Virus record (IMG/VR): IMGVR_UViG_3300027728_000006
Coordinates: 32,001 to 96,000 of that record
Strand: one strand, 5' to 3'
Origin: a virus
DNA: 64,000 bases
Part shown: positions 1 to 64,000 of the stretch, one piece after another
Layout of the letters: every line of letters begins with the position of its first letter
How positions within the stretch are numbered: the stretch's first letter is position 1
Translations under genes and position numbers: made by a program
The notes under the pieces: model-generated
Told to the model about the DNA's origin: nothing
Seen by the model: only the letters and a program-made list of their open reading frames with translations
Databases searched by the model: none

Positions 1-2
1 GC

Positions 3-200
3 TTGAGGTCAGATGATTCTCAACTTGTTAGCCCTAATGCTACAAAAACGTCTGGTGAATTTTCTATACTTCAAAAAGCCAACTCTAATTTGATTATGAT
101 GGCTAGCCAGCATAGAGGCACTCCTGTTTGTTTTCCAATGCCTTGGCATGGCGGAGCTAATATTTCTGGAGTCGTAATTGGATCCAGTCAGTCTTCTTAA
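3..200 (+). CDS. 3' end of a hypothetical protein (truncated by window edge)
   Basis: Open frame from the window start to TAA at 198-200, 6 nt before the next ATG. Confidence 0.55.
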   Translation: MRSDDSQLVSPNATKTSGEFSILQKANSNLIMMASQHRGTPVCFPMPWHGGANISGVVIGSSQSS

Positions 201-206
201 TTTTGT

Positions 207-1265
207 ATGATTGAGCCAAATAGTCCAATTTTTGTAAATTACCTGGGGGAAATACCAATAAATCCAGATGATTTACCATTACCAGACAATCAGTATCGCA
301 GAAGACTTTTTGTTGGAACCGGTTCAGATAGACCAATTGGATTTACATTTAGAGAAATGGCTCTTTTGTATTGGAAGGTTAGATCTTTTAAATTTAGTGT
401 AAATGGAATATTACCGCCAAGAGATGCTCTTACTGATTTTCTAATGGCTGGCGGGGCTTCTGGAGGGGTTGCTCAAGCCTCTGGAGGATTAGAAGTAGTT
501 GCCGCGCTTGGCAACTCATTACCGAATTCATTTAATGCATCTGGATCAACTAAGGTATCAACAGCATCAAGAGTTAGAAACAGAATAAAGGATAGAAATA
601 TAGAAGAAGCTTCTCTTGAGGATTTAAATAATCTTAATTTGGCTCAAAAGTCCAATAAGGATAGAAAAATATTCGGTGATGATAATGGTCCTTACGCCGC
701 TAAGGTTCTACATACTCGTAGAAATAGAGATAATAAAAAAACCGGAAATGATTACAGAGCCGTAAATGTAAACGAGGGAAGCTTGCCTGCAGCTGGTCCG
801 GTGCATAAATTTTCCAATAATGGATGCAGTCTTGTGATAGATTTCTCGTACATAATAAAGAAAAAATTTCTTTATTATCCTAGGATCATTGTGACAACTC
901 CATGGGGAAATTCATGGGTCAGCTTTTCTTCGGAAACAGAAACAGAATATGGCTTAAAGACAAATTTTAACACGTCTTATTCAAGCGCGTCAAGCATTTA
1001 TGCAAATGTTTTTTTCAAAAATGGAGGACTTATTCCTATATATTATTTTTCAGAACTTCAAGTAGGACAAACTGGCATGAGAGGTCTTATGGGTCCAATA
1101 ATAAATGGAGATATTTCTATCATGAGCCAGGGATCCTCGAGTGGATCAGCTAGCACAACTAGCTGCTGCTCTAGATTTTATTATGATGACTCTGACAAAT
1201 ACAGACTTGAAAATGCTAAGGAATGTAAAAATTGTGAGCAACTTGGAGTTGGATTAAAACTTTAA
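207..1265 (+). CDS. hypothetical protein (possibly virion-associated)
   Basis: 352-aa ORF, Gly/Ser-rich with Cys-rich C-terminus; converges on the minus-strand block. Confidence 0.6.
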   Translation: MIEPNSPIFVNYLGEIPINPDDLPLPDNQYRRRLFVGTGSDRPIGFTFREMALLYWKVRSFKFSVNGILPPRDALTDFLMAGGASGGVAQASGGLEVVAALGNSLPNSFNASGSTKVSTASRVRNRIKDRNIEEASLEDLNNLNLAQKSNKDRKIFGDDNGPYAAKVLHTRRNRDNKKTGNDYRAVNVNEGSLPAAGPVHKFSNNGCSLVIDFSYIIKKKFLYYPRIIVTTPWGNSWVSFSSETETEYGLKTNFNTSYSSASSIYANVFFKNGGLIPIYYFSELQVGQTGMRGLMGPIINGDISIMSQGSSSGSASTTSCCSRFYYDDSDKYRLENAKECKNCEQLGVGLKL

Positions 1266-2077
1266 ACTTTCTTCTTAAGCCTTTGAATAAGTTCGAAAAT
1301 AACCTTGTTCGGCACATTACTTGGCTCATTCCAATCTTCCGCTTCTACCTTTCCTTCTTTTTTCAAGGTTTCTTTTACTTTTTCAAAAGTAATATTTGTT
1401 TTTTTCATTAGGTCTATCAGAACATTTACAGGATGAGTCGATGAAACTGCTGAGTGATCACTTGAATCTTGCGGCGGCTGCCCTTTGTTTGAATCTCCAA
1501 CTTCATCGCTTCCAACGATATTTATTCTTAAAAAATTTCTTACGGCTCTAACAAACGCTCTGTTTTCAGCAATAGCCATCAAGTAATCTTTGGCAAAACT
1601 TTTTGTGTTTTCAATATGGGCGTCGGCTAGCGATGAGAATAAGACTGGCTCCATCTCTGTTTCAAAATTAGGGATCCATTCTATTGTGCATTTAACAGCC
1701 ACATAGCTGCTACTGGCTTGAACTACGTCATACGCCACGCTTCTAAAGCCTCTAGTTTGCGCGAGGTCTTTAATGCCAGCTAAAAGAATCAAAAGTTGGT
1801 TATCGGGAAGGCTTGATATATCAACGTCCTTGCCTTGGTTTTTTAAGGCATCCCTGTTAGCAACTAGATATTCTCTACCTATCATCGCTCTCCAGTTAAT
1901 GGTTCCGTTGACATTAAATTCATATTTTACGCTAGGTAAAAGCCCGCGTTCGTCTCTTTTGAAGAGAGTTAGTTCTTTTTCTAAAGAAGAGGACTCGCCC
2001 TCATCGCCTACATCTGGCAGGTTAACGGTTTCAATTGTTTCGATTTCTTCGCTTGTATTTTTTGTATTTTTTTTCAT
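1262..2077 (-). CDS. putative single-strand annealing protein (Rad52/Sak-like)
   Basis: 271 aa; motif YLMAIAENRAFVRAVR resembles the 'MAETRAxxRALR' helix of Rad52-type SSAPs; lies in the replication module. Confidence 0.45.
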   Translation of the reverse strand: MKKNTKNTSEEIETIETVNLPDVGDEGESSSLEKELTLFKRDERGLLPSVKYEFNVNGTINWRAMIGREYLVANRDALKNQGKDVDISSLPDNQLLILLAGIKDLAQTRGFRSVAYDVVQASSSYVAVKCTIEWIPNFETEMEPVLFSSLADAHIENTKSFAKDYLMAIAENRAFVRAVRNFLRINIVGSDEVGDSNKGQPPQDSSDHSAVSSTHPVNVLIDLMKKTNITFEKVKETLKKEGKVEAEDWNEPSNVPNKVIFELIQRLKKKV

Positions 2078-3307
2078 CTATTTTTTGAAAATGTAAATAT
2101 TATCGTAATCTTTTTGTAAAAGAAGGTCAAGATTTTTTATTTCTTTGAGGTCTTGATAAAACGACCTAGTTAAAGCTTTTTCTTTCAAAGCCGCCTCGCT
2201 GATATATGTTGACCCATCTGAATAGATTATTCTATAGCTTTTATAGAAGCTTGAGCCCTTGATTTTTTTTAATAATTCCTGCTGCTTTTCTTTAGTGTCC
2301 CTTTTTTCTATTTTATATACTTCGCATACATCCAATAGGTTTAATTTTAAATTATTAATTTCTTTTTCATTGTCCATTATAGATTCGTCGAATAGAAATT
2401 TGCAATTTAATCCTAGCTTTATCAGTTCTTTAATGAAGAGTTTAGTGCTCTCTGATGAATCTTTTACGTAAAAGGTGAATTCTTCTAGATTTTTTTTAAT
2501 TTCGATATTTTTTAAAAACTCCACGTCGAATTTTTTATCAGAAAAAATCCTGCACTTTCTCTTGGATAGATTTGTTAAAATGTATTTTATATTATTTCCA
2601 TCAATTACATTCGAATTCAAAAGATCAAGTCTTAGATTGAGTGTTTTATCGGGAGCTTGCTGTACATAGAAATCAAAATTAGGAACTAATTCTATTTTAA
2701 GATTAGAAAAATCTTCTCCAAGGTGAAGAGATTGTATGTCCAGATTATTTTTAATTTTAAGAAATTTTAAAACTTCTTTAGACGCTTCTTCCGGCTTAAT
2801 AAGATTAATTGTTTTCGGTTTTTCTTCACTAGAGAAAGATGGCTTGTTGCCATTCCTGTGAGACTCTATCATCTTGTAATCTTCTTTTTTACTCCAGTAT
2901 GGGTAAATATTTTCGGCGTAAATTACTGTAGATAGGCAAACTATCTTTTTTTGGAAATAGGAGGCGAAATGTAGGCTCATCGTATCACTTCCAAGGTAAA
3001 GTTCGCTATTCTTGATTAAATGAGCAGTTTGCCTCTTTGTGCAGCCGAGAGCGCTGTAGCAATTATTTATTAGTTTTTCTTTTTCGGCTCCCACCTGAAC
3101 GATTTTAATATTTTCTTTTTCTAAAAAGGGTAGCATGAAATCAATCACCTCGTTATAATAATCGTAATTTTTAGACTCCATGCCGCTTCCAGCATTGAGG
3201 CAAATATATTTACTATTACCAAATGGCAATGGAAAATATTGAGTGATTATTTTAGGTAATCCAATTTTTGCGCCGCAGTTCACTGCGTATTGTTCTAATA
3301 TGTGCAT
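2078..3307 (-). CDS. glycosyltransferase family 9-like protein (C-terminal GT-B half plus extension)
   Basis: KYICLNAGSGMESKNY...KIVQVG...LIKNSELYLGSDTMSLHFASYFQKKIVCL matches the heptosyltransferase C-terminal Rossmann domain. Confidence 0.7.
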   Translation of the reverse strand: MHILEQYAVNCGAKIGLPKIITQYFPLPFGNSKYICLNAGSGMESKNYDYYNEVIDFMLPFLEKENIKIVQVGAEKEKLINNCYSALGCTKRQTAHLIKNSELYLGSDTMSLHFASYFQKKIVCLSTVIYAENIYPYWSKKEDYKMIESHRNGNKPSFSSEEKPKTINLIKPEEASKEVLKFLKIKNNLDIQSLHLGEDFSNLKIELVPNFDFYVQQAPDKTLNLRLDLLNSNVIDGNNIKYILTNLSKRKCRIFSDKKFDVEFLKNIEIKKNLEEFTFYVKDSSESTKLFIKELIKLGLNCKFLFDESIMDNEKEINNLKLNLLDVCEVYKIEKRDTKEKQQELLKKIKGSSFYKSYRIIYSDGSTYISEAALKEKALTRSFYQDLKEIKNLDLLLQKDYDNIYIFKK

Positions 3308-3317
3308 ATTTTATAAA

Positions 3318-5327
3318 TTAGAAATTTTTTATGTCAAAAGCAAGCTTATCTTTGCCGTTGTGTATATAGTTTAAAATTCTTTGCGTTCCTATGTGTGGAA
3401 GAAAAGTTATTTCAAAGTATCCTTTATTTCCCCCTTGCCCCTCTGACCACAATAAATTGTCCATAATTGGATAATAATCTATGACCTTGTGAATAAATTC
3501 ATTTCCATCTAGGATGTCTGCATATTGTTTTTTTGTAGCAAAGTATATATTATAATCAGGATAAGTTTCTTTTATTGATGGTAGAAGCGACGTACACCAG
3601 AAAACATCTCCAGCGCTTTGAGGCATAACGAAAAGTAATCTTTTTCCTTCGTCATTTTTGTCTAGAATGTCTTTAAAGTCAATTTTTTCTTTTTTTTGAA
3701 TTTCTTCTGAAGCTACTTTTCTAAAGTAATTTTCTATAGTTGCTCTTTCTGTATTTTTTCCAAGCTCTGTACACCAGTATTGAAAACCTTCATTTGATTC
3801 TTCTATCTCCATGTCGAGAATACTTTTGTATAAAACTTTTATCCATTCTTTATCCATTAAATTGGATGGAATAATTGCTTCTGGGTTTTGCTTTCTAACC
3901 TCTTTTGATTCAAATGAGCTTTCATCTTCATCATTTATAAATGGAGTATTGTCTAAATAGTCTTCTATTTCTCTTGAAACATTTGATATTCCGAATTTTT
4001 TAACCGTCCATTCTCTTGCTTTTTTGCCCCAGTCTTTTTTTTCCTCTTTACTTAATGAGATGAACTTGTCCAATTGTTGCTTGATTGAAGCTGGGTAGGT
4101 TGATGCTTTTATAAATTCAGTTCCATGTTCTAAATATTTTGCCCAATCTAGAGGTAATGAATATGCTTCCGGCTCGCAACATTCCTCTCCGCATGAGTAA
4201 TTTGTGACTAGCGTAATAAGTTCAGTAAGCTTAGCTTCTTGAATAGGAATTTCTTGCCCCCCACTAGTGAATGGATGGACATATACATCCATTAAATTGT
4301 AAATCTCATTAAGCTCCTCTTCCGAGATTCCAAATCCAACACCTGTAGTAATTTGAGATCCGCGTGCTCTGCAGCAATTGCAATTTTTATTTTGAGCATC
4401 CAGAGGCTCTTCCGTTTTTTGTCCAAACTCATCCAATACGAAATTGTCATTATCTTTTTTAAATTTTTCTAATCTATCGTCAAATGACTTAACTTCGTAC
4501 TGTCTGCAAGATCTGCAAATATAAGTTGTTAATATTTCTTTTGTATCAACCCCATATTGATCCGCTTGCGCTTTTATATTCCAACCTTCTGAAAAGTTCG
4601 TATGCAAAAGTAAATAAGCATTTTTTATCTCTGGATGTGAATCTCTCCACATTTTGTAGCCCTCCATTAAGTTGGGTACAAGTTTTCTAAGTTGGTTTCT
4701 GAATACGAAACCTATAATAATGGCATCTTCTGGTAGATTGTTTTTTACCCTTAGCTCTTTTCTTTTTTCATCATTGAGTCTGTAAAATTTCGAGTCATCA
4801 ATTGGTCCATGTATAGTTTTTACATGTTCATGACCAAGCCTATGAAGTTCTTTTTCGGCAAAATTGCTCCAAACCCAGTAATTTTTAATGTCTTTAGCTT
4901 TTTTAACTGCAAGTGGCAATATTGGTAAAGAGTCTAGCGTGATCCAGAGGCAGCTATTGATTTTCTTGAACCAAGTTTTATCGATATTATAGTCCACCCC
5001 CCAAAAATCTTGAGTTCCGATATAAATATCTGGTTTAATATTTTTAATATGTTCGTCGATTGTATGCGCACCATACCCAAGTGTTCTTGCTTGATTTGGA
5101 TCTTTTACTATTTCTTGGATTTTTGATTGGTCGGATGGCACGCTTCCATAACTTTTCCATGGAGTAGCTTGTAACTCTGGGGATCCCTCGTTAACGCTAC
5201 AACATACATGATGAATATCATATTTTTCAGTCTTATAAAGACTCGAAAGAAGAGTCTTCATTACTCTACCGAAACCTGTTTTAGCTAATGCGAAATCAGA
5301 GTGAAATAAAACCTTTTTTTTTCTCAT
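3318..5327 (-). CDS. GT4-type glycosyltransferase with Zn-ribbon insert and C-terminal GT9 N-domain
   Basis: N-terminal TGFGRV; IGFVFRNQLRK; YNLMDVYVHPFTSGGQEIPIQEAK (GT-B donor loop); CxxC...CxxC insert; C-terminal LLFVMPQSAGDVF. Confidence 0.8.
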   Translation of the reverse strand: MRKKKVLFHSDFALAKTGFGRVMKTLLSSLYKTEKYDIHHVCCSVNEGSPELQATPWKSYGSVPSDQSKIQEIVKDPNQARTLGYGAHTIDEHIKNIKPDIYIGTQDFWGVDYNIDKTWFKKINSCLWITLDSLPILPLAVKKAKDIKNYWVWSNFAEKELHRLGHEHVKTIHGPIDDSKFYRLNDEKRKELRVKNNLPEDAIIIGFVFRNQLRKLVPNLMEGYKMWRDSHPEIKNAYLLLHTNFSEGWNIKAQADQYGVDTKEILTTYICRSCRQYEVKSFDDRLEKFKKDNDNFVLDEFGQKTEEPLDAQNKNCNCCRARGSQITTGVGFGISEEELNEIYNLMDVYVHPFTSGGQEIPIQEAKLTELITLVTNYSCGEECCEPEAYSLPLDWAKYLEHGTEFIKASTYPASIKQQLDKFISLSKEEKKDWGKKAREWTVKKFGISNVSREIEDYLDNTPFINDEDESSFESKEVRKQNPEAIIPSNLMDKEWIKVLYKSILDMEIEESNEGFQYWCTELGKNTERATIENYFRKVASEEIQKKEKIDFKDILDKNDEGKRLLFVMPQSAGDVFWCTSLLPSIKETYPDYNIYFATKKQYADILDGNEFIHKVIDYYPIMDNLLWSEGQGGNKGYFEITFLPHIGTQRILNYIHNGKDKLAFDIKNF

Positions 5328-5328
5328 T

Positions 5329-5820
5329 TTAATCTTCTTGACTTACTGTATTGCTGGAGGAAACACTGAAGGATGCTTCGAGGCTAAGTTTCAGCCATTC
5401 TCTTAGTTTAATTGATTCATCATTCGTAAAGCCAACTGAAAAAATATTTTCTTTGTCTTTTGTGTCAGAAACCCTTAATCCAAATCCTGACATTACTCCT
5501 TCTTTAAGATATGGCGAAAAAGAAATTGAAACTCCAGAATCATTATTAAATTTATGAAAAGTTGACCACTTTTCTTCTTTTTCAATTGCTCGAATAATAC
5601 CAGAAACTTCAACATCATTGAATTTGATATTTTTTTTGGCGCTCAAATTGTCTTTATTACCCTTGAATGAGCCAATTTTTTTCTCAGCATTCCATGAGAA
5701 TTGTTTTATAAAAGAAACGTAAATCCCACCATCTGCTTCGTTAAAAGCGATGGAAACGGCTACTCCCTTGTTGCTTGCATTTGGTTTGTAAAATTGAATA
5801 TTGTTTATAGTCATACGCAA
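5329..5820 (-). CDS. putative ssDNA-binding protein (PC4/Whirly-like)
   Basis: 163 aa with a repeated beta-beta-beta-alpha pattern; directly downstream of the polymerase; inference only. Confidence 0.35.
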   Translation of the reverse strand: MRMTINNIQFYKPNASNKGVAVSIAFNEADGGIYVSFIKQFSWNAEKKIGSFKGNKDNLSAKKNIKFNDVEVSGIIRAIEKEEKWSTFHKFNNDSGVSISFSPYLKEGVMSGFGLRVSDTKDKENIFSVGFTNDESIKLREWLKLSLEASFSVSSSNTVSQED

Positions 5821-5831
5821 ATATTATATAT

Positions 5832-8432
5832 CTATTCTATCTCTTCATCTATTAATTCTTCATCTTTTATATCTCTGAGAGCCATGTATATTTTTGCAGT
5901 CTGAATCCCTAATTTATCCACATAACAAGCGTTCCCATCCTTCTTGGTTCCTTTTATAACTAACACGTCGCCTTCCTTCGGAAGATTTCCATCATTATCT
6001 TTTTTACATTCCTCAAGCTTATCCCATTTTTTAGATGAAAAAATAAAGCAGTCAACGGATCCAGTTTCGTCAGAGACTGAATACTTTACATATGGGTTCC
6101 CATTCTTTGATGTTCTTTTTACGATTTCATTCACCACTCCTACGAAAAATAGACTGCTTTTGTCACTCAATGAGTTGCAATATTTAATATCTTTAATATT
6201 TTCATTCTTCTTGCCGAAGATGGAGGAAAGACTTTCGCTGTAAGACATACCAAGAAGAGCTCTTTCGTAAAAAAAATTTGCCAATTCTTCATTTCTACTA
6301 TTCAACAAGTAAATAGTTTTAAATTTGTCATAATCCCTTTTAATTGTAGAAAACCTAGAACTCTTAATGATTGAACCACCTTTTTCATCTTTTATGGTTT
6401 CGTTCAAGGCTTTTACGCAATTAAGAACATCATCAAATTTTCCAGATTCAATTAATTGTTTTGTTAAAATTTTCTCTCTATCTTTTAGAAGATTCCACGT
6501 TTGCGCTTCTAAAACCAATCTGCTCCTAGATTTATTGTTTATACTTTGAAGAGCACCGGCTTGAATGAGCGCTGAAAGAACGCCTATTGATATCTTGGCT
6601 TGCTTTGCGGCGATGAATAAGTCAATTTTTGAATTATATTCGCCTCTAAAATTGATCATTTTTTCAATCACTTTTTTACTAATACCTTTGATTGCAGATA
6701 ATCCATATCTAATATTTGCGCCCTCTATCTCAAAGTCTTCGCCACTTTTCGCTAGGTCTGGAGGCAAAAGCTTAATTCCAAAATCCTTCATTTCTATACT
6801 GATAATATTAATTTCATTTAAACTATCCTGCTCGTTCTTTGCCATCCTCAGAAGAGCTAGGAAGAATTCTTTAGTGTGATTAAATTTAAAATATATAGTC
6901 AATGCTGCCATTGCGCTATAGGCTGCGCTATGAGAAAAGTTAAATTGATAGCCAGCACTGTCTTCACATACTTTCCAAATAGCGTCAGCTGTTTCTTTTT
7001 TTATATTTGAAGATTTGCACTTCTCATAAATCTTTGGCTTCCATTTCGCAATTTCTTCTGGGAGTTTTTTTCCGATAGCTCTTCTAATCTCTTCTGAATC
7101 AGAAAGAGAAAACCCAATTTTATTAAACATAGCCATTACCTGCTCCTGGTAAAGGCAAATGTTTCCGGTTTTTTCCAATACTGATTCGATAATTGGATCA
7201 ATTTCTGGCTTAACCCCAGTATTTGCATATGTTGCATATTGATCTGCGTAATCTAATGCTCCTGGTCTTGCAAGCGCAACTACAGCGCTGAGTTGTTCTA
7301 AATTTTTTGGCTTGACTTTTTGACAAACCTTATAATTTGTATCCGCTTCAATTTGAAATAAACCTCTTGGATTTTTTAAATCTTGAAGATGCGCATATAT
7401 AAGTTCATAATCTTCTAGATCAATTTTTTTATAATTTATACCCACTAACTTTGAGACTTCATGAATTACCGACACACTCTTTAAGCCAAGAAGGTCTAGT
7501 TTAATATTAATTTTTGTTGCCCAGTCCATTGTGAACGAGCTTACGGATTCTTTATCAGATGTTAATTCCGTTGGAGTAGTTTTATTTAGCAAATCGTGAC
7601 TAACCACAATTCCAGAAGCGTGAACTCCCTTATTTCTAATTAAATTTTTAAGTTTTAAAGCAATTTGATATACTTGCTTATTTTCATCGCACCAATTTTT
7701 AAATTCTTCGTTTGTCTCATAAATCTCCTCTGGCTCAGCTACTTTTCCAAATTTAGAAGTAAACAAAGGGGTAATTTTATTCATCTCTACTTCATCTTTT
7801 TCACCGATGATTTTTCCGCAATCTTTAATTAGAGCCTTACCAGAAAGGGTGGATACTGTAAGCATCTTGCTTGTTCTTTGAGGATACTTTTCTTCAAGAT
7901 ATTTTATGACTTCTTTTCTTCTATAATAGCAGATGTCGCTGTCAATATCTGCGATCATTTTTCCGTCAAGATATGTCACTCCATTTATAACTTGCTTTTT
8001 AGCTCTGGCTTCTGATACAAATCTTTGAAAAAATAATCCGTATTTTACTGGATCTACCCCAGTTACGCCAAGTAAATAAAGAACAAGGCTTCCGGCCGCT
8101 GACCCCCTACCAAGTCCAGTTGGAATATCGTTTTTATTACAAAAATTAAAAACATCCCAAACTATCAAAATATAATCTACAAAATCAAGTTTATAAAGAC
8201 TTTCAACTTCTTCAGTGACTCTTTCTTTGTACTTTGATATATCAAATCCTTGAGCCTTCCATTCTGGCATCTTTTCTTTAAAGCCTCTATTGCATAGAGA
8301 TTTTAAAATTTCTAAACTATTCGCATTTTCTGGAATAGCAAACTCGATGCGATCTTTTTTTTCGACTTCTACTTTTGGGCACCGAACACCATAAAATGGA
8401 AGGTTAAGTTTTGAAAAATTTTCTAAAAACAT
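5832..8432 (-). CDS. dnaE: DNA polymerase III alpha catalytic core lacking the PHP domain
   Basis: GLGRGSAAGSLVLY, ADIDSD, GVHASG, KLDLLGL, LYQEQ, YQFNFSHS, IRYGLSAIKG, C-terminal OB fold. Confidence 0.95.
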   Translation of the reverse strand: MFLENFSKLNLPFYGVRCPKVEVEKKDRIEFAIPENANSLEILKSLCNRGFKEKMPEWKAQGFDISKYKERVTEEVESLYKLDFVDYILIVWDVFNFCNKNDIPTGLGRGSAAGSLVLYLLGVTGVDPVKYGLFFQRFVSEARAKKQVINGVTYLDGKMIADIDSDICYYRRKEVIKYLEEKYPQRTSKMLTVSTLSGKALIKDCGKIIGEKDEVEMNKITPLFTSKFGKVAEPEEIYETNEEFKNWCDENKQVYQIALKLKNLIRNKGVHASGIVVSHDLLNKTTPTELTSDKESVSSFTMDWATKINIKLDLLGLKSVSVIHEVSKLVGINYKKIDLEDYELIYAHLQDLKNPRGLFQIEADTNYKVCQKVKPKNLEQLSAVVALARPGALDYADQYATYANTGVKPEIDPIIESVLEKTGNICLYQEQVMAMFNKIGFSLSDSEEIRRAIGKKLPEEIAKWKPKIYEKCKSSNIKKETADAIWKVCEDSAGYQFNFSHSAAYSAMAALTIYFKFNHTKEFFLALLRMAKNEQDSLNEINIISIEMKDFGIKLLPPDLAKSGEDFEIEGANIRYGLSAIKGISKKVIEKMINFRGEYNSKIDLFIAAKQAKISIGVLSALIQAGALQSINNKSRSRLVLEAQTWNLLKDREKILTKQLIESGKFDDVLNCVKALNETIKDEKGGSIIKSSRFSTIKRDYDKFKTIYLLNSRNEELANFFYERALLGMSYSESLSSIFGKKNENIKDIKYCNSLSDKSSLFFVGVVNEIVKRTSKNGNPYVKYSVSDETGSVDCFIFSSKKWDKLEECKKDNDGNLPKEGDVLVIKGTKKDGNACYVDKLGIQTAKIYMALRDIKDEELIDEEIE

Positions 8433-8470
8433 ATTCTATGTTAGATATTTAAACGTTTTTGAGTTAGTTG

Positions 8471-9124
8471 TCAAATTTCAATTTGATATTTTAATTTGTT
8501 CCAGACTTGAATATTTATATTTAAATCATAAAGAGCGTCGTGCAGCTTACTTTCGTCAAGTTCTATAGATAAATTTTGAGCTACCTTGCTTAATGAGTTT
8601 TTAGAACCCTTGACTATATACCTGAGCATTTTGTACTGATAAAACATAAAATTCTCAGATTTTTGATATGGAATTCCGTTATTTATACCCTTTGCTATTG
8701 ATAGCGTATCAAACACTTGTTTCTTCGCAAGGATATCTGGACACTTTCTACCCATTCGCTCATAGATGGCTTTAATGAGGTAAATATCAAATCCGAGAAT
8801 ATTGTGACCAGCTATCGCATCACAGTCTTTCAAGTGATCGGAGAGTATATTGAAAGCATCAATTGGTTTAACGCCATCCTTATTCATTCGGTCCTCAGAG
8901 TAAGAATGAGCCATTTGCCTTGCGCCTTTTGAAAATTTAAAATCATCTCCCCAGTTTATTAGTATGTCTAATTCGGAATTTTTGCAAATTTCTCCCCCAA
9001 CTGTTTTAATCAAAGCCATCTGCCATGGAAGATTAAATCTATAATTAAGGCAAAGATTGGCGGTTTCAAAATCAATAAAAAGAATTTTAATTTTCTTATT
9101 AAATCTAACGAGGTCTTCTTGCAT
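8471..9124 (-). CDS. DEDDh 3'-5' exonuclease (DnaQ/epsilon-like)
   Basis: ExoI FIDFET, ExoII GHNILGFD, ExoIII LHDALYD. Confidence 0.88.
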   Translation of the reverse strand: MQEDLVRFNKKIKILFIDFETANLCLNYRFNLPWQMALIKTVGGEICKNSELDILINWGDDFKFSKGARQMAHSYSEDRMNKDGVKPIDAFNILSDHLKDCDAIAGHNILGFDIYLIKAIYERMGRKCPDILAKKQVFDTLSIAKGINNGIPYQKSENFMFYQYKMLRYIVKGSKNSLSKVAQNLSIELDESKLHDALYDLNINIQVWNKLKYQIEI

Positions 9125-9125
9125 T

Positions 9126-9887
9126 TTATTTATTTTCTAGAAAGGATTCGAGACAAAAAGAATCACTGCACATGTGATCAAGATTAGGTTTTTGCAACTC
9201 ACTTTTCTTGCCCAAGCATCTAATCGTCAAATAAGCTAAAAAGTCTTCCCTATTTTCGTAATAGATAGATTGTATTTTTATTAACTCTGAGGCTGGAAAG
9301 TTTGATTTTACGAATGAAAAAAGTTTTTCCTTATAAATTGAATCAAACGGTAATTCATTTTCCTCCCAAAAAAATGTTGGGGTTGTCCAAAATTCAGAAG
9401 GGGCGCAAGAACTCATCCTAAAATGATTATTAAAAAGATAAGAATCGTAAAATGGAACGCCAAGTGAAAGAGAGGGGCACCAATATTTTTTCAAATTTTC
9501 AAAATCAATTCTAGGAACGTAATAAAACCCGTCTTTGGCGGCAGTAGAAAAGATTGAACTTAAATTTTCATAGCCGTCGGCATCATTTAAAAAGATAATA
9601 TATTTAGATTCAGTTTTTATTGACGCTTCATTTTTTTCAGCAATATTATTGCAAACAGTAATTCTTAATCCAAAATTTACATTTACATCGAGGTCTTTAG
9701 AATTAAAGTAAAGCTCCAATAAGCCGGACATATTATCATCAACCAAAAAAGCATTCTTGATATTATTATCTTTAACCAATTTCAAAATTGACCTTGGTCC
9801 GACTTCACCTTCATGATTTTTTTCCAGCGTTAGGATGGATCGATTCATTGAATAATGAGACTTGAAAAATGGTATAGTGTCGTCCAT
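9126..9887 (-). CDS. stand-alone PHP domain of DNA polymerase III alpha (degenerate)
   Basis: FKSHYSMNRSIL, LVDDNMSG, GYENL, DGFYYVPRID correspond to the DnaE N-terminal PHP; start set at ATG 9887 (track ORF to 9902). Confidence 0.85.
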   Translation of the reverse strand: MDDTIPFFKSHYSMNRSILTLEKNHEGEVGPRSILKLVKDNNIKNAFLVDDNMSGLLELYFNSKDLDVNVNFGLRITVCNNIAEKNEASIKTESKYIIFLNDADGYENLSSIFSTAAKDGFYYVPRIDFENLKKYWCPSLSLGVPFYDSYLFNNHFRMSSCAPSEFWTTPTFFWEENELPFDSIYKEKLFSFVKSNFPASELIKIQSIYYENREDFLAYLTIRCLGKKSELQKPNLDHMCSDSFCLESFLENK

Positions 9888-9893
9888 TTTTTG

Positions 9894-9921
9894 ATCATAC
9901 ATGTTCTTTAAGACATGTCAA
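9894..9921 (-). promoter_or_regulatory. sigma70-type promoter upstream of the PHP gene
   Basis: TTGACA-16 nt-TATGAT; ATG 6 nt after the -10. Confidence 0.5.
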
Positions 9922-9924
9922 ACG

Positions 9925-10929
9925 TTATTTGAACGCTGGGCAACCAGAGTAATCAATTACTTCGATTTCCCATTCTTGTTCTTTTTTATTTTTTTCAATT
10001 TTTTCCAATGCTTCCTGATACTCTATATGTGAAGAGACTCCTTTGGCGGTTCTTTTGGATTCATCTTTTTCAATAATTTTATAAAAAGTCATTGGATTTT
10101 TGTAGGGACATGTCCATTTTCCCATTTGGCATAGCCAACTCTTTTTTCTATCAAAGTAAGCCATGTTGTTCGTGGCAGACTTTTCATCTATTTTTTCTAT
10201 AACAGATGTTATGTATTCTAAATAATGCTCCAATCCGTCGATTTCATTCTCAGAAAAATTACTGTCCTGGTACGGGCTGTCTGGGAATCTCATAAAAAAG
10301 AAACTAGCCTTGTAGTTTTTATAATTTTTCCATATTTTTCTAGCGACGAGGGAATACATCATAGCTTGAATGTTGGCGTCCTCATCGTCTCCTTTAAATT
10401 TTTTAGAAGAACTCTTGTAGTCTAAAATCTTAATATCATCGCCATCTATCTCTACTCTATCAATAAAACCCCTAATTGCATACCTTGGTGACTCATTGAC
10501 TATGTTAAACTCATATTCAGAATCTATAATTTTAGAAAAGTCCTTGTCTATGAATTCGAATTTCATAGTTGTCATCACCATGTCGCAAACAGTTTCCCAA
10601 TTATCTTTAGTTGGAAGCTTCGCTTTGATCGGTTTGACGGGCTCCTCTTTTGAGATTTTTTCTTTTAAGAATTGATTTTCTAAAAATCTTTTAATGGCGG
10701 GAATTTTTTCTGGAGATCCAGCATTCCATATTTTTTTAATATAATGTTGGTGCTTGGCTTTAGAAATCAATTCAAAAAGATTGTGAACAACCGTCCCCCT
10801 GCTGGCACCGCTATTTCCCTTTTGCGGAATGCCTAACTCATAGGAGGCATAATATTGCCAAGAGCAAGAATCGAGGGTTTTTATTTTAGAAGCTGATAGG
10901 TATGTGGGTTTTTTTAATTGTTGTTCCAT
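9925..10929 (-). CDS. PD-(D/E)xK exonuclease (RecB/Cas4-like)
   Basis: LSASKIKT..SC, RGTVVH, RGFIDRV, ILDYKS, QAMMY, C-terminal Cys pair. Confidence 0.85.
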   Translation of the reverse strand: MEQQLKKPTYLSASKIKTLDSCSWQYYASYELGIPQKGNSGASRGTVVHNLFELISKAKHQHYIKKIWNAGSPEKIPAIKRFLENQFLKEKISKEEPVKPIKAKLPTKDNWETVCDMVMTTMKFEFIDKDFSKIIDSEYEFNIVNESPRYAIRGFIDRVEIDGDDIKILDYKSSSKKFKGDDEDANIQAMMYSLVARKIWKNYKNYKASFFFMRFPDSPYQDSNFSENEIDGLEHYLEYITSVIEKIDEKSATNNMAYFDRKKSWLCQMGKWTCPYKNPMTFYKIIEKDESKRTAKGVSSHIEYQEALEKIEKNKKEQEWEIEVIDYSGCPAFK

Positions 10930-11843
10930 TCTTGAATTTCTTTCTCTGACATTTCTCCAAAATCATTTTTCGGAGGTAGTTTTATTATTACTTGATTTTT
11001 ATCAAAATAATCAAGGAATTTCTTTTTTGCAGTTTGTGCTGCTAGATTTCCAGCATTGCTTTTTTTATCATTAACTGAGTCATTATTGAACGATATTATA
11101 ATTTTCTCAGGATCTAGTGAGACAAGCGTGTAACACAATTCGTCTAAGCCTGTTAAGCCAAATGTGATAACAAAATTTCTAATACCAGACTGCCAAAGTT
11201 TTAATCCATCGCCAATGCTTTCAATAACAATGCAGGTTCTAGAATCTAGGATATAATCTTTAGTCAAAAATAATGGGTATCTCCATTCGTTCTTTCTTCC
11301 GATATGTTTCCATTTTGGTGGATATTTATCATTCATGCCTCTCCCAGAGAAACCTAAAATATTCTTTTTCTCGTCATAAATTGGAAAAACATATCTCCCT
11401 AGCATTTTTCCACTGTAACAAAGTCCTCCCTCGAAAAGATCTAAAGTTTCCTTTATTATTCCCCTTCCAGACCAATAAGAGTAATCGCTTTTGAGTTTTG
11501 AAAGAAGAGATTTGTCATAAAATTTAATATAATCAAGTTCCATATTTTCAGTTTGTGAGCTTTCTTGAATGTGATTCGAGAAATTTAAATTCAATTTTTT
11601 AAGCCAACTTTTTGCATAGCCTTTTGGCTTGCTCAGGCTAAGTTCTATCAAATCTTCAAGTGAGCCGCAGTAGTTTCGAGCAAAATCTATCCATCGTCCA
11701 TCGTCTTTCCTGATACAAAGAACACTATCATTGCCAGAGTCTCTGTAAATTGGCTTGGTTCTCCAGTCTCTTCCGTTGTCAGAAAGCTTATAGCCAAGAT
11801 TTTCTAAAACGTTTCTGATTGATTCTGAATTACAAGAGTTCAT
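10914..11843 (-). CDS. DNA primase (DnaG-like, Toprim)
   Basis: GRYVFPI, GFSGR, PKWKH, Toprim VIESIGD and SFNND; N-terminal Zn-binding domain lacks most Cys; start at ATG 11843 chosen. Confidence 0.85.
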   Translation of the reverse strand: MNSCNSESIRNVLENLGYKLSDNGRDWRTKPIYRDSGNDSVLCIRKDDGRWIDFARNYCGSLEDLIELSLSKPKGYAKSWLKKLNLNFSNHIQESSQTENMELDYIKFYDKSLLSKLKSDYSYWSGRGIIKETLDLFEGGLCYSGKMLGRYVFPIYDEKKNILGFSGRGMNDKYPPKWKHIGRKNEWRYPLFLTKDYILDSRTCIVIESIGDGLKLWQSGIRNFVITFGLTGLDELCYTLVSLDPEKIIISFNNDSVNDKKSNAGNLAAQTAKKKFLDYFDKNQVIIKLPPKNDFGEMSEKEIQEWNNN

Positions 11844-13335
11844 CTTTACTATTGCCACCATCTACGGGGCGTCCCTCCTTATCGAAAATTTGAAATTGAA
11901 GACCGTTTTTCTTAACAAGTTGATCAAGGCTTCCCTTTTCCTCTACGTTGAAATTCTTAACATCGAAAGATATATAATTGCTTACATATTTTCTTTCTCC
12001 GTTGACAATTCTTTCAACCAAGTCAACGTGACCGCTGGCTTCTTTTCCTTGGAAGCGGCTGGCAGTTGTTACCAATTTATGAGAACCGCATTCTTCCCCA
12101 TCTTCTTCAATTTCATCAATCGTTTTTCTTCTAAAGATGCCAACATAAGATGCGAACCATTGGAGGCGGTCAGATAGAGCGATAGCGGAAGAGTCATCAG
12201 TGAATCCTCCTGCTTTTCTATTCTGACTTTCTCCGCTTCTATTCATTTGAGTGGAAGTCAATACTACACAATTCAATTCTTCACCAAGCTTCTTGAGTTT
12301 ATCGGTCTTGTCTCCGATTACTTGATATTCCTTCCAGGATTCAGAAACTCCTTCTCCTGTCATTTTAAGATAATCATATGTGATAATAGCGTTTTCTCCG
12401 CGACCAACCTTGGAATAATACCATCTGCGAGCTATTGACATGATTTCACTCGTACTTTTATTTCCAACTTTCAAATGATGAAATTTGAAATTTTTAATTT
12501 TTGTCCAAGTGGCTCTAACTTTTTGAACCATTTCTGGATTTTTTCTCCAATTTCCAGTATCTATGTACCAAAATGGCACGCCAGAAATTGACGCGATCAG
12601 TCTTTTTTGAACATCAAGCGTTTCCATTTCAGTATCCAGGTACAAGCACGACACTTTGCCATTGTAAGTCTCATTGCATATCTTATAATTTAGATCGCAA
12701 AGCATCGTGGTCTTTCCAGATTTTGGACGAGCAACAAAAGCATACAAATTTTTTGGTCGAAGACCTCCATATAGGCGATTAAAATCTTTAAATGGAGTGA
12801 GAAATCCCGAATCATCAACTGGATTGTTTCCAATTTCTTCAATTTGCTCCATAGCATCTTCGAAAATATTTACAGGCTCTTCAAATAAGTCATAAACGCT
12901 AATTTTTTCATTATAAATTGCATCTGCAGCAGCAATAATCTGATCTGCTGACATTTCCTCTTTGGCGATCATCTTCTGCTTTAACTTCTCTGCAGTTTCA
13001 TGAATTTCCCTTTTGATTGTAAGGGTTTTAAGTTTTTTAGCAGATTCAATAAACGCTTTTTCAGATAAGTTTATTAGGCTTAAGCTCTCAAGATAATCAA
13101 ATATGTTTGTGGAGTTTTTAAATGTTATACCAAGATTGTTAATTTTTTGGCTAATCAGAACATTATCAACACTTTCATTCTGAGCAATTGTATTTTTAAT
13201 GACGCTGAAGATTACAGAGTGGATATTATGGTAAAAATCTTTCTCATTTACAAATGAATCAATTTCATAAAATGATTTTGGATATTTTAAGCATCCTGTG
13301 ATTACGTGTTTTTCTACTGGCAGAGAATAAATCAT
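11830..13335 (-). CDS. dnaB: replicative DNA helicase
   Basis: Walker A ARPKSGKT, YLDTEM, ITYDYLK, STQMNR; DnaB N-terminal domain. Confidence 0.92.
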   Translation of the reverse strand: MIYSLPVEKHVITGCLKYPKSFYEIDSFVNEKDFYHNIHSVIFSVIKNTIAQNESVDNVLISQKINNLGITFKNSTNIFDYLESLSLINLSEKAFIESAKKLKTLTIKREIHETAEKLKQKMIAKEEMSADQIIAAADAIYNEKISVYDLFEEPVNIFEDAMEQIEEIGNNPVDDSGFLTPFKDFNRLYGGLRPKNLYAFVARPKSGKTTMLCDLNYKICNETYNGKVSCLYLDTEMETLDVQKRLIASISGVPFWYIDTGNWRKNPEMVQKVRATWTKIKNFKFHHLKVGNKSTSEIMSIARRWYYSKVGRGENAIITYDYLKMTGEGVSESWKEYQVIGDKTDKLKKLGEELNCVVLTSTQMNRSGESQNRKAGGFTDDSSAIALSDRLQWFASYVGIFRRKTIDEIEEDGEECGSHKLVTTASRFQGKEASGHVDLVERIVNGERKYVSNYISFDVKNFNVEEKGSLDQLVKKNGLQFQIFDKEGRPVDGGNSKDELL

Positions 13336-13390
13336 ACTTGTATTATTAGCATCTTTTTTAATCTAGTCAAACTAATACGGGGCCTTGTTT

Positions 13391-13645
13391 TCAATCCCCC
13401 TCATCGTCCTCATATGAATTCATAATGTCTTTTTTCATTCTTTCAAGTCTGCACTGCTTGTCAGCTTCTAGCCACTCCATTGAAAAATTTTTAATTTGAG
13501 ATTCGTGAAGCGCGCTATCATAGCTTTCGTAGATGTTTGGCAAACCGTCAGATCCTAAAACTATCATCATATATGCTCCACCACTCATTTCTTCAAGCTG
13601 CAATAAAATTGATTCTGGCAAGAGAAAATCATTGTCGTGTTCCAT
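13391..13645 (-). CDS. hypothetical acidic protein
   Basis: 84-aa ORF tightly packed in the operon. Confidence 0.6.
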   Translation of the reverse strand: MEHDNDFLLPESILLQLEEMSGGAYMMIVLGSDGLPNIYESYDSALHESQIKNFSMEWLEADKQCRLERMKKDIMNSYEDDEGD

Positions 13646-13649
13646 TATT

Positions 13650-14063
13650 TTATAAAATTAAATTAAATTTTTCTGCCATTAGTTCTGCTGATAAATCTTT
13701 AGTTTCAAAATCGTATATCTCTAGAAATACAAAACCATTGGATTCTATCCAATTTATTTTTTCAAAATCTCTCTTTATGGATTTCAAGAAGCCAACTCTA
13801 TTTTTATGAAAAAACTTTACAAACTTCTCATGCTGTCTTCCAGACGTCTCTATTGCTATTTTTTTTGTAAAATTTATTAGATCTATCCTAAGCTTGCTGC
13901 CTGGAATTTTAAATTCTTCGCAGACCACGTCTGCTATCCAGTATTTTTTAAAAAATTGTTTTGTAGCAAATTGAGGCGCACTTTTAGATGGATGATCCCA
14001 TTCTATTGAATATTTCGTATGGCTTACCTTGGTCGGTCTGCCTTTCATGTTGGAAATAATCAT
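13650..14063 (-). CDS. putative Vsr/DUF559-like endonuclease
   Basis: EEFKIPGSKLRIDLINFTKKIAIETSGRQH pattern. Confidence 0.6.
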   Translation of the reverse strand: MIISNMKGRPTKVSHTKYSIEWDHPSKSAPQFATKQFFKKYWIADVVCEEFKIPGSKLRIDLINFTKKIAIETSGRQHEKFVKFFHKNRVGFLKSIKRDFEKINWIESNGFVFLEIYDFETKDLSAELMAEKFNLIL

Positions 14064-15145
14064 TAATTTAAACAGATTTCTTTAAATTTATTAAAAAGAT
14101 ATTCGGACGCTTCTTTATTATTGGCTAAGGCTAGTCTTAAGTTTTCAATGCCTTGTATAGTTTCTGGAAAAGAGATATTTTTATTTTTTAATTCCTCTAT
14201 TAGGGATGGGTCTATTTTGATCCAGGCTCCTGCTTTTTTAGCCATTTCCCAAGTCAACATGAGGTCTGCAATTTCATAATCGATCCAAACTGAATTTCCA
14301 TTTACTTGATTGTGCCTTATTGGGTATTTTATTTCTTTTCCATCTTTTTCATTTGGAGATTTTCTAAATAAAATTTTAGCCCAGTGACCAATATTTTCTT
14401 CTTTTCCATTTGTAGTAGAAGTTATGTAGTCAGCCTTGTATCTCGGAGCAAATTCAAAAATCCAATCTGAATAGTGAAGCAGTGCGGATCCTCCAGATGC
14501 ATTTGTCAACCTTGGATCCGTTTTGGCATATTGATTTATTTTTACCTCGCTTCTAACTTGGGAAATCATTGCGCAAATATGACCACCCACAGAAAAGGGT
14601 AAAGCCATCTTCCTTAAGAAGTGAGAAGAAATTACAGCTCCTCCACTAACTTTCACCGCATCTTCGAAGGATTTGTCTTTGTCACCTTTGGGTATAAGAG
14701 CGTCCATACTGTCAATAATGAAAAAGTAATTTGTACTTTCTTCGTTTGTTTGAACAAGTTGATGAATTAAATTAGCTACAGTTTCATATATATTACTTTT
14801 AAATATAAAGCAGGTTCCTTCCTTCCAGTCTTCTGCATTTTCTACAAAATTTACTCCAGATCTTTCTATCATGTTTTTGGAAAGTCTTCCTTCGGCTTTT
14901 ATGTAAAGAGCTTTTCTATTTTTGGAATTAGAAAGAAAACTTTTCATTATTGAAAGAGCGCAACTGGTTTTTCCTCCTCCGGAAACGCCACAAAACCTCA
15001 TAATTGAGGGATGGATTCCTCCTCCCAACTCCACGTCGAATATGAGACTTCCGGTAGAAATCGTATAATCCACATTCTCGGAAAAATTAAAGTGATCTTC
15101 TTTGTTACTTTTTAGATAGCTTGCTAATAGGTCTTGCGATTTCAT
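14063..15145 (-). CDS. recA: RecA/UvsX-like recombinase
   Basis: ISTGSLIFDVELGGG, Walker A GVSGGGKT, IIDSM, ISQVR, SGGSALLHYS, AGAW. Confidence 0.88.
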   Translation of the reverse strand: MKSQDLLASYLKSNKEDHFNFSENVDYTISTGSLIFDVELGGGIHPSIMRFCGVSGGGKTSCALSIMKSFLSNSKNRKALYIKAEGRLSKNMIERSGVNFVENAEDWKEGTCFIFKSNIYETVANLIHQLVQTNEESTNYFFIIDSMDALIPKGDKDKSFEDAVKVSGGAVISSHFLRKMALPFSVGGHICAMISQVRSEVKINQYAKTDPRLTNASGGSALLHYSDWIFEFAPRYKADYITSTTNGKEENIGHWAKILFRKSPNEKDGKEIKYPIRHNQVNGNSVWIDYEIADLMLTWEMAKKAGAWIKIDPSLIEELKNKNISFPETIQGIENLRLALANNKEASEYLFNKFKEICLN

Positions 15146-15531
15146 TTTTTATTGTTTAAAAAGTCTTTTAAAGTTTTTATTTTTTTAGAGTTTTCTTTTT
15201 CTACTAAATCTTCGCCATGCTTTTCGGACGAAAGTATTTCAGTGTTGTGTTCTTTTTCTAAGGTTTTTATTTTAGAAAAAAATCTTTTGTGTTTTTCATT
15301 TAGAAACGACCTACCCTTTGGGGTGAGGAACCAAGCAAGTGATGGAATTTCAAATTCTGGTATAGCATGCCTCCAGAAGGCAGGATCGTCGCATTTTTTT
15401 ACTAGATCCTGCATTAGTTTCATCTCCTTTGGCCAAGAGATGGTTTTTTCTTGGCTTTTAGGTAGTTTTAAGCAGTTTAAAATAAATTCAGTTTTAAATC
15501 TATTTAATTTGAAATCTTTTTTACTTTTCAA
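15142..15531 (-). CDS. hypothetical protein
   Basis: 129-aa ORF, 4-nt overlap with recA start; TTG start. Confidence 0.55.
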   Translation of the reverse strand: MKSKKDFKLNRFKTEFILNCLKLPKSQEKTISWPKEMKLMQDLVKKCDDPAFWRHAIPEFEIPSLAWFLTPKGRSFLNEKHKRFFSKIKTLEKEHNTEILSSEKHGEDLVEKENSKKIKTLKDFLNNKK

Positions 15532-15566
15532 GATAAAAAGTAGTATCCTTTTTTTTTAAAGAAAGA

Positions 15567-15755
15567 TCAAGCTTTTTTTTCAAACACTGGACAAACCGCA
15601 CAGAAGGCGGAGTTTATTTCTGGAATTTTTCTTAAAGTGCATTCGTAAACAGTTTTTTTCTGCTTATTACAGGGGCATCCTATAAAGACTTCTTTGGGGG
15701 CACCTCTATGAGCACATAAGTCCATTTTTTCTTGCCCATCTAAAACCGGTTTCAT
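15567..15755 (-). CDS. small Cys-rich hypothetical protein
   Basis: 62 aa with 6 Cys; preceded by the GTGTAATA motif. Confidence 0.5.
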   Translation of the reverse strand: MKPVLDGQEKMDLCAHRGAPKEVFIGCPCNKQKKTVYECTLRKIPEINSAFCAVCPVFEKKA

Positions 15756-16885
15756 ATATTTATATTACACAATTTTAAATCATTTTCTACCATTTTTTTT
15801 ACCAATTCGTCAAATGAAATTTTTGGAATCCAGTTTAGCTCTTTTCTTGCTAGAGTCGAGTCACCTAATAGAATGTCCACTTCAGCGGGTCTATAGAATT
15901 TTTTATTAATTTGCATCAAAACTATACTTGGTTTATTTTCCAATACGTATTTCTCATTAATTCCTTCTCCAACCCATAAGCCGTCAATTCCTGCGAATTT
16001 AAATGCTTTTTCAACAAATTCTCTTACAGTATGTGTTTCATTTGATGATAATACATAATCTTTTGCATTTTCTTGGTTAAGCATAAGCCATATGCCTTTA
16101 ACAAAATCTATAGCATGGCTCCAGTCTCTTTTTGCATCAATGTTTCCCAATTCTAATGGAGAAAAATAAGATCCCGATCTCATATGACTTCTTATTCTGG
16201 CAACATTTGTTGTAATTTTTCTTGTTACAAATTCAATGCCCCTTCTTTCAGATTCATGATTAAATAGCCACCCTTGAATAGCATATAGATCGTATGAATC
16301 TTTATATACTTTTACTAATTGTCTAGCTGCTGCCTTGCTTGCTCCATATGGGCTTCTTGGCTTCAATGGGTGTTTTTCATCCTGTGGAACGTATGAAACG
16401 TTTCCAAATTCTTCACTGGATCCAGCTTGATAGAATCTGCAGGTTGGCTTGTGCAGTCTGATAGCCTCTAATATATCCAAAACAGAAGTTGAATTAGCTT
16501 GCCATGTCTGCCTTGCGAAATCCCAACTGCTGGCTACGAAACTTTGAGCTGCTAGATTTATAAAATAATCCGGCTGAAGCTTTTCGATAATTCTTAAAAT
16601 TGAATGTGAATCAGTTAAGTCAAAATTTAACAATAAAAATCTAGGGTTATTGATATGGCTGATATTGATATGATTGTAAACGCTCAATCTTCTAACTCCA
16701 CCTACGATAAATAAATCAGTATTCTCAAGAAGATGTTCTACCATATAACTCCCATCTTGACCAGTAACACCAGTCACGATGCAGACCTTTTTGCCCAAAA
16801 GGATTTTGTGCGCATCATCTATATTTAGAATGTTCGCATTGTCTATTTTTTTACCGATATATGCCTCTTGTAAATTTTTATTCAT
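15752..16885 (-). CDS. gmd: GDP-mannose 4,6-dehydratase
   Basis: TGVTGQDGSY, NLAAQSFV, QAGSSEEFG, PRSPYGASK, LFNHESERRG, LGNIDAKRDW, YRPAEVD. Confidence 0.93.
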   Translation of the reverse strand: MNKNLQEAYIGKKIDNANILNIDDAHKILLGKKVCIVTGVTGQDGSYMVEHLLENTDLFIVGGVRRLSVYNHINISHINNPRFLLLNFDLTDSHSILRIIEKLQPDYFINLAAQSFVASSWDFARQTWQANSTSVLDILEAIRLHKPTCRFYQAGSSEEFGNVSYVPQDEKHPLKPRSPYGASKAAARQLVKVYKDSYDLYAIQGWLFNHESERRGIEFVTRKITTNVARIRSHMRSGSYFSPLELGNIDAKRDWSHAIDFVKGIWLMLNQENAKDYVLSSNETHTVREFVEKAFKFAGIDGLWVGEGINEKYVLENKPSIVLMQINKKFYRPAEVDILLGDSTLARKELNWIPKISFDELVKKMVENDLKLCNINI

Positions 16886-16894
16886 TTAAATATT

Positions 16895-17461
16895 CTATTT
16901 TCTTACAATGAACATCATATCGTCATATCTGCCAATATCAGCCCTAAGGTCTACATGTTGAATATTTTTTTTGAATTCTTCTGGAACAAACTGATCAAGT
17001 ATTGAAAAATGTTCGTATCTTTGGATATCTTCTATAACTAAAACTCCGCCATTGTTAAGTTTCGGCAAATATAATTTGATAAAATCGATTTGGCTTTCTA
17101 GCGAATGTGGCCCATCGTCTATCATGATGTCAAAATTTGGTAATTTGCTGGCTACGTCTTGACTATATGCGTTTGCAAATAGCTGATTGACATTTTCTAT
17201 ACTTCTATATCTGTCTAAGATCGCTTGATCTGTAATGTCAAGTCCATAAATATTTGCATTTTCAAAATACTTCTCCCACAAGAACAGAGAGCCACCGTGG
17301 CATATTCCTATTTCCAGAAGATTTATTTCCTTGTCTTGAAATTTTAAAAATTCATTTTCATAAAATCCCTTAACATAGTTATGGATTGTATTTTTATCTG
17401 TCCCTGTGTCGATATTGTCAAGAACGGGATCTTCGCTTAAGATTTCTATTAATTTTTTCAT
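16895..17461 (-). CDS. class I SAM-dependent methyltransferase (sugar O-methyltransferase-like)
   Basis: TDK..H.Y, LLEIGI..GGS, FDIMIDDGPH, GGVLVIED. Confidence 0.8.
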   Translation of the reverse strand: MKKLIEILSEDPVLDNIDTGTDKNTIHNYVKGFYENEFLKFQDKEINLLEIGICHGGSLFLWEKYFENANIYGLDITDQAILDRYRSIENVNQLFANAYSQDVASKLPNFDIMIDDGPHSLESQIDFIKLYLPKLNNGGVLVIEDIQRYEHFSILDQFVPEEFKKNIQHVDLRADIGRYDDMMFIVRK

Positions 17462-17462
17462 T

Positions 17463-18599
17463 TTATATTTCTTCTATTTCTGGGATCATTACAAATAACC
17501 TGCCTGTATAGCCGTAATCTCTAAGAGACTTGGCTATGTAATCTTTAAAGTTATGCGCAAGTATAATAATATTATCTGGACAATATTCGGTTTTTATAAT
17601 TTCCCTTGAGCAAATTTTAATACCAGTGCCAGGACTGAATTTGTTTTGCTTTTGAATTGTGTCGTCAATTATAAAATTAATATCTTCGTCTATTAATTTA
17701 AGGGAGTTCAAATAAATGCATCCCTTTGCTGCAGCGCCAAAGCAATAAGTTTTTCCGGTTAATTTTTTAATAAAAAGCTTATCTTCAATTAGTTTGTTTT
17801 TAATTACGCCTTGCCAATTTTTAAAATCAAAATCGTTTTCCTCTTTTAGGAAGGTATTTATCAAGTTTGTATTTTCAATGTCCGATTTAACGTTAGATGA
17901 GACTATTCTTAGCGAGCCACCATGAATCTCTTGTCGAGATATGTCTATTATTTTTAAACCATATTTTTTAAATAATGAATATAAGGGTGTCAACAACCAG
18001 TAGAATACATGCTCATGATATATTTGATCAAATTGATTTGTTTTTACTGTATCTAGAAAATAAGGAAATTCTAGTATCCATCTGCCATTTAAATTTTTTT
18101 GAATTCCATCTAGGAATTTTTCATAAAATGGATTGTGTTGAAAAACATTTGTGGATGTGATCAGGTCAAACTTATTTTCGAAAACCACATCTCCCCAGTA
18201 ATTATTATAATAATTTATTCCACTTTTTTCATTATCCTCTTTAAAAGATTTGCTTGCGTCTACGTTGTGCAGGTTTAGTTTTTTATTGCTTTTTGATTGA
18301 AAGGCTTTAAGCAATGCCCCATCATTTCCACCTATGTCTACTATATTCTGTGGATCAAATTGTTTTGCATATTCCCACATAGCTTCACAATGTTTTATAT
18401 ATGGAACATTTATAGATGATCTGTATAAGTATTCTTCAAACATCTCTCCAGATGGAATTTCAACATCTAGCTTCATTAATAAATTATCTTCTTCGATAAT
18501 TTTCAATCCGAACGTCTTTGTGCTCAGGCTTTCCTGTTTTGTTTTACAAAGGTTATTTACTAGCGGTAGATTTCCAAGATTTATGATTTCTTTTTCCAT
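17463..18599 (-). CDS. NDP-hexose C-methyltransferase
   Basis: LGNLPLVN, YLYRSS, VDIGGNDG, FDQIYHEH, IHGGSLR, FGAAAKG. Confidence 0.85.
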   Translation of the reverse strand: MEKEIINLGNLPLVNNLCKTKQESLSTKTFGLKIIEEDNLLMKLDVEIPSGEMFEEYLYRSSINVPYIKHCEAMWEYAKQFDPQNIVDIGGNDGALLKAFQSKSNKKLNLHNVDASKSFKEDNEKSGINYYNNYWGDVVFENKFDLITSTNVFQHNPFYEKFLDGIQKNLNGRWILEFPYFLDTVKTNQFDQIYHEHVFYWLLTPLYSLFKKYGLKIIDISRQEIHGGSLRIVSSNVKSDIENTNLINTFLKEENDFDFKNWQGVIKNKLIEDKLFIKKLTGKTYCFGAAAKGCIYLNSLKLIDEDINFIIDDTIQKQNKFSPGTGIKICSREIIKTEYCPDNIIILAHNFKDYIAKSLRDYGYTGRLFVMIPEIEEI

Positions 18600-18600
18600 A

Positions 18601-19455
18601 TTACCATTTCCAGTTTTTCAAACACCAATCTATTGATTCATTTACTTCAGACATCTTTATGCCGGTCGAAAGTAATTTGCTATTATTTGTAATGCAATTC
18701 GAGCGAGGCATGGAGCTTATATGTTTATAAAAATTATCTATTGTTAGAAAATTTGCTTTCTTGTTTGGAGTAATCGTATTTACCAACTTTTTGACTATCT
18801 CTATTGATGAAATGTGACCACTGTTAGTTATGTTATATGTGCCAAATGGTATTTCTAATTTTATTGAATCTATGCAGGCTTTTACAAACTCAACCTTGTT
18901 TGAAAGTGAATTATTTTCTGACACAAGTGTATCGTAGTTAATTATTTTTGAAATGTAATTTCTATTATTATATTTATTTTCAAAAGGCAGTCTTATTCTC
19001 CATATGTAGCTTTTTTCATATGACGAAATATATTTTTCCGCTATGATTTTTGTGCCAGTATAGAAACTGCAATTATTAAATTTAAAGCTAAAGTTTGGCT
19101 CGTCTGCCTCTTGCCACCCATTTGCATTTGGAGCTTCTCCATTATATAAACAACCGGTGGAAATATGGCAATATGCTATTTCAAGTTCTTGGCTTATTTC
19201 TTTTAATAAAATTGGTAAAACTACATTGCCGCTTATTGTTTCATCTTTTTGATTTTCGCATGCTTCTATATTTGGTTTACCAACAAATGCGGCGCAATTG
19301 ATTATATATTGAAAATTATGGGCTCTATGTATTTCAATTATATTTTTTTTATTGGCTTCTTGATGCTGAAGCGTTCTATAGGGAATTGAGTTTTCTTCAA
19401 ATTGTTTTTTAAATTCCGTACCTATGTACCCCGTAGAGCCTACTAGCAAAATCAT
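18601..19455 (-). CDS. NDP-4-keto-6-deoxyhexose reductase / 3,5-epimerase-reductase (RmlD/NRS-ER-like)
   Basis: GSTGYIG, GKPNIEACE, HISTGCLY, SFYTGTK (YxxxK), RIRLP. Confidence 0.8.
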   Translation of the reverse strand: MILLVGSTGYIGTEFKKQFEENSIPYRTLQHQEANKKNIIEIHRAHNFQYIINCAAFVGKPNIEACENQKDETISGNVVLPILLKEISQELEIAYCHISTGCLYNGEAPNANGWQEADEPNFSFKFNNCSFYTGTKIIAEKYISSYEKSYIWRIRLPFENKYNNRNYISKIINYDTLVSENNSLSNKVEFVKACIDSIKLEIPFGTYNITNSGHISSIEIVKKLVNTITPNKKANFLTIDNFYKHISSMPRSNCITNNSKLLSTGIKMSEVNESIDWCLKNWKW

Positions 19456-20159
19456 ATCTTATATATGTGACTCCATGTATATTTATCTAAAATATTTGGT
19501 AGATCGTTAGGAAGGCAGGGTTCTATACTGTATGCGTCTGATGATTTTAAATGCGTGGCAAGGTAACCTTCCAAACCATGCACGTCAGCATAAAATGTTT
19601 GCCAATTTTTTGAAAAAATTGATTTATTTTTAAACCAGAAAAATGCGCCGCTATAATGCCATGGAACGAACGACAACGCTGAATAGGGTCTATCTAATTT
19701 AAAAGTACCACAGCATTCATAATTTTCAAGTATATTGGAAATGTATTCGAAGTCATCCAAGTTTTTTGTATACATTGTATGAGGCCATAAGATGGATATT
19801 ACTGACTCTCTTGCAGAATTATAGTGTGTGACCGATTTCGTGTGACCATAAAAGGTATACTCACTATCATCTAATGAATAAACAGATGGCATTAATTTTG
19901 TAATGAATGGATGAAGCTCATACCAGTTATTTGTTTCGGAATTTTTGGTAAAAAAGAACTTTATATCTGGAAAATCTTTGAAATATTCAGTTACAAATTT
20001 TTCTGCAAAATCCTGATCTTGATCAAAGTTTACATTTATTACCTTTTTTCCATTAAATTTAACAAGATATTTTTTTAAATTAGATAGATTAAAGTATAGA
20101 ATGGGATTTATATTCGTTAAACATAAGTGATATATCAAATTGTATTTAATATTTTTCAT
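19452..20159 (-). CDS. hypothetical protein, putative glycosyltransferase-like
   Basis: FYGHTKS...HYSGAFFW motif; lies in the sugar cluster; start at ATG 20159 chosen. Confidence 0.45.
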   Translation of the reverse strand: MKNIKYNLIYHLCLTNINPILYFNLSNLKKYLVKFNGKKVINVNFDQDQDFAEKFVTEYFKDFPDIKFFFTKNSETNNWYELHPFITKLMPSVYSLDDSEYTFYGHTKSVTHYNSARESVISILWPHTMYTKNLDDFEYISNILENYECCGTFKLDRPYSALSFVPWHYSGAFFWFKNKSIFSKNWQTFYADVHGLEGYLATHLKSSDAYSIEPCLPNDLPNILDKYTWSHIYKI

Positions 20160-20161
20160 TT

Positions 20162-20827
20162 TTATATTTTCCATTCTGTTAAAAATTGAGAGCAATAATC
20201 TACATTTTTAGGTGGGGCGTCTAAATACTCTCCATACCTATCTCCAATAAATTCATTCTGTACGCTGGTAAATGGTAATATTGTTTCTATTGCGAGCCCT
20301 CTGTATTCGTCATATCCTTTTTCGCAAAAATTGTAAAAATTATCTAATTGATCTTCGCATATGATTTGTATCCCAGATTCCGGAAAGCCATGTCTTCTAC
20401 ATGGAAATGAAGTCCATCCGCTTGTGAGGCTGTTTATATAATTTACAATTTTATCCGACATTAAGAATATGTCGGATTCTATATGTATGATTTTTTTATA
20501 ATTAAATTTTTTCGCATATTCCGCAGCAAATGAAAAGCTTCTAAACCAACCTGGATAATCTAGTATACCTTTTCTTCCAAAATTGTTCTGGAAATAAAGT
20601 ATAGAATTTTTGAAATCATCTGACTCTTTATTCGTATCTTGACAGGGAATTGCTTCAACGGATTTAATATTGGGAATGATTGGGCTTCCGTCATCTATCA
20701 TTAATATTTTGTCAGTGTTTAAACTTATAGAGTTGTAAAATTTTAACCATTTTATATATCTATTATCCCAAAGATATTCGCTGTCAGAAAAACTAGTGCA
20801 AAATAATAAAGTTTTTAAATTATTCAT
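20162..20827 (-). CDS. putative GT-A fold glycosyltransferase
   Basis: ILMIDDGS and IIHIESD (DxD-like); lies in the sugar cluster. Confidence 0.5.
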   Translation of the reverse strand: MNNLKTLLFCTSFSDSEYLWDNRYIKWLKFYNSISLNTDKILMIDDGSPIIPNIKSVEAIPCQDTNKESDDFKNSILYFQNNFGRKGILDYPGWFRSFSFAAEYAKKFNYKKIIHIESDIFLMSDKIVNYINSLTSGWTSFPCRRHGFPESGIQIICEDQLDNFYNFCEKGYDEYRGLAIETILPFTSVQNEFIGDRYGEYLDAPPKNVDYCSQFLTEWKI

Positions 20828-21053
20828 ACTCCTCAAAATTAAGAAGCAATGGATTTGATTTTCTTGTGCTTTTCAGCGCAATTTTATTATTTAGTTCTGC
20901 TTCTGTTAGAACTACAATTTTTTCAGAGCCTCCAAAGAGAATATTTAAATCATCTTTGTCAAGAACTTGATCTAGCAGGATATTAAAATCTACTTCTGAA
21001 TTTATCTTATTACTTAAAGAAAGTGAAAATTTTTGAACATGTCCTTTTACCAT
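20820..21053 (-). CDS. hypothetical protein
   Basis: 77-aa ORF with ATG start, packed in the operon. Confidence 0.5.
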   Translation of the reverse strand: MVKGHVQKFSLSLSNKINSEVDFNILLDQVLDKDDLNILFGGSEKIVVLTEAELNNKIALKSTRKSNPLLLNFEEYE

Positions 21054-21091
21054 TAATTATTATGGTAATGTAATGTTTTTTTTAAAATTTT

Positions 21092-21526
21092 TTAATCAAT
21101 ATTTTTAGTATATATATCAGAAACAAATTTAATAGCTTTATTGTAAATATCTTGATAATCTTCTGTGGATGGCATTGAGTAATTAGAGATGGCGTTCAAA
21201 TAGTTCATTTTTTCATCTTTAAGTTTTTTATTTATTTCAAGCACTTCTACTTTTATTTGCTTATTGATATTTTTTTTCCAATTTTTTAAAAAAAAATCAC
21301 TCATCGATTCATCTAAAGCTTCATTCCTTCGATCAGAACAAAATGCATTGAACATAAAAAATACCATATTTGAAATAATGTCCTGAGAAAATCTTGCTTT
21401 TAATTGTTCTAAAACGGCGTTATTTGAAATTTTTATATTTTCAACAAGATTATTAACATTAATGTCTTCTAATATCTCGCTTGGAAGGACTGATGGATCT
21501 TTTTTTTCGTTTTTATTTTTTTTCAT
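21092..21526 (-). CDS. hypothetical protein
   Basis: Start at ATG 21526 (MKKNK) lies downstream of a GTGTAATA motif. Confidence 0.55.
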   Translation of the reverse strand: MKKNKNEKKDPSVLPSEILEDINVNNLVENIKISNNAVLEQLKARFSQDIISNMVFFMFNAFCSDRRNEALDESMSDFFLKNWKKNINKQIKVEVLEINKKLKDEKMNYLNAISNYSMPSTEDYQDIYNKAIKFVSDIYTKNID

Positions 21527-21578
21527 ATCTCGTTGAGTATATGACATATTACACATTGAAATGTTGAAGTAAAGCGGA

Positions 21579-23234
21579 TTACGCCTCACAACTTTTACAA
21601 GCCAAGATATTTCTCGACAGTTCCTGACTTGGAGACGCTGATCTTTGATAATAAAACGTTTTAATACCCATTTTCCAACCTTCTATTAGTAAGGTGCTAA
21701 CATCTTTAGCTGGGGTTGATGGTGGGATCATTATATTTAATGATTGACTTTGGTCAATATATTTTTGTCTTTGAGCAGCTTGAATAACAATTTCTTTCTG
21801 CGAAATTTCACCAAAAGTTTTAAACACGTCTCTTTCTTCTTGAGAGAGAAAATCTAAATGCTGAACACTTCCTCCTTTTACCAAAATTGACTTCCACGTT
21901 TGGCTGTCGTCTTTGCCCTTTTGTGTTAAAAGTTTTTTAAGATATGGATTTTTATATGTAAAATTTCCTTTTGCAAGTTTATTAACAAAATAATTACTAT
22001 TAAGAGGCTCAATTGATGGAGAAACTTGACCTAGTATAAAACTAGAAGAAGTCGTTGGGGCGATGGCTAGGGTAGTTACATTTCTACGCCCATATCCTTT
22101 CAATAGTTCCGGCTCGCCAAATATTACGGCAAGATCCTGTGTAGCCTTATCGGATTTCTCTTTGATAGTCTTCCATATTTGATTATTTAGGATTTTAGAT
22201 TCTAGTGATTCGAATGATATCATCTTATCTTGAAGTAAGGAGTGCCAACCTAATACTCCCATACCCAACGCTCTTTGGTTCTTTGCAAACAAATGTGCAG
22301 TTTCCATAAATTTTATGGATTTTGATTTATATATAAATTCTTCGTTAACTGAATCTAAAAAATAAATTAAAGTTTCAATTGCGTCAGTTTCTTTGATTTT
22401 ATCCCAATGAAGTAAATTGAGCGAAGAAAGAACGCAAACAAATGACTCCTCTTCCGAATTAGAAAGTTGAATTTCAGAGCAAAGGTTGCTGTGACTTATT
22501 TTCAGTCCCTTATCCTTATAAACACTTGGAGCATTATTATTAACGGTATCAGTGAATTGAATGTACGGGTAGCCAGTTTCAAACCTTTTTTTAATAATAT
22601 TTGCCCAGGTTTTTCTTTTATCTTTATCTCCATCAACCATTTCTTGCATCCACTTGTCAGTAATAGTGATACCAATGCTCATATTTTGAATCGAATGACC
22701 AATGGATCTAATCTGCAAAAATTCTTCAATATCGGGATGTTCAACTGGAAGGTATGCGGCAAATGACCCTCTTCGAGCAGAACCTTGAGAAATTACATCT
22801 GAAATAGTGCTGAACAGCTCCATGAAATGAACTGGACCGCTTGATTCTCCACCAACGCTTATTTTTGTACCTCTTGATCTAAGATTTCCAAAAAAACCAG
22901 AAGTACCGCCGCCTAGTTTTGACATCATTCCAACTTCAGAAACTTTTGAAAGAATCGATTCCATTTTGTCAGATAAAAAAGAACCAAAGCAACTTACCGG
23001 TAACCCTCTACTGTTTCCAAAATTAGTCCAGACCGGAGTTGCTAAAGAATAAAAACCCATAGACATGTAGTTTTTAAATTTTTCAGCAAATCCATCGATT
23101 CCTAAAATTTTTTCTGCATTATGTGCAATTTGATCTACTCTTTGCTCAGGTGTAGTTTCGCCTTCGAGATAACCGCCTTTGAGAAATTGAACTGAATCTT
23201 CATTTAGCCAGTAATATTTTTGATTTGTATCCAT
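21579..23234 (-). CDS. nrdA: ribonucleotide reductase class I alpha subunit (short, no ATP cone)
   Basis: LPVSCF, GGGTS, SNLCSEI, VCVLSS, AIAPT, KTFYY, C-terminal CKSC. Confidence 0.93.
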   Translation of the reverse strand: MDTNQKYYWLNEDSVQFLKGGYLEGETTPEQRVDQIAHNAEKILGIDGFAEKFKNYMSMGFYSLATPVWTNFGNSRGLPVSCFGSFLSDKMESILSKVSEVGMMSKLGGGTSGFFGNLRSRGTKISVGGESSGPVHFMELFSTISDVISQGSARRGSFAAYLPVEHPDIEEFLQIRSIGHSIQNMSIGITITDKWMQEMVDGDKDKRKTWANIIKKRFETGYPYIQFTDTVNNNAPSVYKDKGLKISHSNLCSEIQLSNSEEESFVCVLSSLNLLHWDKIKETDAIETLIYFLDSVNEEFIYKSKSIKFMETAHLFAKNQRALGMGVLGWHSLLQDKMISFESLESKILNNQIWKTIKEKSDKATQDLAVIFGEPELLKGYGRRNVTTLAIAPTTSSSFILGQVSPSIEPLNSNYFVNKLAKGNFTYKNPYLKKLLTQKGKDDSQTWKSILVKGGSVQHLDFLSQEERDVFKTFGEISQKEIVIQAAQRQKYIDQSQSLNIMIPPSTPAKDVSTLLIEGWKMGIKTFYYQRSASPSQELSRNILACKSCEA

Positions 23235-23300
23235 ATATAAAAATTTTATACTTTAGAATAACAGAATTTTTACTGTTATCAAGCAAATAAAATTTAATTT

Positions 23301-24290
23301 TTAAAAAAGATCGTCTTCAGAAAACGACTGGGAGTTTTTTGAATATTCGGTCGGACGAGAATTGAAAAAATCAGTTTTGCCGTTGCCCAAAAGCTGCTCA
23401 TCAAACCACATTGTTTTATGAATAGCATCTTTATCTACTTCAAATAATTTTGCAAATCCGATTTCAGACAATGCGTGGTTCATTCTGTTTTTAATAAACT
23501 CTTTTAAGAGGGGAGAGTTGAAAGTATCGTGATCGTATCCATTTACAATCCATTCTATAATTTGACATTCATGCTCTATTGCTTCTTCAGCTTCTGAGCG
23601 AATTTTCTCTACAAGTTCTTCATCGAACAACTCTGGATATTCAGATCTAATTGTATTGATGATTTTAATCCCTATTTTAGCGTGCAAATCTTCCTCTCTT
23701 GAGGTATATTCAACTTGTTTGTTTGTATCTTTTAATACGTTTTTAAATTTTCCAAACCAATTGATTGTATAAAATTGAGAAAAAAGAGCAATATTTTCTA
23801 CAAACAGAGTAAAAAGAATAATGGAGTAAACGAATTGTTTTTTATTGTCTTCATGAAATCTACGAAGATACTTTTTAAGATAATTTACCCGCCCTTTGAT
23901 AATCTTCTCTTTTAAGATCATGTCGAAAGAGTCTTCAATTCCAAGAACTTCAAGAAGCCTTGAATATGCATGACCGTGAATAACCTCTATATTAGCCATA
24001 ACGTACCCAAGATCATTTAGGCTTGGGTGAGGCAAGTTGTCTCCAAGTTTAGCCCAAAACTTTTTAACAGAAATTTCTAATTGACCTATCGTTGACAAAG
24101 ATCTGACAATAATTTCTTTCTCTCTTTCTGATAACTTGACTTTAAAATCTTGGATGTCAGACTGAAAATTGAATTCTATATCTGTCCAAAATCCATTATG
24201 CATCGCTAAAATAAAATCTTTAGACCATGGATAAAAATCTGGTTTCAAGGGGATAACTTCGTCAAATATTTTTACAGTTTTATTTTCCAT
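23301..24290 (-). CDS. nrdB: ribonucleotide reductase class I beta subunit (class Id-like)
   Basis: QLEISVK, EVIHGHAY, VENIALFSQF, REEDLH, DFF..RPTEY. Confidence 0.92.
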   Translation of the reverse strand: MENKTVKIFDEVIPLKPDFYPWSKDFILAMHNGFWTDIEFNFQSDIQDFKVKLSEREKEIIVRSLSTIGQLEISVKKFWAKLGDNLPHPSLNDLGYVMANIEVIHGHAYSRLLEVLGIEDSFDMILKEKIIKGRVNYLKKYLRRFHEDNKKQFVYSIILFTLFVENIALFSQFYTINWFGKFKNVLKDTNKQVEYTSREEDLHAKIGIKIINTIRSEYPELFDEELVEKIRSEAEEAIEHECQIIEWIVNGYDHDTFNSPLLKEFIKNRMNHALSEIGFAKLFEVDKDAIHKTMWFDEQLLGNGKTDFFNSRPTEYSKNSQSFSEDDLF

Positions 24291-24307
24291 ATTGTTTTAG
24301 TAATGGA

Positions 24308-24336
24308 AAATTACACGTTTTTTAGAACGATGTCAA
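24308..24336 (-). promoter_or_regulatory. promoter upstream of nrdB
   Basis: TTGACA-17 nt-TAATTT, overlapping a GTGTAA motif. Confidence 0.55.
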
Positions 24337-24381
24337 TAAGCGAAGAGATATTGAAATAATAAACCAAATCAAGTGTATCTT

Positions 24382-24777
24382 TTAGTTTTCTATTGAAATT
24401 CCGAATTTTTTAAGCTTTTGGTTTGCTTTTGAGGTTTTTTGGTCTGCTAATTGAGCAGAATGCTTGACGCCATTTTCTTTTTCGTAATTTTTATAAAATT
24501 GTTTTTTAACAGGATCAGACATTTCTCCACCACGCTTTTCAGAAAGCTCTTTGCTTTCTTTTAATAAGTCTCCGATTGTTCCTTTTTTGTTCCTACTTTT
24601 TTCTACAAAGCTTTTCGAGTTGTATGGGTCAATTCTAGAATCTATAGAAATATTAGGAGCAGAATAAATTCTTTCAAATTGAACTCCATCTTTTGAAAAT
24701 TTATGCACTTCATTTACACTTTGAAATATTTCTACTAACTCGTCAGTTTCTGGATGCTTGTATAAATAAATGGGCAT
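24382..24777 (-). CDS. FmdB-like protein lacking Zn-ribbon cysteines
   Basis: MPIYLYKHPET...EIFQS N-terminus. Confidence 0.5.
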   Translation of the reverse strand: MPIYLYKHPETDELVEIFQSVNEVHKFSKDGVQFERIYSAPNISIDSRIDPYNSKSFVEKSRNKKGTIGDLLKESKELSEKRGGEMSDPVKKQFYKNYEKENGVKHSAQLADQKTSKANQKLKKFGISIEN

Positions 24778-24778
24778 T

Positions 24779-25867
24779 TTATGACTCTACGATTTTAAGA
24801 ATATGATCTAGCGAATTTGACCAAGTTAATTTCTTGGACATCTTTAATCCATTTTCATTAACTGGATTAGACAAGAATCTTTTCTCCGCCTCTTCGCATG
24901 CTGAAATGAAATCATCTGGATTCCAATCAAAATAACTCCCTTGATTAAAGTCGAGTCCTTTTTTGAAGAAGACTCCGTCGTAGGCTTCTATTTTTCCACT
25001 TGGCTGGACCATAACTGCATTTTCATTATTAGCCCAATCTTTATAAGCATGAGCATTTAATACAACAGCATGTTTTCCAAGGCATACACTTTGGAATTCT
25101 GGAAGCCCCCACCCCTCTCCAGAGGACATTCCTATTGCAATGTCAGAATGATTTAAAAAATCATTGTATAGAGAATTTGTAGGCATGAAACTAAGAAAAT
25201 TAATATTAAAATAATTTACATTGCCTAGTATATTAGAAATAGCTTGATTCTGCTGATTTTGATCAAGAAATGGATTTTGAATGGCGCAATTTAATTCATA
25301 CTTACTATTATTGCCATATTTCTTAGCCCAACTTTGTAACAGCTTGTGATGTTGCTTTCTTTTTTCCAACTTTCCGAAAAGAGCAAAACTGATCTTATCG
25401 TCTCTTGTTTTTTCACTTCTTGAAAAATGAAGGTTATCGAATCCAAGTGGTGCAAAATGAACGTTATTTAGCCCAACTGATTCAAATATGGCTTTTGTGT
25501 AATTAGAAGAAACTATTACGTTCTTTTGATTTCTTAAAATGTTTATTTCTGTTTCGGTTGGGGAATCAAGCTCATAAAATGTAAAAAGCGTTTGATTCTT
25601 TGAAACAGAAGACATTGATCCGTTTATATGCCAAAGTTTAATAGTGGAATTATCCCTAGAGTGCCTAGCTTCGGACTTTGTTGAATTTTTTTGAAGCCAA
25701 TTGAAAAATTCTGTATCTAACTTATCAAATGATGACAGGTCGGCTCGCTCTCCCATTGGGAAGAGGACGGGGTCAATGCTTCTTTGCTTTAAGGCATTAA
25801 GGATTCCGATTGCACAATTTCCAAAGGAAAGCCCGTTTATAGGAAGCTCTAAGGATAGATTCGGCAT
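24779..25867 (-). CDS. GT4-type glycosyltransferase
   Basis: PINGLSFG, GKLEKRK, SSGEGWGLPEFQS; start at ATG 25867 chosen. Confidence 0.82.
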   Translation of the reverse strand: MPNLSLELPINGLSFGNCAIGILNALKQRSIDPVLFPMGERADLSSFDKLDTEFFNWLQKNSTKSEARHSRDNSTIKLWHINGSMSSVSKNQTLFTFYELDSPTETEINILRNQKNVIVSSNYTKAIFESVGLNNVHFAPLGFDNLHFSRSEKTRDDKISFALFGKLEKRKQHHKLLQSWAKKYGNNSKYELNCAIQNPFLDQNQQNQAISNILGNVNYFNINFLSFMPTNSLYNDFLNHSDIAIGMSSGEGWGLPEFQSVCLGKHAVVLNAHAYKDWANNENAVMVQPSGKIEAYDGVFFKKGLDFNQGSYFDWNPDDFISACEEAEKRFLSNPVNENGLKMSKKLTWSNSLDHILKIVES

Positions 25868-25868
25868 A

Positions 25869-26159
25869 TTAAAATGGAATTTCGTCGGTGTCTTCTTGAG
25901 AGGGGATCTCAAGAACCTTTGAGGTTGATTGCTGAGAAGAATTTTTCGTTTCTTGAGCAGCGGCTTTTTGTTCGGAAAGGTAAATCCTAAAATTAGGTGT
26001 GTTGTCTCCAGCCTTCTTGTATTGGTTAGAAAAAACCACGACTTCTACCCTTTCTCCGTTTTCAAGTTGGACGTAACCAGTTTTGAACTTATTGCCAGCC
26101 TTAGAGGTTTTTTCCCAAAGGGCTCCAATTTCTTTGTTTTCTTTATTTTTATTTTCCAT
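25869..26159 (-). CDS. small SSB-like protein (DUF736-like) with acidic DEIPF tail
   Basis: IGALWEKTSKAG...PNFRIY; C-terminal EDTDEIPF resembles the SSB tail. Confidence 0.6.
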   Translation of the reverse strand: MENKNKENKEIGALWEKTSKAGNKFKTGYVQLENGERVEVVVFSNQYKKAGDNTPNFRIYLSEQKAAAQETKNSSQQSTSKVLEIPSQEDTDEIPF

Positions 26160-26184
26160 ATGAAATCCTATTCTGATATATTTT

Positions 26185-26784
26185 TTATTTCAAGTCAATG
26201 TATTTTATATTATTTTTTGCAAATTTTATAAATTTATTATGCCAGTTTATCACAGTTTGTATAGTTACCCCCATATCTTTTGCAATGTCCGTATACGTTG
26301 TATTTTTATTTGATAGATATTTTTTTTCAATTACTTTTTTTATTTTTTCGTTCCCAAATGATTTTATCAGGGTTTTGATTTTATCAATGTTTTCAGCATT
26401 TAACTCTTCGGTTTGTTTATTTTCACCAGTTCCAAAAATTTCATTCTCTTCCCCAGATTTATTTTCTATGAAGAAGTCAGCTTGAGATGGTATATTTTTT
26501 TTATTTTTATTTATACAATTCAAACAATAATATCTAGCTTGATTAGCCAACCAGGTTGAAAACTTGCTTCCGTAAGATGGATCGTATGATCTAATCGAGT
26601 TGAAGATCACAAAGTTTTTACTCGATAAAATATCGTCTTTTACAAAAGAGGGGCACGCTAAGCTGTACGTATATTTTTTAAATACATCTATGCATATGCC
26701 GCTATGCATTTCTATTAGTTTTTCTGCAGAAAAACTATCTCCGTTTTTTGCCGCCTCTATTAAATTTTGCTCTAAGGTTTTCAT
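26185..26784 (-). CDS. RNA polymerase sigma-70 family factor
   Basis: Region 2 SYDPSYGSKFSTWL; region 4 HTH TYTDIAKDMGVTIQTV. Confidence 0.85.
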   Translation of the reverse strand: MKTLEQNLIEAAKNGDSFSAEKLIEMHSGICIDVFKKYTYSLACPSFVKDDILSSKNFVIFNSIRSYDPSYGSKFSTWLANQARYYCLNCINKNKKNIPSQADFFIENKSGEENEIFGTGENKQTEELNAENIDKIKTLIKSFGNEKIKKVIEKKYLSNKNTTYTDIAKDMGVTIQTVINWHNKFIKFAKNNIKYIDLK

Positions 26785-27453
26785 TTAAAAAATATTTTTA
26801 ATTTTACTGTTTATCAGGTTTATTGCTGGAATAGACTCAAAAATTATTGAGTTCTGCTCTTTCGAGCAAGTTTTCCACGTTAGGTTTAAATCTGCAATTG
26901 AAGCAATTTGAGGGAGATTTTTACTTTCTGATTCGTGGGCTGGCGGGATGCTGCTGCCATCATCGATGGTTCTATTTAATGTTATTATAATAGAATTCAT
27001 ATAAGATCTGATAAAGTCAGTTTCGTCCAATTCGAATTCTTTAAATCTAAGATCCGAAACTATTGCAATATTACCGCCAGACGTAAAAAATGAATTTATC
27101 TCTGGCATCAGTTTTTTCCACCAATATGTCCCGTCGCTTAGCGATCTTTGAGACTGACCATAAGCAATCAAAATACTTCTTATCTTATTTTTGTCTTCGG
27201 TATCCTCTGTGAAAGCTGAGATACCAAATTTTTCTTTACAAAATGAATTGAGATCTTGCCTGAGAGCATAGGCAAAAGAAAATATCTTTGAGTTTAAACC
27301 CAGATGATTGGAGTACTCTGATAATACTTCGGACAAGGTATTCTTACCGCATCTAGCAAATCCAGAAACCCCAATTATCAGTCCTGAGTCAAAATTTCTA
27401 TTTTGAATCAGAAGCTCCGATAGGAGCTTTTTTTTGCTTTCTTTATCTGGCAT
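26785..27453 (-). CDS. deoxynucleoside monophosphate kinase
   Basis: IIGVSGFARCGKNT, SFAYALR, IVSDLRF, HESE. Confidence 0.8.
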   Translation of the reverse strand: MPDKESKKKLLSELLIQNRNFDSGLIIGVSGFARCGKNTLSEVLSEYSNHLGLNSKIFSFAYALRQDLNSFCKEKFGISAFTEDTEDKNKIRSILIAYGQSQRSLSDGTYWWKKLMPEINSFFTSGGNIAIVSDLRFKEFELDETDFIRSYMNSIIITLNRTIDDGSSIPPAHESESKNLPQIASIADLNLTWKTCSKEQNSIIFESIPAINLINSKIKNIF

Positions 27454-27459
27454 GGTGAT

Positions 27460-27488
27460 ACCATAGTATTAATTTTAATAATAGTCAA
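27460..27488 (-). promoter_or_regulatory. sigma70-type promoter for the replication module
   Basis: TTGACT-17 nt-TATGGT; predicted +1 is at or near the ATG at 27453. Confidence 0.6.
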
Positions 27489-27752
27489 GATTTATTCTCG
27501 GCCATACTAGCGCAGGTAATCATTTTTCGTAGTTCGTATTTTGAAGGGAGCGAAACGCCAGAAACAGGCAGAACGCAAAATCCGAGACTCGCAAGCTCTT
27601 CTGTTTATTTTTTGCATTTAATATAAAACGTAACCTGTCGGAGATATTCGACGCAATAGAATTTATTCTATCATATTTTTATCTGTAATACAAGCTTTTT
27701 TTTTACAAAAAAACAAAATTTGAAAATTATAGCGGAGTCGCCATGATAAATA

Positions 27753-28139
27753 ATGCCGGACTTTATACATTTAGGAATATCAATAGGAAGTATTGTTTTT
27801 CTCATACAGCAAACTGACTTTGTGTACGAGTATTTTAGCCTTTTCACGCGAATCACTAAAAATAAAAAGCTTGAAGAATTTTTAAAATTCGACTATTACC
27901 AGAATTCAAATGGATATTCCAGCTATGTAGAATTTATCTGCTCAAGAGATTGGTCTGAAAACTTTATCATGTCATTTTTATCAAAATTGATATCTTGTTT
28001 TTTTTGCTTAAGTTGCTTTTTGAGTACAGCTTGCGCAATCGTGTTATGTTCAAAATTCTTATTTGGATATTTCTTGATATCCGTATTGACGTTCTATATA
28101 CTTTTTAAAATAAAAAACGCCATTTTTAATAAAAAATAA
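27753..28139 (+). CDS. hypothetical membrane protein
   Basis: 128 aa, 2-3 hydrophobic segments, CxxC. Confidence 0.55.
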   Translation: MPDFIHLGISIGSIVFLIQQTDFVYEYFSLFTRITKNKKLEEFLKFDYYQNSNGYSSYVEFICSRDWSENFIMSFLSKLISCFFCLSCFLSTACAIVLCSKFLFGYFLISVLTFYILFKIKNAIFNKK

Positions 28140-28148
28140 GTGTATAAT
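28140..28148 (+). promoter_or_regulatory. putative phage promoter motif GTGTATAAT
   Basis: Recurs upstream of several genes (see findings). Confidence 0.5.
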
Positions 28149-28156
28149 AAAATATT

Positions 28157-28774
28157 ATGCCCCTTCCGAAGCCAAAAAATAAAGAAAAGAAAACAGAGTT
28201 TGTATCTCGTTGCGTTGGCGACGATCAAGCTGGAAAAGATTTTCCCGATCAAAAACAAAGAATTGCAGTTTGTTATTCGCAGTGGGATAAGGCAAAAAAA
28301 GAGGCTTCAGCATCTGTTGAGCTAAACGACGATGAGTTTTTGTTTTTTGTTGAATCAGATTGTTTGGAGTGCGACGGCGCAATTTCCGCATCTGAGGAAG
28401 AACTTACGCTAGAAAATTTATATATTCCAACCGAAAAAGAATATCTTAGCTCTGAAGAAATTGATCTTGATGAAGCAGAATTTGTCGAACTCAATATGGA
28501 TGAATTTTTAAAAACTAAATCTGTAAATGCTTCAGAATATCAAGGTAGAAAAGTCACACTAAATAAACCATTTAGAACTCCAGGCGGTCCTAAAAAATCT
28601 GCTGTGTATGTAAAAAATCAAAGCGGAAAAGTAGTTATCGTAAGATTTGGCGACCCGAACATGTCTATCAAGAAAAACATCCCAGCAAGAAGAAAAAGTT
28701 TTCGCGCCAGACATAAGTGCGATCAAGCAAAAGACAAAACTACACCAAGATACTGGGCTTGTAAAAGCTGGTAA
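28157..28774 (+). CDS. hypothetical protein with two basic modules (C-terminal DUF6321-like)
   Basis: MPLPKPK..EFVSRC..QRIAVCYSQW; acidic linker; EYQGRKVTLNKPFR..VRFGDPNM..SFRARHKC..YWAC. Confidence 0.65.
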   Translation: MPLPKPKNKEKKTEFVSRCVGDDQAGKDFPDQKQRIAVCYSQWDKAKKEASASVELNDDEFLFFVESDCLECDGAISASEEELTLENLYIPTEKEYLSSEEIDLDEAEFVELNMDEFLKTKSVNASEYQGRKVTLNKPFRTPGGPKKSAVYVKNQSGKVVIVRFGDPNMSIKKNIPARRKSFRARHKCDQAKDKTTPRYWACKSW

Positions 28775-28794
28775 AACTAAAAGATAATAAAATT

Positions 28795-29268
28795 ATGAGC
28801 AATAACTTCTCGAAAACTAAAGAAAACGGAATTGACACATTTATAGTATCTTTTAATAAAAAAGAAAATTTTGTCAAATCATCAGAATATGAATCTCCAG
28901 AACAAGAATTAATGGATCTTAAAGAAGATTTATCTGAAATGGTGATTGGATCATTAGGAGCAGTCAAGTCACTTTCTGAAAATATATTGAACAATCTTTC
29001 AAATGAGCCTGTGATGGAAAACTTGTCAGAACCATTCCTGCAGCAAATGGCATCTTTAGCGGAAGATTATATTACAACTATTCATAATTATTGCATGTTC
29101 AGTCAAGATCCTTCGGAGGAAATGGAAGAAGCTGAAGCGGCAAAAAGAAGAGGATTGTGGGACAATATAAGGGACAAAAAGAAAAGAATGGGTAAAAATT
29201 ATAAACCCGCCAAGCCAGGTTCGCCAGACAGACCTTCTCAAAACTCTTGGAAAAAAGCTCAAAAATAA
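28795..29268 (+). CDS. hypothetical protein (acidic body, basic GLWDNIR tail)
   Basis: 157-aa ORF. Confidence 0.6.
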   Translation: MSNNFSKTKENGIDTFIVSFNKKENFVKSSEYESPEQELMDLKEDLSEMVIGSLGAVKSLSENILNNLSNEPVMENLSEPFLQQMASLAEDYITTIHNYCMFSQDPSEEMEEAEAAKRRGLWDNIRDKKKRMGKNYKPAKPGSPDRPSQNSWKKAQK

Positions 29269-29271
29269 ATC

Positions 29272-32200
29272 ATGAATATCTTTAATGTTAATAATATCAA
29301 ATCAATTTTACCATTTTTCTTACCTAGCTCTGGCGGAATTCTAAAAGCCAATGTGAGTGAAGCTGATCAAATTTCTGAAATTACAATAGATGGCGAATTA
29401 ATTGAATTCGAATCAACGTCCTCCTCTGAAATTTCTTTAAAAATTCCAAGTTTAACAAGCGGAATTAAAAGCATTAAATTTAAAACTCAAGGCTATACAA
29501 CTGAAAAACCTAATGCTTTTACAATTATTCCTCCTGCGACAATCAATCAAGTAAAAAATAACGACTCCATAACGGAAAAAACAATCTTAAAAAGGAATGA
29601 AAAATTAAAAATTCCCAAAAGCGGAGGATCCTTTAAGATAGTAGGTTCCGGCTTTGAGTTTGTAAATTTTATAAAAATTGATAAAATAAATATAATTGAT
29701 TTTAAGATATTATCTAGTTCTGAAATCGCAGTAACCATACCCCTTACACTCTCCGGCAGAAAAGAAAAAATTTATATAAAAAACCTTGCTGGAGAAGAGA
29801 GCGCATTTGTTTTAAATTTAAATATAGATAACGAATTACCAACCATCACTTCTATTTCTCCAGATTATAAAAAAATAAGTGAATTGCCTCTAGAGATAAC
29901 AATCATTGGATCCAACTTTGATTCTGACTTTTTAGAGGTAAAAGTCGATGAAGAAATTCAAAATATAAAATTTTCAGATTCCTCTATTGTTAAATTTGAT
30001 TATTTAAATAATTCACCTGGACTTAAAAATATTTCGATCGAAACAAGTTCTGGAAAAACAATTCGCAAAAATTCATTTTTTAACTTTGCCTCCCCAAATA
30101 TCAGTAATATCTCTCCACACAGTATTTCTCAATTTGGCGGAACTTCCATAACAATAACTGGATCGGATCTTGATATTTTTGAAAATGTTCAACTTGGTGA
30201 AACAAATTGCGCCATTCTAGAAAAAACGTACAATTCTTTAATTTTTACTTCTCCTGCTTTTGAAGATGATGGGCACAAAAATTTAACATTAAGTGGACCA
30301 TTTCAAACAATAGTAGAAACAAATATTATCGAAGTAATTTCTGAACCAGAAATCTCTTCGTTTTTCCCCAATATTTTAAATCCGACAAAAGTAGAAAGCG
30401 TAAAGGTTTTTGGAAAAAATCTTTTAAATTTAAAAAACCTGCTAAATTCTTCAGATGAATCAAACATAGAGTTCTTAGCATATAATAATTTTTCAGGAGA
30501 AGCTAATATATATCCAAATTTGTCAGGGCAAGGCAATCAGACGATCCAATCGGAATCATCAATTGGAACAGTATTAGATACTCAAAACATTTATTCATAC
30601 AATACGCCAAACCCAGTAATTTTAAAAATTGAGCCCTCTGTCTTACCAAGTTACAGTTTATCTATAAATGAATCTGGACAAATTTACAAATCTGATTCTT
30701 CTGGAATAATTTATGGAAATTATTTTTTGCCACCCCTTTCCGTAAAGATAGGAGGACAAAATGTAAAAATTATCACAGGGTCAAGCTTAAATACAAATAG
30801 TTCAATACCAGTAATACTCCCCACTGGGCTAATTGGATATTCCGATATTGAAATTACAAGCAATGGAAGAACGTCTACTTTAAACAGCGGTACCAATTTT
30901 TCTAATCTTCCAATTTTTGAAAAAGTATATCCTGACTATTCGTGGTCCGGAGGCGGACAAATGATAACCATAGAGGGTCAAAACTTACTCGGAAGTGAAA
31001 TCTTTATAGAACAAGGAACTAATTTAAACCCAACATTTGCTAAAATAGAAAATACAAAAATTAATTCAGATCAAAAGCTATCATTTTTTACAATTCCTGG
31101 ATCCGGAGGTTGTCGAGGTCAATATATGGGAACCTGCTTGGATCCAAAAGGACAAGACGGACCTAGAATTATAAAAATATCAGGACGCGGCGGAGATTTT
31201 CTTTATTCTGGTTTAAATTATGTAAACGAACCAAAAATAATAAGCGCCTATCAAACAGGATTCGACACTATCTGGGGCGCACTCCCATCTAATACAATAT
31301 TTTTAAACGGAAAAATAAATGTAAATTACGACCCAAGCACATGGAATAGCTTTAACGGAAAGAGTGTTAAATTTTATCCAGGCAATTCAGGAGCTTTTTC
31401 ACAATCAGTAAGCCCAAAAATAAACGGAGTAAAGTTACAAATTTTAACAGATCAAAGCTCCGCCACTGGACTAGCTTGTAAGATTCCTTATTTAAAATAT
31501 TCGCTTTCGGGCAGTAATAAGACAGTATTAGGCTTTTCTGGGAACACCCAAATAACAGTTTCTTCCGGATTGTCTGCAGAATTACTAAATAAATCTTCTT
31601 TTATAGATTCCTTGGAAGATTTTAATTCAAGCCAAGTGTTTGTGGACAAATATCTTGCCTATAAAATATGGTACCATAATGGAGTTTCTGAAAAAGACCA
31701 CTCGATTGACGACTGGTACGATACAAGCTACAGTTTTGACGGCTGGAATAAATACGGACAAGGAAATCCAACACCGCAACCCGCTCAATTAAAAAAAATT
31801 AAACCATTAGAATATGTAAAAAAAGCAAAAGTTAGACTTGACAATGGAACCAATTATCAAGTAGGGCCAGGCTATTTGGCTGGAATATCAACGCCCAACG
31901 TATTATCATTCAGCTTGCCGTCAAATGCAAAAATTGGAACTCTCATACGAGTAGAAATAGGGCAGCTTGGATACAATTGCACAACTACAATTCCAGGATT
32001 TTTAGAAGTTGATTGCGACGGATGCATGTATCCCGGCAATGGACCAGCTAGACCAAATGCAAAAGAAAAAGGTCCGTTTACATTTTTAAAAACAAAAAAT
32101 GGTTGGAATATTATCCATATCGGCAATTATCAAACAATAAATTCCGCATTAAATACCGGCGTATCTCCAGGTTGGATAATTTCTCCAGAAGTTGGAGAAT

Positions 32201-35200
32201 TAAATTTCTCTTGGGTCAAGAGAAAAGACTCTTTTGACAACGCTTATTTTGGAAATTACATACCCAATACAATATCTCAAAACAGCTCTGGAAATATACA
32301 CATAGAAGAAAAAACAAATGAGATTGTGAATAGTGGAATTTTTGATTCTTACAATGTGCTTCAAGTAAAATCTGACGACTATCTGCTTAATCACGAACAG
32401 TATATTTCGTTCCTTCCATTCGTTCCGCCGTATATTGGAGCGATATCAACAAGATCCACCGGATCGAGCAATGATCCATCACCAAATTACGGACCCTTAA
32501 CATTGGGCAATATAGCAAGTGGCGTGAACAACGGCGGATACATAATTGATTTATCTGGGTTTTTCCAAAAAACCGCAGGTACAAGCGAAGTATTTATCGG
32601 CGAACAAAAGGTGGCACAAATCGATTCTACTTCGTTCGGTGGAACGCTACCATCGGCATCATCAAGTCAAAACCTTATTTCAATTGGAGTAACAGGCTTT
32701 TCGCTTGAACAAGTTGGAACTTTTGATGTAACTATAAAAAACAACCTCGGTCAATCCACCCTGCCAAACGCGTTTGCAGTTTTTGAATCCCCCCAGCAGG
32801 GAAACACTAAGATTCAATCGCTATCTATTACATTATCAGCTCCAACTACTCAAAATCCAGCCATTTACCCAAAAAGCATTGATCTCAATCAAGATAATAT
32901 TCCAGATAGTTGGGATAATCAATATTTCCCAAATGCTTTAAATTTTACATCATTTACAATCACAGGTTTCTCAAATGCCCCAGGCGGAACATCAACATTG
33001 AATTCTCCAAACGCAGTATATTTAAAAACTCCAAGCAATCAATCTACCTACCCTCAAGGTCAAGGAATTTATTATTACGAAAGCGGCAGACAAATCAATT
33101 CAAAGGGTCCAAACTTTATTTTATGCGCAGAAGGTAAATGCACGTTATTCCTTGCTCCCAAAAATGTAATACCATACACAACTTTGCCTTACGACCCCGT
33201 TTCGTCTCCACTTGGCGCTCTTTCATTCTTAAAAACTTTTGGTAAAGAGTTTGCTCCCTTGCCATGGAATAGGGAGTGGAAGTATGAGCAACCTCAGGTT
33301 GGCTATTCTTCAGGAACTGTTAGTCCAATATTTACAAGTCCAATAAATCATTATGTTTTAGATTCAGATGCAGATGGATTAACAAATACAAAGGAATATG
33401 TGTTTGGAACAAGCCCAATATCTTCAGCATCCAAATACGCGCCATCTTACTCTATAAGTGGGGGAATGTTTCATTTCTTTGTGCCAACAATAGTAGATAG
33501 AAAATATACAATTCAAACTGGCAATCTTATAAATTGGTACAATGTTGCGACCCTTACTGGAGATGGTTTTACTAAAAAGTTTTCTACGAATACAGTAGGT
33601 AACATTTTTTTCAGAGCGTTTGTTGAATTATTATATAAACCACCTACAGTAAACGAAATATTTCCAAATCAAGCCAAACTTAATGGAAATGAAAATTTTA
33701 TTATCTCTGGTTCAAATTTCTCAACAGTTAATGCGCTAACGGTAGAGAACACAAATGTTAGCAATTTTCAAATTGAATCAGATTCTATCATAGCATTTAA
33801 CCCTCCAAACCTGTCTACTTCTGGATATAAAAAAATAACTATAACAAATAAAAGCGGAACCACTAGTGGAAATGGAAAAGGCATAACCTATTTCAATACG
33901 CCTATAGTAAATTCTATTATTCCGAATAAATTTTCTGCTGCTGGCGGTTCAGCAACGATTAGTGGGTCAGGATTTTGTAGTCCGATTTCTATAGCAATTG
34001 AAAACGAAAATAATCCAACCTTTTCTTCTATTAATTTAACTGGACTTAATATCTCAATTCCAGCTCAAAAAACAATTGGAATTAAAAATCTTACAGTTTC
34101 AACTCCAGGCGGAAGTTCTAATTTGCCCATAGAAATATGTGGCGCTCCGAACATTATCGATATAGATCCAAATCGAGGCTCTCCAGCTGGAGGAAATAAA
34201 ATTACCATAAATGGTAATAACTTTATAAGTGGATACACTAAACTTTTTATAGAAAAAACTAATGGCGATTTTCAAGAAATCGCAATAACAGATTTTTTAG
34301 GGACCAGCTCTATTTCCGCAACAGTTCCATCCTCTGAAATTTCTGCGCCATTCAGCGAAGGGTACAGGGATATAAAAGTCGAAACCTTTGGTGGGATTAA
34401 CTCATCACTGCAAAGCAATGGATATTACTATGTTGGTAATGCATTATTGTCTTCTATAAACCCATCCACTGGAAACATTGATGGGCTTAATAATATATTA
34501 ATAAGTGGATCTAATTTAAACTCAGATACTAATATATTTATTGATGGTCAACAAATATTGAATAAAGTTTTTATTTCTTCAAGTTCTATATCCGGCAAGG
34601 CTCCTATTGGATTAACAACTGGATTTAAAACCGTAATGTCTAGCGGGCTCAATCAAGGCAAATCATTTTTAATATCTGGATATAGATACGCAAAAAATCC
34701 AATTATAAATACAATTTCTACAAGCTGTATAAAAACAGGAACTTCTCCAAACATAAAGATTTCTGGACAAAATTTACTATCAAGCCTAAAAACAAAACTA
34801 ACAATTGGTGGACAAAATTCAAATATTTCCTCTAACATTTCGGAAACCGGAATCGAATCATCGATTCCGATATCTAACAATCCTGGACCAGTTACTTTAT
34901 TTATAGATACCGAAGCTGGAAGAAGCAATAGTTTAATAATAAACTACATAGGAACACCTTCAAGCTTATCAATAAATCCTAACTGGGCTAGCGAAACTGG
35001 AAAAAATAATATTACTATTTATGGAAATAATTTTGGAACTGGCGATTGCAAACCTCTATTAAAAGTTGGAACGCAACAAGCTCAAGCCACATCCTATACA
35101 AACAGTGAAATAATATTCAATGCTCCAGCTTCTACATATGGTGCAAAAAATATCAATGTTGAAAATTTGGCGGGCACCGGAACTGTACAGTTTACATATT

Positions 35201-36117
35201 TAATGAAGCCAACAATTGCCAGTGTAACGCCAAGTGAAGGTGTCGCAAATGGAGGCAACGTGGTAATTATTTCTGGAAGTGGAATCTTAACCTCACCATT
35301 TGAAGGCACTAAAGTTTACTTCAATAACTCTGAAATTGCAACATCAAATTTAATTGGAAACGTAAACTCTTCAAGTCGCGTTCAATTTACCGTCCCAGCC
35401 AGAGTAGGCAGTGAAAATTATATAGATCTTGAAATTCGAAATGGTGGAGGTCAAACTTTGGTTAAAAGCGGATATAAATACATTGATGCGCCTATCATTG
35501 CTTCTCTGCTTCCATCAGCAGGATCAATAGCTGGTGGTAATACATTTGAAATTTCTGGCTCGAATATAACTAATGATATCAGTGTAAAATTTGGAAATAA
35601 CACAGTTGGAAATTTAACATTTATTTCAAATACAGGAATACGTGGATCAGTACCATCTTCAACAAACGCTGCAATTTCAAACGTAACAATTAATGGATTA
35701 AATTTATCAACAGTTACAAAAAATTACGCATATCTAGACTCTCCGTCTATAGCGAGTATTACCCCATCCGTTGGACCATCTGATTACAATAGAATATCTT
35801 TTCAAATAAGCGGATCAAAATTCACACTGCCAAATTCAAATATAAATTATGGCTCTAGCTTAAAAATTGGAAGTCAAGAAATATTAATCAATTCAATTTC
35901 TGAAAACATTGTTAATGCCAGCATAACAAATTCAACAACCCCAAGCGGAGTAAAAAACGTTCAATTTTCTAATCTCGGAGGGACTGGAATATTAAATAGT
36001 GGATATACTGGAATAAATTATTTTCCAACTTATTCAACTCCATCATTAACTGAAAACTCTACTCTGCTCACTGCAAGCCCAACAGTTAACACTCTATATA
36101 TAACTTATCAACCATAA
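29272..36117 (+). CDS. giant IPT/TIG Ig-like repeat protein, probable virion surface or adhesion protein
   Basis: Many P-x-I-x-S-I-x-P-x-x-G...GG..ITI.G.NF units flanking a central non-repeat region. Confidence 0.85.
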   Translation: MNIFNVNNIKSILPFFLPSSGGILKANVSEADQISEITIDGELIEFESTSSSEISLKIPSLTSGIKSIKFKTQGYTTEKPNAFTIIPPATINQVKNNDSITEKTILKRNEKLKIPKSGGSFKIVGSGFEFVNFIKIDKINIIDFKILSSSEIAVTIPLTLSGRKEKIYIKNLAGEESAFVLNLNIDNELPTITSISPDYKKISELPLEITIIGSNFDSDFLEVKVDEEIQNIKFSDSSIVKFDYLNNSPGLKNISIETSSGKTIRKNSFFNFASPNISNISPHSISQFGGTSITITGSDLDIFENVQLGETNCAILEKTYNSLIFTSPAFEDDGHKNLTLSGPFQTIVETNIIEVISEPEISSFFPNILNPTKVESVKVFGKNLLNLKNLLNSSDESNIEFLAYNNFSGEANIYPNLSGQGNQTIQSESSIGTVLDTQNIYSYNTPNPVILKIEPSVLPSYSLSINESGQIYKSDSSGIIYGNYFLPPLSVKIGGQNVKIITGSSLNTNSSIPVILPTGLIGYSDIEITSNGRTSTLNSGTNFSNLPIFEKVYPDYSWSGGGQMITIEGQNLLGSEIFIEQGTNLNPTFAKIENTKINSDQKLSFFTIPGSGGCRGQYMGTCLDPKGQDGPRIIKISGRGGDFLYSGLNYVNEPKIISAYQTGFDTIWGALPSNTIFLNGKINVNYDPSTWNSFNGKSVKFYPGNSGAFSQSVSPKINGVKLQILTDQSSATGLACKIPYLKYSLSGSNKTVLGFSGNTQITVSSGLSAELLNKSSFIDSLEDFNSSQVFVDKYLAYKIWYHNGVSEKDHSIDDWYDTSYSFDGWNKYGQGNPTPQPAQLKKIKPLEYVKKAKVRLDNGTNYQVGPGYLAGISTPNVLSFSLPSNAKIGTLIRVEIGQLGYNCTTTIPGFLEVDCDGCMYPGNGPARPNAKEKGPFTFLKTKNGWNIIHIGNYQTINSALNTGVSPGWIISPEVGELNFSWVKRKDSFDNAYFGNYIPNTISQNSSGNIHIEEKTNEIVNSGIFDSYNVLQVKSDDYLLNHEQYISFLPFVPPYIGAISTRSTGSSNDPSPNYGPLTLGNIASGVNNGGYIIDLSGFFQKTAGTSEVFIGEQKVAQIDSTSFGGTLPSASSSQNLISIGVTGFSLEQVGTFDVTIKNNLGQSTLPNAFAVFESPQQGNTKIQSLSITLSAPTTQNPAIYPKSIDLNQDNIPDSWDNQYFPNALNFTSFTITGFSNAPGGTSTLNSPNAVYLKTPSNQSTYPQGQGIYYYESGRQINSKGPNFILCAEGKCTLFLAPKNVIPYTTLPYDPVSSPLGALSFLKTFGKEFAPLPWNREWKYEQPQVGYSSGTVSPIFTSPINHYVLDSDADGLTNTKEYVFGTSPISSASKYAPSYSISGGMFHFFVPTIVDRKYTIQTGNLINWYNVATLTGDGFTKKFSTNTVGNIFFRAFVELLYKPPTVNEIFPNQAKLNGNENFIISGSNFSTVNALTVENTNVSNFQIESDSIIAFNPPNLSTSGYKKITITNKSGTTSGNGKGITYFNTPIVNSIIPNKFSAAGGSATISGSGFCSPISIAIENENNPTFSSINLTGLNISIPAQKTIGIKNLTVSTPGGSSNLPIEICGAPNIIDIDPNRGSPAGGNKITINGNNFISGYTKLFIEKTNGDFQEIAITDFLGTSSISATVPSSEISAPFSEGYRDIKVETFGGINSSLQSNGYYYVGNALLSSINPSTGNIDGLNNILISGSNLNSDTNIFIDGQQILNKVFISSSSISGKAPIGLTTGFKTVMSSGLNQGKSFLISGYRYAKNPIINTISTSCIKTGTSPNIKISGQNLLSSLKTKLTIGGQNSNISSNISETGIESSIPISNNPGPVTLFIDTEAGRSNSLIINYIGTPSSLSINPNWASETGKNNITIYGNNFGTGDCKPLLKVGTQQAQATSYTNSEIIFNAPASTYGAKNINVENLAGTGTVQFTYLMKPTIASVTPSEGVANGGNVVIISGSGILTSPFEGTKVYFNNSEIATSNLIGNVNSSSRVQFTVPARVGSENYIDLEIRNGGGQTLVKSGYKYIDAPIIASLLPSAGSIAGGNTFEISGSNITNDISVKFGNNTVGNLTFISNTGIRGSVPSSTNAAISNVTINGLNLSTVTKNYAYLDSPSIASITPSVGPSDYNRISFQISGSKFTLPNSNINYGSSLKIGSQEILINSISENIVNASITNSTTPSGVKNVQFSNLGGTGILNSGYTGINYFPTYSTPSLTENSTLLTASPTVNTLYITYQP

Positions 36118-36206
36118 TCGGTTATTTCTTCATTTTTTTTTTAAAAACTGTCAATCTTTTATAAAATAAGTGTATAAACTAATTAAGACACTCTAAAATT
36201 AATCAT

Positions 36207-36764
36207 ATGCCAAAACTCAAGCCTTACAGACAATATAGCGAACACGACGTAATAAATGGATTATTTTCTTACTCTGGACCCGTTCCAGTAGAAGCAGGAA
36301 CGATAGTTAAAATTGCAAGCAATTATCGTGACTCCAGTGGCAATATTTCTGAATATTTAGAACTTTCTAATGTGGAAAATACCATTTCTGCTTTATTTTC
36401 ATGCGTTGGGTCTGTAGCGAAAACTGTCAATTTTGACGATACGCCAAGACCAGTGGGGATTTTACTAAAAGACGTAAAAGAATTTGACGAAAATGGCACT
36501 CCCTTGATTTTTGAACCCAGAGCTGCTGCTGAAAGAAACATAGTTCTTCCACATCAAGCTGTTCCCATTTTAACAAGGGGAATTATTCTTATTAATGATA
36601 TTGATGTATCCAATCATACTGGCGGAGGCGGCGAACCAGCGGCAGGAGATGCAGTATACATAGGCGATAATGGAGCATTTGCCACAGATGGAGTTATTGC
36701 AGTTGGACAATTCTTAAGCTCCATTGATGAGGATGGATATTGCCTTATCAGATTTTCATTTTGA
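36207..36764 (+). CDS. putative capsid decoration/cement-like protein
   Basis: 185 aa; PVGILL, QAVPILTRG, AGDAVY..NG, VGQFL pattern typical of head-decoration proteins; preceded by GTGTATAA. Confidence 0.45.
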   Translation: MPKLKPYRQYSEHDVINGLFSYSGPVPVEAGTIVKIASNYRDSSGNISEYLELSNVENTISALFSCVGSVAKTVNFDDTPRPVGILLKDVKEFDENGTPLIFEPRAAAERNIVLPHQAVPILTRGIILINDIDVSNHTGGGGEPAAGDAVYIGDNGAFATDGVIAVGQFLSSIDEDGYCLIRFSF

Positions 36765-36820
36765 TTAATATTTAAAATACAATAAATCTTTTAAAGATTG
36801 TATTTTTTATACTATCAATC

Positions 36821-39800
36821 TCAAGCATAGTATTCGTCACAGTTAGTTGTAGATCTGCGGCATAACTGGTGACAGCGTTTTCTCCGTGGGGTCTTCCCAT
36901 CGGCGCATAAACTACCAGTATCAACTTCTTTAGTCCATAAATTCTGAGCGCAGCAGTCGCTACTAAATGACGTGTATGCATCCGCAGCACCGCAGCCTAA
37001 GCACGAAACTCTAATTGGAGCGCTTAGTTCACCTTCAGAACCAACCCTTCCGTTTCTGCAATCGGAATCACTTACCACGGCACTGCTATTTCTAAGTTTA
37101 AAAACATTAAAAGTTTTAGAAGCACCAGGAATCAACATAAAACTACTCCTGCCAGAATCAATATTTATAGCCTTATTCATGGACAATGCAACACATTGCA
37201 CGCATGTATTACAACTATTGACATTTAACCTTTTTCCGATTGGCGCTCTAGGTATTGCCGTAACACTACAAACCCCATATATACTGAAATCCAAACAGCT
37301 AGAATTATCTGACCAACAAGAAAGATATAACTCTATATAACATCCTTGTTGCACACTTGGACCAGCCTTAGGCGCTCCTGGTGCGCCTGGTGCGCCTCCA
37401 GGTCCGCTGCCGCCGAAAGGGTTCGGAGGAAAAGAAAGGGGCGCAGCAAGTAAAACCACTGGTCCAGCAACAGCAGCGGGTCCAGCAACAGGTCCAGCAA
37501 CAGGTCCAGCAACAGGTCCAGCAACAGGTCCAGCAGGAGGCGTAAATGGAATATCGTCACATATTCCAGGATGACACCTAAGACCTCCAGTTAGAAATTT
37601 ACCACCAAGACGACCACATTGCTCTTGCGTGGTTTCTACGCAAAGGGTGGGAAGACAACATGGGGCAATTGAATCTGGCGGTAATGGAGGTTCAGAAGGA
37701 ATACAGTTATAAGCCTCATTTATATCGTCGTCAGTAATAATAAAATTAGCCTCATCATTGCCAATTTGAAGAAACGGATAAGACCCAATAGGGGTAATTT
37801 TTAATTTAAAACCCTCAACCCTCTCCATGTCCCCTTCGTTTTCAAGAATTTGACCAAGTTTTAATCCTGTTTCTGCATTATTAATAATAAACGGAATCTT
37901 GGTAAAATATCCACTTGGATAAATTTCACTAGATTCTAAATATTCAGCCCCAGTACCATTTATGGTCGGAGCCCATTTTTGATAAGAAATTAATCCAGAA
38001 AAATTATAATCTCTCCAACCTGTCAAATTTATAGTATAACTAACCATTTGATCTTTTTCACATCCCGAATATGAAGTTTTACTGAATGATAAGTAAGAAG
38101 GTAACGGCTCTGAAGGAGGATTGAAGCCACCAGTAGGTTTACCATATTTTATTTTTAATAAATAATTACCACTAGCCAAATAATCATTAAAAGAGAAAAA
38201 ATTACTTTTTTCTTGAATTTGCTCATTTGAAAAGGGTTGACTTTTTAAAGTTTTTATTTTTTCATTTCTTGTGTCATAACCAGAACAATTAAAAAAAGAA
38301 ATATTGCCCCTTGAGATTCCAGAAATATCACTTGCATCATAATTATAACCTTGAAAATTTGTTATAATTTCACCATAAAAATTTTCATCATCAGCTAATT
38401 GCAAACTATAGCCATAGTAATATCCATATCCCCCAGTACACCCAGCATCAAAACAATCGCCAGTTCTTAATTCGTAATTATTATTCAGCAAATATTTGCC
38501 AGAAACTCCATAAAAATTTTTATTATACTTACCAAAGTATTCGTATTCTGGATTTTCATTAAAGTTTTTTAAAATATACCTATCCTCGTCGCAGTCGTAA
38601 ACATAACCAAAATCAACCTTTTTTTTAATAGTTTCCTCTATGACTCTAGACTCTCCAGAGTAAGAGTATAATCCTTGTTCAAGTATATATTTTTTAAAAA
38701 TCCCACTAAACGAACCTCCCACCCCAGTATTTTCATTTACATCATAAGAATACTCTCCAGAATACATTTTTCCTGTAAAAATTCTGCACCCACTGCCATA
38801 ACAATTATAAGCCACTGGCGGATAATCATAATCAATATAAGTCCCCTCAACGCCTCTATTGTAATTTGGCGGATTGATAATCAAACCACTAACCAATTCT
38901 CCATTTTGTCCAGTGAAAGTTGTAAATCCGCCACCCAAGGGAATTTTATTAACTCCAAAAGCTAAATCTTGATAGTAAAATTCTTCTGTATCAATCTCTG
39001 TGCCGTTAAAATATTTTTTAATATAACCAGTTGAAGCAAAAGTATATCTTTTTTGAACGACTCCAGAATAAAAACCAGTAAAGTATAATTCATTTGGCGA
39101 GCATCCACTTATCCCAGTAACGTACAAAATATAATTACCCAATCCCGTACATCCACTTCCATCGCAATTTTTTACTAAACTTGAATTAGAAAACAATCCG
39201 CTTACTCCATTTGATAAATAAAGTTGATAATTGTCGTTTAAAAATGCACCCACCGGCTCATTGAATGAATAATTCACAACTTGACTAGGAGTAGCGTTGT
39301 AATTTTTGCAATGTTTGCTTTCTTTAAATAAATCAAAATCTACATAACAATTTTCTTTTTTTATTTCAAATTTAAAATCCGATTTAACTAAGTCGCAAGA
39401 TTTTTCTTTTATAGAGAAATCTACCAAACTTTCGTCTGAAATATCATCAAAGAACAATTCTCCACTTACATTAAATCCAGATAAAAAATTAAAAGATTGA
39501 GTTAAAACTGGATAAGAATTCATATATTCTCTCCAGCCATCTAATGAATTCAATTTGACCTTAGAACCAGTTAATCCGCCCGTTGAAACTGGCGTAGGCG
39601 AAGATGAAAAGAAAGATTGAATTGGATTATTAAAAAAACCAGAACCGCTAATAGATGGATACAGTCTAGATATTCTAACCCTACCGCCAGTGGGAGTTGA
39701 AGTACCAATATCTAAATCACCCACAAATAAACCAGATTCATTATAAAAATCTAATTTTCCATAAAAATTTCCTGATTTAGTTAAAAAATTAGAATTATTT

Positions 39801-41620
39801 ATATAAGATTCTAAAGGATTTTCAGGAGAAATACCACTAACTAAAAACGGCTTATAAACCTCTAAATTATTATCATTAATTTTAAAATAACCAGTATTAA
39901 AGGGCAATTCGGAAATTTCCAAATCCAAAGACGGAAAGTCGCCATCGCAGGCATCAAAAAGTATTTCCACAGTTCTTTCCTTTGGGTCTATAAATCCATA
40001 TAAACTTTTTTTATCTCCATCTTTAAACTCCCCCTTGATTGGATCAAATTCAGAAATATCCTGAACCTGAGCGTCCTCATTCTTTCCACTCATTAAATAC
40101 CAACTAATATATTTTTTAATCCTATTAACTCCTGGTTCTAAATATGAAAAATTTCCAAGCCAAAAACCGGTGCTAGTTTCGCCAGTAGCCAAAACAAAGC
40201 CAGGAAAATTATTAAAAGGAAATGTAAAAAAACCAGTTCCATAAGCGGTTGGAGTAGCAAATTTTATTGTTTCAAGTTCTGCGCCTGTATAATTTCCAGT
40301 AATTGTAAACTCATTATTAGCATTGTAAGAATACGTTCCACCAGATGGACTGTAAGTAAAATTGCCACTATTAAAATTGTCACCCGTAAGAATATAGCCG
40401 CTTACGTTTTCTCCAAAAACATTTCTACCAGTCAAACTTCCAGTAATACCGCCAATGTTAATAGTTTGACTAAGTCTAGAAATTGTCCCACTAACTCTGG
40501 CTGGAGCAAATCCAGACCCAAGAATTAACTGCTGGACACTTCCACTTCCAAGCACGGGTATTTCTATTTCAGTTAGTTGCTCAAAATATCCAGTTGCTTT
40601 AAAATTTTTAAAAAAAACATTCCCAGAGCCAGAGCCAAATTCATATTGATTTAAAATAGAGTTGAATCCAGAAACCAATCCAGTTTTATATGCAGATAAA
40701 TCTCCAGACCCAGATACAAAGCCAGAAACCAATTGTCCCTGAATAAGCTTGCTTCTATTTATATCTAAAAAAACAGATCCAGTAAATCCACTAATATATT
40801 CTAAAGAAATTTTAAAATCTGATTTAGAACTATTTAAAAAATACGAAGAATATCTATTGATTTCATCATTAGAAATAGTTGTATTATTTGGAGATATTAA
40901 CAAGTAAAAACCTTGTTCGGATAATGGAATTCCAGAGGCTTGGAATGTATATGAAAAATCTCCAAAATTTGTATTAAATACTACTGGAAAAGAATAATCC
41001 CCCCTTACAAAATTCACAGGAACTATTTCAAAAATCTCCTCAGAATATGAAATTATCTCTCTAGGGAACTGAGCTGGAGAATCCTTAAAAGAAAAATTAC
41101 CGTCAATAACTTGACCAGAGTAAATGAAAATATCTAATGGATTTGGATTATTTAACTTTAATTGAATTGGTGTCAAACCCTGTTCAAAAAAAGATCCAGA
41201 AGAACTGTAAGCTTTTTGACCATAACTAGTTGAATCATACCCAGTTGGATAATCCCCCTCAACAAAAAAATCAACATAAGAACTAGATGCTTGGTCTGTA
41301 TTAAAATAAAAGTAAGAATAATTATTAGATTGCTTTGCCTGACCAATATACACTGGAGCATTATTTATAAAAAAATCATTTGACGTAGGACCAACATTAC
41401 CCGAAAGTTCAACAACTTGATTCGAAGCATAGGAACCAACATTATTACCTAAATTATCATATATCTTACTATTTTTAAACGACCACTCTAAAACTCCGCT
41501 CTTTCCAGAAAAACCAAAATCAAAATAAGAAGAATTTTCATTAATTGAAATATTTGATCTCCAGGCGAAGAACCCAGTTTGCTCATATATTTTTCTTTTT
41601 TTGAATCCAGAAATTTCCAT
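36821..41620 (-). CDS. large tail/baseplate structural protein with Calx-beta-like and Cys-rich C-terminal domains
   Basis: 1599 aa, SG/TG-rich; last gene of the tail operon. Confidence 0.65.
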   Translation of the reverse strand: MEISGFKKRKIYEQTGFFAWRSNISINENSSYFDFGFSGKSGVLEWSFKNSKIYDNLGNNVGSYASNQVVELSGNVGPTSNDFFINNAPVYIGQAKQSNNYSYFYFNTDQASSSYVDFFVEGDYPTGYDSTSYGQKAYSSSGSFFEQGLTPIQLKLNNPNPLDIFIYSGQVIDGNFSFKDSPAQFPREIISYSEEIFEIVPVNFVRGDYSFPVVFNTNFGDFSYTFQASGIPLSEQGFYLLISPNNTTISNDEINRYSSYFLNSSKSDFKISLEYISGFTGSVFLDINRSKLIQGQLVSGFVSGSGDLSAYKTGLVSGFNSILNQYEFGSGSGNVFFKNFKATGYFEQLTEIEIPVLGSGSVQQLILGSGFAPARVSGTISRLSQTINIGGITGSLTGRNVFGENVSGYILTGDNFNSGNFTYSPSGGTYSYNANNEFTITGNYTGAELETIKFATPTAYGTGFFTFPFNNFPGFVLATGETSTGFWLGNFSYLEPGVNRIKKYISWYLMSGKNEDAQVQDISEFDPIKGEFKDGDKKSLYGFIDPKERTVEILFDACDGDFPSLDLEISELPFNTGYFKINDNNLEVYKPFLVSGISPENPLESYINNSNFLTKSGNFYGKLDFYNESGLFVGDLDIGTSTPTGGRVRISRLYPSISGSGFFNNPIQSFFSSSPTPVSTGGLTGSKVKLNSLDGWREYMNSYPVLTQSFNFLSGFNVSGELFFDDISDESLVDFSIKEKSCDLVKSDFKFEIKKENCYVDFDLFKESKHCKNYNATPSQVVNYSFNEPVGAFLNDNYQLYLSNGVSGLFSNSSLVKNCDGSGCTGLGNYILYVTGISGCSPNELYFTGFYSGVVQKRYTFASTGYIKKYFNGTEIDTEEFYYQDLAFGVNKIPLGGGFTTFTGQNGELVSGLIINPPNYNRGVEGTYIDYDYPPVAYNCYGSGCRIFTGKMYSGEYSYDVNENTGVGGSFSGIFKKYILEQGLYSYSGESRVIEETIKKKVDFGYVYDCDEDRYILKNFNENPEYEYFGKYNKNFYGVSGKYLLNNNYELRTGDCFDAGCTGGYGYYYGYSLQLADDENFYGEIITNFQGYNYDASDISGISRGNISFFNCSGYDTRNEKIKTLKSQPFSNEQIQEKSNFFSFNDYLASGNYLLKIKYGKPTGGFNPPSEPLPSYLSFSKTSYSGCEKDQMVSYTINLTGWRDYNFSGLISYQKWAPTINGTGAEYLESSEIYPSGYFTKIPFIINNAETGLKLGQILENEGDMERVEGFKLKITPIGSYPFLQIGNDEANFIITDDDINEAYNCIPSEPPLPPDSIAPCCLPTLCVETTQEQCGRLGGKFLTGGLRCHPGICDDIPFTPPAGPVAGPVAGPVAGPVAGPAAVAGPVVLLAAPLSFPPNPFGGSGPGGAPGAPGAPKAGPSVQQGCYIELYLSCWSDNSSCLDFSIYGVCSVTAIPRAPIGKRLNVNSCNTCVQCVALSMNKAINIDSGRSSFMLIPGASKTFNVFKLRNSSAVVSDSDCRNGRVGSEGELSAPIRVSCLGCGAADAYTSFSSDCCAQNLWTKEVDTGSLCADGKTPRRKRCHQLCRRSTTNCDEYYA
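37461..37535. repeat. 12-bp tandem repeat GGTCCAGCAACA (encodes AGPV units)
   Basis: 4 consecutive full copies 37479-37526, a partial copy to 37535, and one more at 37461. Confidence 0.9.
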
Positions 41621-41621
41621 A

Positions 41622-44489
41622 CTAATTAGAAGGTAAACTTGAAGGTCTGTAATCAGAATTTAAATTCCCACCGATAGATTTATGAGCCAGTCTGTAAGTG
41701 AGGGCTTCTATTATTTTATTTAAAAAATTAGATTCTGGAATTTGTTTGTATTTCGAGGATAGGGTATAACTGGTTTTTGGACCATCGTCTCCAATTGTTA
41801 TATTGACAGTATCAAGACCCTCTTCTATTGAGTATTTTTTTGGAAAAACTCCATATAATGTAAAGTCAACGGTTTTTTTATTTTCAGAGTTTGAGTACTT
41901 TAAATAAGAATATGCCCTATCATGAGCTTCTTGAATTTTTTTCAAATCCGCCGCGCAAGCTCCTTTCTTTAATTCTTTTTCTACTTGACTTAACTCATTA
42001 AAATAAAAATCATGTTTCATCGTTACCTCTGGAATATCGCCAACAAATGGAACCTGATATTTTGGTATGCGAACTGAAATATTATAAGATTGCTTGATTC
42101 TCACTTTATAAAACTCTTTAGCGTCTCCATCTGGATTATCCGCAGGATTTACATCCAATAAGTTTTTTTTCGGAGCTGCCATAAAATCTCTAAACTTTTC
42201 AGTTTCCTCCGCCATTTTGTCCTTCAAGCTCTTCTTGACCGCCTCCTTCTCCTTGAAAAAAGAACCGCCCACCGGCATCATAAAATTAAAACCGTCGAAT
42301 GTTACCCATCTGCACTTATCTCCGGTTAAACCAGAAGCACCAGTTATTAATCTTTTTTCATAAGGCTTATCGCTTTCTCTTGACTGACCCAGCAAAGTTC
42401 TTTTTATTTTTTTCATTTGCTTGGTTTCATAAAAATTAGAAATCTCTTTTTTAGTAACAGGAAACGCGGTACCATTTCTTGCCTCCCTAACGCAGTATAT
42501 TCTAATATTTTTATTATTTTTAGCCACATCCTTGAATTTGCTCAACCTCATCAAAGCGTCCGGCCTACCATCCTGACCCACTAACCACATTCCAAAGTTA
42601 TTTGTCAAATAATCAACTGAATCCTGGTAATACTCTGTGTCGCCGCTATGCGGAAACCATTTAGCATCCCTTTCGGCGACTATGAGATTTTTTTTAATTT
42701 TATATTCCTTTTGAACTGTTCCAGATTCTTCCTCGACTGTAAATTTAGATGTCTCCTCACTCTCGTCATTTTTCACCTCATCCAGTAGTTTATTTATATA
42801 AGACCCTGGCTTGTGACCAAATCCAGCAAGAGGATGACCAACCACGCCAGATCCAGCTTCTAAAAATTCAGCAGAGGCATCTGGAGCTTGAATAGAAATA
42901 TCAGGAGAGTTATCATCACCGCCCGCAATTATTGGAGAATATACTCGATACCAAAATTTTCCCATAAAGTTATTTGCAATATTTGCATCTTGATCAAACC
43001 TAGAAGACAAATCGTCTAAACTATTCTCTACTACTAAAAAATAATATTTTGAAGCTTCGCCCTGCTTCTTGCCTTCTTCTATTATAATTTTAGACCTCTC
43101 ATCCCCCATTTGACTCAATATGGTATTCCAGCCATCAGTATTAACTCCATCTGGAGATCCGGTTGGTCCAATTACGTCTAAAATTTTCATATTTCCAAGC
43201 TCTTTTAAGATTTTGTCTTCTTTTTTCTTAGTAATAGTTGAATTTAATGAGCCGCCAGTCCAAATTGAATACGGCTTCTCCTCTTCTTTATCTAACGCGC
43301 CCTCCACAGGAATAGGAAGAATACTATCTACCGCAGCCTTCATATCTAATATTTTATAATGATTATAAAACCAAAAAATCTCCCTCAACGAGCTACTATA
43401 ATAACTTAAAGCCACAGACATTTCATGTGATTCTAAATACTCCTCATCAACAATATCTTGAGCATTTTTAATCACAGCTATTAATCCAGCGCTATCTTTT
43501 GCATCCGATATTATATCGCTTGCATACAATGGATAAAGTGTTAATATTCTATCATCTTCACAAGTATAAGATTGCTCGGAACCTTGTCTTTCATAATAAG
43601 AAATAACCCCTCTCGAACTAGTCTCTTCGCAAGACACCGTTTCAGAATAATCACTAAGATCTTTATATTTTTCTTCTAAATTTAGATCGATGGGGGATTT
43701 TAAATCTAAAAAAATTAATTCATTTGTTTCAAAATTCCAATAAAATGTAAAACCAAAATCAGAACACCAACTTTGAAGCACAGACCTTAATGATCCAACG
43801 TACTCTTTTGGATTTTTTTTAAAATCTTCCTCGTCAGGTCTATTTTTAATTTTTATTACTCCAGTAGTACTTATTTTATCTAATAATTCGTTGAAGGTAT
43901 ATTTAACCTCATATATCTGCATGTCTAAATCTGGATCTTGAACGCAAGACAAACCGTATTTATCAGGCGGAGCAAATGGACATGGATCACACCAATCTAT
44001 TTTTATTTGATCTTCTTTTCCTTGAACTGTAGAGTCAAAGTCAGTATCACAAGGATGATATTCTTTTCCAACTATTATAAGATATTTAGATATTGCTCCA
44101 GCTTTTGACGGACTTCCATATGACTCATAACCTTCTCTTTTTCTATTTATACCATGTCTATTATGCAATCCAACATACCATCTGTCCAACTCAAAGCTAT
44201 TGTCAATATACTTCAATTCTAAAGTAGAAAGGTCAGGAGTTATATTTTTAGTATATGAAACTAATTTCCCCTTAAAAGTCAAATTATTAGATATTTTAAT
44301 CGACTCCGATCCGCCAGAACTAGCTGAAATTTTAGGATCAGAATAATTCCCATTTTCACTAACAATTCTTACCGTTAGAGAGCTTGGAGATTCCGGCCCG
44401 CCAACACTGCAAGAAAGATTATAAACATAACCTCCAAACATTCTTTTCCCAAGAACTGAATCTCTTTCAATTTCAATAATTTTCGACAT
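41622..44489 (-). CDS. putative tail tip/baseplate hub protein
   Basis: 955 aa; GSLRSVLQSWCSDFGFTFYW resembles hub (gp27/Tal-like) proteins; lies downstream of the TMP. Confidence 0.5.
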   Translation of the reverse strand: MSKIIEIERDSVLGKRMFGGYVYNLSCSVGGPESPSSLTVRIVSENGNYSDPKISASSGGSESIKISNNLTFKGKLVSYTKNITPDLSTLELKYIDNSFELDRWYVGLHNRHGINRKREGYESYGSPSKAGAISKYLIIVGKEYHPCDTDFDSTVQGKEDQIKIDWCDPCPFAPPDKYGLSCVQDPDLDMQIYEVKYTFNELLDKISTTGVIKIKNRPDEEDFKKNPKEYVGSLRSVLQSWCSDFGFTFYWNFETNELIFLDLKSPIDLNLEEKYKDLSDYSETVSCEETSSRGVISYYERQGSEQSYTCEDDRILTLYPLYASDIISDAKDSAGLIAVIKNAQDIVDEEYLESHEMSVALSYYSSSLREIFWFYNHYKILDMKAAVDSILPIPVEGALDKEEEKPYSIWTGGSLNSTITKKKEDKILKELGNMKILDVIGPTGSPDGVNTDGWNTILSQMGDERSKIIIEEGKKQGEASKYYFLVVENSLDDLSSRFDQDANIANNFMGKFWYRVYSPIIAGGDDNSPDISIQAPDASAEFLEAGSGVVGHPLAGFGHKPGSYINKLLDEVKNDESEETSKFTVEEESGTVQKEYKIKKNLIVAERDAKWFPHSGDTEYYQDSVDYLTNNFGMWLVGQDGRPDALMRLSKFKDVAKNNKNIRIYCVREARNGTAFPVTKKEISNFYETKQMKKIKRTLLGQSRESDKPYEKRLITGASGLTGDKCRWVTFDGFNFMMPVGGSFFKEKEAVKKSLKDKMAEETEKFRDFMAAPKKNLLDVNPADNPDGDAKEFYKVRIKQSYNISVRIPKYQVPFVGDIPEVTMKHDFYFNELSQVEKELKKGACAADLKKIQEAHDRAYSYLKYSNSENKKTVDFTLYGVFPKKYSIEEGLDTVNITIGDDGPKTSYTLSSKYKQIPESNFLNKIIEALTYRLAHKSIGGNLNSDYRPSSLPSN

Positions 44490-44531
44490 TTAAAAAGCCT
44501 TTTTTCCTTTATATTATATACCTACAAAAAC

Positions 44532-46376
44532 TTAATTTTCAAAAAAATTAGAATTGTTATTATATAATACACCCTTTAATTCGTTTAAATTACCAAAATT
44601 ATGAAAAAGATCACTTGAAGAGCCCTCAAAAAAATCTTTATTTTTTTCTAACTTCATTCCATTAAGATAACAATCTAAAGAATTTTGTTTAAATCTGCCT
44701 TCATTTCTTACAAAAAAGCCACTCGAAGAATTTATTTCCTGAAATCCACCACTTATATCTTTTATGACCGTAAGAACTCCACTTTCACCATCGAAAAGAT
44801 CGCAGCAATTCGAAAAGAACATTGAGTTGCCAGATACCTTTATTCGATTTTGCTCAAGCGACAAATCTGAAGAATTGCCAGTATGTAATTTTTGACCATT
44901 AAAAAAAACTACATTATTAGTACCAGTAGATATAAATCTATGCCCAGTTCCTGAAAGGTGTTTAAAATTATCAAAAATAGAAATAGATTTATAATTTAAA
45001 AAATCGACACTTATGTTATCGTTTCTATCATAACTTTCGTTAGAAAATACGAATCCTCCCGAAATATAATAATCTCTATCCTGCGTGATATATGGACTAT
45101 AGAAATCTCCAGTCAAACTATAAGCTCCACTATTTTGAAACATGCCACCAAGATAAAGCAAAAAACCCTTATTTTGTCCAACAAAGAATCCCTTATTAAT
45201 TCTATCATAGTTTAAAATTTTATCTTTGATAATTTGATTTTCTCGAACGTCACTCCCAAGATTTTTCTGAAAATTCCAAGAGAAAGCGTCAACATTTTGA
45301 TCTAATGGATAGGCGGAAATGCCTTTCGTCATTCCAAAAGTACCAGCGAAACCCGTATCAAATTCAAGCTCGATCCTCTTTTCTCCAGAAAAAACCGGAT
45401 ATAAAACTTCGCCAGTCAGTGCAATCAAATCCAACCCAGACTCCACATAATACATCGGCTGTTTAGAATAACCAGTGAAAACATTTCCAAATATATCAGT
45501 AATTTCTCCAGTTACAACAACGTCGTACCCAGTAATTCCACTTGAAACCGGAACAAATCCACTTATATAACCAGTTATTTCGATGCTAGGAGCCATCCCA
45601 GAAAATTCCCCAGTTAAAAATGGCTCACAAATAAAACCACTAGAAATATATTTAAAATTAGTTTCATCAACCGCGCGATTTAAAAATAAAAAAGATTCTA
45701 TATATCCACTCTTATATGGCTTATTGTAAAATAAACCAGAAAAATTCTCGTTTATAGTTCCAATTTTCCAATTTTTTGAAGTTGGCGCAAATGGTTTATT
45801 AAAAAAATAATTTTCAACTATCGCTGAACTTGAAAAGTAATCATATTTCCCTAAAGATAGTGATCCGTTAGAATAAGATACCATCAGGCAATTATTTTCT
45901 CCCAATTGAGAATTCAAGCAATAGGAATTAACCCCACCGTCATCTCTATTTTCAAAATATAATTTATTAGCGTCATTTATTCCAAAAGAAAATCCCTTAT
46001 ACAAATTAGATCCGCCCAATTGTTCTACTTCTAAATTAGAAAAAATAACACCTTTTGCGCCACTTGCAATAAACACAAATCCAAAACTTTCATTATAATC
46101 GCTAGCCGTTTTAAATCCACTAGTCCATCCATTTCCAGTATTAGTTTTAATCCCAAGAATTCGACTAGAATTAAAGTATCCATTATGAGAAAGCAATCCA
46201 GCATTGGAAGTACTTCCAGACAAGATATCTAATGAAAAATTCTCTCCGTCTCCAGTATATCCAATACTATGGACAGGATAACTTGAATTATTTTTCAAAT
46301 TAAAATACAATAAACAATTTTCAATTGGAATATATCCAAAATTTTCCAAAAAATAAAATGTACCAGTTTTAGCCAT
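44532..46376 (-). CDS. virion structural protein (LamG/lectin-like N-terminus)
   Basis: 614 aa, beta-rich, SG/TG-rich; in the tail module. Confidence 0.45.
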   Translation of the reverse strand: MAKTGTFYFLENFGYIPIENCLLYFNLKNNSSYPVHSIGYTGDGENFSLDILSGSTSNAGLLSHNGYFNSSRILGIKTNTGNGWTSGFKTASDYNESFGFVFIASGAKGVIFSNLEVEQLGGSNLYKGFSFGINDANKLYFENRDDGGVNSYCLNSQLGENNCLMVSYSNGSLSLGKYDYFSSSAIVENYFFNKPFAPTSKNWKIGTINENFSGLFYNKPYKSGYIESFLFLNRAVDETNFKYISSGFICEPFLTGEFSGMAPSIEITGYISGFVPVSSGITGYDVVVTGEITDIFGNVFTGYSKQPMYYVESGLDLIALTGEVLYPVFSGEKRIELEFDTGFAGTFGMTKGISAYPLDQNVDAFSWNFQKNLGSDVRENQIIKDKILNYDRINKGFFVGQNKGFLLYLGGMFQNSGAYSLTGDFYSPYITQDRDYYISGGFVFSNESYDRNDNISVDFLNYKSISIFDNFKHLSGTGHRFISTGTNNVVFFNGQKLHTGNSSDLSLEQNRIKVSGNSMFFSNCCDLFDGESGVLTVIKDISGGFQEINSSSGFFVRNEGRFKQNSLDCYLNGMKLEKNKDFFEGSSSDLFHNFGNLNELKGVLYNNNSNFFEN

Positions 46377-46389
46377 AATAAAAAATATT

Positions 46390-48042
46390 TTAAGTTTTCA
46401 AATCGAAAAAAAGATCATCATTCTGATCAGCCTCAAATGAAATAGTTGCATTAAAATTATAGGTTTGGCCAGACGCAAGATCCCTTGTAACCTTAACATC
46501 TTCAATAAAAATTTGTCCAGAATTTTTTATATATTTTCTTATAATCGAGATGCTCATATTTTTTATTTCCGAATAAAGTTCAGACGCTTCGCAAACTTTA
46601 TTAGTATTCAGTGATCCATTTATTGAAACCTGAGGTCTTGTTTTGCAATTTATGCCAACCACCTTAGCTCCATCATATACAGTTTGAATCGGAAGTATAA
46701 TATTTTTTGAAAAACTGGTTTGCAAATTGAAATCTAAATTTTTAAAATCCCTCCAAACACTCCTAGGATTTACCTCCATAAATGAAGCATTGATAGAAAT
46801 TACACAATTTCTTTCATCAAAAGACAAGCTGTGCGATTTCGGATAATTTTCCAATGGTCCACCGCCCTCATTAGATAATTCCTTTTGACACAAACCTTTA
46901 ATATTCAAAGTTTCATAAAAATCTTTTAATTCACTCCATTTATTTTTTTGACTATTTTTCCCCTTAATTGTAATTGAAGCTGAAATTTCATGCAATTCAG
47001 AAAGATTATCATAAGATATTGAGTAGTCCGCATCCATATAAACCGATGATGCGCCCATGTCAGAATCAAAAGAGCAAGAAAAAGACAGTGAAAGCTCCAC
47101 TTCTTTTTCGTCTATTTTTAAATTCAACATATTAGGGTTAAGGGACAATGAATATTTCTTTCTAAAAAAAGAATTAGCCAAATTATAAAGATCTAATTTT
47201 GAAAAAGCCTCTCTAATTTTTTCCATATTTGAAAAATTGCCATTATCCCCATCCAATCCACCCTGGACAGATCCATTCAAGCTGGTGCTGTAAATACCAG
47301 ATTGCTCATCGTAACTTGTTTCAACAGAAAAATTCAATACACAGCCACTATTTGGCGCTCTAGAGTCACAAATATACTTCTTAACTAAAGAGTAAGATGA
47401 CTGCAATCTATCAACCTGCTCCTCCACAGAAGTCAATACCGGATTTTGAATAATTCCATTTCTTGCTATTCTACTTGTAGCAATTCCATCCCCTAGAACA
47501 CATTTATCGGCAACGTAATTTATTGCATTTTGCAATGGACTAATAGATGTCTTAAACCCAACCGCCGAAACAGAATGAGTAATGGAAATTTGACCGTCCT
47601 TACCTTCTGAATATTGGATCTCATCCGATTGATCTAAAACGCCAAAAGATTCAAAAAAATATCTTTCGTCAAAAGTCTCAAAAGTTATAGAGTATGGCTT
47701 TATAATTACAGTCTTGTCTTCCTCTAATTCAAATGCGGTTACCTTTGCAAAATTTTTCTTAAAAAGAGTACTGCCATTTTGTTTAATTTCAAACTCTTTA
47801 AAATCTTTACTTAAGCGGCTAAATAAAGTGTTGCTTTTGTTAATTAATTGTCCATAGCTATTTTTACAAAAATCATCCAAACCCATATTCCCAGTTATAA
47901 GTCCATTTAATGTAAAAGTTTCTTTTGCTACAAAACCTGCGCCATATCTAACTGGTTCAAAATTTCTAGAAACAAGAGGAGTTGGTCCAATTCCTGAAAA
48001 CAGATCTTTTCCATCATAAAAAATTGATACTTGATCTTCCAT
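46390..48042 (-). CDS. putative tail structural protein
   Basis: 550 aa with repeated beta-strand units; downstream of the TMP. Confidence 0.5.
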   Translation of the reverse strand: MEDQVSIFYDGKDLFSGIGPTPLVSRNFEPVRYGAGFVAKETFTLNGLITGNMGLDDFCKNSYGQLINKSNTLFSRLSKDFKEFEIKQNGSTLFKKNFAKVTAFELEEDKTVIIKPYSITFETFDERYFFESFGVLDQSDEIQYSEGKDGQISITHSVSAVGFKTSISPLQNAINYVADKCVLGDGIATSRIARNGIIQNPVLTSVEEQVDRLQSSYSLVKKYICDSRAPNSGCVLNFSVETSYDEQSGIYSTSLNGSVQGGLDGDNGNFSNMEKIREAFSKLDLYNLANSFFRKKYSLSLNPNMLNLKIDEKEVELSLSFSCSFDSDMGASSVYMDADYSISYDNLSELHEISASITIKGKNSQKNKWSELKDFYETLNIKGLCQKELSNEGGGPLENYPKSHSLSFDERNCVISINASFMEVNPRSVWRDFKNLDFNLQTSFSKNIILPIQTVYDGAKVVGINCKTRPQVSINGSLNTNKVCEASELYSEIKNMSISIIRKYIKNSGQIFIEDVKVTRDLASGQTYNFNATISFEADQNDDLFFDLKT

Positions 48043-48049
48043 TATTTAC

Positions 48050-49765
48050 TTAGCCTCCAGTTGGTTTAAAAGATTGAACGCTTAAAGAAATTGATTTACT
48101 AATTGGATTAAAAGAATATGAAGCGCTTTCAACATAAAAAGACGAATCGATGCAAAGTTGTTTTAAAATATTTTTTAATTTATTTTTATTTTCTAAAAAA
48201 TCTAAACTATTGGAACTGGCTATGGCAGAGACCGAAGAAGATTTTTTTTCATGTATAAAATTTTGATTTTTAACTTGTTTTATTTCTCTCAAATTTGGTA
48301 CAACTAGATTTGACGAAAGTTTTATTTGCTCATCAGCTTGCGTTTCAGAACTATAATTCAAACTTTTAAAATTATAATCCTGTCCCCTTTTTCTAGAAAT
48401 ATCGTCAGTATAGGTAAAGGAATAATTGACAGTTCCAAGTCTATTTGATTTAGTAACAGACCAATTGTTTAAATATAAAGTATTGCTACATTGCCTATTG
48501 TGCCTTTTATTGTAAAAATTTAATATTCTCGTAGGTGTAGAATTATTAATAATCGAGGTTTTAACACCTCCCCAAAATAAATTTGCGCTAATTTGTTTTT
48601 GCTTTGAACCCTCTAACAAATCAGATCCAATTATACTTCCAGATTCTGTAACCGTAGTAACATCTTGATCGCTTGTTTGTAAGTCCATCTTATATTCCCA
48701 GTACGCAGTCTGATTTCCCACATATCCACTGCCATCTTGATAATCTTTAGAGAAAAATAAATCATTTGTATATGTAACAGAATAAGAAACAAAACCCGCT
48801 TTATCGGAAATGGAAAAAATTTTACTAATAGGCTTGGTAAATAAAGTTGCCGAAGTTTGTACATTTCCATGAGAATTTTTTGCATTATTGTAAATCGAAT
48901 TGCACCTTGCAAAAGACGAAAGCATATCAGTCCTTGCAAAAGATATCATTTCATTCGTCTTGTTCCACTTTGCATTAAATTCAGCCGATTCAGTGATCTT
49001 TATTACCCCACCATTGTCAGACTCAAAAGAGCTGGTTCTAGATTTTAAGAAATTATCTACGCTTCCAGACTCCAAATCATTCAATTCATAATTCTTTTCA
49101 AAAGAGCAATCTCCAGTTATTCTATTGAAATTTTCATTATAGTATGTGTTATATGTAACTTTTTGGTTTCCCCAGTATAACGCTGCAAAATCTTCAGACT
49201 CCAGAAGGATTGCCGCAACTCCCTTTACAATATCTATATTACTTCTTGTATCATCGCCAAATATTGCCGTCATTCCCACCCTATGAGAATAAGATTTATT
49301 TTTATAATTAGAACTGAAACTAAAAGATTCTTGAATTGAATCAGCAAAAACCAATAGCCCCATTAAATCTTCGCTATTTTCTGGTTGATATTCACCCAAC
49401 GAATCTAAAGACCCCTCTTCATATACTGTAAAAGAAGCCGAGTATTGTTTTAAACGAACGTCACTTCCCTCCGAAAAAGAAATAGAATTTACGAAACCTT
49501 TTCCAAAATTAAAATTATTTATAATTATATCATGCAGTTTAACACTCTCTTCTGGATTATCAATTAAAAAAACGCGCACTATCGCATCCTCTAATTCAGA
49601 AGTTATCCCGCTTACCCCTACTGTATTAGCCAAATTCAACAAATTTCCAGAAACCGAAATCTCCTTGGTTATTCTATAACGAAAAGATTCGCCCAAAAAG
49701 TTAAATCTTCTTGACATGCCCAGCGTGCTAGATAAACTATTTTCTGTATCAATCCTTATTTCCAT
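48050..49765 (-). CDS. putative tail structural protein
   Basis: 571 aa, immediately downstream of the TMP; pattern similar to 46390-48042. Confidence 0.5.
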   Translation of the reverse strand: MEIRIDTENSLSSTLGMSRRFNFLGESFRYRITKEISVSGNLLNLANTVGVSGITSELEDAIVRVFLIDNPEESVKLHDIIINNFNFGKGFVNSISFSEGSDVRLKQYSASFTVYEEGSLDSLGEYQPENSEDLMGLLVFADSIQESFSFSSNYKNKSYSHRVGMTAIFGDDTRSNIDIVKGVAAILLESEDFAALYWGNQKVTYNTYYNENFNRITGDCSFEKNYELNDLESGSVDNFLKSRTSSFESDNGGVIKITESAEFNAKWNKTNEMISFARTDMLSSFARCNSIYNNAKNSHGNVQTSATLFTKPISKIFSISDKAGFVSYSVTYTNDLFFSKDYQDGSGYVGNQTAYWEYKMDLQTSDQDVTTVTESGSIIGSDLLEGSKQKQISANLFWGGVKTSIINNSTPTRILNFYNKRHNRQCSNTLYLNNWSVTKSNRLGTVNYSFTYTDDISRKRGQDYNFKSLNYSSETQADEQIKLSSNLVVPNLREIKQVKNQNFIHEKKSSSVSAIASSNSLDFLENKNKLKNILKQLCIDSSFYVESASYSFNPISKSISLSVQSFKPTGG

Positions 49766-49773
49766 AATAAATA

Positions 49774-52700
49774 TTAAACTACGTTAGTTGGAGGAGGAGG
49801 TTTTATGAAGCCTCCTTTTTGAAGTTCAGCTTGCATTGCGACAACCCTTTGAACCACCTCTTGAACTTGATTTTTTATACTCTCCGCCAATTGACTAACT
49901 TGTGTTTCTGAATTTTCTACGCTTGCAACCCTTCCCTGCTCTATATTTATATTAATAGGCAAATTTATCGAATCTACATTTGTAGTATTACTAGCCTGAT
50001 CTCTTGATGAGTTGCCCGCAGCCCCCCCAGAGGTTCCTCGATCTGGAACCTGCTGACCAGGTGGAACCACACCATTTGACGCACCCGAGCCACCATTTGG
50101 AGGGGCTGGTTTGGGCGGCATGAAATTCTCAATAGGCTTCATTGCCGACGGTGAGTAATAGTTTTCCGAACCTGACATGTAATATCCATTTTTTTCTGCA
50201 TCTTTAATCTGAGCCGATTCAGCCTGCATTCTACTTAATTTCTTTTCGCCGCTTTCTGGAAATGGAAGCTCATCCCCCACAACAAAACTACTATTATAAC
50301 CACTAACTAAAGAACTCGCTGCACCCACTCTACTTTCACTTTTAATTACCTCTGCTGATGCAGCAGCCTGCTGACTTCTCGCCTGCTGAAGTGAAACAGC
50401 AGCACTTTTTACCAATTCATAAGCATCTGATTTTTTTAAAAAATCTTCGCTTGTTATATCCATTCCCTCTGGATCCGTACCAAATTCCTTTTGAACAATA
50501 TTGCCACGACCCAGCGCCACTTGAGCTCTAGCAAGACCGATATTTTTTTCAGAATAAATTTTGTCAGATTTAGCTATATAATCGGGATTTGTAGCTTCAC
50601 TTTCTGTAGCTATACTCATCCTGCCCACTTTTGTTTCTAAAGCAAACTTTTGCCTATCGTTAAATAACTGCTCTGCCTCCTCTACTTTCGCTTTCGCTTT
50701 TTGTTCTTCCCCTTGCGAATCTTTAAGACCACTCTCGGCATCTTTCTTTGCATTTTCAGCTGTGATTTTTCTTTCTGATATTTGACTGGCAATCAATCCG
50801 TCTTTTATGCCAGCAGCCATCTTAGAAACATCAAAAGATCCTTCTATAGCTTCCACCACGCTACTAAATCCATTACTACTAACTTTTGTTAATTCATTTA
50901 TACCTAAAAATTGAAGCTTACTATCTCCGCTAACGCCCTTGTAAGCGTCTTGCAATTCTTTTGGTAAATTTTCAAATTCTTTTTTAGTATAGTCCTCAGT
51001 TACCCCATCAACATATTGAGAACTGTCAATCACTCCCAACTTCTGCATTAATTGAAGATTTGAAGAAACGCTAGCCCCACCCTCCTTGTCTGTTCCAAGA
51101 GAAGACACCTGATCTCTCATACGCTTGAAAACATCTGAACCCAATGCTCCGCCAGACTGCTTTTCAAGATCGTCTATTGATTGAGCAAGCATCTGACTAT
51201 AACCTTGAGAAATTGCTTGGAAATTCATATCGCCCATACTCGTAATCGGGGCTCCAGTAAATTTTGTTAATGTAGACAACGTATCTGTCAACGCTCCTAA
51301 AGAATCAAGAGCTGGCGTTTTTCCAGTATTTTTATCTATAATTTTCCCATCCTCACCTTTTACTAAATTATTTACATTGTAGCCACCGCTAACGGTTTTT
51401 GATAAAGAATCTTTAGCTTGATTAATAAGCGAGTCCTCAGCTCCAAGTAAATTTGGAATTATCTGCTCTGCACCGCCCCCAAGATTTTGAGCCTGTGTTA
51501 TTTTTTCCTTAGCTCTGTCAAATGCAAGCTGCTGAGCAAGCAAAGCCTTTTGTTGTAATTCATTTCTATTCGAAATTTTAATACCATTATTTACTGAACC
51601 CAACTCCTGAATTGTTTTATTTTTAAGCTCCTGAATTTGAGTAGCTGTAAAACTGCCAGATGCGATCAATTTTTCTATCAGAGCATCCAATGTGCCCTTT
51701 GCTCCAGCGGTATCCCCCTGTAGGATTTGATTCATAGCTCCGCTTCCTATTAATTCATTTTTAAATTCCGTTTTTTTCAACTCGAATTCCGAAGTTGCTG
51801 ATTTTATTTCTGAATCGCTCATTCCAGAAGTGGCTTTTTCATCAAGAGAAGCAGAATTAATAAGATTTCCGATAGATTCAAAAATGCTAGTAGCGCCGGT
51901 TGTCTTTGCTTGCTCTTTTTCCTGTCTTGTCGTCTGCTCTATAGAGAAAATTCTATTATTTTCATCTCTCTTTTTGGAGACATTTGGCATATTAATCAAA
52001 TCGTAAATTTCTTTACCAAAATTTCCCCTATTACTTTCTAAATCTCCAGCGAACTTAACTTTACTTAAACCTTCTTCCATTGCATATTTAAAATCTGAAA
52101 AAAGTTGGTCTACTTCTGACTTTGCAGAGGAAACTCTAGCGCCGGCTTGATCGGCTCTCTGTCTATCCTGAGCTTTCTTTTCCGCCTCTTTCTTTTGCCT
52201 TTCTGCAATATTTTTTCTAACTTCTTCAATTTTTTCTTGTCCAGATATAAATTTATTATTTATCGTCTGATACTCTTGGAGCCATTGTTGCAATTGATCA
52301 GGTCTATTCATAGTATCTCTAAGACTAGATAGGATTTGAAGTTCCTCCGACGTCACTTCTCCACCACTTTTCGCATAAGATGCTTGCAAAGCATTTAAAA
52401 GTTGCCCCTTTAAATCTTGAAAGTTGTTCATATTTACCCCGCCGTCATTCTCTATCCCTAGGACTTGAATATCATTCAATTTTTTTGCAAAATCCCGAGA
52501 GCTTTCCAAAGCCTCATTCATTACGGTCGAAGGATCGTCAGTCGTTTTGGTATAATTATATGTTTGAGCAGTTACGCTTTGAACATCTTCACTAGAAAGT
52601 TTTCTACCATACATCAGATCAAGCATTTCAGAAAGACTCTTCCCAACATAGTCAGTCTTATCGTTTTCCGTCTGTATCCCAACCATTCTATCAAAAGCTG

Positions 52701-55700
52701 CTGATACATTATATAATTGTTTCCCAAGATTATTTATTGTAATATCAGAAAAAGCTTGAGTAAAGCTTCCCATTCTCTCAAAAACGCCTTCTTGCGCATT
52801 TTCATACGTCCCACGATTACTTGCAACTACTTCTTTAGATATTTTTTGTAAAGATAAACGCTCCAATATTTCAGAATAAACCACTTGCGCATTTCCTAAT
52901 CTTTCCGCTGCTACTAATTGCTCCTGATACTTAATAGGCATTGCTGTCAATGAGTCGATATACTGCTTTTCCGCCGTGATAATATCACCCTCGGAAGAAT
53001 TTGGATTAACTCTAATTTCAGCTAGTTTTTGAGAACTGTTTAAAAATTGCTGTGCCGAATCACTAAATTTTGTAAAATTTTCTGTCGCTGCTGTTACCGC
53101 TTTTTCTAATTCTGGCATTTTAGATGTAAATGCTTTTTCAATTTTTGGAATTTCCATTAACGCAGCTATTGCTGCGCCCGCAGCTGCTCCCCAAGGTCCA
53201 GCTATCAATGCTCCAGTTCCAGCCATTCCAGCTATATTGCCCAAGCCCTCGACGGTTGCAGCAGCCTCCCTACCGCCCTGCGTATTTTGCGGAATAAACG
53301 AAGCAATCTGTGGCGCGATGATCTGTGCAGCCATTCCAGCTTGCGAAGCTATTGATGCTAATCTTTGTTTTTTTTCTTGGGCTATTGATTTTCTTTGCTC
53401 CGCCACCGCTTCTTTATTTGAACTTATTAAATCTTTTCTACTTCGAAGCTCTTGCTCAGCCGCGTTCTTTTTTTCACTAGCGTCCTGATCAATTCTTTTT
53501 ACCTCTTTATCATAAGCATCGCTCAAAGCTGTTTTCGCGGCTTTAAGCCTTTCGTCTGCTTCCTGAATCCTTGGATCACCAATGGTAATTTGACCAGATG
53601 CCTGTTGAGCCATTAAGTCTTTATATATTTTGTCTTGGGCTTGCTTGTTTGCCGCCGCAGCCTTGAACTCAGGCGCGGATATCGCTTCTTTCAATGTATT
53701 CCTCTTATCCAATCTGTCGGTTTGCGCCTGAATCTCTTTTTCAAATGATGGAATTTCCGCAGAAGCCTTATCATTAGCCTCCGACATGTTCTTTATGGAT
53801 TTTTCACCCTCTTTAATACTTTCTCCAAATTGCCTCATTTCGCCTCTTAAAAATATGGCAGAAAAAGCCACGCCTTGAAGACCAGCAATTAAAGCGGCAA
53901 TTGTATTTTCATTACCATCTCCAGACGCATCAGCTGCAAAATTAGGAATGAACCCACTCGCCGCCCCATAAGTTTTCGGATTACGCCCCTCTTTTTTAGC
54001 TCTTTTAATCCCCTGAATTCCACCGCCTGGCTCATCTCGCCTATTTGCCACCATTAACCCCATTGGGTTATTTTTATTCTTTAAAGAACTATGCTTGTCA
54101 ACATATATTTGACTCTTAGACAAGCCAGAAGATTGCTCTCTTGCTATTGCATCATTTAAAGCATTTGAGAAATTAGGAATGAAACCAGAACTCAACCTCT
54201 TATTGAGAACTCTTGCGTTTAAAAAACCAGGCTTTCCCATTAAATCAAGGTTATCGTCAACTATTTTAGATCCTCGTTTTTGGGCTTCTACCAATTTGTC
54301 TTTTGGCTTGACGCCAAAACTAATTTTATTTACAGGAAGACCAAGTCTTGAAGAAGTTTCCCTTATTGCTTTTTCAAAAAGCGGCGGACGACTAGTCAAC
54401 ACATCAAACTTTTTCTTTCCAGCCTTTAACTTTTTACCTATAGGGAGAAGATCCCTTTCTTTCAAGGATCCTAATTGCCTTATATATTCATCTTCGCCGC
54501 CTCGAATTTTTGGAATAATTGTACCATCCCAATCATACATATTTTTTCTAACTTGATCTGCAAAATTTGGAATAAAACCACTAGCCGAGACGCCAGCCGA
54601 GCCGCCCATTGCAGAGGAAAAACGACCCTCAATTAAAGATCTGAATTTTGAACCTTCGGCAGATCTCCTAGACACATTAGACATGCGCTTATTACTTATA
54701 ATATCAAGACCTTCAAGATTTTTTACAAAAGTATTTTCATTCGCCGAAAGCGAAGCCAAATTACCCTTATTTTTAAATATTTTTTCCTGTATTCTTGTGG
54801 TAATTTCATCAACCGCCTTAGCACCAGAATATGTAGCTCCTGGGTTTTTACCATCAAAATCCAACTGAACAGGATTAAAACCCAATGATTTAAACAACTC
54901 ATTTTGATTTACATTCTTAAATATAGAAGAAGCCATTATGGATGAAACTCCAGCATATTTTCTAGGATCTGAAATGAGCCTACCAACACCCTCATTAGAA
55001 TTAGCTTTTGACATTGTAGCTTTTGAATAAGCCAAATGAGAAGCCTCATGGAATAATGTATCTGGTGTTGCTCCAACTCCCAACTGTATATTTGGCTTCA
55101 AACCAGGTTTTGAAAAATTAGCCCTTCCTCTGACCCCGAATGGCAAACTGCCATCCTTTTTTATATCTAAGAAATTTGGCACAAAGCCAGAAGCGTGTTG
55201 AGTTTGAAGATCGACTCCAAGACCCCCATATTCGTCAGCCTCCACATTCCCGAAATAACTTTGTAATTTTTTTGGATCTTTTTTTAATTCATTTATTTTA
55301 GCATTAACAAAGGATGCAAATTGATCGCGGGTCATCTTTTCTATTTCCATGCCCTTGTGACCATACACTTCAAACATGGAACTCTTAGCAAGATCTGCTC
55401 TTTTAATTTGCGGGTATAAAGTTTCGGCGGAAACAGGCTCTCCATTTTTTATTTTTTGAAGCAATCTATTCATCTGAGGCAACAATTGCCCCTTCATTTT
55501 TTTACCTTTATTTCTTTTTATTGCTTCTTCGTACAGGGCGCTACCGTACCCCTTACCCCTATATGCTTTTTCAACAGTAAGATCGCCAACATCCACATTG
55601 CCAGGCTTGTCTTCAGAGTAAGAAAATCCGCCCACTTTTTTACCGCCGAGAATAGCATTTATACTCGAAAAGCCAAACTCGTCTTTTTTGCTTTGAGAAA

Positions 55701-58700
55701 ATGAAAGACCAGAAGTTTTTGCAAAATTAGGAACAAAGCCGGAACTCGATAGCGGCACGCCATACTTATCAGCAAACATACCGCTTAAGCGTTTTAAAAT
55801 CTTAGGAGGCAATGTTTGCTTTTTCTTCTTTAAATCGTCACGAGCTTCCCTAAGAGTGATAATTTTTTGCTGTATGTCTTGTGGCGTATTTTTCGTTATT
55901 CTAGATGGCAATTCAGCAAGCTGATTTTCAATTGGGGTAAGATCCTTGTCAATCTCAGAACTGACCCTCCTCATTATCTCTTGAGCAGCCTCAGTTCTCC
56001 TCTTCATAGCTGGAGTTATTTGATTAATTGCTGGCAAGACGTGCTCCGGAAAAATTCTAGACATCGCCTCAGAATCACCAGACAACATAGCCTCCCTGGC
56101 TTTGGTTCCACTAATTCCTTCAGTTCTACTGCCAACTGAAACATCATAACCAGCCTGTTTATATTTTGTAAGATCTTTCTCTGTCTTATCAGAGCCAACA
56201 AAGGCTGTACTTCCAGGTTGTGCAGATAAGAATCTTCTCCTGCCCTCAACCGGATCAACTTCTAAATGGCGACGAATTCCCCCAGTAAAATCAGACCCAG
56301 CCTTAACTACATTAGCCCCCTCAAAAGTTTTCTGAGCCAAATATTTTCTAACGTTTTGGTCGAAGACCAAAGTCCTCAAGGAATGCGGATCATTTTGATC
56401 TAATTTTCCACCTTCTCTTGAAATAGCAACAACAAAATCCTCAGGAGGTATACCCTTACCCCTTGCCATATCCATCATCTCAAGATGACCCTTAGTAGAA
56501 GGAGAAAAAGCGCCATAAGCTAATCCCAAGCGTTTTTTTTCTACAATTGGCAGATCTTTTTCCTTTTTTCTTTTAAGTCCAAAATTGGGATTAATTCCCA
56601 TAATTCTTGTTTTTTCTGAACCCAAAGTGTCAAGAGCAACAGCCTCTATATAGGCGCTGTCTAGTCCAGCAGATGTCGAAGTTCCAGCCTCTCTTCCAAA
56701 ATTAGTTTTAGATGTCCCCTCCGAGATTTGAGAATCTCTTAAACTTCTTCTGCGCTTTATTTCTTCTTGCTCCGCTGGAGTAGAGGATGAGAGTATCATC
56801 AATCTATCTAATTCTGACCAATATCCTTTATCAATTGCAGCAGCGGTGCCAACCAGCGAAGCCCTAGTATCCACAATCTCGTCAACCTTGTCAATATCAG
56901 ATGGAATAATTATCGGAATTCTTTGCGTTTTCCTAAATTTTGAGTTATCAGCTCTTTCAGAATTTTTTCCACCAAGCATCATTGAACTTTTTCCAGCTCC
57001 AGGAACGCCAAAAACGCCTGTAAATTTCTTAAGAGATCCAGCCTTCCTGGACTTTTTAGCTAATTCTCCTAGGTATTTGTGATAACCAGCAACGCCGCCG
57101 CTTATACCTAAACTGGCTATTTGCTCTTCAACTATCGCGGTATATTTTGGATCGCTCAATACATCCCCGTCAAGATATCCTACCCTACGATCAGCAAAAT
57201 TAGGAATATAGCCAGAAGCTGAAGACGCAAGACCATGAACATCTACCCACTTCTTTAATGTACTTTTTAAATTATCTGGAGTTCTTGATATTTTTGCTTC
57301 ATACTGACCTGGAGCATTATGGAAAAACTTTTTAAGTTCAGGTGTTGGAGCTGGAAAATCTATTCTTTGAGTTTGACTTACAGCTGGAGCATTAAACGAT
57401 TTTCTTAAAGCAGTTTCGAAAACCGTTCCGGCAGCAGAACCAACAGAGCCAGCGTTGTCCAATGAAGAAGCGTCAGTTATCTGCTCTTTTCCTCCAAAAG
57501 TTTTAATTATGTTATTAGTAGCGCCAACTAAAGCATCCCCCACTACTCCCTTAATTCCATATCTTTGCAAATTAGTTCCAGAAGTATCCAGTCCAGCCGT
57601 TGCTATTTTAGCATCAAACAAATTATTACCAGCCTCTAATGAAACATTAGCCGAATCAAGACCCTGATTGCCGCCATGGACCATTGTATATCTATCTGAC
57701 AAATCGAGCTTTTTAACATCAAGGTTTTTCTTCTTTGCAGTTTTTTCTTTATCAACGGCGCGCATTGTTGTACCGCCGCCATACATCGCCTTAAATTTGC
57801 TACCCATCGACGCAAAATTAGGAACAAAGCCAGAAGCTTTACTTTCAAATAAATTTAATCCAACCCCTAACGCGGATAGATCTACCGTATCAGAATTGCT
57901 GTTTCCCTTATATGAAGGATTAGCTTTTCTTCCAAGATATGTAAGAGCCTTAGCATAAATAACATCGTCTTTTACTGGTTTTTTAGTAACTTTAGATTCT
58001 ACAAGTTGCTGCTTCGATAATTTATCTTTATATGAAAAATCTACCCCAAACTTATTTTTCAATTTAACAGGAGTAATGCCCATGTTTTTTAACATTATTT
58101 CTGTATCTATCTCTCCCAAAGCCCCCTTAACGTTACTTACATTGCCAATTTTGTTACCTGTAGCCAGCTTAGACTGATCGAAACTACCAGGTAAATAATT
58201 ACCAATAGGCACACCTTTATATTTTAAGGATGAGAGATCTTTTTTTTGCTCTAAAGAGCTATTTATTTTTATTTCTGCTATCTTATCATATGTTGAAGTA
58301 TTATAAGGTAATTTAATTCTATCAACTGATACATTTTCCGAATAATAATCAGTCTTGCTATTCTTTTTTCCACGAATTCCAAAATCATAAAGTTTTTTCA
58401 AATCGCCGCCACTCTTAACGCTGGACAAGCTCTCTACTTTGTTTTTAGCAAAATTAGGAATATACCCACCAGCAGCATATTGAGTATTTTCACCAAAACC
58501 ATTTGGAGGACGAACTACGGTAGCCTTTTTACCAGCAGCATTAGTAAATGTCTTTACATCTTCTTTATTATTAACAAAAGATTTAAACGACTTTCCATTG
58601 CCGTCATGTATGGTTGTTTTTTTAGCCTTGCCAGCCCTGTAGCCATGCTCTCTAGCGCCAGCATTTTCCATCGCTTGACCAACATTTCTATCGGACGCAA

Positions 58701-60348
58701 AATTTGGAACAAATCCAGATGAAAAAGTTTTTTTTCCAGTAGCGCTTGTTAAAGGTACGCCGCTAGCTCCAATACTTACTCCAGCTCTACCTAAATTGGC
58801 GGCTATTGTTTTGCTAATTCTCTCCTGCTCTCTCATCACATTCGATTGAGCGGTCAAATAATCAAGAAGTTGTTTTTCAGCTTGAACGGTCGTCATTTTG
58901 CCGCTCAGTATTTTTTCTGTAAATACGCTATTCTTTTGAAGAATTGAAAGAACACCTTGCTCTAATGCAGCTTGCTGCTTGGTAGCCTCATTTCTTCCAA
59001 GCAACTCTTTAGCAGATCCAGCGGCAAATTTTGCTAAATTTACAAATAATTTAGTTAAAACTGCAACAGCTAAAACAGTGCCAGGACCGCCAATAAAATT
59101 CGAAATGCCCTTAAAAAATCCCTCTATAAATTTACCACCTTGAGTTTCAGTATCTATTTTATTAAAAGATTCAATTATACCGTTGAAACTTGAAAGAAAA
59201 CCCTTAGCATTTGGTTCAAAAACCAATGATCCAATTTTACTAGCAGCCTCCTCCAAATTTGAAACCGCCTGAGAAGACAAAGCCGACAAAGTTTTATTCA
59301 ACTCTTGGTTTCTTTTTATAGCTTGATCAGTAGAGCTCAAAGAGGTTTCTAGCGCTCTATCATATATGCTATACTCTTTGCCCAAATCAGAAAGAGCTGC
59401 CTTCAAGATGTTAATTTGAAAAACCCCACCTACCTGCTCTGCAACATAAGATTTTTGTTTAGCTCCAAGAGTATCATAAGTTGAGGCTAATTGTTTTAGA
59501 AGATCTATTGCGCTTTGTCCCTCTGACGTATCAACCCCTAATGATCCTAAAAGGTCTTGAACCTTACCTCTTTGCAGTCTTGTAAAAATAGTTTTAAGTG
59601 AGTTACCAATTACGGCACCGCCTCTAGCAGTAGTTTGCTGAGCTGCCGTGACTATAGAAATGAGTTCATCCAATGAAACTCCAGCATCTTGAGCCGTAGA
59701 ACCAACTCTGCTAATAGCGTTAGCCAGGTCTGCTGAACTAACGGCAAACGCGGCATCGACATTGGCTAATTTATTCACAACTTGTACCGCGTCTAAAGCT
59801 GAACCAGAGAAAGAGTTGAGAGTAGCCGTCAAAGCTTCAACACTCCTCACCGTATCAAGTCCACTTAATCTGGCTAAAATTAAAGCGGCATTAGTTCTCT
59901 TAAGAGTTTCTTCAACTCCCAAGCCCTGCCTAGCCAGTTCGGTTGCCGCCTCAGCAACAGAAGAAAAACTTTGAGCTGTATTTTTAGCTATATCAAATAA
60001 TGATCCGCCAAATTTTTGCAAACTTGAAGAAGACAAATTAAGTAATACGTTGATATCTTGAAGCTTTTTTTCAACTTCTATAGTAGAAGTAATCAGCGAA
60101 GACAACGCCTTCTCAACGGCAAATATAGCTCCAGCTGATGCTCCGAAGGCTATAACGCGAGCATTTGAAGCTTCTAAACTCTTATTAAACTCACTTACTT
60201 GAGCAGTTATTCTTCCAAGCGCCTGAGAGCTTTTTTTCGTATTAATCTGAGAAAGCTCTATTGTTTTTAGAGCTTTCGCTATATCTTTTTCCATTTGGCG
60301 CGTATTTGCGCTAACGGAAATTGTTGCACTTGTTAAACCTGTAGCCAT
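49774..60348 (-). CDS. tail tape measure protein (TP901-type core) carrying a motif-delimited multi-enzyme array
   Basis: N-terminal TMP core (AEAATELARQGL, LANVDAAFAVSSADLA, RGGAVIGNSLKTIFTRL); Ala-rich helical/coiled-coil C-half; position after tail tube and chaperone-like genes. Confidence 0.92.
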   Translation of the reverse strand: MATGLTSATISVSANTRQMEKDIAKALKTIELSQINTKKSSQALGRITAQVSEFNKSLEASNARVIAFGASAGAIFAVEKALSSLITSTIEVEKKLQDINVLLNLSSSSLQKFGGSLFDIAKNTAQSFSSVAEAATELARQGLGVEETLKRTNAALILARLSGLDTVRSVEALTATLNSFSGSALDAVQVVNKLANVDAAFAVSSADLANAISRVGSTAQDAGVSLDELISIVTAAQQTTARGGAVIGNSLKTIFTRLQRGKVQDLLGSLGVDTSEGQSAIDLLKQLASTYDTLGAKQKSYVAEQVGGVFQINILKAALSDLGKEYSIYDRALETSLSSTDQAIKRNQELNKTLSALSSQAVSNLEEAASKIGSLVFEPNAKGFLSSFNGIIESFNKIDTETQGGKFIEGFFKGISNFIGGPGTVLAVAVLTKLFVNLAKFAAGSAKELLGRNEATKQQAALEQGVLSILQKNSVFTEKILSGKMTTVQAEKQLLDYLTAQSNVMREQERISKTIAANLGRAGVSIGASGVPLTSATGKKTFSSGFVPNFASDRNVGQAMENAGAREHGYRAGKAKKTTIHDGNGKSFKSFVNNKEDVKTFTNAAGKKATVVRPPNGFGENTQYAAGGYIPNFAKNKVESLSSVKSGGDLKKLYDFGIRGKKNSKTDYYSENVSVDRIKLPYNTSTYDKIAEIKINSSLEQKKDLSSLKYKGVPIGNYLPGSFDQSKLATGNKIGNVSNVKGALGEIDTEIMLKNMGITPVKLKNKFGVDFSYKDKLSKQQLVESKVTKKPVKDDVIYAKALTYLGRKANPSYKGNSNSDTVDLSALGVGLNLFESKASGFVPNFASMGSKFKAMYGGGTTMRAVDKEKTAKKKNLDVKKLDLSDRYTMVHGGNQGLDSANVSLEAGNNLFDAKIATAGLDTSGTNLQRYGIKGVVGDALVGATNNIIKTFGGKEQITDASSLDNAGSVGSAAGTVFETALRKSFNAPAVSQTQRIDFPAPTPELKKFFHNAPGQYEAKISRTPDNLKSTLKKWVDVHGLASSASGYIPNFADRRVGYLDGDVLSDPKYTAIVEEQIASLGISGGVAGYHKYLGELAKKSRKAGSLKKFTGVFGVPGAGKSSMMLGGKNSERADNSKFRKTQRIPIIIPSDIDKVDEIVDTRASLVGTAAAIDKGYWSELDRLMILSSSTPAEQEEIKRRRSLRDSQISEGTSKTNFGREAGTSTSAGLDSAYIEAVALDTLGSEKTRIMGINPNFGLKRKKEKDLPIVEKKRLGLAYGAFSPSTKGHLEMMDMARGKGIPPEDFVVAISREGGKLDQNDPHSLRTLVFDQNVRKYLAQKTFEGANVVKAGSDFTGGIRRHLEVDPVEGRRRFLSAQPGSTAFVGSDKTEKDLTKYKQAGYDVSVGSRTEGISGTKAREAMLSGDSEAMSRIFPEHVLPAINQITPAMKRRTEAAQEIMRRVSSEIDKDLTPIENQLAELPSRITKNTPQDIQQKIITLREARDDLKKKKQTLPPKILKRLSGMFADKYGVPLSSSGFVPNFAKTSGLSFSQSKKDEFGFSSINAILGGKKVGGFSYSEDKPGNVDVGDLTVEKAYRGKGYGSALYEEAIKRNKGKKMKGQLLPQMNRLLQKIKNGEPVSAETLYPQIKRADLAKSSMFEVYGHKGMEIEKMTRDQFASFVNAKINELKKDPKKLQSYFGNVEADEYGGLGVDLQTQHASGFVPNFLDIKKDGSLPFGVRGRANFSKPGLKPNIQLGVGATPDTLFHEASHLAYSKATMSKANSNEGVGRLISDPRKYAGVSSIMASSIFKNVNQNELFKSLGFNPVQLDFDGKNPGATYSGAKAVDEITTRIQEKIFKNKGNLASLSANENTFVKNLEGLDIISNKRMSNVSRRSAEGSKFRSLIEGRFSSAMGGSAGVSASGFIPNFADQVRKNMYDWDGTIIPKIRGGEDEYIRQLGSLKERDLLPIGKKLKAGKKKFDVLTSRPPLFEKAIRETSSRLGLPVNKISFGVKPKDKLVEAQKRGSKIVDDNLDLMGKPGFLNARVLNKRLSSGFIPNFSNALNDAIAREQSSGLSKSQIYVDKHSSLKNKNNPMGLMVANRRDEPGGGIQGIKRAKKEGRNPKTYGAASGFIPNFAADASGDGNENTIAALIAGLQGVAFSAIFLRGEMRQFGESIKEGEKSIKNMSEANDKASAEIPSFEKEIQAQTDRLDKRNTLKEAISAPEFKAAAANKQAQDKIYKDLMAQQASGQITIGDPRIQEADERLKAAKTALSDAYDKEVKRIDQDASEKKNAAEQELRSRKDLISSNKEAVAEQRKSIAQEKKQRLASIASQAGMAAQIIAPQIASFIPQNTQGGREAAATVEGLGNIAGMAGTGALIAGPWGAAAGAAIAALMEIPKIEKAFTSKMPELEKAVTAATENFTKFSDSAQQFLNSSQKLAEIRVNPNSSEGDIITAEKQYIDSLTAMPIKYQEQLVAAERLGNAQVVYSEILERLSLQKISKEVVASNRGTYENAQEGVFERMGSFTQAFSDITINNLGKQLYNVSAAFDRMVGIQTENDKTDYVGKSLSEMLDLMYGRKLSSEDVQSVTAQTYNYTKTTDDPSTVMNEALESSRDFAKKLNDIQVLGIENDGGVNMNNFQDLKGQLLNALQASYAKSGGEVTSEELQILSSLRDTMNRPDQLQQWLQEYQTINNKFISGQEKIEEVRKNIAERQKKEAEKKAQDRQRADQAGARVSSAKSEVDQLFSDFKYAMEEGLSKVKFAGDLESNRGNFGKEIYDLINMPNVSKKRDENNRIFSIEQTTRQEKEQAKTTGATSIFESIGNLINSASLDEKATSGMSDSEIKSATSEFELKKTEFKNELIGSGAMNQILQGDTAGAKGTLDALIEKLIASGSFTATQIQELKNKTIQELGSVNNGIKISNRNELQQKALLAQQLAFDRAKEKITQAQNLGGGAEQIIPNLLGAEDSLINQAKDSLSKTVSGGYNVNNLVKGEDGKIIDKNTGKTPALDSLGALTDTLSTLTKFTGAPITSMGDMNFQAISQGYSQMLAQSIDDLEKQSGGALGSDVFKRMRDQVSSLGTDKEGGASVSSNLQLMQKLGVIDSSQYVDGVTEDYTKKEFENLPKELQDAYKGVSGDSKLQFLGINELTKVSSNGFSSVVEAIEGSFDVSKMAAGIKDGLIASQISERKITAENAKKDAESGLKDSQGEEQKAKAKVEEAEQLFNDRQKFALETKVGRMSIATESEATNPDYIAKSDKIYSEKNIGLARAQVALGRGNIVQKEFGTDPEGMDITSEDFLKKSDAYELVKSAAVSLQQARSQQAAASAEVIKSESRVGAASSLVSGYNSSFVVGDELPFPESGEKKLSRMQAESAQIKDAEKNGYYMSGSENYYSPSAMKPIENFMPPKPAPPNGGSGASNGVVPPGQQVPDRGTSGGAAGNSSRDQASNTTNVDSINLPININIEQGRVASVENSETQVSQLAESIKNQVQEVVQRVVAMQAELQKGGFIKPPPPTNVV
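53935..58719 (-). repeat. nine dispersed in-frame copies of a 24-nt unit encoding (S/G)G(F/Y)(V/I)PNF(A/S/L)
   Basis: Copies at 58696-58719, 58447-58470, 57811-57834, 57193-57216, 55720-55743, 55168-55191, 54559-54582, 54166-54189, 53935-53958. Confidence 0.95.
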
Positions 60349-60378
60349 TCTTTTTTCCTAATTAATTACTTATTAAAG

Positions 60379-60386
60379 TATTACAC
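60379..60386 (-). promoter_or_regulatory. GTGTAATA motif upstream of the TMP
   Basis: 30 nt upstream of the ATG; AGGA SD-like element between them. Confidence 0.5.
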
Positions 60387-60409
60387 GAAAATAGAAATAA
60401 TTAATAAAA

Positions 60410-61456
60410 TTATTTCTTTGAATTTTTGGTATCCGTAGCTCTTATAGCATCATAAATATTCAATTCTCCGCCTTTATTTTGAGCAGCGTCCAGTAAGTTT
60501 GAATCATCAAGCCGAGAATTCATCCCGATCTCTTCGTAGTCAGACTTTTTTGCCCCCACTAATGAGGTTATTCTACCGCTTCTTTCACCGCGACTGTTCT
60601 TTTGGTTGGGAGACTTATCTAAAGCTTTCCTTGTTTTTGATGAAGAAGAACCACTTTCACACCAATCTACTAATTTTGAAGGGTCACAGAGTATTTCATC
60701 TGATATCTTTTCAGTTGTGTTATTTATCATTTTTCTATACATCGAAGCGTAAGAAAAAATATCTATTTGATAAGTAGTTAGTTGAGTTATTGGTTTTCCA
60801 TAAAAGTTATATATTGGGAAATCTGAGCCAGTTAATAAAATTAAATTTTGAAAAAACCCTGTAGCAGCCACATATTTCAAATTATCTATTTTTAATAAAT
60901 CTAATATTTTAGATATCTGAATCCACACCTCGTCATATACCTCATCCTCTAGGCAATCAAAGTAATCATTATTGTCAGAAACTGAAATAGAAAACGAAAC
61001 ATCTTTAAAAAGCAAATTATTCAAATAATAACGATGATAGTATTTTTCAGCGTATTCTTCCGCAGTAGTTGGTATAATACTTTTTCTTTCAGTTAAAATC
61101 TTATTGACTTTTCTTATTTCTTCGTCTATAGTTTTTTGAACACCATCCCTTTGAGATGGTAACATTAATTTTGATTTTGTTTTTATTAAATTTTCAATAA
61201 AGACGCGAGATTGGGCAATTTGGCTCTCTCTTTCCTTAGACCACCATTTTTTTTCTATATAAAATTTTAAATATTCCTCTTCAGTTTTTACACCATTTTT
61301 CTTAGCAATATCCAAACCTTCGCTATAGCGGTTTTTTAAAACTATTTTATCAGCATAATTAACATGCTTGAAAAAACATTTTTCACTAGATAGCCTTATC
61401 TCATCATGCCCCAAACAGATGCTGTGGTAAATCTTTTGGACCTCGTCATAGTCCAT
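60410..61456 (-). CDS. putative tail assembly chaperone
   Basis: 348-aa helical protein directly upstream of the TMP; call is positional. Confidence 0.4.
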   Translation of the reverse strand: MDYDEVQKIYHSICLGHDEIRLSSEKCFFKHVNYADKIVLKNRYSEGLDIAKKNGVKTEEEYLKFYIEKKWWSKERESQIAQSRVFIENLIKTKSKLMLPSQRDGVQKTIDEEIRKVNKILTERKSIIPTTAEEYAEKYYHRYYLNNLLFKDVSFSISVSDNNDYFDCLEDEVYDEVWIQISKILDLLKIDNLKYVAATGFFQNLILLTGSDFPIYNFYGKPITQLTTYQIDIFSYASMYRKMINNTTEKISDEILCDPSKLVDWCESGSSSSKTRKALDKSPNQKNSRGERSGRITSLVGAKKSDYEEIGMNSRLDDSNLLDAAQNKGGELNIYDAIRATDTKNSKK

Positions 61457-61473
61457 ATTTTATATAAAGTTAC

Positions 61474-62277
61474 TTACAAGTTTTCAACTGAGACATTCGA
61501 AGAATCCTGCTTCTCCTCTACAGCGGGCTCATCAATTTCTTTTTTAGCCTCACTTAGACTTTCTTCCTTCTCGGTCTCCCGCTGCTCTTCTTCAATTCTC
61601 TTTAAGAATTCATTGTCTAAAAGCTCAAACTCATAAAAATTATTAGCACTACCCAAATACCAAATTGTTACAAGATAATTAATTCTAGAAAAAACTTTAT
61701 TAAGAAAATCGTTAGTTTCGACTACTTCGTCATAATAATCTAACTTAGAATCTATGTCGCCGCCATTTAATAAAGCCTTGTGATCACCAATTGAGTCCAC
61801 TTCTACTCCCAAATTTGCCGCCCACCAAACTATTGACTTATTGCGAGCCTTAGCCTCCGCAGTATACTCAAAGGCATTAATTTGTGAAAGCTCTAAATCC
61901 TGCATCTGCTTTCTCAATAAAACTGTCTCCGCCTGCAATTCTAACAATTTACTCTTCTCTTCCTCACTTCTTTCGCTTTCTTTCTTTGCAGAAAGTTTTT
62001 CAATTTTTTCACGAGTCTCTGACAATTCAACAAACACTGCAGAATATTCTTTTTTTTCAGCTTCTGAAATTGTTCCGCCTTGATCTTTAAACATTTTATC
62101 CCAAAGAATTTTTGGCAATATTCCAGATCCTATAAATTGAGATAATTTTGAGGCATAATAAAGCTCGCCCTCTTCTTTTAATTTTCTATTTGGTTTTAAA
62201 ATCGCAAATTTACGACTTACTCCAGAATCATTCTTTGCTTCAAATGAATACAGATATTTTTTATTTTTATCACTCAT
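61474..62277 (-). CDS. putative tail assembly chaperone
   Basis: 267-aa coiled-coil protein between tail tube and TMP; shares a TAE motif after the coiled coil with the next gene. Confidence 0.4.
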   Translation of the reverse strand: MSDKNKKYLYSFEAKNDSGVSRKFAILKPNRKLKEEGELYYASKLSQFIGSGILPKILWDKMFKDQGGTISEAEKKEYSAVFVELSETREKIEKLSAKKESERSEEEKSKLLELQAETVLLRKQMQDLELSQINAFEYTAEAKARNKSIVWWAANLGVEVDSIGDHKALLNGGDIDSKLDYYDEVVETNDFLNKVFSRINYLVTIWYLGSANNFYEFELLDNEFLKRIEEEQRETEKEESLSEAKKEIDEPAVEEKQDSSNVSVENL

Positions 62278-62294
62278 AATTTTTCCTTTTTCCT

Positions 62295-62326
62295 TTTATT
62301 TTACCGTTTATTTTACCGTTTATTTT
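62295..62326. repeat. 12-bp direct repeat TTTATTTTACCG in intergenic DNA
   Basis: 2 full copies plus a partial copy. Confidence 0.7.
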
Positions 62327-62383
62327 ATTTTTTTAAATAAATTTTATTTCAAAATTACAGATAGCGCTCAAAAGAATGTGCAT

Positions 62384-62617
62384 TTAAACTATTTCCATGC
62401 TTGAAAAAAGAGAAGAAATTTGTTCTTCAGAATTTCTAACGGCGGCATTTCCCCTATCAAGAATTTCTTTTCTTTTAAGTGAATATTCTTGTTCGTCAAT
62501 TAAGCCTCTCTTTAATAATTCTTCAACGTAAACTAGGTGAGAAATGAATAAGAACTTCATTTCTTTTTCTATCTTTTGTGACAAGAACTTGTCAAAATTA
62601 AATTCAAATTTTTGCAT
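62384..62617 (-). CDS. hypothetical protein
   Basis: 77 aa, preceded by GTGTAATA at 62662-62669. Confidence 0.6.
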   Translation of the reverse strand: MQKFEFNFDKFLSQKIEKEMKFLFISHLVYVEELLKRGLIDEQEYSLKRKEILDRGNAAVRNSEEQISSLFSSMEIV

Positions 62618-62679
62618 AATCCTTTTAAACCTTACTTTTAATTTCCTTTTTTCCTAAATGCTATTACACAATAAATAAA

Positions 62680-62707
62680 AAAAAGAGACTCCGAAGAGTC
62701 TCTTTTT
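62680..62707 (-). terminator. rho-independent terminator (possibly bidirectional)
   Basis: Perfect 12-bp inverted repeat AAAAAGAGACTC/GAGTCTCTTTTT; C(UUCG)G loop on the minus strand followed by a U-run. Confidence 0.88.
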
Positions 62708-62731
62708 AATAATATATAATATTATAAGGTA

Positions 62732-63037
62732 TTAATTAAATAAGTTTTTTACTGAATGAGTTACTTTAGATGATTGACCAGGAACAGGAATCGAAGCAGT
62801 AATTGCAGGCTCCTGCTCTAATTTAACAGGCTCAACTTTTGGCTGGACTTCAACTTTTGGCTGGACTTCAACTTTTGGTTTACCATTCAATTTAAAATTT
62901 TCAGAAATATAATCGAAGTCATGACTTGAAAGCTCCACGCTACTGCCTTGAACTTTTCCTCTTTTTTTAACCTCTTCAACGTACCCAGCGGCTCTCTCAC
63001 GAGCCGCCGAATAAATTGTTTTTAGTGGAATTTTCAT
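62732..63037 (-). CDS. hypothetical protein with PKVEVQ repeat
   Basis: 101 aa; 18-bp tandem repeat at 62832-62878. Confidence 0.6.
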   Translation of the reverse strand: MKIPLKTIYSAARERAAGYVEEVKKRGKVQGSSVELSSHDFDYISENFKLNGKPKVEVQPKVEVQPKVEPVKLEQEPAITASIPVPGQSSKVTHSVKNLFN

Positions 63038-63056
63038 TTTTTAAAAATGAATTTTA

Positions 63057-64000
63057 TTAGGGGGCTACCGGATAACTTCCAGACATGAAAACGCCCTTGG
63101 TCGAATCTTCAGGTCCGCCGATACTTACTTCATACTCAAGAGACACAGAAGCATTATCACCGATTGAAGTAGTCAAGCTTTCTGACAATAATTTTGCACC
63201 TTTCAATTGAGCAATAAGTGCCGGAGCGCCATTCCCCGAACAGTCATTCTTTTTCATTGTTATCGTGAGCGTATACACATCAGTCTCGCAAAGAAGATTA
63301 GCCAAGTTAAAGTCAGCCAATTCACCCATCTGAGCTTCAACAGAAAGTGAGGCTGTCACAGGGAAATCAATTTCACGACTAAATGGGAATCTGCTACCTA
63401 ATTTCTCAATTGGAGTTCTACTCAAGTCAGTTGACAAAGTAAAACTTTGAATTTTAATATCATTTGCCTCAAAGCCTTTGACCTGGTCATTACTTAAAGT
63501 AAAAGTAATATCTCCAGGTCTTAAAACTGTAACTTGAGTATCATTGTCATCTCCTGAAGATTGAGGTATTGTGAAAGATATTCCTGTGATCTTCGTACCA
63601 GCAGCAGGATCAATAGCTGGAATATGATTTACACCAGTGATGTCAGAGTAAACTGCAAAATTGAGAGCCTCAAAGTCGGCACTTGCTGTTGGCACGTCTC
63701 CAACTGAAGCCTCCAATGAATAAGATGTTAAGAATGCATTTCCTAAACCGAATACGCCAGTTTTGTCGCCGACATATCCCACATTATCGCTACCCTCCTT
63801 GGCAACAGTTAAAAAGTAATTCTTTTCATCAGTCTTTTTATTTAAGATACCCGATAAAATTGATACTGGCAGTCCACTTAATCCGCAAACACTAAGTCCA
63901 ACATAGCTTTCATTACTTCCATCAGTTGGGTACCATGAAGTACTCATGTTAACAGTTGGAGCCTCAACTTCGATACGGTCGATAGCAGCTAATTGACCAT
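63057..64000 (-). CDS. putative major tail (tube) protein, 5'-truncated
   Basis: Frame stays open to the window edge (..GQLAAIDRIEVEAPTVNMST..); beta-rich, IQSFTLS..LSRTPIEKLG..F..SR; upstream of chaperones and TMP, followed by a strong terminator. Confidence 0.6.
   Translation of the reverse strand, partial: GQLAAIDRIEVEAPTVNMSTSWYPTDGSNESYVGLSVCGLSGLPVSILSGILNKKTDEKNYFLTVAKEGSDNVGYVGDKTGVFGLGNAFLTSYSLEASVGDVPTASADFEALNFAVYSDITGVNHIPAIDPAAGTKITGISFTIPQSSGDDNDTQVTVLRPGDITFTLSNDQVKGFEANDIKIQSFTLSTDLSRTPIEKLGSRFPFSREIDFPVTASLSVEAQMGELADFNLANLLCETDVYTLTITMKKNDCSGNGAPALIAQLKGAKLLSESLTTSIGDNASVSLEYEVSIGGPEDSTKGVFMSGSYPVAP

What the first reader, a model, noticed from the sequence alone, without database searches (positions are those of the whole stretch)
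53935..58719. Tape measure protein carries a cassette array of enzyme domains delimited by a conserved SGFVPNFA peptide: candidate tail-delivered effector polyprotein
Seen in sequence: nine in-frame copies of (S/G)G(F/Y)(V/I)PNF(A/S/L), starting at aa ~544, 627, 839, 1045, 1536, 1720, 1923, 2054 and 2131. They divide ~1590 aa into eight modules of about 75, 204, 198, 483, 176, 195, 123 and 69 aa. Each recognisable enzyme module lies wholly between two copies and none crosses a motif. In order they are: small domain, nuclease-like, nuclease-like, kinase plus nucleotidyltransferase, GNAT, metallopeptidase, HAD phosphatase, small domain. Established: TMPs fill the tail lumen, are ejected on infection and are often proteolytically processed. 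These enzyme classes are also typical of phage 'polyvalent' conflict proteins. Inference: the motif is a cleavage or recognition signal that releases separate host-takeover or anti-defence enzymes at injection, before any phage gene is expressed. I do not know of a described TMP with this architecture, but I cannot search to confirm novelty.
Basis: partly seen in the sequence, partly recalled or inferred. Interest (0 to 1): 0.95.

Follow-up and report, generated by a model that had tools for sequence, protein, structure and literature searches.

The report
Motif-fenced enzyme cassettes in tape-measure protein
The tail "ruler" protein of an uncultured aquatic phage carries eight separately built modules, several with enzyme signatures, each fenced by the same ten-residue peptide; hundreds of related phages swap modules exactly at that peptide, so it looks like a plug-in system for taking ready-made proteins into the host, but neither cutting nor delivery has been shown.

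Summary
The ORF at 49774-60348 (-) is a 3,524-aa TP901-family tape measure protein (TMP). It holds nine copies of G[FY][VI]PNF where 1.3e-4 are expected, and they fence eight modules. At least 581 IMG/VR loci encode relatives. In 83 loci (1.73 Mb), all 303 strict copies lie in the TMP and none elsewhere. The full delimiter is A-[AS]-[SG]-G-[FY]-[IV]-P-N-F-A, and its flanks are unconserved. The ancestral array is C-core-A. About 60 module families are inserted, lost or swapped, with breakpoints exactly on the motif.

Module identities are only partly supported. GNAT is solid. The P-loop plus HIGH-nucleotidyltransferase, HExxH and HAD modules rest on invariant motifs. "Nuclease-like" rests on an E..D..(D/E)xK pattern alone, and a confident model of the core module matches no known fold.

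New here: the kinase-NTase cassette occurs almost only inside giant TMPs, and a sister lineage fences it with a different peptide (GG-h-[IV]-Q-K-F-A-x-GG). Pro-Asn chemistry is therefore not essential.

Cleavage and injection remain untested. The HExxH module is too rare to be the general protease. The scan has reported this architecture before on other genomes. No cultured phage or paper describing it was found.

The parts
49774..60348 (-). Tape measure protein gene, 3,524 aa (P0001)
   Evidence: Single ORF. PF10145 PhageMin_Tail at aa 121-308, E 4.5e-25. 80 homologous giant TMPs.
59425..59988 (-). PhageMin_Tail domain (aa 121-308)
   Evidence: Pfam PF10145, 89 bits against a cut-off of 33.2. 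28-30% identical to Bacillus and Lactococcus phage TMPs.
59017..59097 (-). Hydrophobic segment aa 418-444, about 100 aa before the first delimiter
   Evidence: Kyte-Doolittle scan. A segment like it is present in 140 of 145 family TMPs.
58696..58725 (-). Delimiter 1 (aa 542-551)
58468..58698 (-). Module 1, family C (77 aa): conserved first frame module, no known family
   Evidence: First module in most family TMPs. Alignment A7. No Pfam or PHROG match.
58447..58476 (-). Delimiter 2 (aa 625-634)
57832..58449 (-). Module 2, family a (206 aa): rare cargo of unknown family
   Evidence: Found in only 3 TMPs. No Pfam or PHROG match. No profile match to the core module.
57811..57840 (-). Delimiter 3 (aa 837-846)
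57214..57813 (-). Module 3, family B (200 aa): the family's universal core module, with an E..D..(D/E)xK..K pattern
   Evidence: Alignment A2 of 40 sequences. Invariant residues are G974, F977, E978, D997, K1019 and K1033. AF2 mean pLDDT 83. No fold match.
57193..57222 (-). Delimiter 4 (aa 1043-1052)
55741..57195 (-). Module 4, family I (485 aa): P-loop (Walker A, aa 1114-1121) plus HIGH-type nucleotidyltransferase (T-x-G-H at 1282-1288, ISGT at 1411-1418), with a relic delimiter at 1250-1256
   Evidence: Motifs conserved in 15 family members. Weak Pfam hits PF16581 and PF01467. In 1.84 billion proteins it is found almost only inside giant TMPs.
55720..55749 (-). Delimiter 5 (aa 1534-1543)
55189..55722 (-). 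Module 5, family D (178 aa): GNAT acetyltransferase
   Evidence: PF00583, 29.8 bits against a cut-off of 20.7, E 7.8e-7. Present in 39 of 80 close homologues.
55168..55197 (-). Delimiter 6 (aa 1718-1727; ends in L, not A)
54580..55170 (-). Module 6, family F (197 aa): HExxH module, a candidate zincin
   Evidence: H1767, E1768 and H1771 are invariant in 21 of 21 members. No Pfam match. No free-standing homologue. Atlas lead to LPD23, carried by 18% of that cluster.
54559..54588 (-). Delimiter 7 (aa 1921-1930)
54187..54561 (-). Module 7, family L (125 aa): small HAD-type phosphatase
   Evidence: DWDGT is invariant in 9 of 9 members; LTSRP and VDDN motifs are present. Atlas neighbours are viral NT5C, Acid_PPase and HAD_PNKP clusters. 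No Pfam match.
54166..54195 (-). Delimiter 8 (aa 2052-2061; ends in S)
53956..54168 (-). Module 8, family A (71 aa): conserved last frame module
   Evidence: Last module in 74 of 80 homologues. Alignment A8. Predicted as a small alpha-beta-beta-alpha unit at pLDDT 59-81 in a relative.
53935..53964 (-). Delimiter 9 (aa 2129-2138)
53842..53907 (-). Hydrophobic segment aa 2148-2169, 10 aa after the last delimiter
49777..53928 (-). C-terminal 1,384 aa, rich in A/E/K/L/Q: the presumed ruler and channel part
   Evidence: Composition 42% AEKLQ and a further hydrophobic segment at aa 2379-2398.
60410..61456 (-). Conserved 348-aa protein directly upstream of the TMP, function unknown
   Evidence: Present in 73 of 80 loci at a median distance of 53 bp. 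No Pfam, PHROG or PDB relative.
61474..62277 (-). Conserved 267-aa protein, second upstream of the TMP, function unknown
   Evidence: Present in 70 of 80 loci. No Pfam, PHROG or PDB relative.

Best explanation
The gene encodes a TP901-family tape measure protein whose N-proximal third (aa 545-2137) is a cassette array. Eight independently evolving modules are joined by a TMP-specific ten-residue delimiter, A-[AS]-[SG]-G-[FY]-[IV]-P-N-F-A.

Shown: three modules (C, the core B and A) are the ancestral frame, and the other five (a, I, D, F, L) are accessory cargo. Relatives gain, lose and exchange cargo in frame, exactly at the delimiter. The delimiter is conserved as a peptide, not as DNA.

Inferred: the TMP leaves the tail C-terminus first, so the array enters last, just ahead of the DNA. 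This resembles the TMP-fused virion RNA polymerase of Thermus phage P23-45. The GNAT, P-loop/nucleotidyltransferase, HExxH and HAD modules would then act in the host cytoplasm before any phage gene is expressed.

Most speculative step: the delimiter is a short linear signal read by one conserved trans-acting factor, most likely a site-specific protease that frees the modules. My odds: cassette architecture 0.95, virion-delivered cargo about 0.6, cleavage at the delimiter about 0.35.
For: TMP identity: PF10145.

The motif is far beyond chance: 9 copies against 1.3e-4 expected.

The motif is TMP-exclusive: 303 of 303 strict copies lie in the TMP ORF across 1.73 Mb of 83 related loci, and in this genome it occurs only in the TMP.

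Logo over 743 distinct instances: ten conserved positions with unconserved G/S/K-rich flanks, as expected for a linear signal in a linker.

Codon use inside the motif matches the background, so selection acts on the peptide.

Architectures: 2-12 copies per TMP, a C...A frame and about 60 module families.

Swap breakpoints fall on the motif to the residue. P0001 against the 95%-identical P0002 is 39/40 identical up to the motif and unrelated after it. The same holds against P0003 and P0010.

Catalytic-type residues are kept across divergent copies: core E/D/K, HExxH 21/21, DxDGT 9/9, Walker A and T-x-G-H, and GNAT above the Pfam cut-off. This argues for working enzymes rather than spacers.

The only junction with a decayed motif lies inside the two-domain I cassette, whose halves always travel together. 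This fits a signal whose job is to separate modules.

Envelope-acting SLT and glucosaminidase domains of relatives lie outside the array, in the C-terminal part.

Precedent for a TMP-fused enzyme acting after ejection: PMC10770324. Precedent for processed, injected multi-enzyme proteins: PMC5512222.
Against: No direct evidence of cleavage, packaging state or delivery exists, and the clade has no cultured member.

No protease was found. The HExxH module occurs in only 21 of 80 close homologues. The conserved neighbours match no family.

Ten nearly invariant residues are more than most viral polyprotein sites need. That degree of conservation fits a binding or structural peptide equally well.

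P23-45 vRNAP is thought to work while still fused to its TMP, so release is not required.

Folded modules totalling about 175 kDa per chain cannot plausibly sit folded in a roughly 4-nm tail lumen (my own estimate). Storage therefore needs an unfolded state, which has not been shown.

Most cargo families have no recognisable enzyme signature.

The array model of a relative was of low confidence (pLDDT 51), so the 'flexible linker' reading rests mainly on sequence.
Confidence: 0.5

Rival explanations
1. The delimiter is not cut. It is an assembly or packing signal: a repeated docking peptide for the tail assembly chaperone, for the conserved 348-aa and 267-aa proteins encoded just upstream, for the inner wall of the tail tube, or for keeping the TMP chains in register. 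It would keep globular modules unfolded or ordered while the tube polymerises. On this reading the modules stay tethered to the TMP after ejection, like the P23-45 virion RNA polymerase.
For: The motif occurs only in the TMP. Ten residues are conserved with aromatic and Pro residues, which is typical of peptide-domain docking. Two unknown proteins are conserved directly upstream in 70-73 of 80 loci. The delimiter sequence differs between lineages whose tail genes are only 22-27% identical, as co-evolving partners would. P23-45 vRNAP is proposed to act while fused. The array lies between hydrophobic segments, so it could work as a tethered loop.
Against: No partner has been identified. A docking signal need not sit at every module junction, nor coincide with every swap breakpoint. 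The decayed copy inside the fused I cassette is more easily explained by a separating signal. Enzymes with different cellular targets would be constrained by tethering, as argued for polyvalent proteins in PMC5512222.
Confidence: 0.3
2. The modules do not act in the cytoplasm as host-takeover enzymes. They serve the tail itself: as length or geometry spacers, as envelope-penetration or periplasm-acting domains, or as channel accessories. The delimiters are then just the joints of a beads-on-a-string ruler.
For: TMPs commonly embed envelope-acting domains, and SLT and glucosaminidase are seen in relatives. Most cargo families have no enzyme signature. The universal core module has no known fold. 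Array length varies from 86 to 2,289 aa with no compensating change in the rest of the protein.
Against: GNAT, P-loop kinase, HIGH-nucleotidyltransferase and HAD enzymes use acetyl-CoA, ATP/NTP and phosphorylated metabolites, which are cytoplasmic substrates (established biochemistry). Their catalytic motifs are invariant. The recognisable muralytic domains of relatives lie outside the array.
Confidence: 0.1
3. The delimiter has no biochemical role of its own. It persists because it supplies short DNA homology, or simply a tolerated in-frame joint, for recombination that shuffles cassettes.
For: Breakpoints coincide with the motif. Copies within the window share exact DNA runs of 8-20 nt.
Against: Amino acids are fixed while synonymous codons vary at background frequencies: all four Gly codons, CCT/CCA, TTT/TTC. 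Ten residues are held across TMPs whose N-terminal parts are only 41-53% identical and over 743 distinct instances. The four ancestral copies around C, core and A are kept even in TMPs with no accessory cargo.
Confidence: 0.07

Closest known systems
Thermus phage P23-45 gp96, a 5,002-aa TMP whose N-terminal part is a virion RNA polymerase (Nat Commun 2024, PMC10770324)
   Same: A giant TMP carries a working enzyme in its N-proximal part. The enzyme leaves the tail with the TMP and acts before phage genes are expressed.
   Different: P23-45 has one fixed enzyme, with no repeated delimiter and no cassette exchange. It is proposed to act while fused. No sequence relation was found.
Polyvalent proteins of phages and conjugative elements (Iyer et al. 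2017, PMC5512222)
   Same: Many unrelated enzyme domains (including GNAT, peptidases and nucleases) sit in one giant polypeptide that is delivered with the DNA. Architectures vary, and zincin-like peptidases are proposed to release the domains. An Atlas lead links module 6 to LPD23, carried by 18% of that cluster.
   Different: Those proteins are head-packaged or conjugation-delivered; the word 'tape' does not occur in the paper. No conserved delimiter peptide is described there. Here the HExxH module is optional.
TMPs with embedded envelope-acting domains and C-terminal maturation cleavage (T5 pb2, lambda gpH, JBD30; SPbeta YomI)
   Same: The same N-terminal TMP family: 28-30% identity to SPbeta YomI and other Bacillus phage TMPs. 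TMPs can carry enzymes and be proteolytically processed (PMC11445458).
   Different: Known cases have one or two murein hydrolase or peptidase domains near the C-terminus and a single cleavage. They have no multi-cassette array of cytoplasm-type enzymes and no repeated signal.
Sle1-type TMP-related effectors of actinobacterial contractile injection systems (J Bacteriol 2026, PMC13277306)
   Same: A TMP-derived scaffold with an exchangeable functional domain, loaded in a tail-like tube and described as a reconfigurable platform.
   Different: One variable C-terminal domain per protein, in a non-phage particle, with no delimiter motif. No homology was tested here.
Viral polyproteins with repeated protease sites or 2A peptides (own knowledge)
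   Same: One translation product is divided into functional units by a short recurrent peptide.
   Different: Those are eukaryotic RNA-virus strategies with a known protease or ribosome skipping. No such mechanism is known for a phage structural protein, and none is shown here.

Membership tests
TP901-family phage tail tape measure protein (PF10145 / TIGR01760 type) | PhageMin_Tail domain near the N-terminus | tested here: met
   PF10145 at aa 121-308, 89.1 bits against a cut-off of 33.2. The same domain is found in nearly all homologues.
TP901-family phage tail tape measure protein (PF10145 / TIGR01760 type) | Gene lies in the tail module, after the tube and chaperone genes and before the distal tail genes | tested here: inconclusive
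   Gene order is conserved in 70+ loci, with large ORFs downstream. None of the neighbours matches Pfam or PHROGs.
TP901-family phage tail tape measure protein (PF10145 / TIGR01760 type) | Hydrophobic segments and a long helix-favouring remainder | tested here: met
   Hydrophobic segments at aa 418-444, 2148-2169 and 2379-2398. The C-terminal 1,387 aa are 42% A/E/K/L/Q.
Polyvalent proteins (Iyer et al. 2017) | Several unrelated enzymatic domains in one giant polypeptide, with variable architectures among relatives | tested here: met
Polyvalent proteins (Iyer et al. 2017) | Zincin-like metallopeptidase domain for processing | tested here: inconclusive
   The invariant HExxH in module 6 has no Pfam match. 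It is present in only 21 of 80 homologues.
Polyvalent proteins (Iyer et al. 2017) | Packaged in the virion and delivered with the DNA | not testable with these tools
   Delivery is inferred only from the protein being a TMP.
GNAT acetyltransferase (PF00583) | Pfam match above the gathering score | tested here: met
   Module 5 alone scores 29.8 bits against 20.7, E 7.8e-7. The match covers the acetyl-CoA-binding core only (profile positions 33-89 of 116).
HAD-superfamily phosphatase | Motif I DxDx(T/V), motif II S/T, motif III K and motif IV acidic pair | tested here: met
   DWDGT at aa 1939-1943 is invariant in 9 of 9 members. LTSRP is at 1984-1988 and VDDN at 2030-2033. Atlas neighbours are all of the HAD clan.
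HAD-superfamily phosphatase | Profile match to a curated HAD family | tested here: not met
   No Pfam family at E <= 1 and no PDB sequence relative. The module is therefore filed as HAD-like by motifs, not as a member of a named family.
P-loop kinase plus HIGH-motif nucleotidyltransferase (module 4) | Walker A GxxxxGK[ST]; (H/T)xGH and ISxT/KMSKS-like motifs | tested here: met
   GVPGAGKS at aa 1114-1121, STKGH at 1284-1288 and ISGTKAR at 1412-1418, conserved in 15 members.
P-loop kinase plus HIGH-motif nucleotidyltransferase (module 4) | Profile match above the curated cut-off | tested here: not met
   PF16581 scores 17.7 against 26.7 and PF01467 scores 13.6 against 21. PDB gives only a 39-residue match to MJ0951, E 0.15.
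PD-(D/E)xK nuclease fold (modules 3 and 2) | Conserved E ... D ... (D/E)xK catalytic pattern | tested here: met
   Module 3: E978, D997 and K1019 (plus K1033) are invariant in 40 sequences spanning four sub-families. Module 2: a similar pattern in only 3 sequences.
PD-(D/E)xK nuclease fold (modules 3 and 2) | Alpha-beta-beta-beta-alpha-beta core fold similar to solved nucleases | tested here: inconclusive
Protease-processed viral polyprotein | Cleavage at the recurrent site and a cognate protease | not testable with these tools
   No protease was identified and no proteomic data are available.

The most novel reading that the evidence does not exclude
Giant tape measure proteins of a large, uncultured clade of aquatic phages are injected polyproteins. 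A lineage-specific decapeptide (GFIPNFA type here, GGLIQKFAxGG type in a sister lineage) would be a dedicated processing signal, and any folded module can be plugged in between two copies. After ejection, a still-unknown protease would cut at every copy. That protease could be one of the two conserved orphan proteins upstream, or a host enzyme. Cutting would release a customisable cocktail of enzymes into the host before any phage gene is transcribed. About 60 cargo families, most of them of unknown fold, would then be a reservoir of new host-takeover and anti-defence activities.
Probability: 0.3. Interest if true: 0.9.

Novelty: new variant of a known kind. Interest (0 to 1): 0.78.

Why it matters
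If the array is delivered, phage tails can carry a programmable set of enzymes into the cell ahead of the genome. That would extend the single known case of a TMP-fused enzyme (P23-45 RNA polymerase) to a modular system used by hundreds of uncultured phages.

The delimiter gives a simple sequence handle for finding cargo. About 60 module families were recovered here, and most have no known fold. One of them is a universal core module with conserved catalytic-type residues.

The case is also a clean natural example of recent in-frame domain shuffling in TMPs, which a systematic survey could not confirm (PMC10684548).

For engineering, a natural 'insert between two delimiters' rule suggests a route to loading foreign proteins into phage tails.

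Tried and rejected
1. A complex prediction of a 38-aa delimiter peptide with the two conserved upstream proteins gave 'no answer' (score 0.01). It is no evidence either way.
2. AF2 on a minimal C-core-A array of a relative (A3) gave mean pLDDT 51 and pTM 0.26. All four motifs fall in low-confidence coil. The model is too weak to count as structural evidence.
3. The fold of the core module was searched with Foldseek PDB, VIA-align wide, Foldseek BFVD and a profile against PDB sequences. None gave a credible match.
4. Single-sequence PDB searches of modules 4, 6 and 7 gave nothing useful.
5. Word-based searches for free-standing homologues of modules 6 and 7 found none.
6. Profile comparison found no homology between modules C and A (probability 0.2%), or between module 2 and the core.
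7. Neighbouring and upstream structural genes were checked against Pfam, PHROGs and PDB. No family and no protease was found.
8. blastn and tblastn of the array against 50,697 GenBank phage records gave no match.
9. The motif strings are absent from 8.4 million papers except in chance human or bacterial peptides.
10. Ideas considered and set aside:
- Asn-mediated self-cleavage at PN|F. The sister lineage's delimiter lacks Pro-Asn.
- A 2A-like ribosome skip. This is not known in bacteria and nothing supports it here.
- A prohead-protease site shared with capsid proteins. The motif is absent outside the TMP.
- The HExxH module as the universal protease. It is present in only 21 of 80 homologues.
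- Compensation of array length by the rest of the TMP. None was seen; rho is +0.29 and is not corrected for phylogeny.
The DNA context of the P-numbered homologues therefore could not be fetched, and module alignments were limited to IMG/VR loci.
Full report
**What is there.** Window 49774-60348 (-) is one 3,524-aa ORF. It carries PF10145 (PhageMin_Tail) at aa 121-308 with E 4.5e-25, so it is a TP901-family tape measure protein (TMP). The window is part of a 104-kb IMG/VR virus record estimated 67% complete. G[FY][VI]PNF occurs nine times, with the G at aa 545, 628, 840, 1046, 1537, 1721, 1924, 2055 and 2132. From the protein's composition 1.3e-4 copies are expected, and 20,000 shuffles gave 7 copies in all. 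In the whole record the degenerate DNA pattern hits only these nine places.

**The motif in the family.** A search of 5.8 billion proteins with the array region returned 80 TMPs of 1,984-4,812 aa with 2-12 motif copies each. In the 83 loci fetched (1.73 Mb, six frames), all 303 strict copies lie in the TMP ORF and none lies elsewhere. Over 743 distinct instances the conserved unit is ten residues, A-[AS]-[SG]-G-[FY]-[IV]-P-N-F-A. Its flanks carry no information beyond a G/S/K-rich upstream side. Codon use inside the motif follows the gene's background: all four Gly codons, TTT 83% against 83%, AAT 87% against 84%. The peptide, not the DNA, is therefore under selection. Exact DNA runs shared by the window's copies are only 8-20 nt.

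**Cassette behaviour.** I cut every TMP at the motif and clustered the pieces, which gave about 60 module families. The commonest architecture in the wider family is C (about 76 aa), one core module (200-390 aa; sub-families B/G, V and S) and A (about 70 aa), with four motifs. The window's protein reads C-a-B-I-D-F-L-A. Relatives read C-a-B-T-D-F-L-A-b-A, C-N-B-D-F-L-A, C-K-B-D-F-A, and so on.

Breakpoints fall on the motif to the residue. Against the 95%-identical P0002, identity is 39/40 up to the fourth motif and nil after it. It returns to 40/40 right after the next motif. The same pattern holds against P0003 and P0010. It is also a genuine case of recent in-frame shuffling in TMPs, which a systematic survey had not been able to confirm (PMC10684548).

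**What the modules are.**
- Module 5 is a GNAT: PF00583, 29.8 bits against a cut-off of 20.7.
- Module 4 has a Walker A motif (aa 1114-1121), a T-x-G-H motif (1282-1288) and an ISGT motif (1411-1418). All are conserved in 15 members. Its Pfam and PDB matches are sub-threshold only: PF16581, PF01467 and MJ0951.
- Module 6 has an HExxH that is invariant in 21 of 21 members. It has no Pfam match and no free-standing homologue. An Atlas lead points to LPD23, a polyvalent-protein domain carried by 18% of that cluster.
- Module 7 has the HAD motifs, with DWDGT invariant in 9 of 9 members. Its Atlas neighbours are all small viral HAD phosphatases.
- Module 2 has no support.
- Modules C and A are conserved frame modules of unknown family, and they are not detectably related to each other.
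- Most other cargo families are invisible to Pfam.
- The SLT and glucosaminidase domains of relatives lie outside the array, in the C-terminal part.

**New observations bearing on mechanism.**
1. A full HMMER search of 1.84 billion representative proteins with module 4 gave only 98 hits. Nearly all lie inside proteins of 1,500-7,279 aa, and the two that were tested are PF10145 TMPs. This cassette is thus essentially TMP-restricted.
2. About 60 of those giants have no PNF motif at all. In them the cassette is preceded (19 of 60) or followed (13 of 60) by G-G-[LVIM]-[IV]-Q-[KR]-F-A-x-G-G, against a background of 0.29 per 1,000 aa. This peptide shares only G-hydrophobic-[IV]-x-x-F-A with the window's delimiter. 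Whatever the delimiter does, Pro-Asn chemistry is therefore not essential, and the signal differs between lineages whose tail genes are only 22-27% identical.
3. The one decayed copy (M-G-I-N-x-N-F) sits between the kinase and nucleotidyltransferase halves of module 4, which always travel together.
4. The array lies after a hydrophobic segment that is conserved in 140 of 145 TMPs. In the window it ends 10 aa before another hydrophobic segment.
5. Two orphan proteins (348 aa and 267 aa) are conserved directly upstream of the TMP in 70-73 of 80 loci. They have no Pfam, PHROG or PDB relatives.

**How it most likely works.**
- Shown: the TMP carries a cassette array whose joints are a TMP-specific peptide under strong peptide-level selection. 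Cargo is exchanged at the joints, and catalytic-type residues in several cargo modules are maintained.
- Inferred from established TMP biology and the P23-45 precedent (PMC10770324): the TMP leaves the tail C-terminus first. The N-proximal array enters last, just ahead of the DNA. Enzymes that use acetyl-CoA and ATP act in the cytoplasm.
- Most speculative: the delimiter is read by one conserved factor. A protease that frees the modules is my first choice (about 0.35). It explains why the signal sits at every joint and why it decays where two domains stay fused. A non-cleaved docking or packing role is nearly as likely (about 0.3).
- Against a general cis-protease: the HExxH module is optional.
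- Against a shared prohead-protease site: the motif is absent from other ORFs.
- Open problem: folded modules of about 175 kDa per chain cannot plausibly be stored folded in a tail lumen (my own estimate). An unfolded stored state is implied but not shown.

**Comparison and novelty.** The closest known systems are:
- the P23-45 TMP-fused RNA polymerase, which is one fixed enzyme with no delimiter;
- polyvalent proteins (PMC5512222), which share the logic but are head- or conjugation-delivered and have no delimiter; that paper never mentions tape measure proteins;
- TMPs with C-terminal muralytic domains and a single maturation cleavage;
- Sle1-type TMP-related effectors of contractile injection systems.

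No cultured phage in GenBank has the array. Only the N-terminal domain matches Bacillus and Lactococcus phage TMPs, at 28-30% identity. The motif strings do not occur in the searchable literature in this context. Genome hits are all MAG bins, among them Flavobacteriales and Neomarinimicrobiota, so the host is unknown.

Earlier stages of this scan reported the same architecture on several other genomes. I reached the same core conclusion independently. What I add is the universal core module, the TMP restriction of the kinase-NTase cassette and the sister-lineage delimiter. I rate it a new variant of a known kind (virion-delivered multi-enzyme proteins and TMP-fused enzymes), with a delimiter-based cassette mechanism that appears undescribed.

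**Limits.**
- No experiment or proteome was available.
- The complex prediction gave no answer.
- The array model was of low confidence.

Noticed in passing
Proteins P0086-P0151; loci L115-L123: A sister lineage of giant TMPs (3,000-7,279 aa; contigs up to 243 kb) carries the same kinase-NTase cassette but has no PNF motif. There the cassette is flanked by G-G-h-[IV]-Q-[KR]-F-A-x-G-G. The proteins also hold 2-7 copies, about 1 kb apart, of a second repeat, T-D-T-V-P-A-M-L-T-P-G-E-F-V-V-N. Its first copy lies near aa 540, the same place as the first PNF copy in the window's TMP.
   Followed up: partly
window 60410-61456 (-) and 61474-62277 (-): Two proteins (348 aa and 267 aa) lie directly upstream of the TMP and are conserved in 70-73 of 80 related loci. 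They have no Pfam, PHROG or PDB relatives. They sit where tail assembly chaperones usually lie but are much larger, so they are candidates for the factor that reads the delimiter.
   Followed up: partly
window 57214-57813 (-): The universal core module gives a confident AF2 model (pLDDT 83): a three-stranded sheet plus helices, with invariant E, D and K residues. It has no match in PDB or BFVD, so it may be a new or very divergent fold.
   Followed up: yes
window 56581-56601 (-), aa 1250-1256: A relic delimiter (M-G-I-N-P-N-F; M-G-I-N-x-N-F in relatives) lies between the P-loop and nucleotidyltransferase halves of module 4. This suggests two former cassettes fused into one.
   Followed up: partly
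window 29272-36117 (+): A 2,281-aa protein with at least eight IPT/TIG repeats (PF01833, E 2e-74) is encoded on the opposite strand. It is possibly a fibre or adhesin.
   Followed up: no
window 36821-49765 (-) and 60410-63998 (-); loci L011, L013, L014: Almost none of the structural genes around the TMP match PHROGs or Pfam, so the clade is very distant from cultured phages. All 23 hits in 185,579 species genomes are MAG contigs binned to many phyla (Flavobacteriales, Neomarinimicrobiota, Proteobacteria and others), which probably reflects phage contigs mis-binned into MAGs.
   Followed up: partly
window 53842-53907 (-) and 59017-59097 (-): Hydrophobic, membrane-like segments bracket the array at aa 418-444 and 2148-2169. 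The upstream one is conserved in 140 of 145 family TMPs. Only 10 of 145 TMPs have such a segment inside the array.
   Followed up: partly
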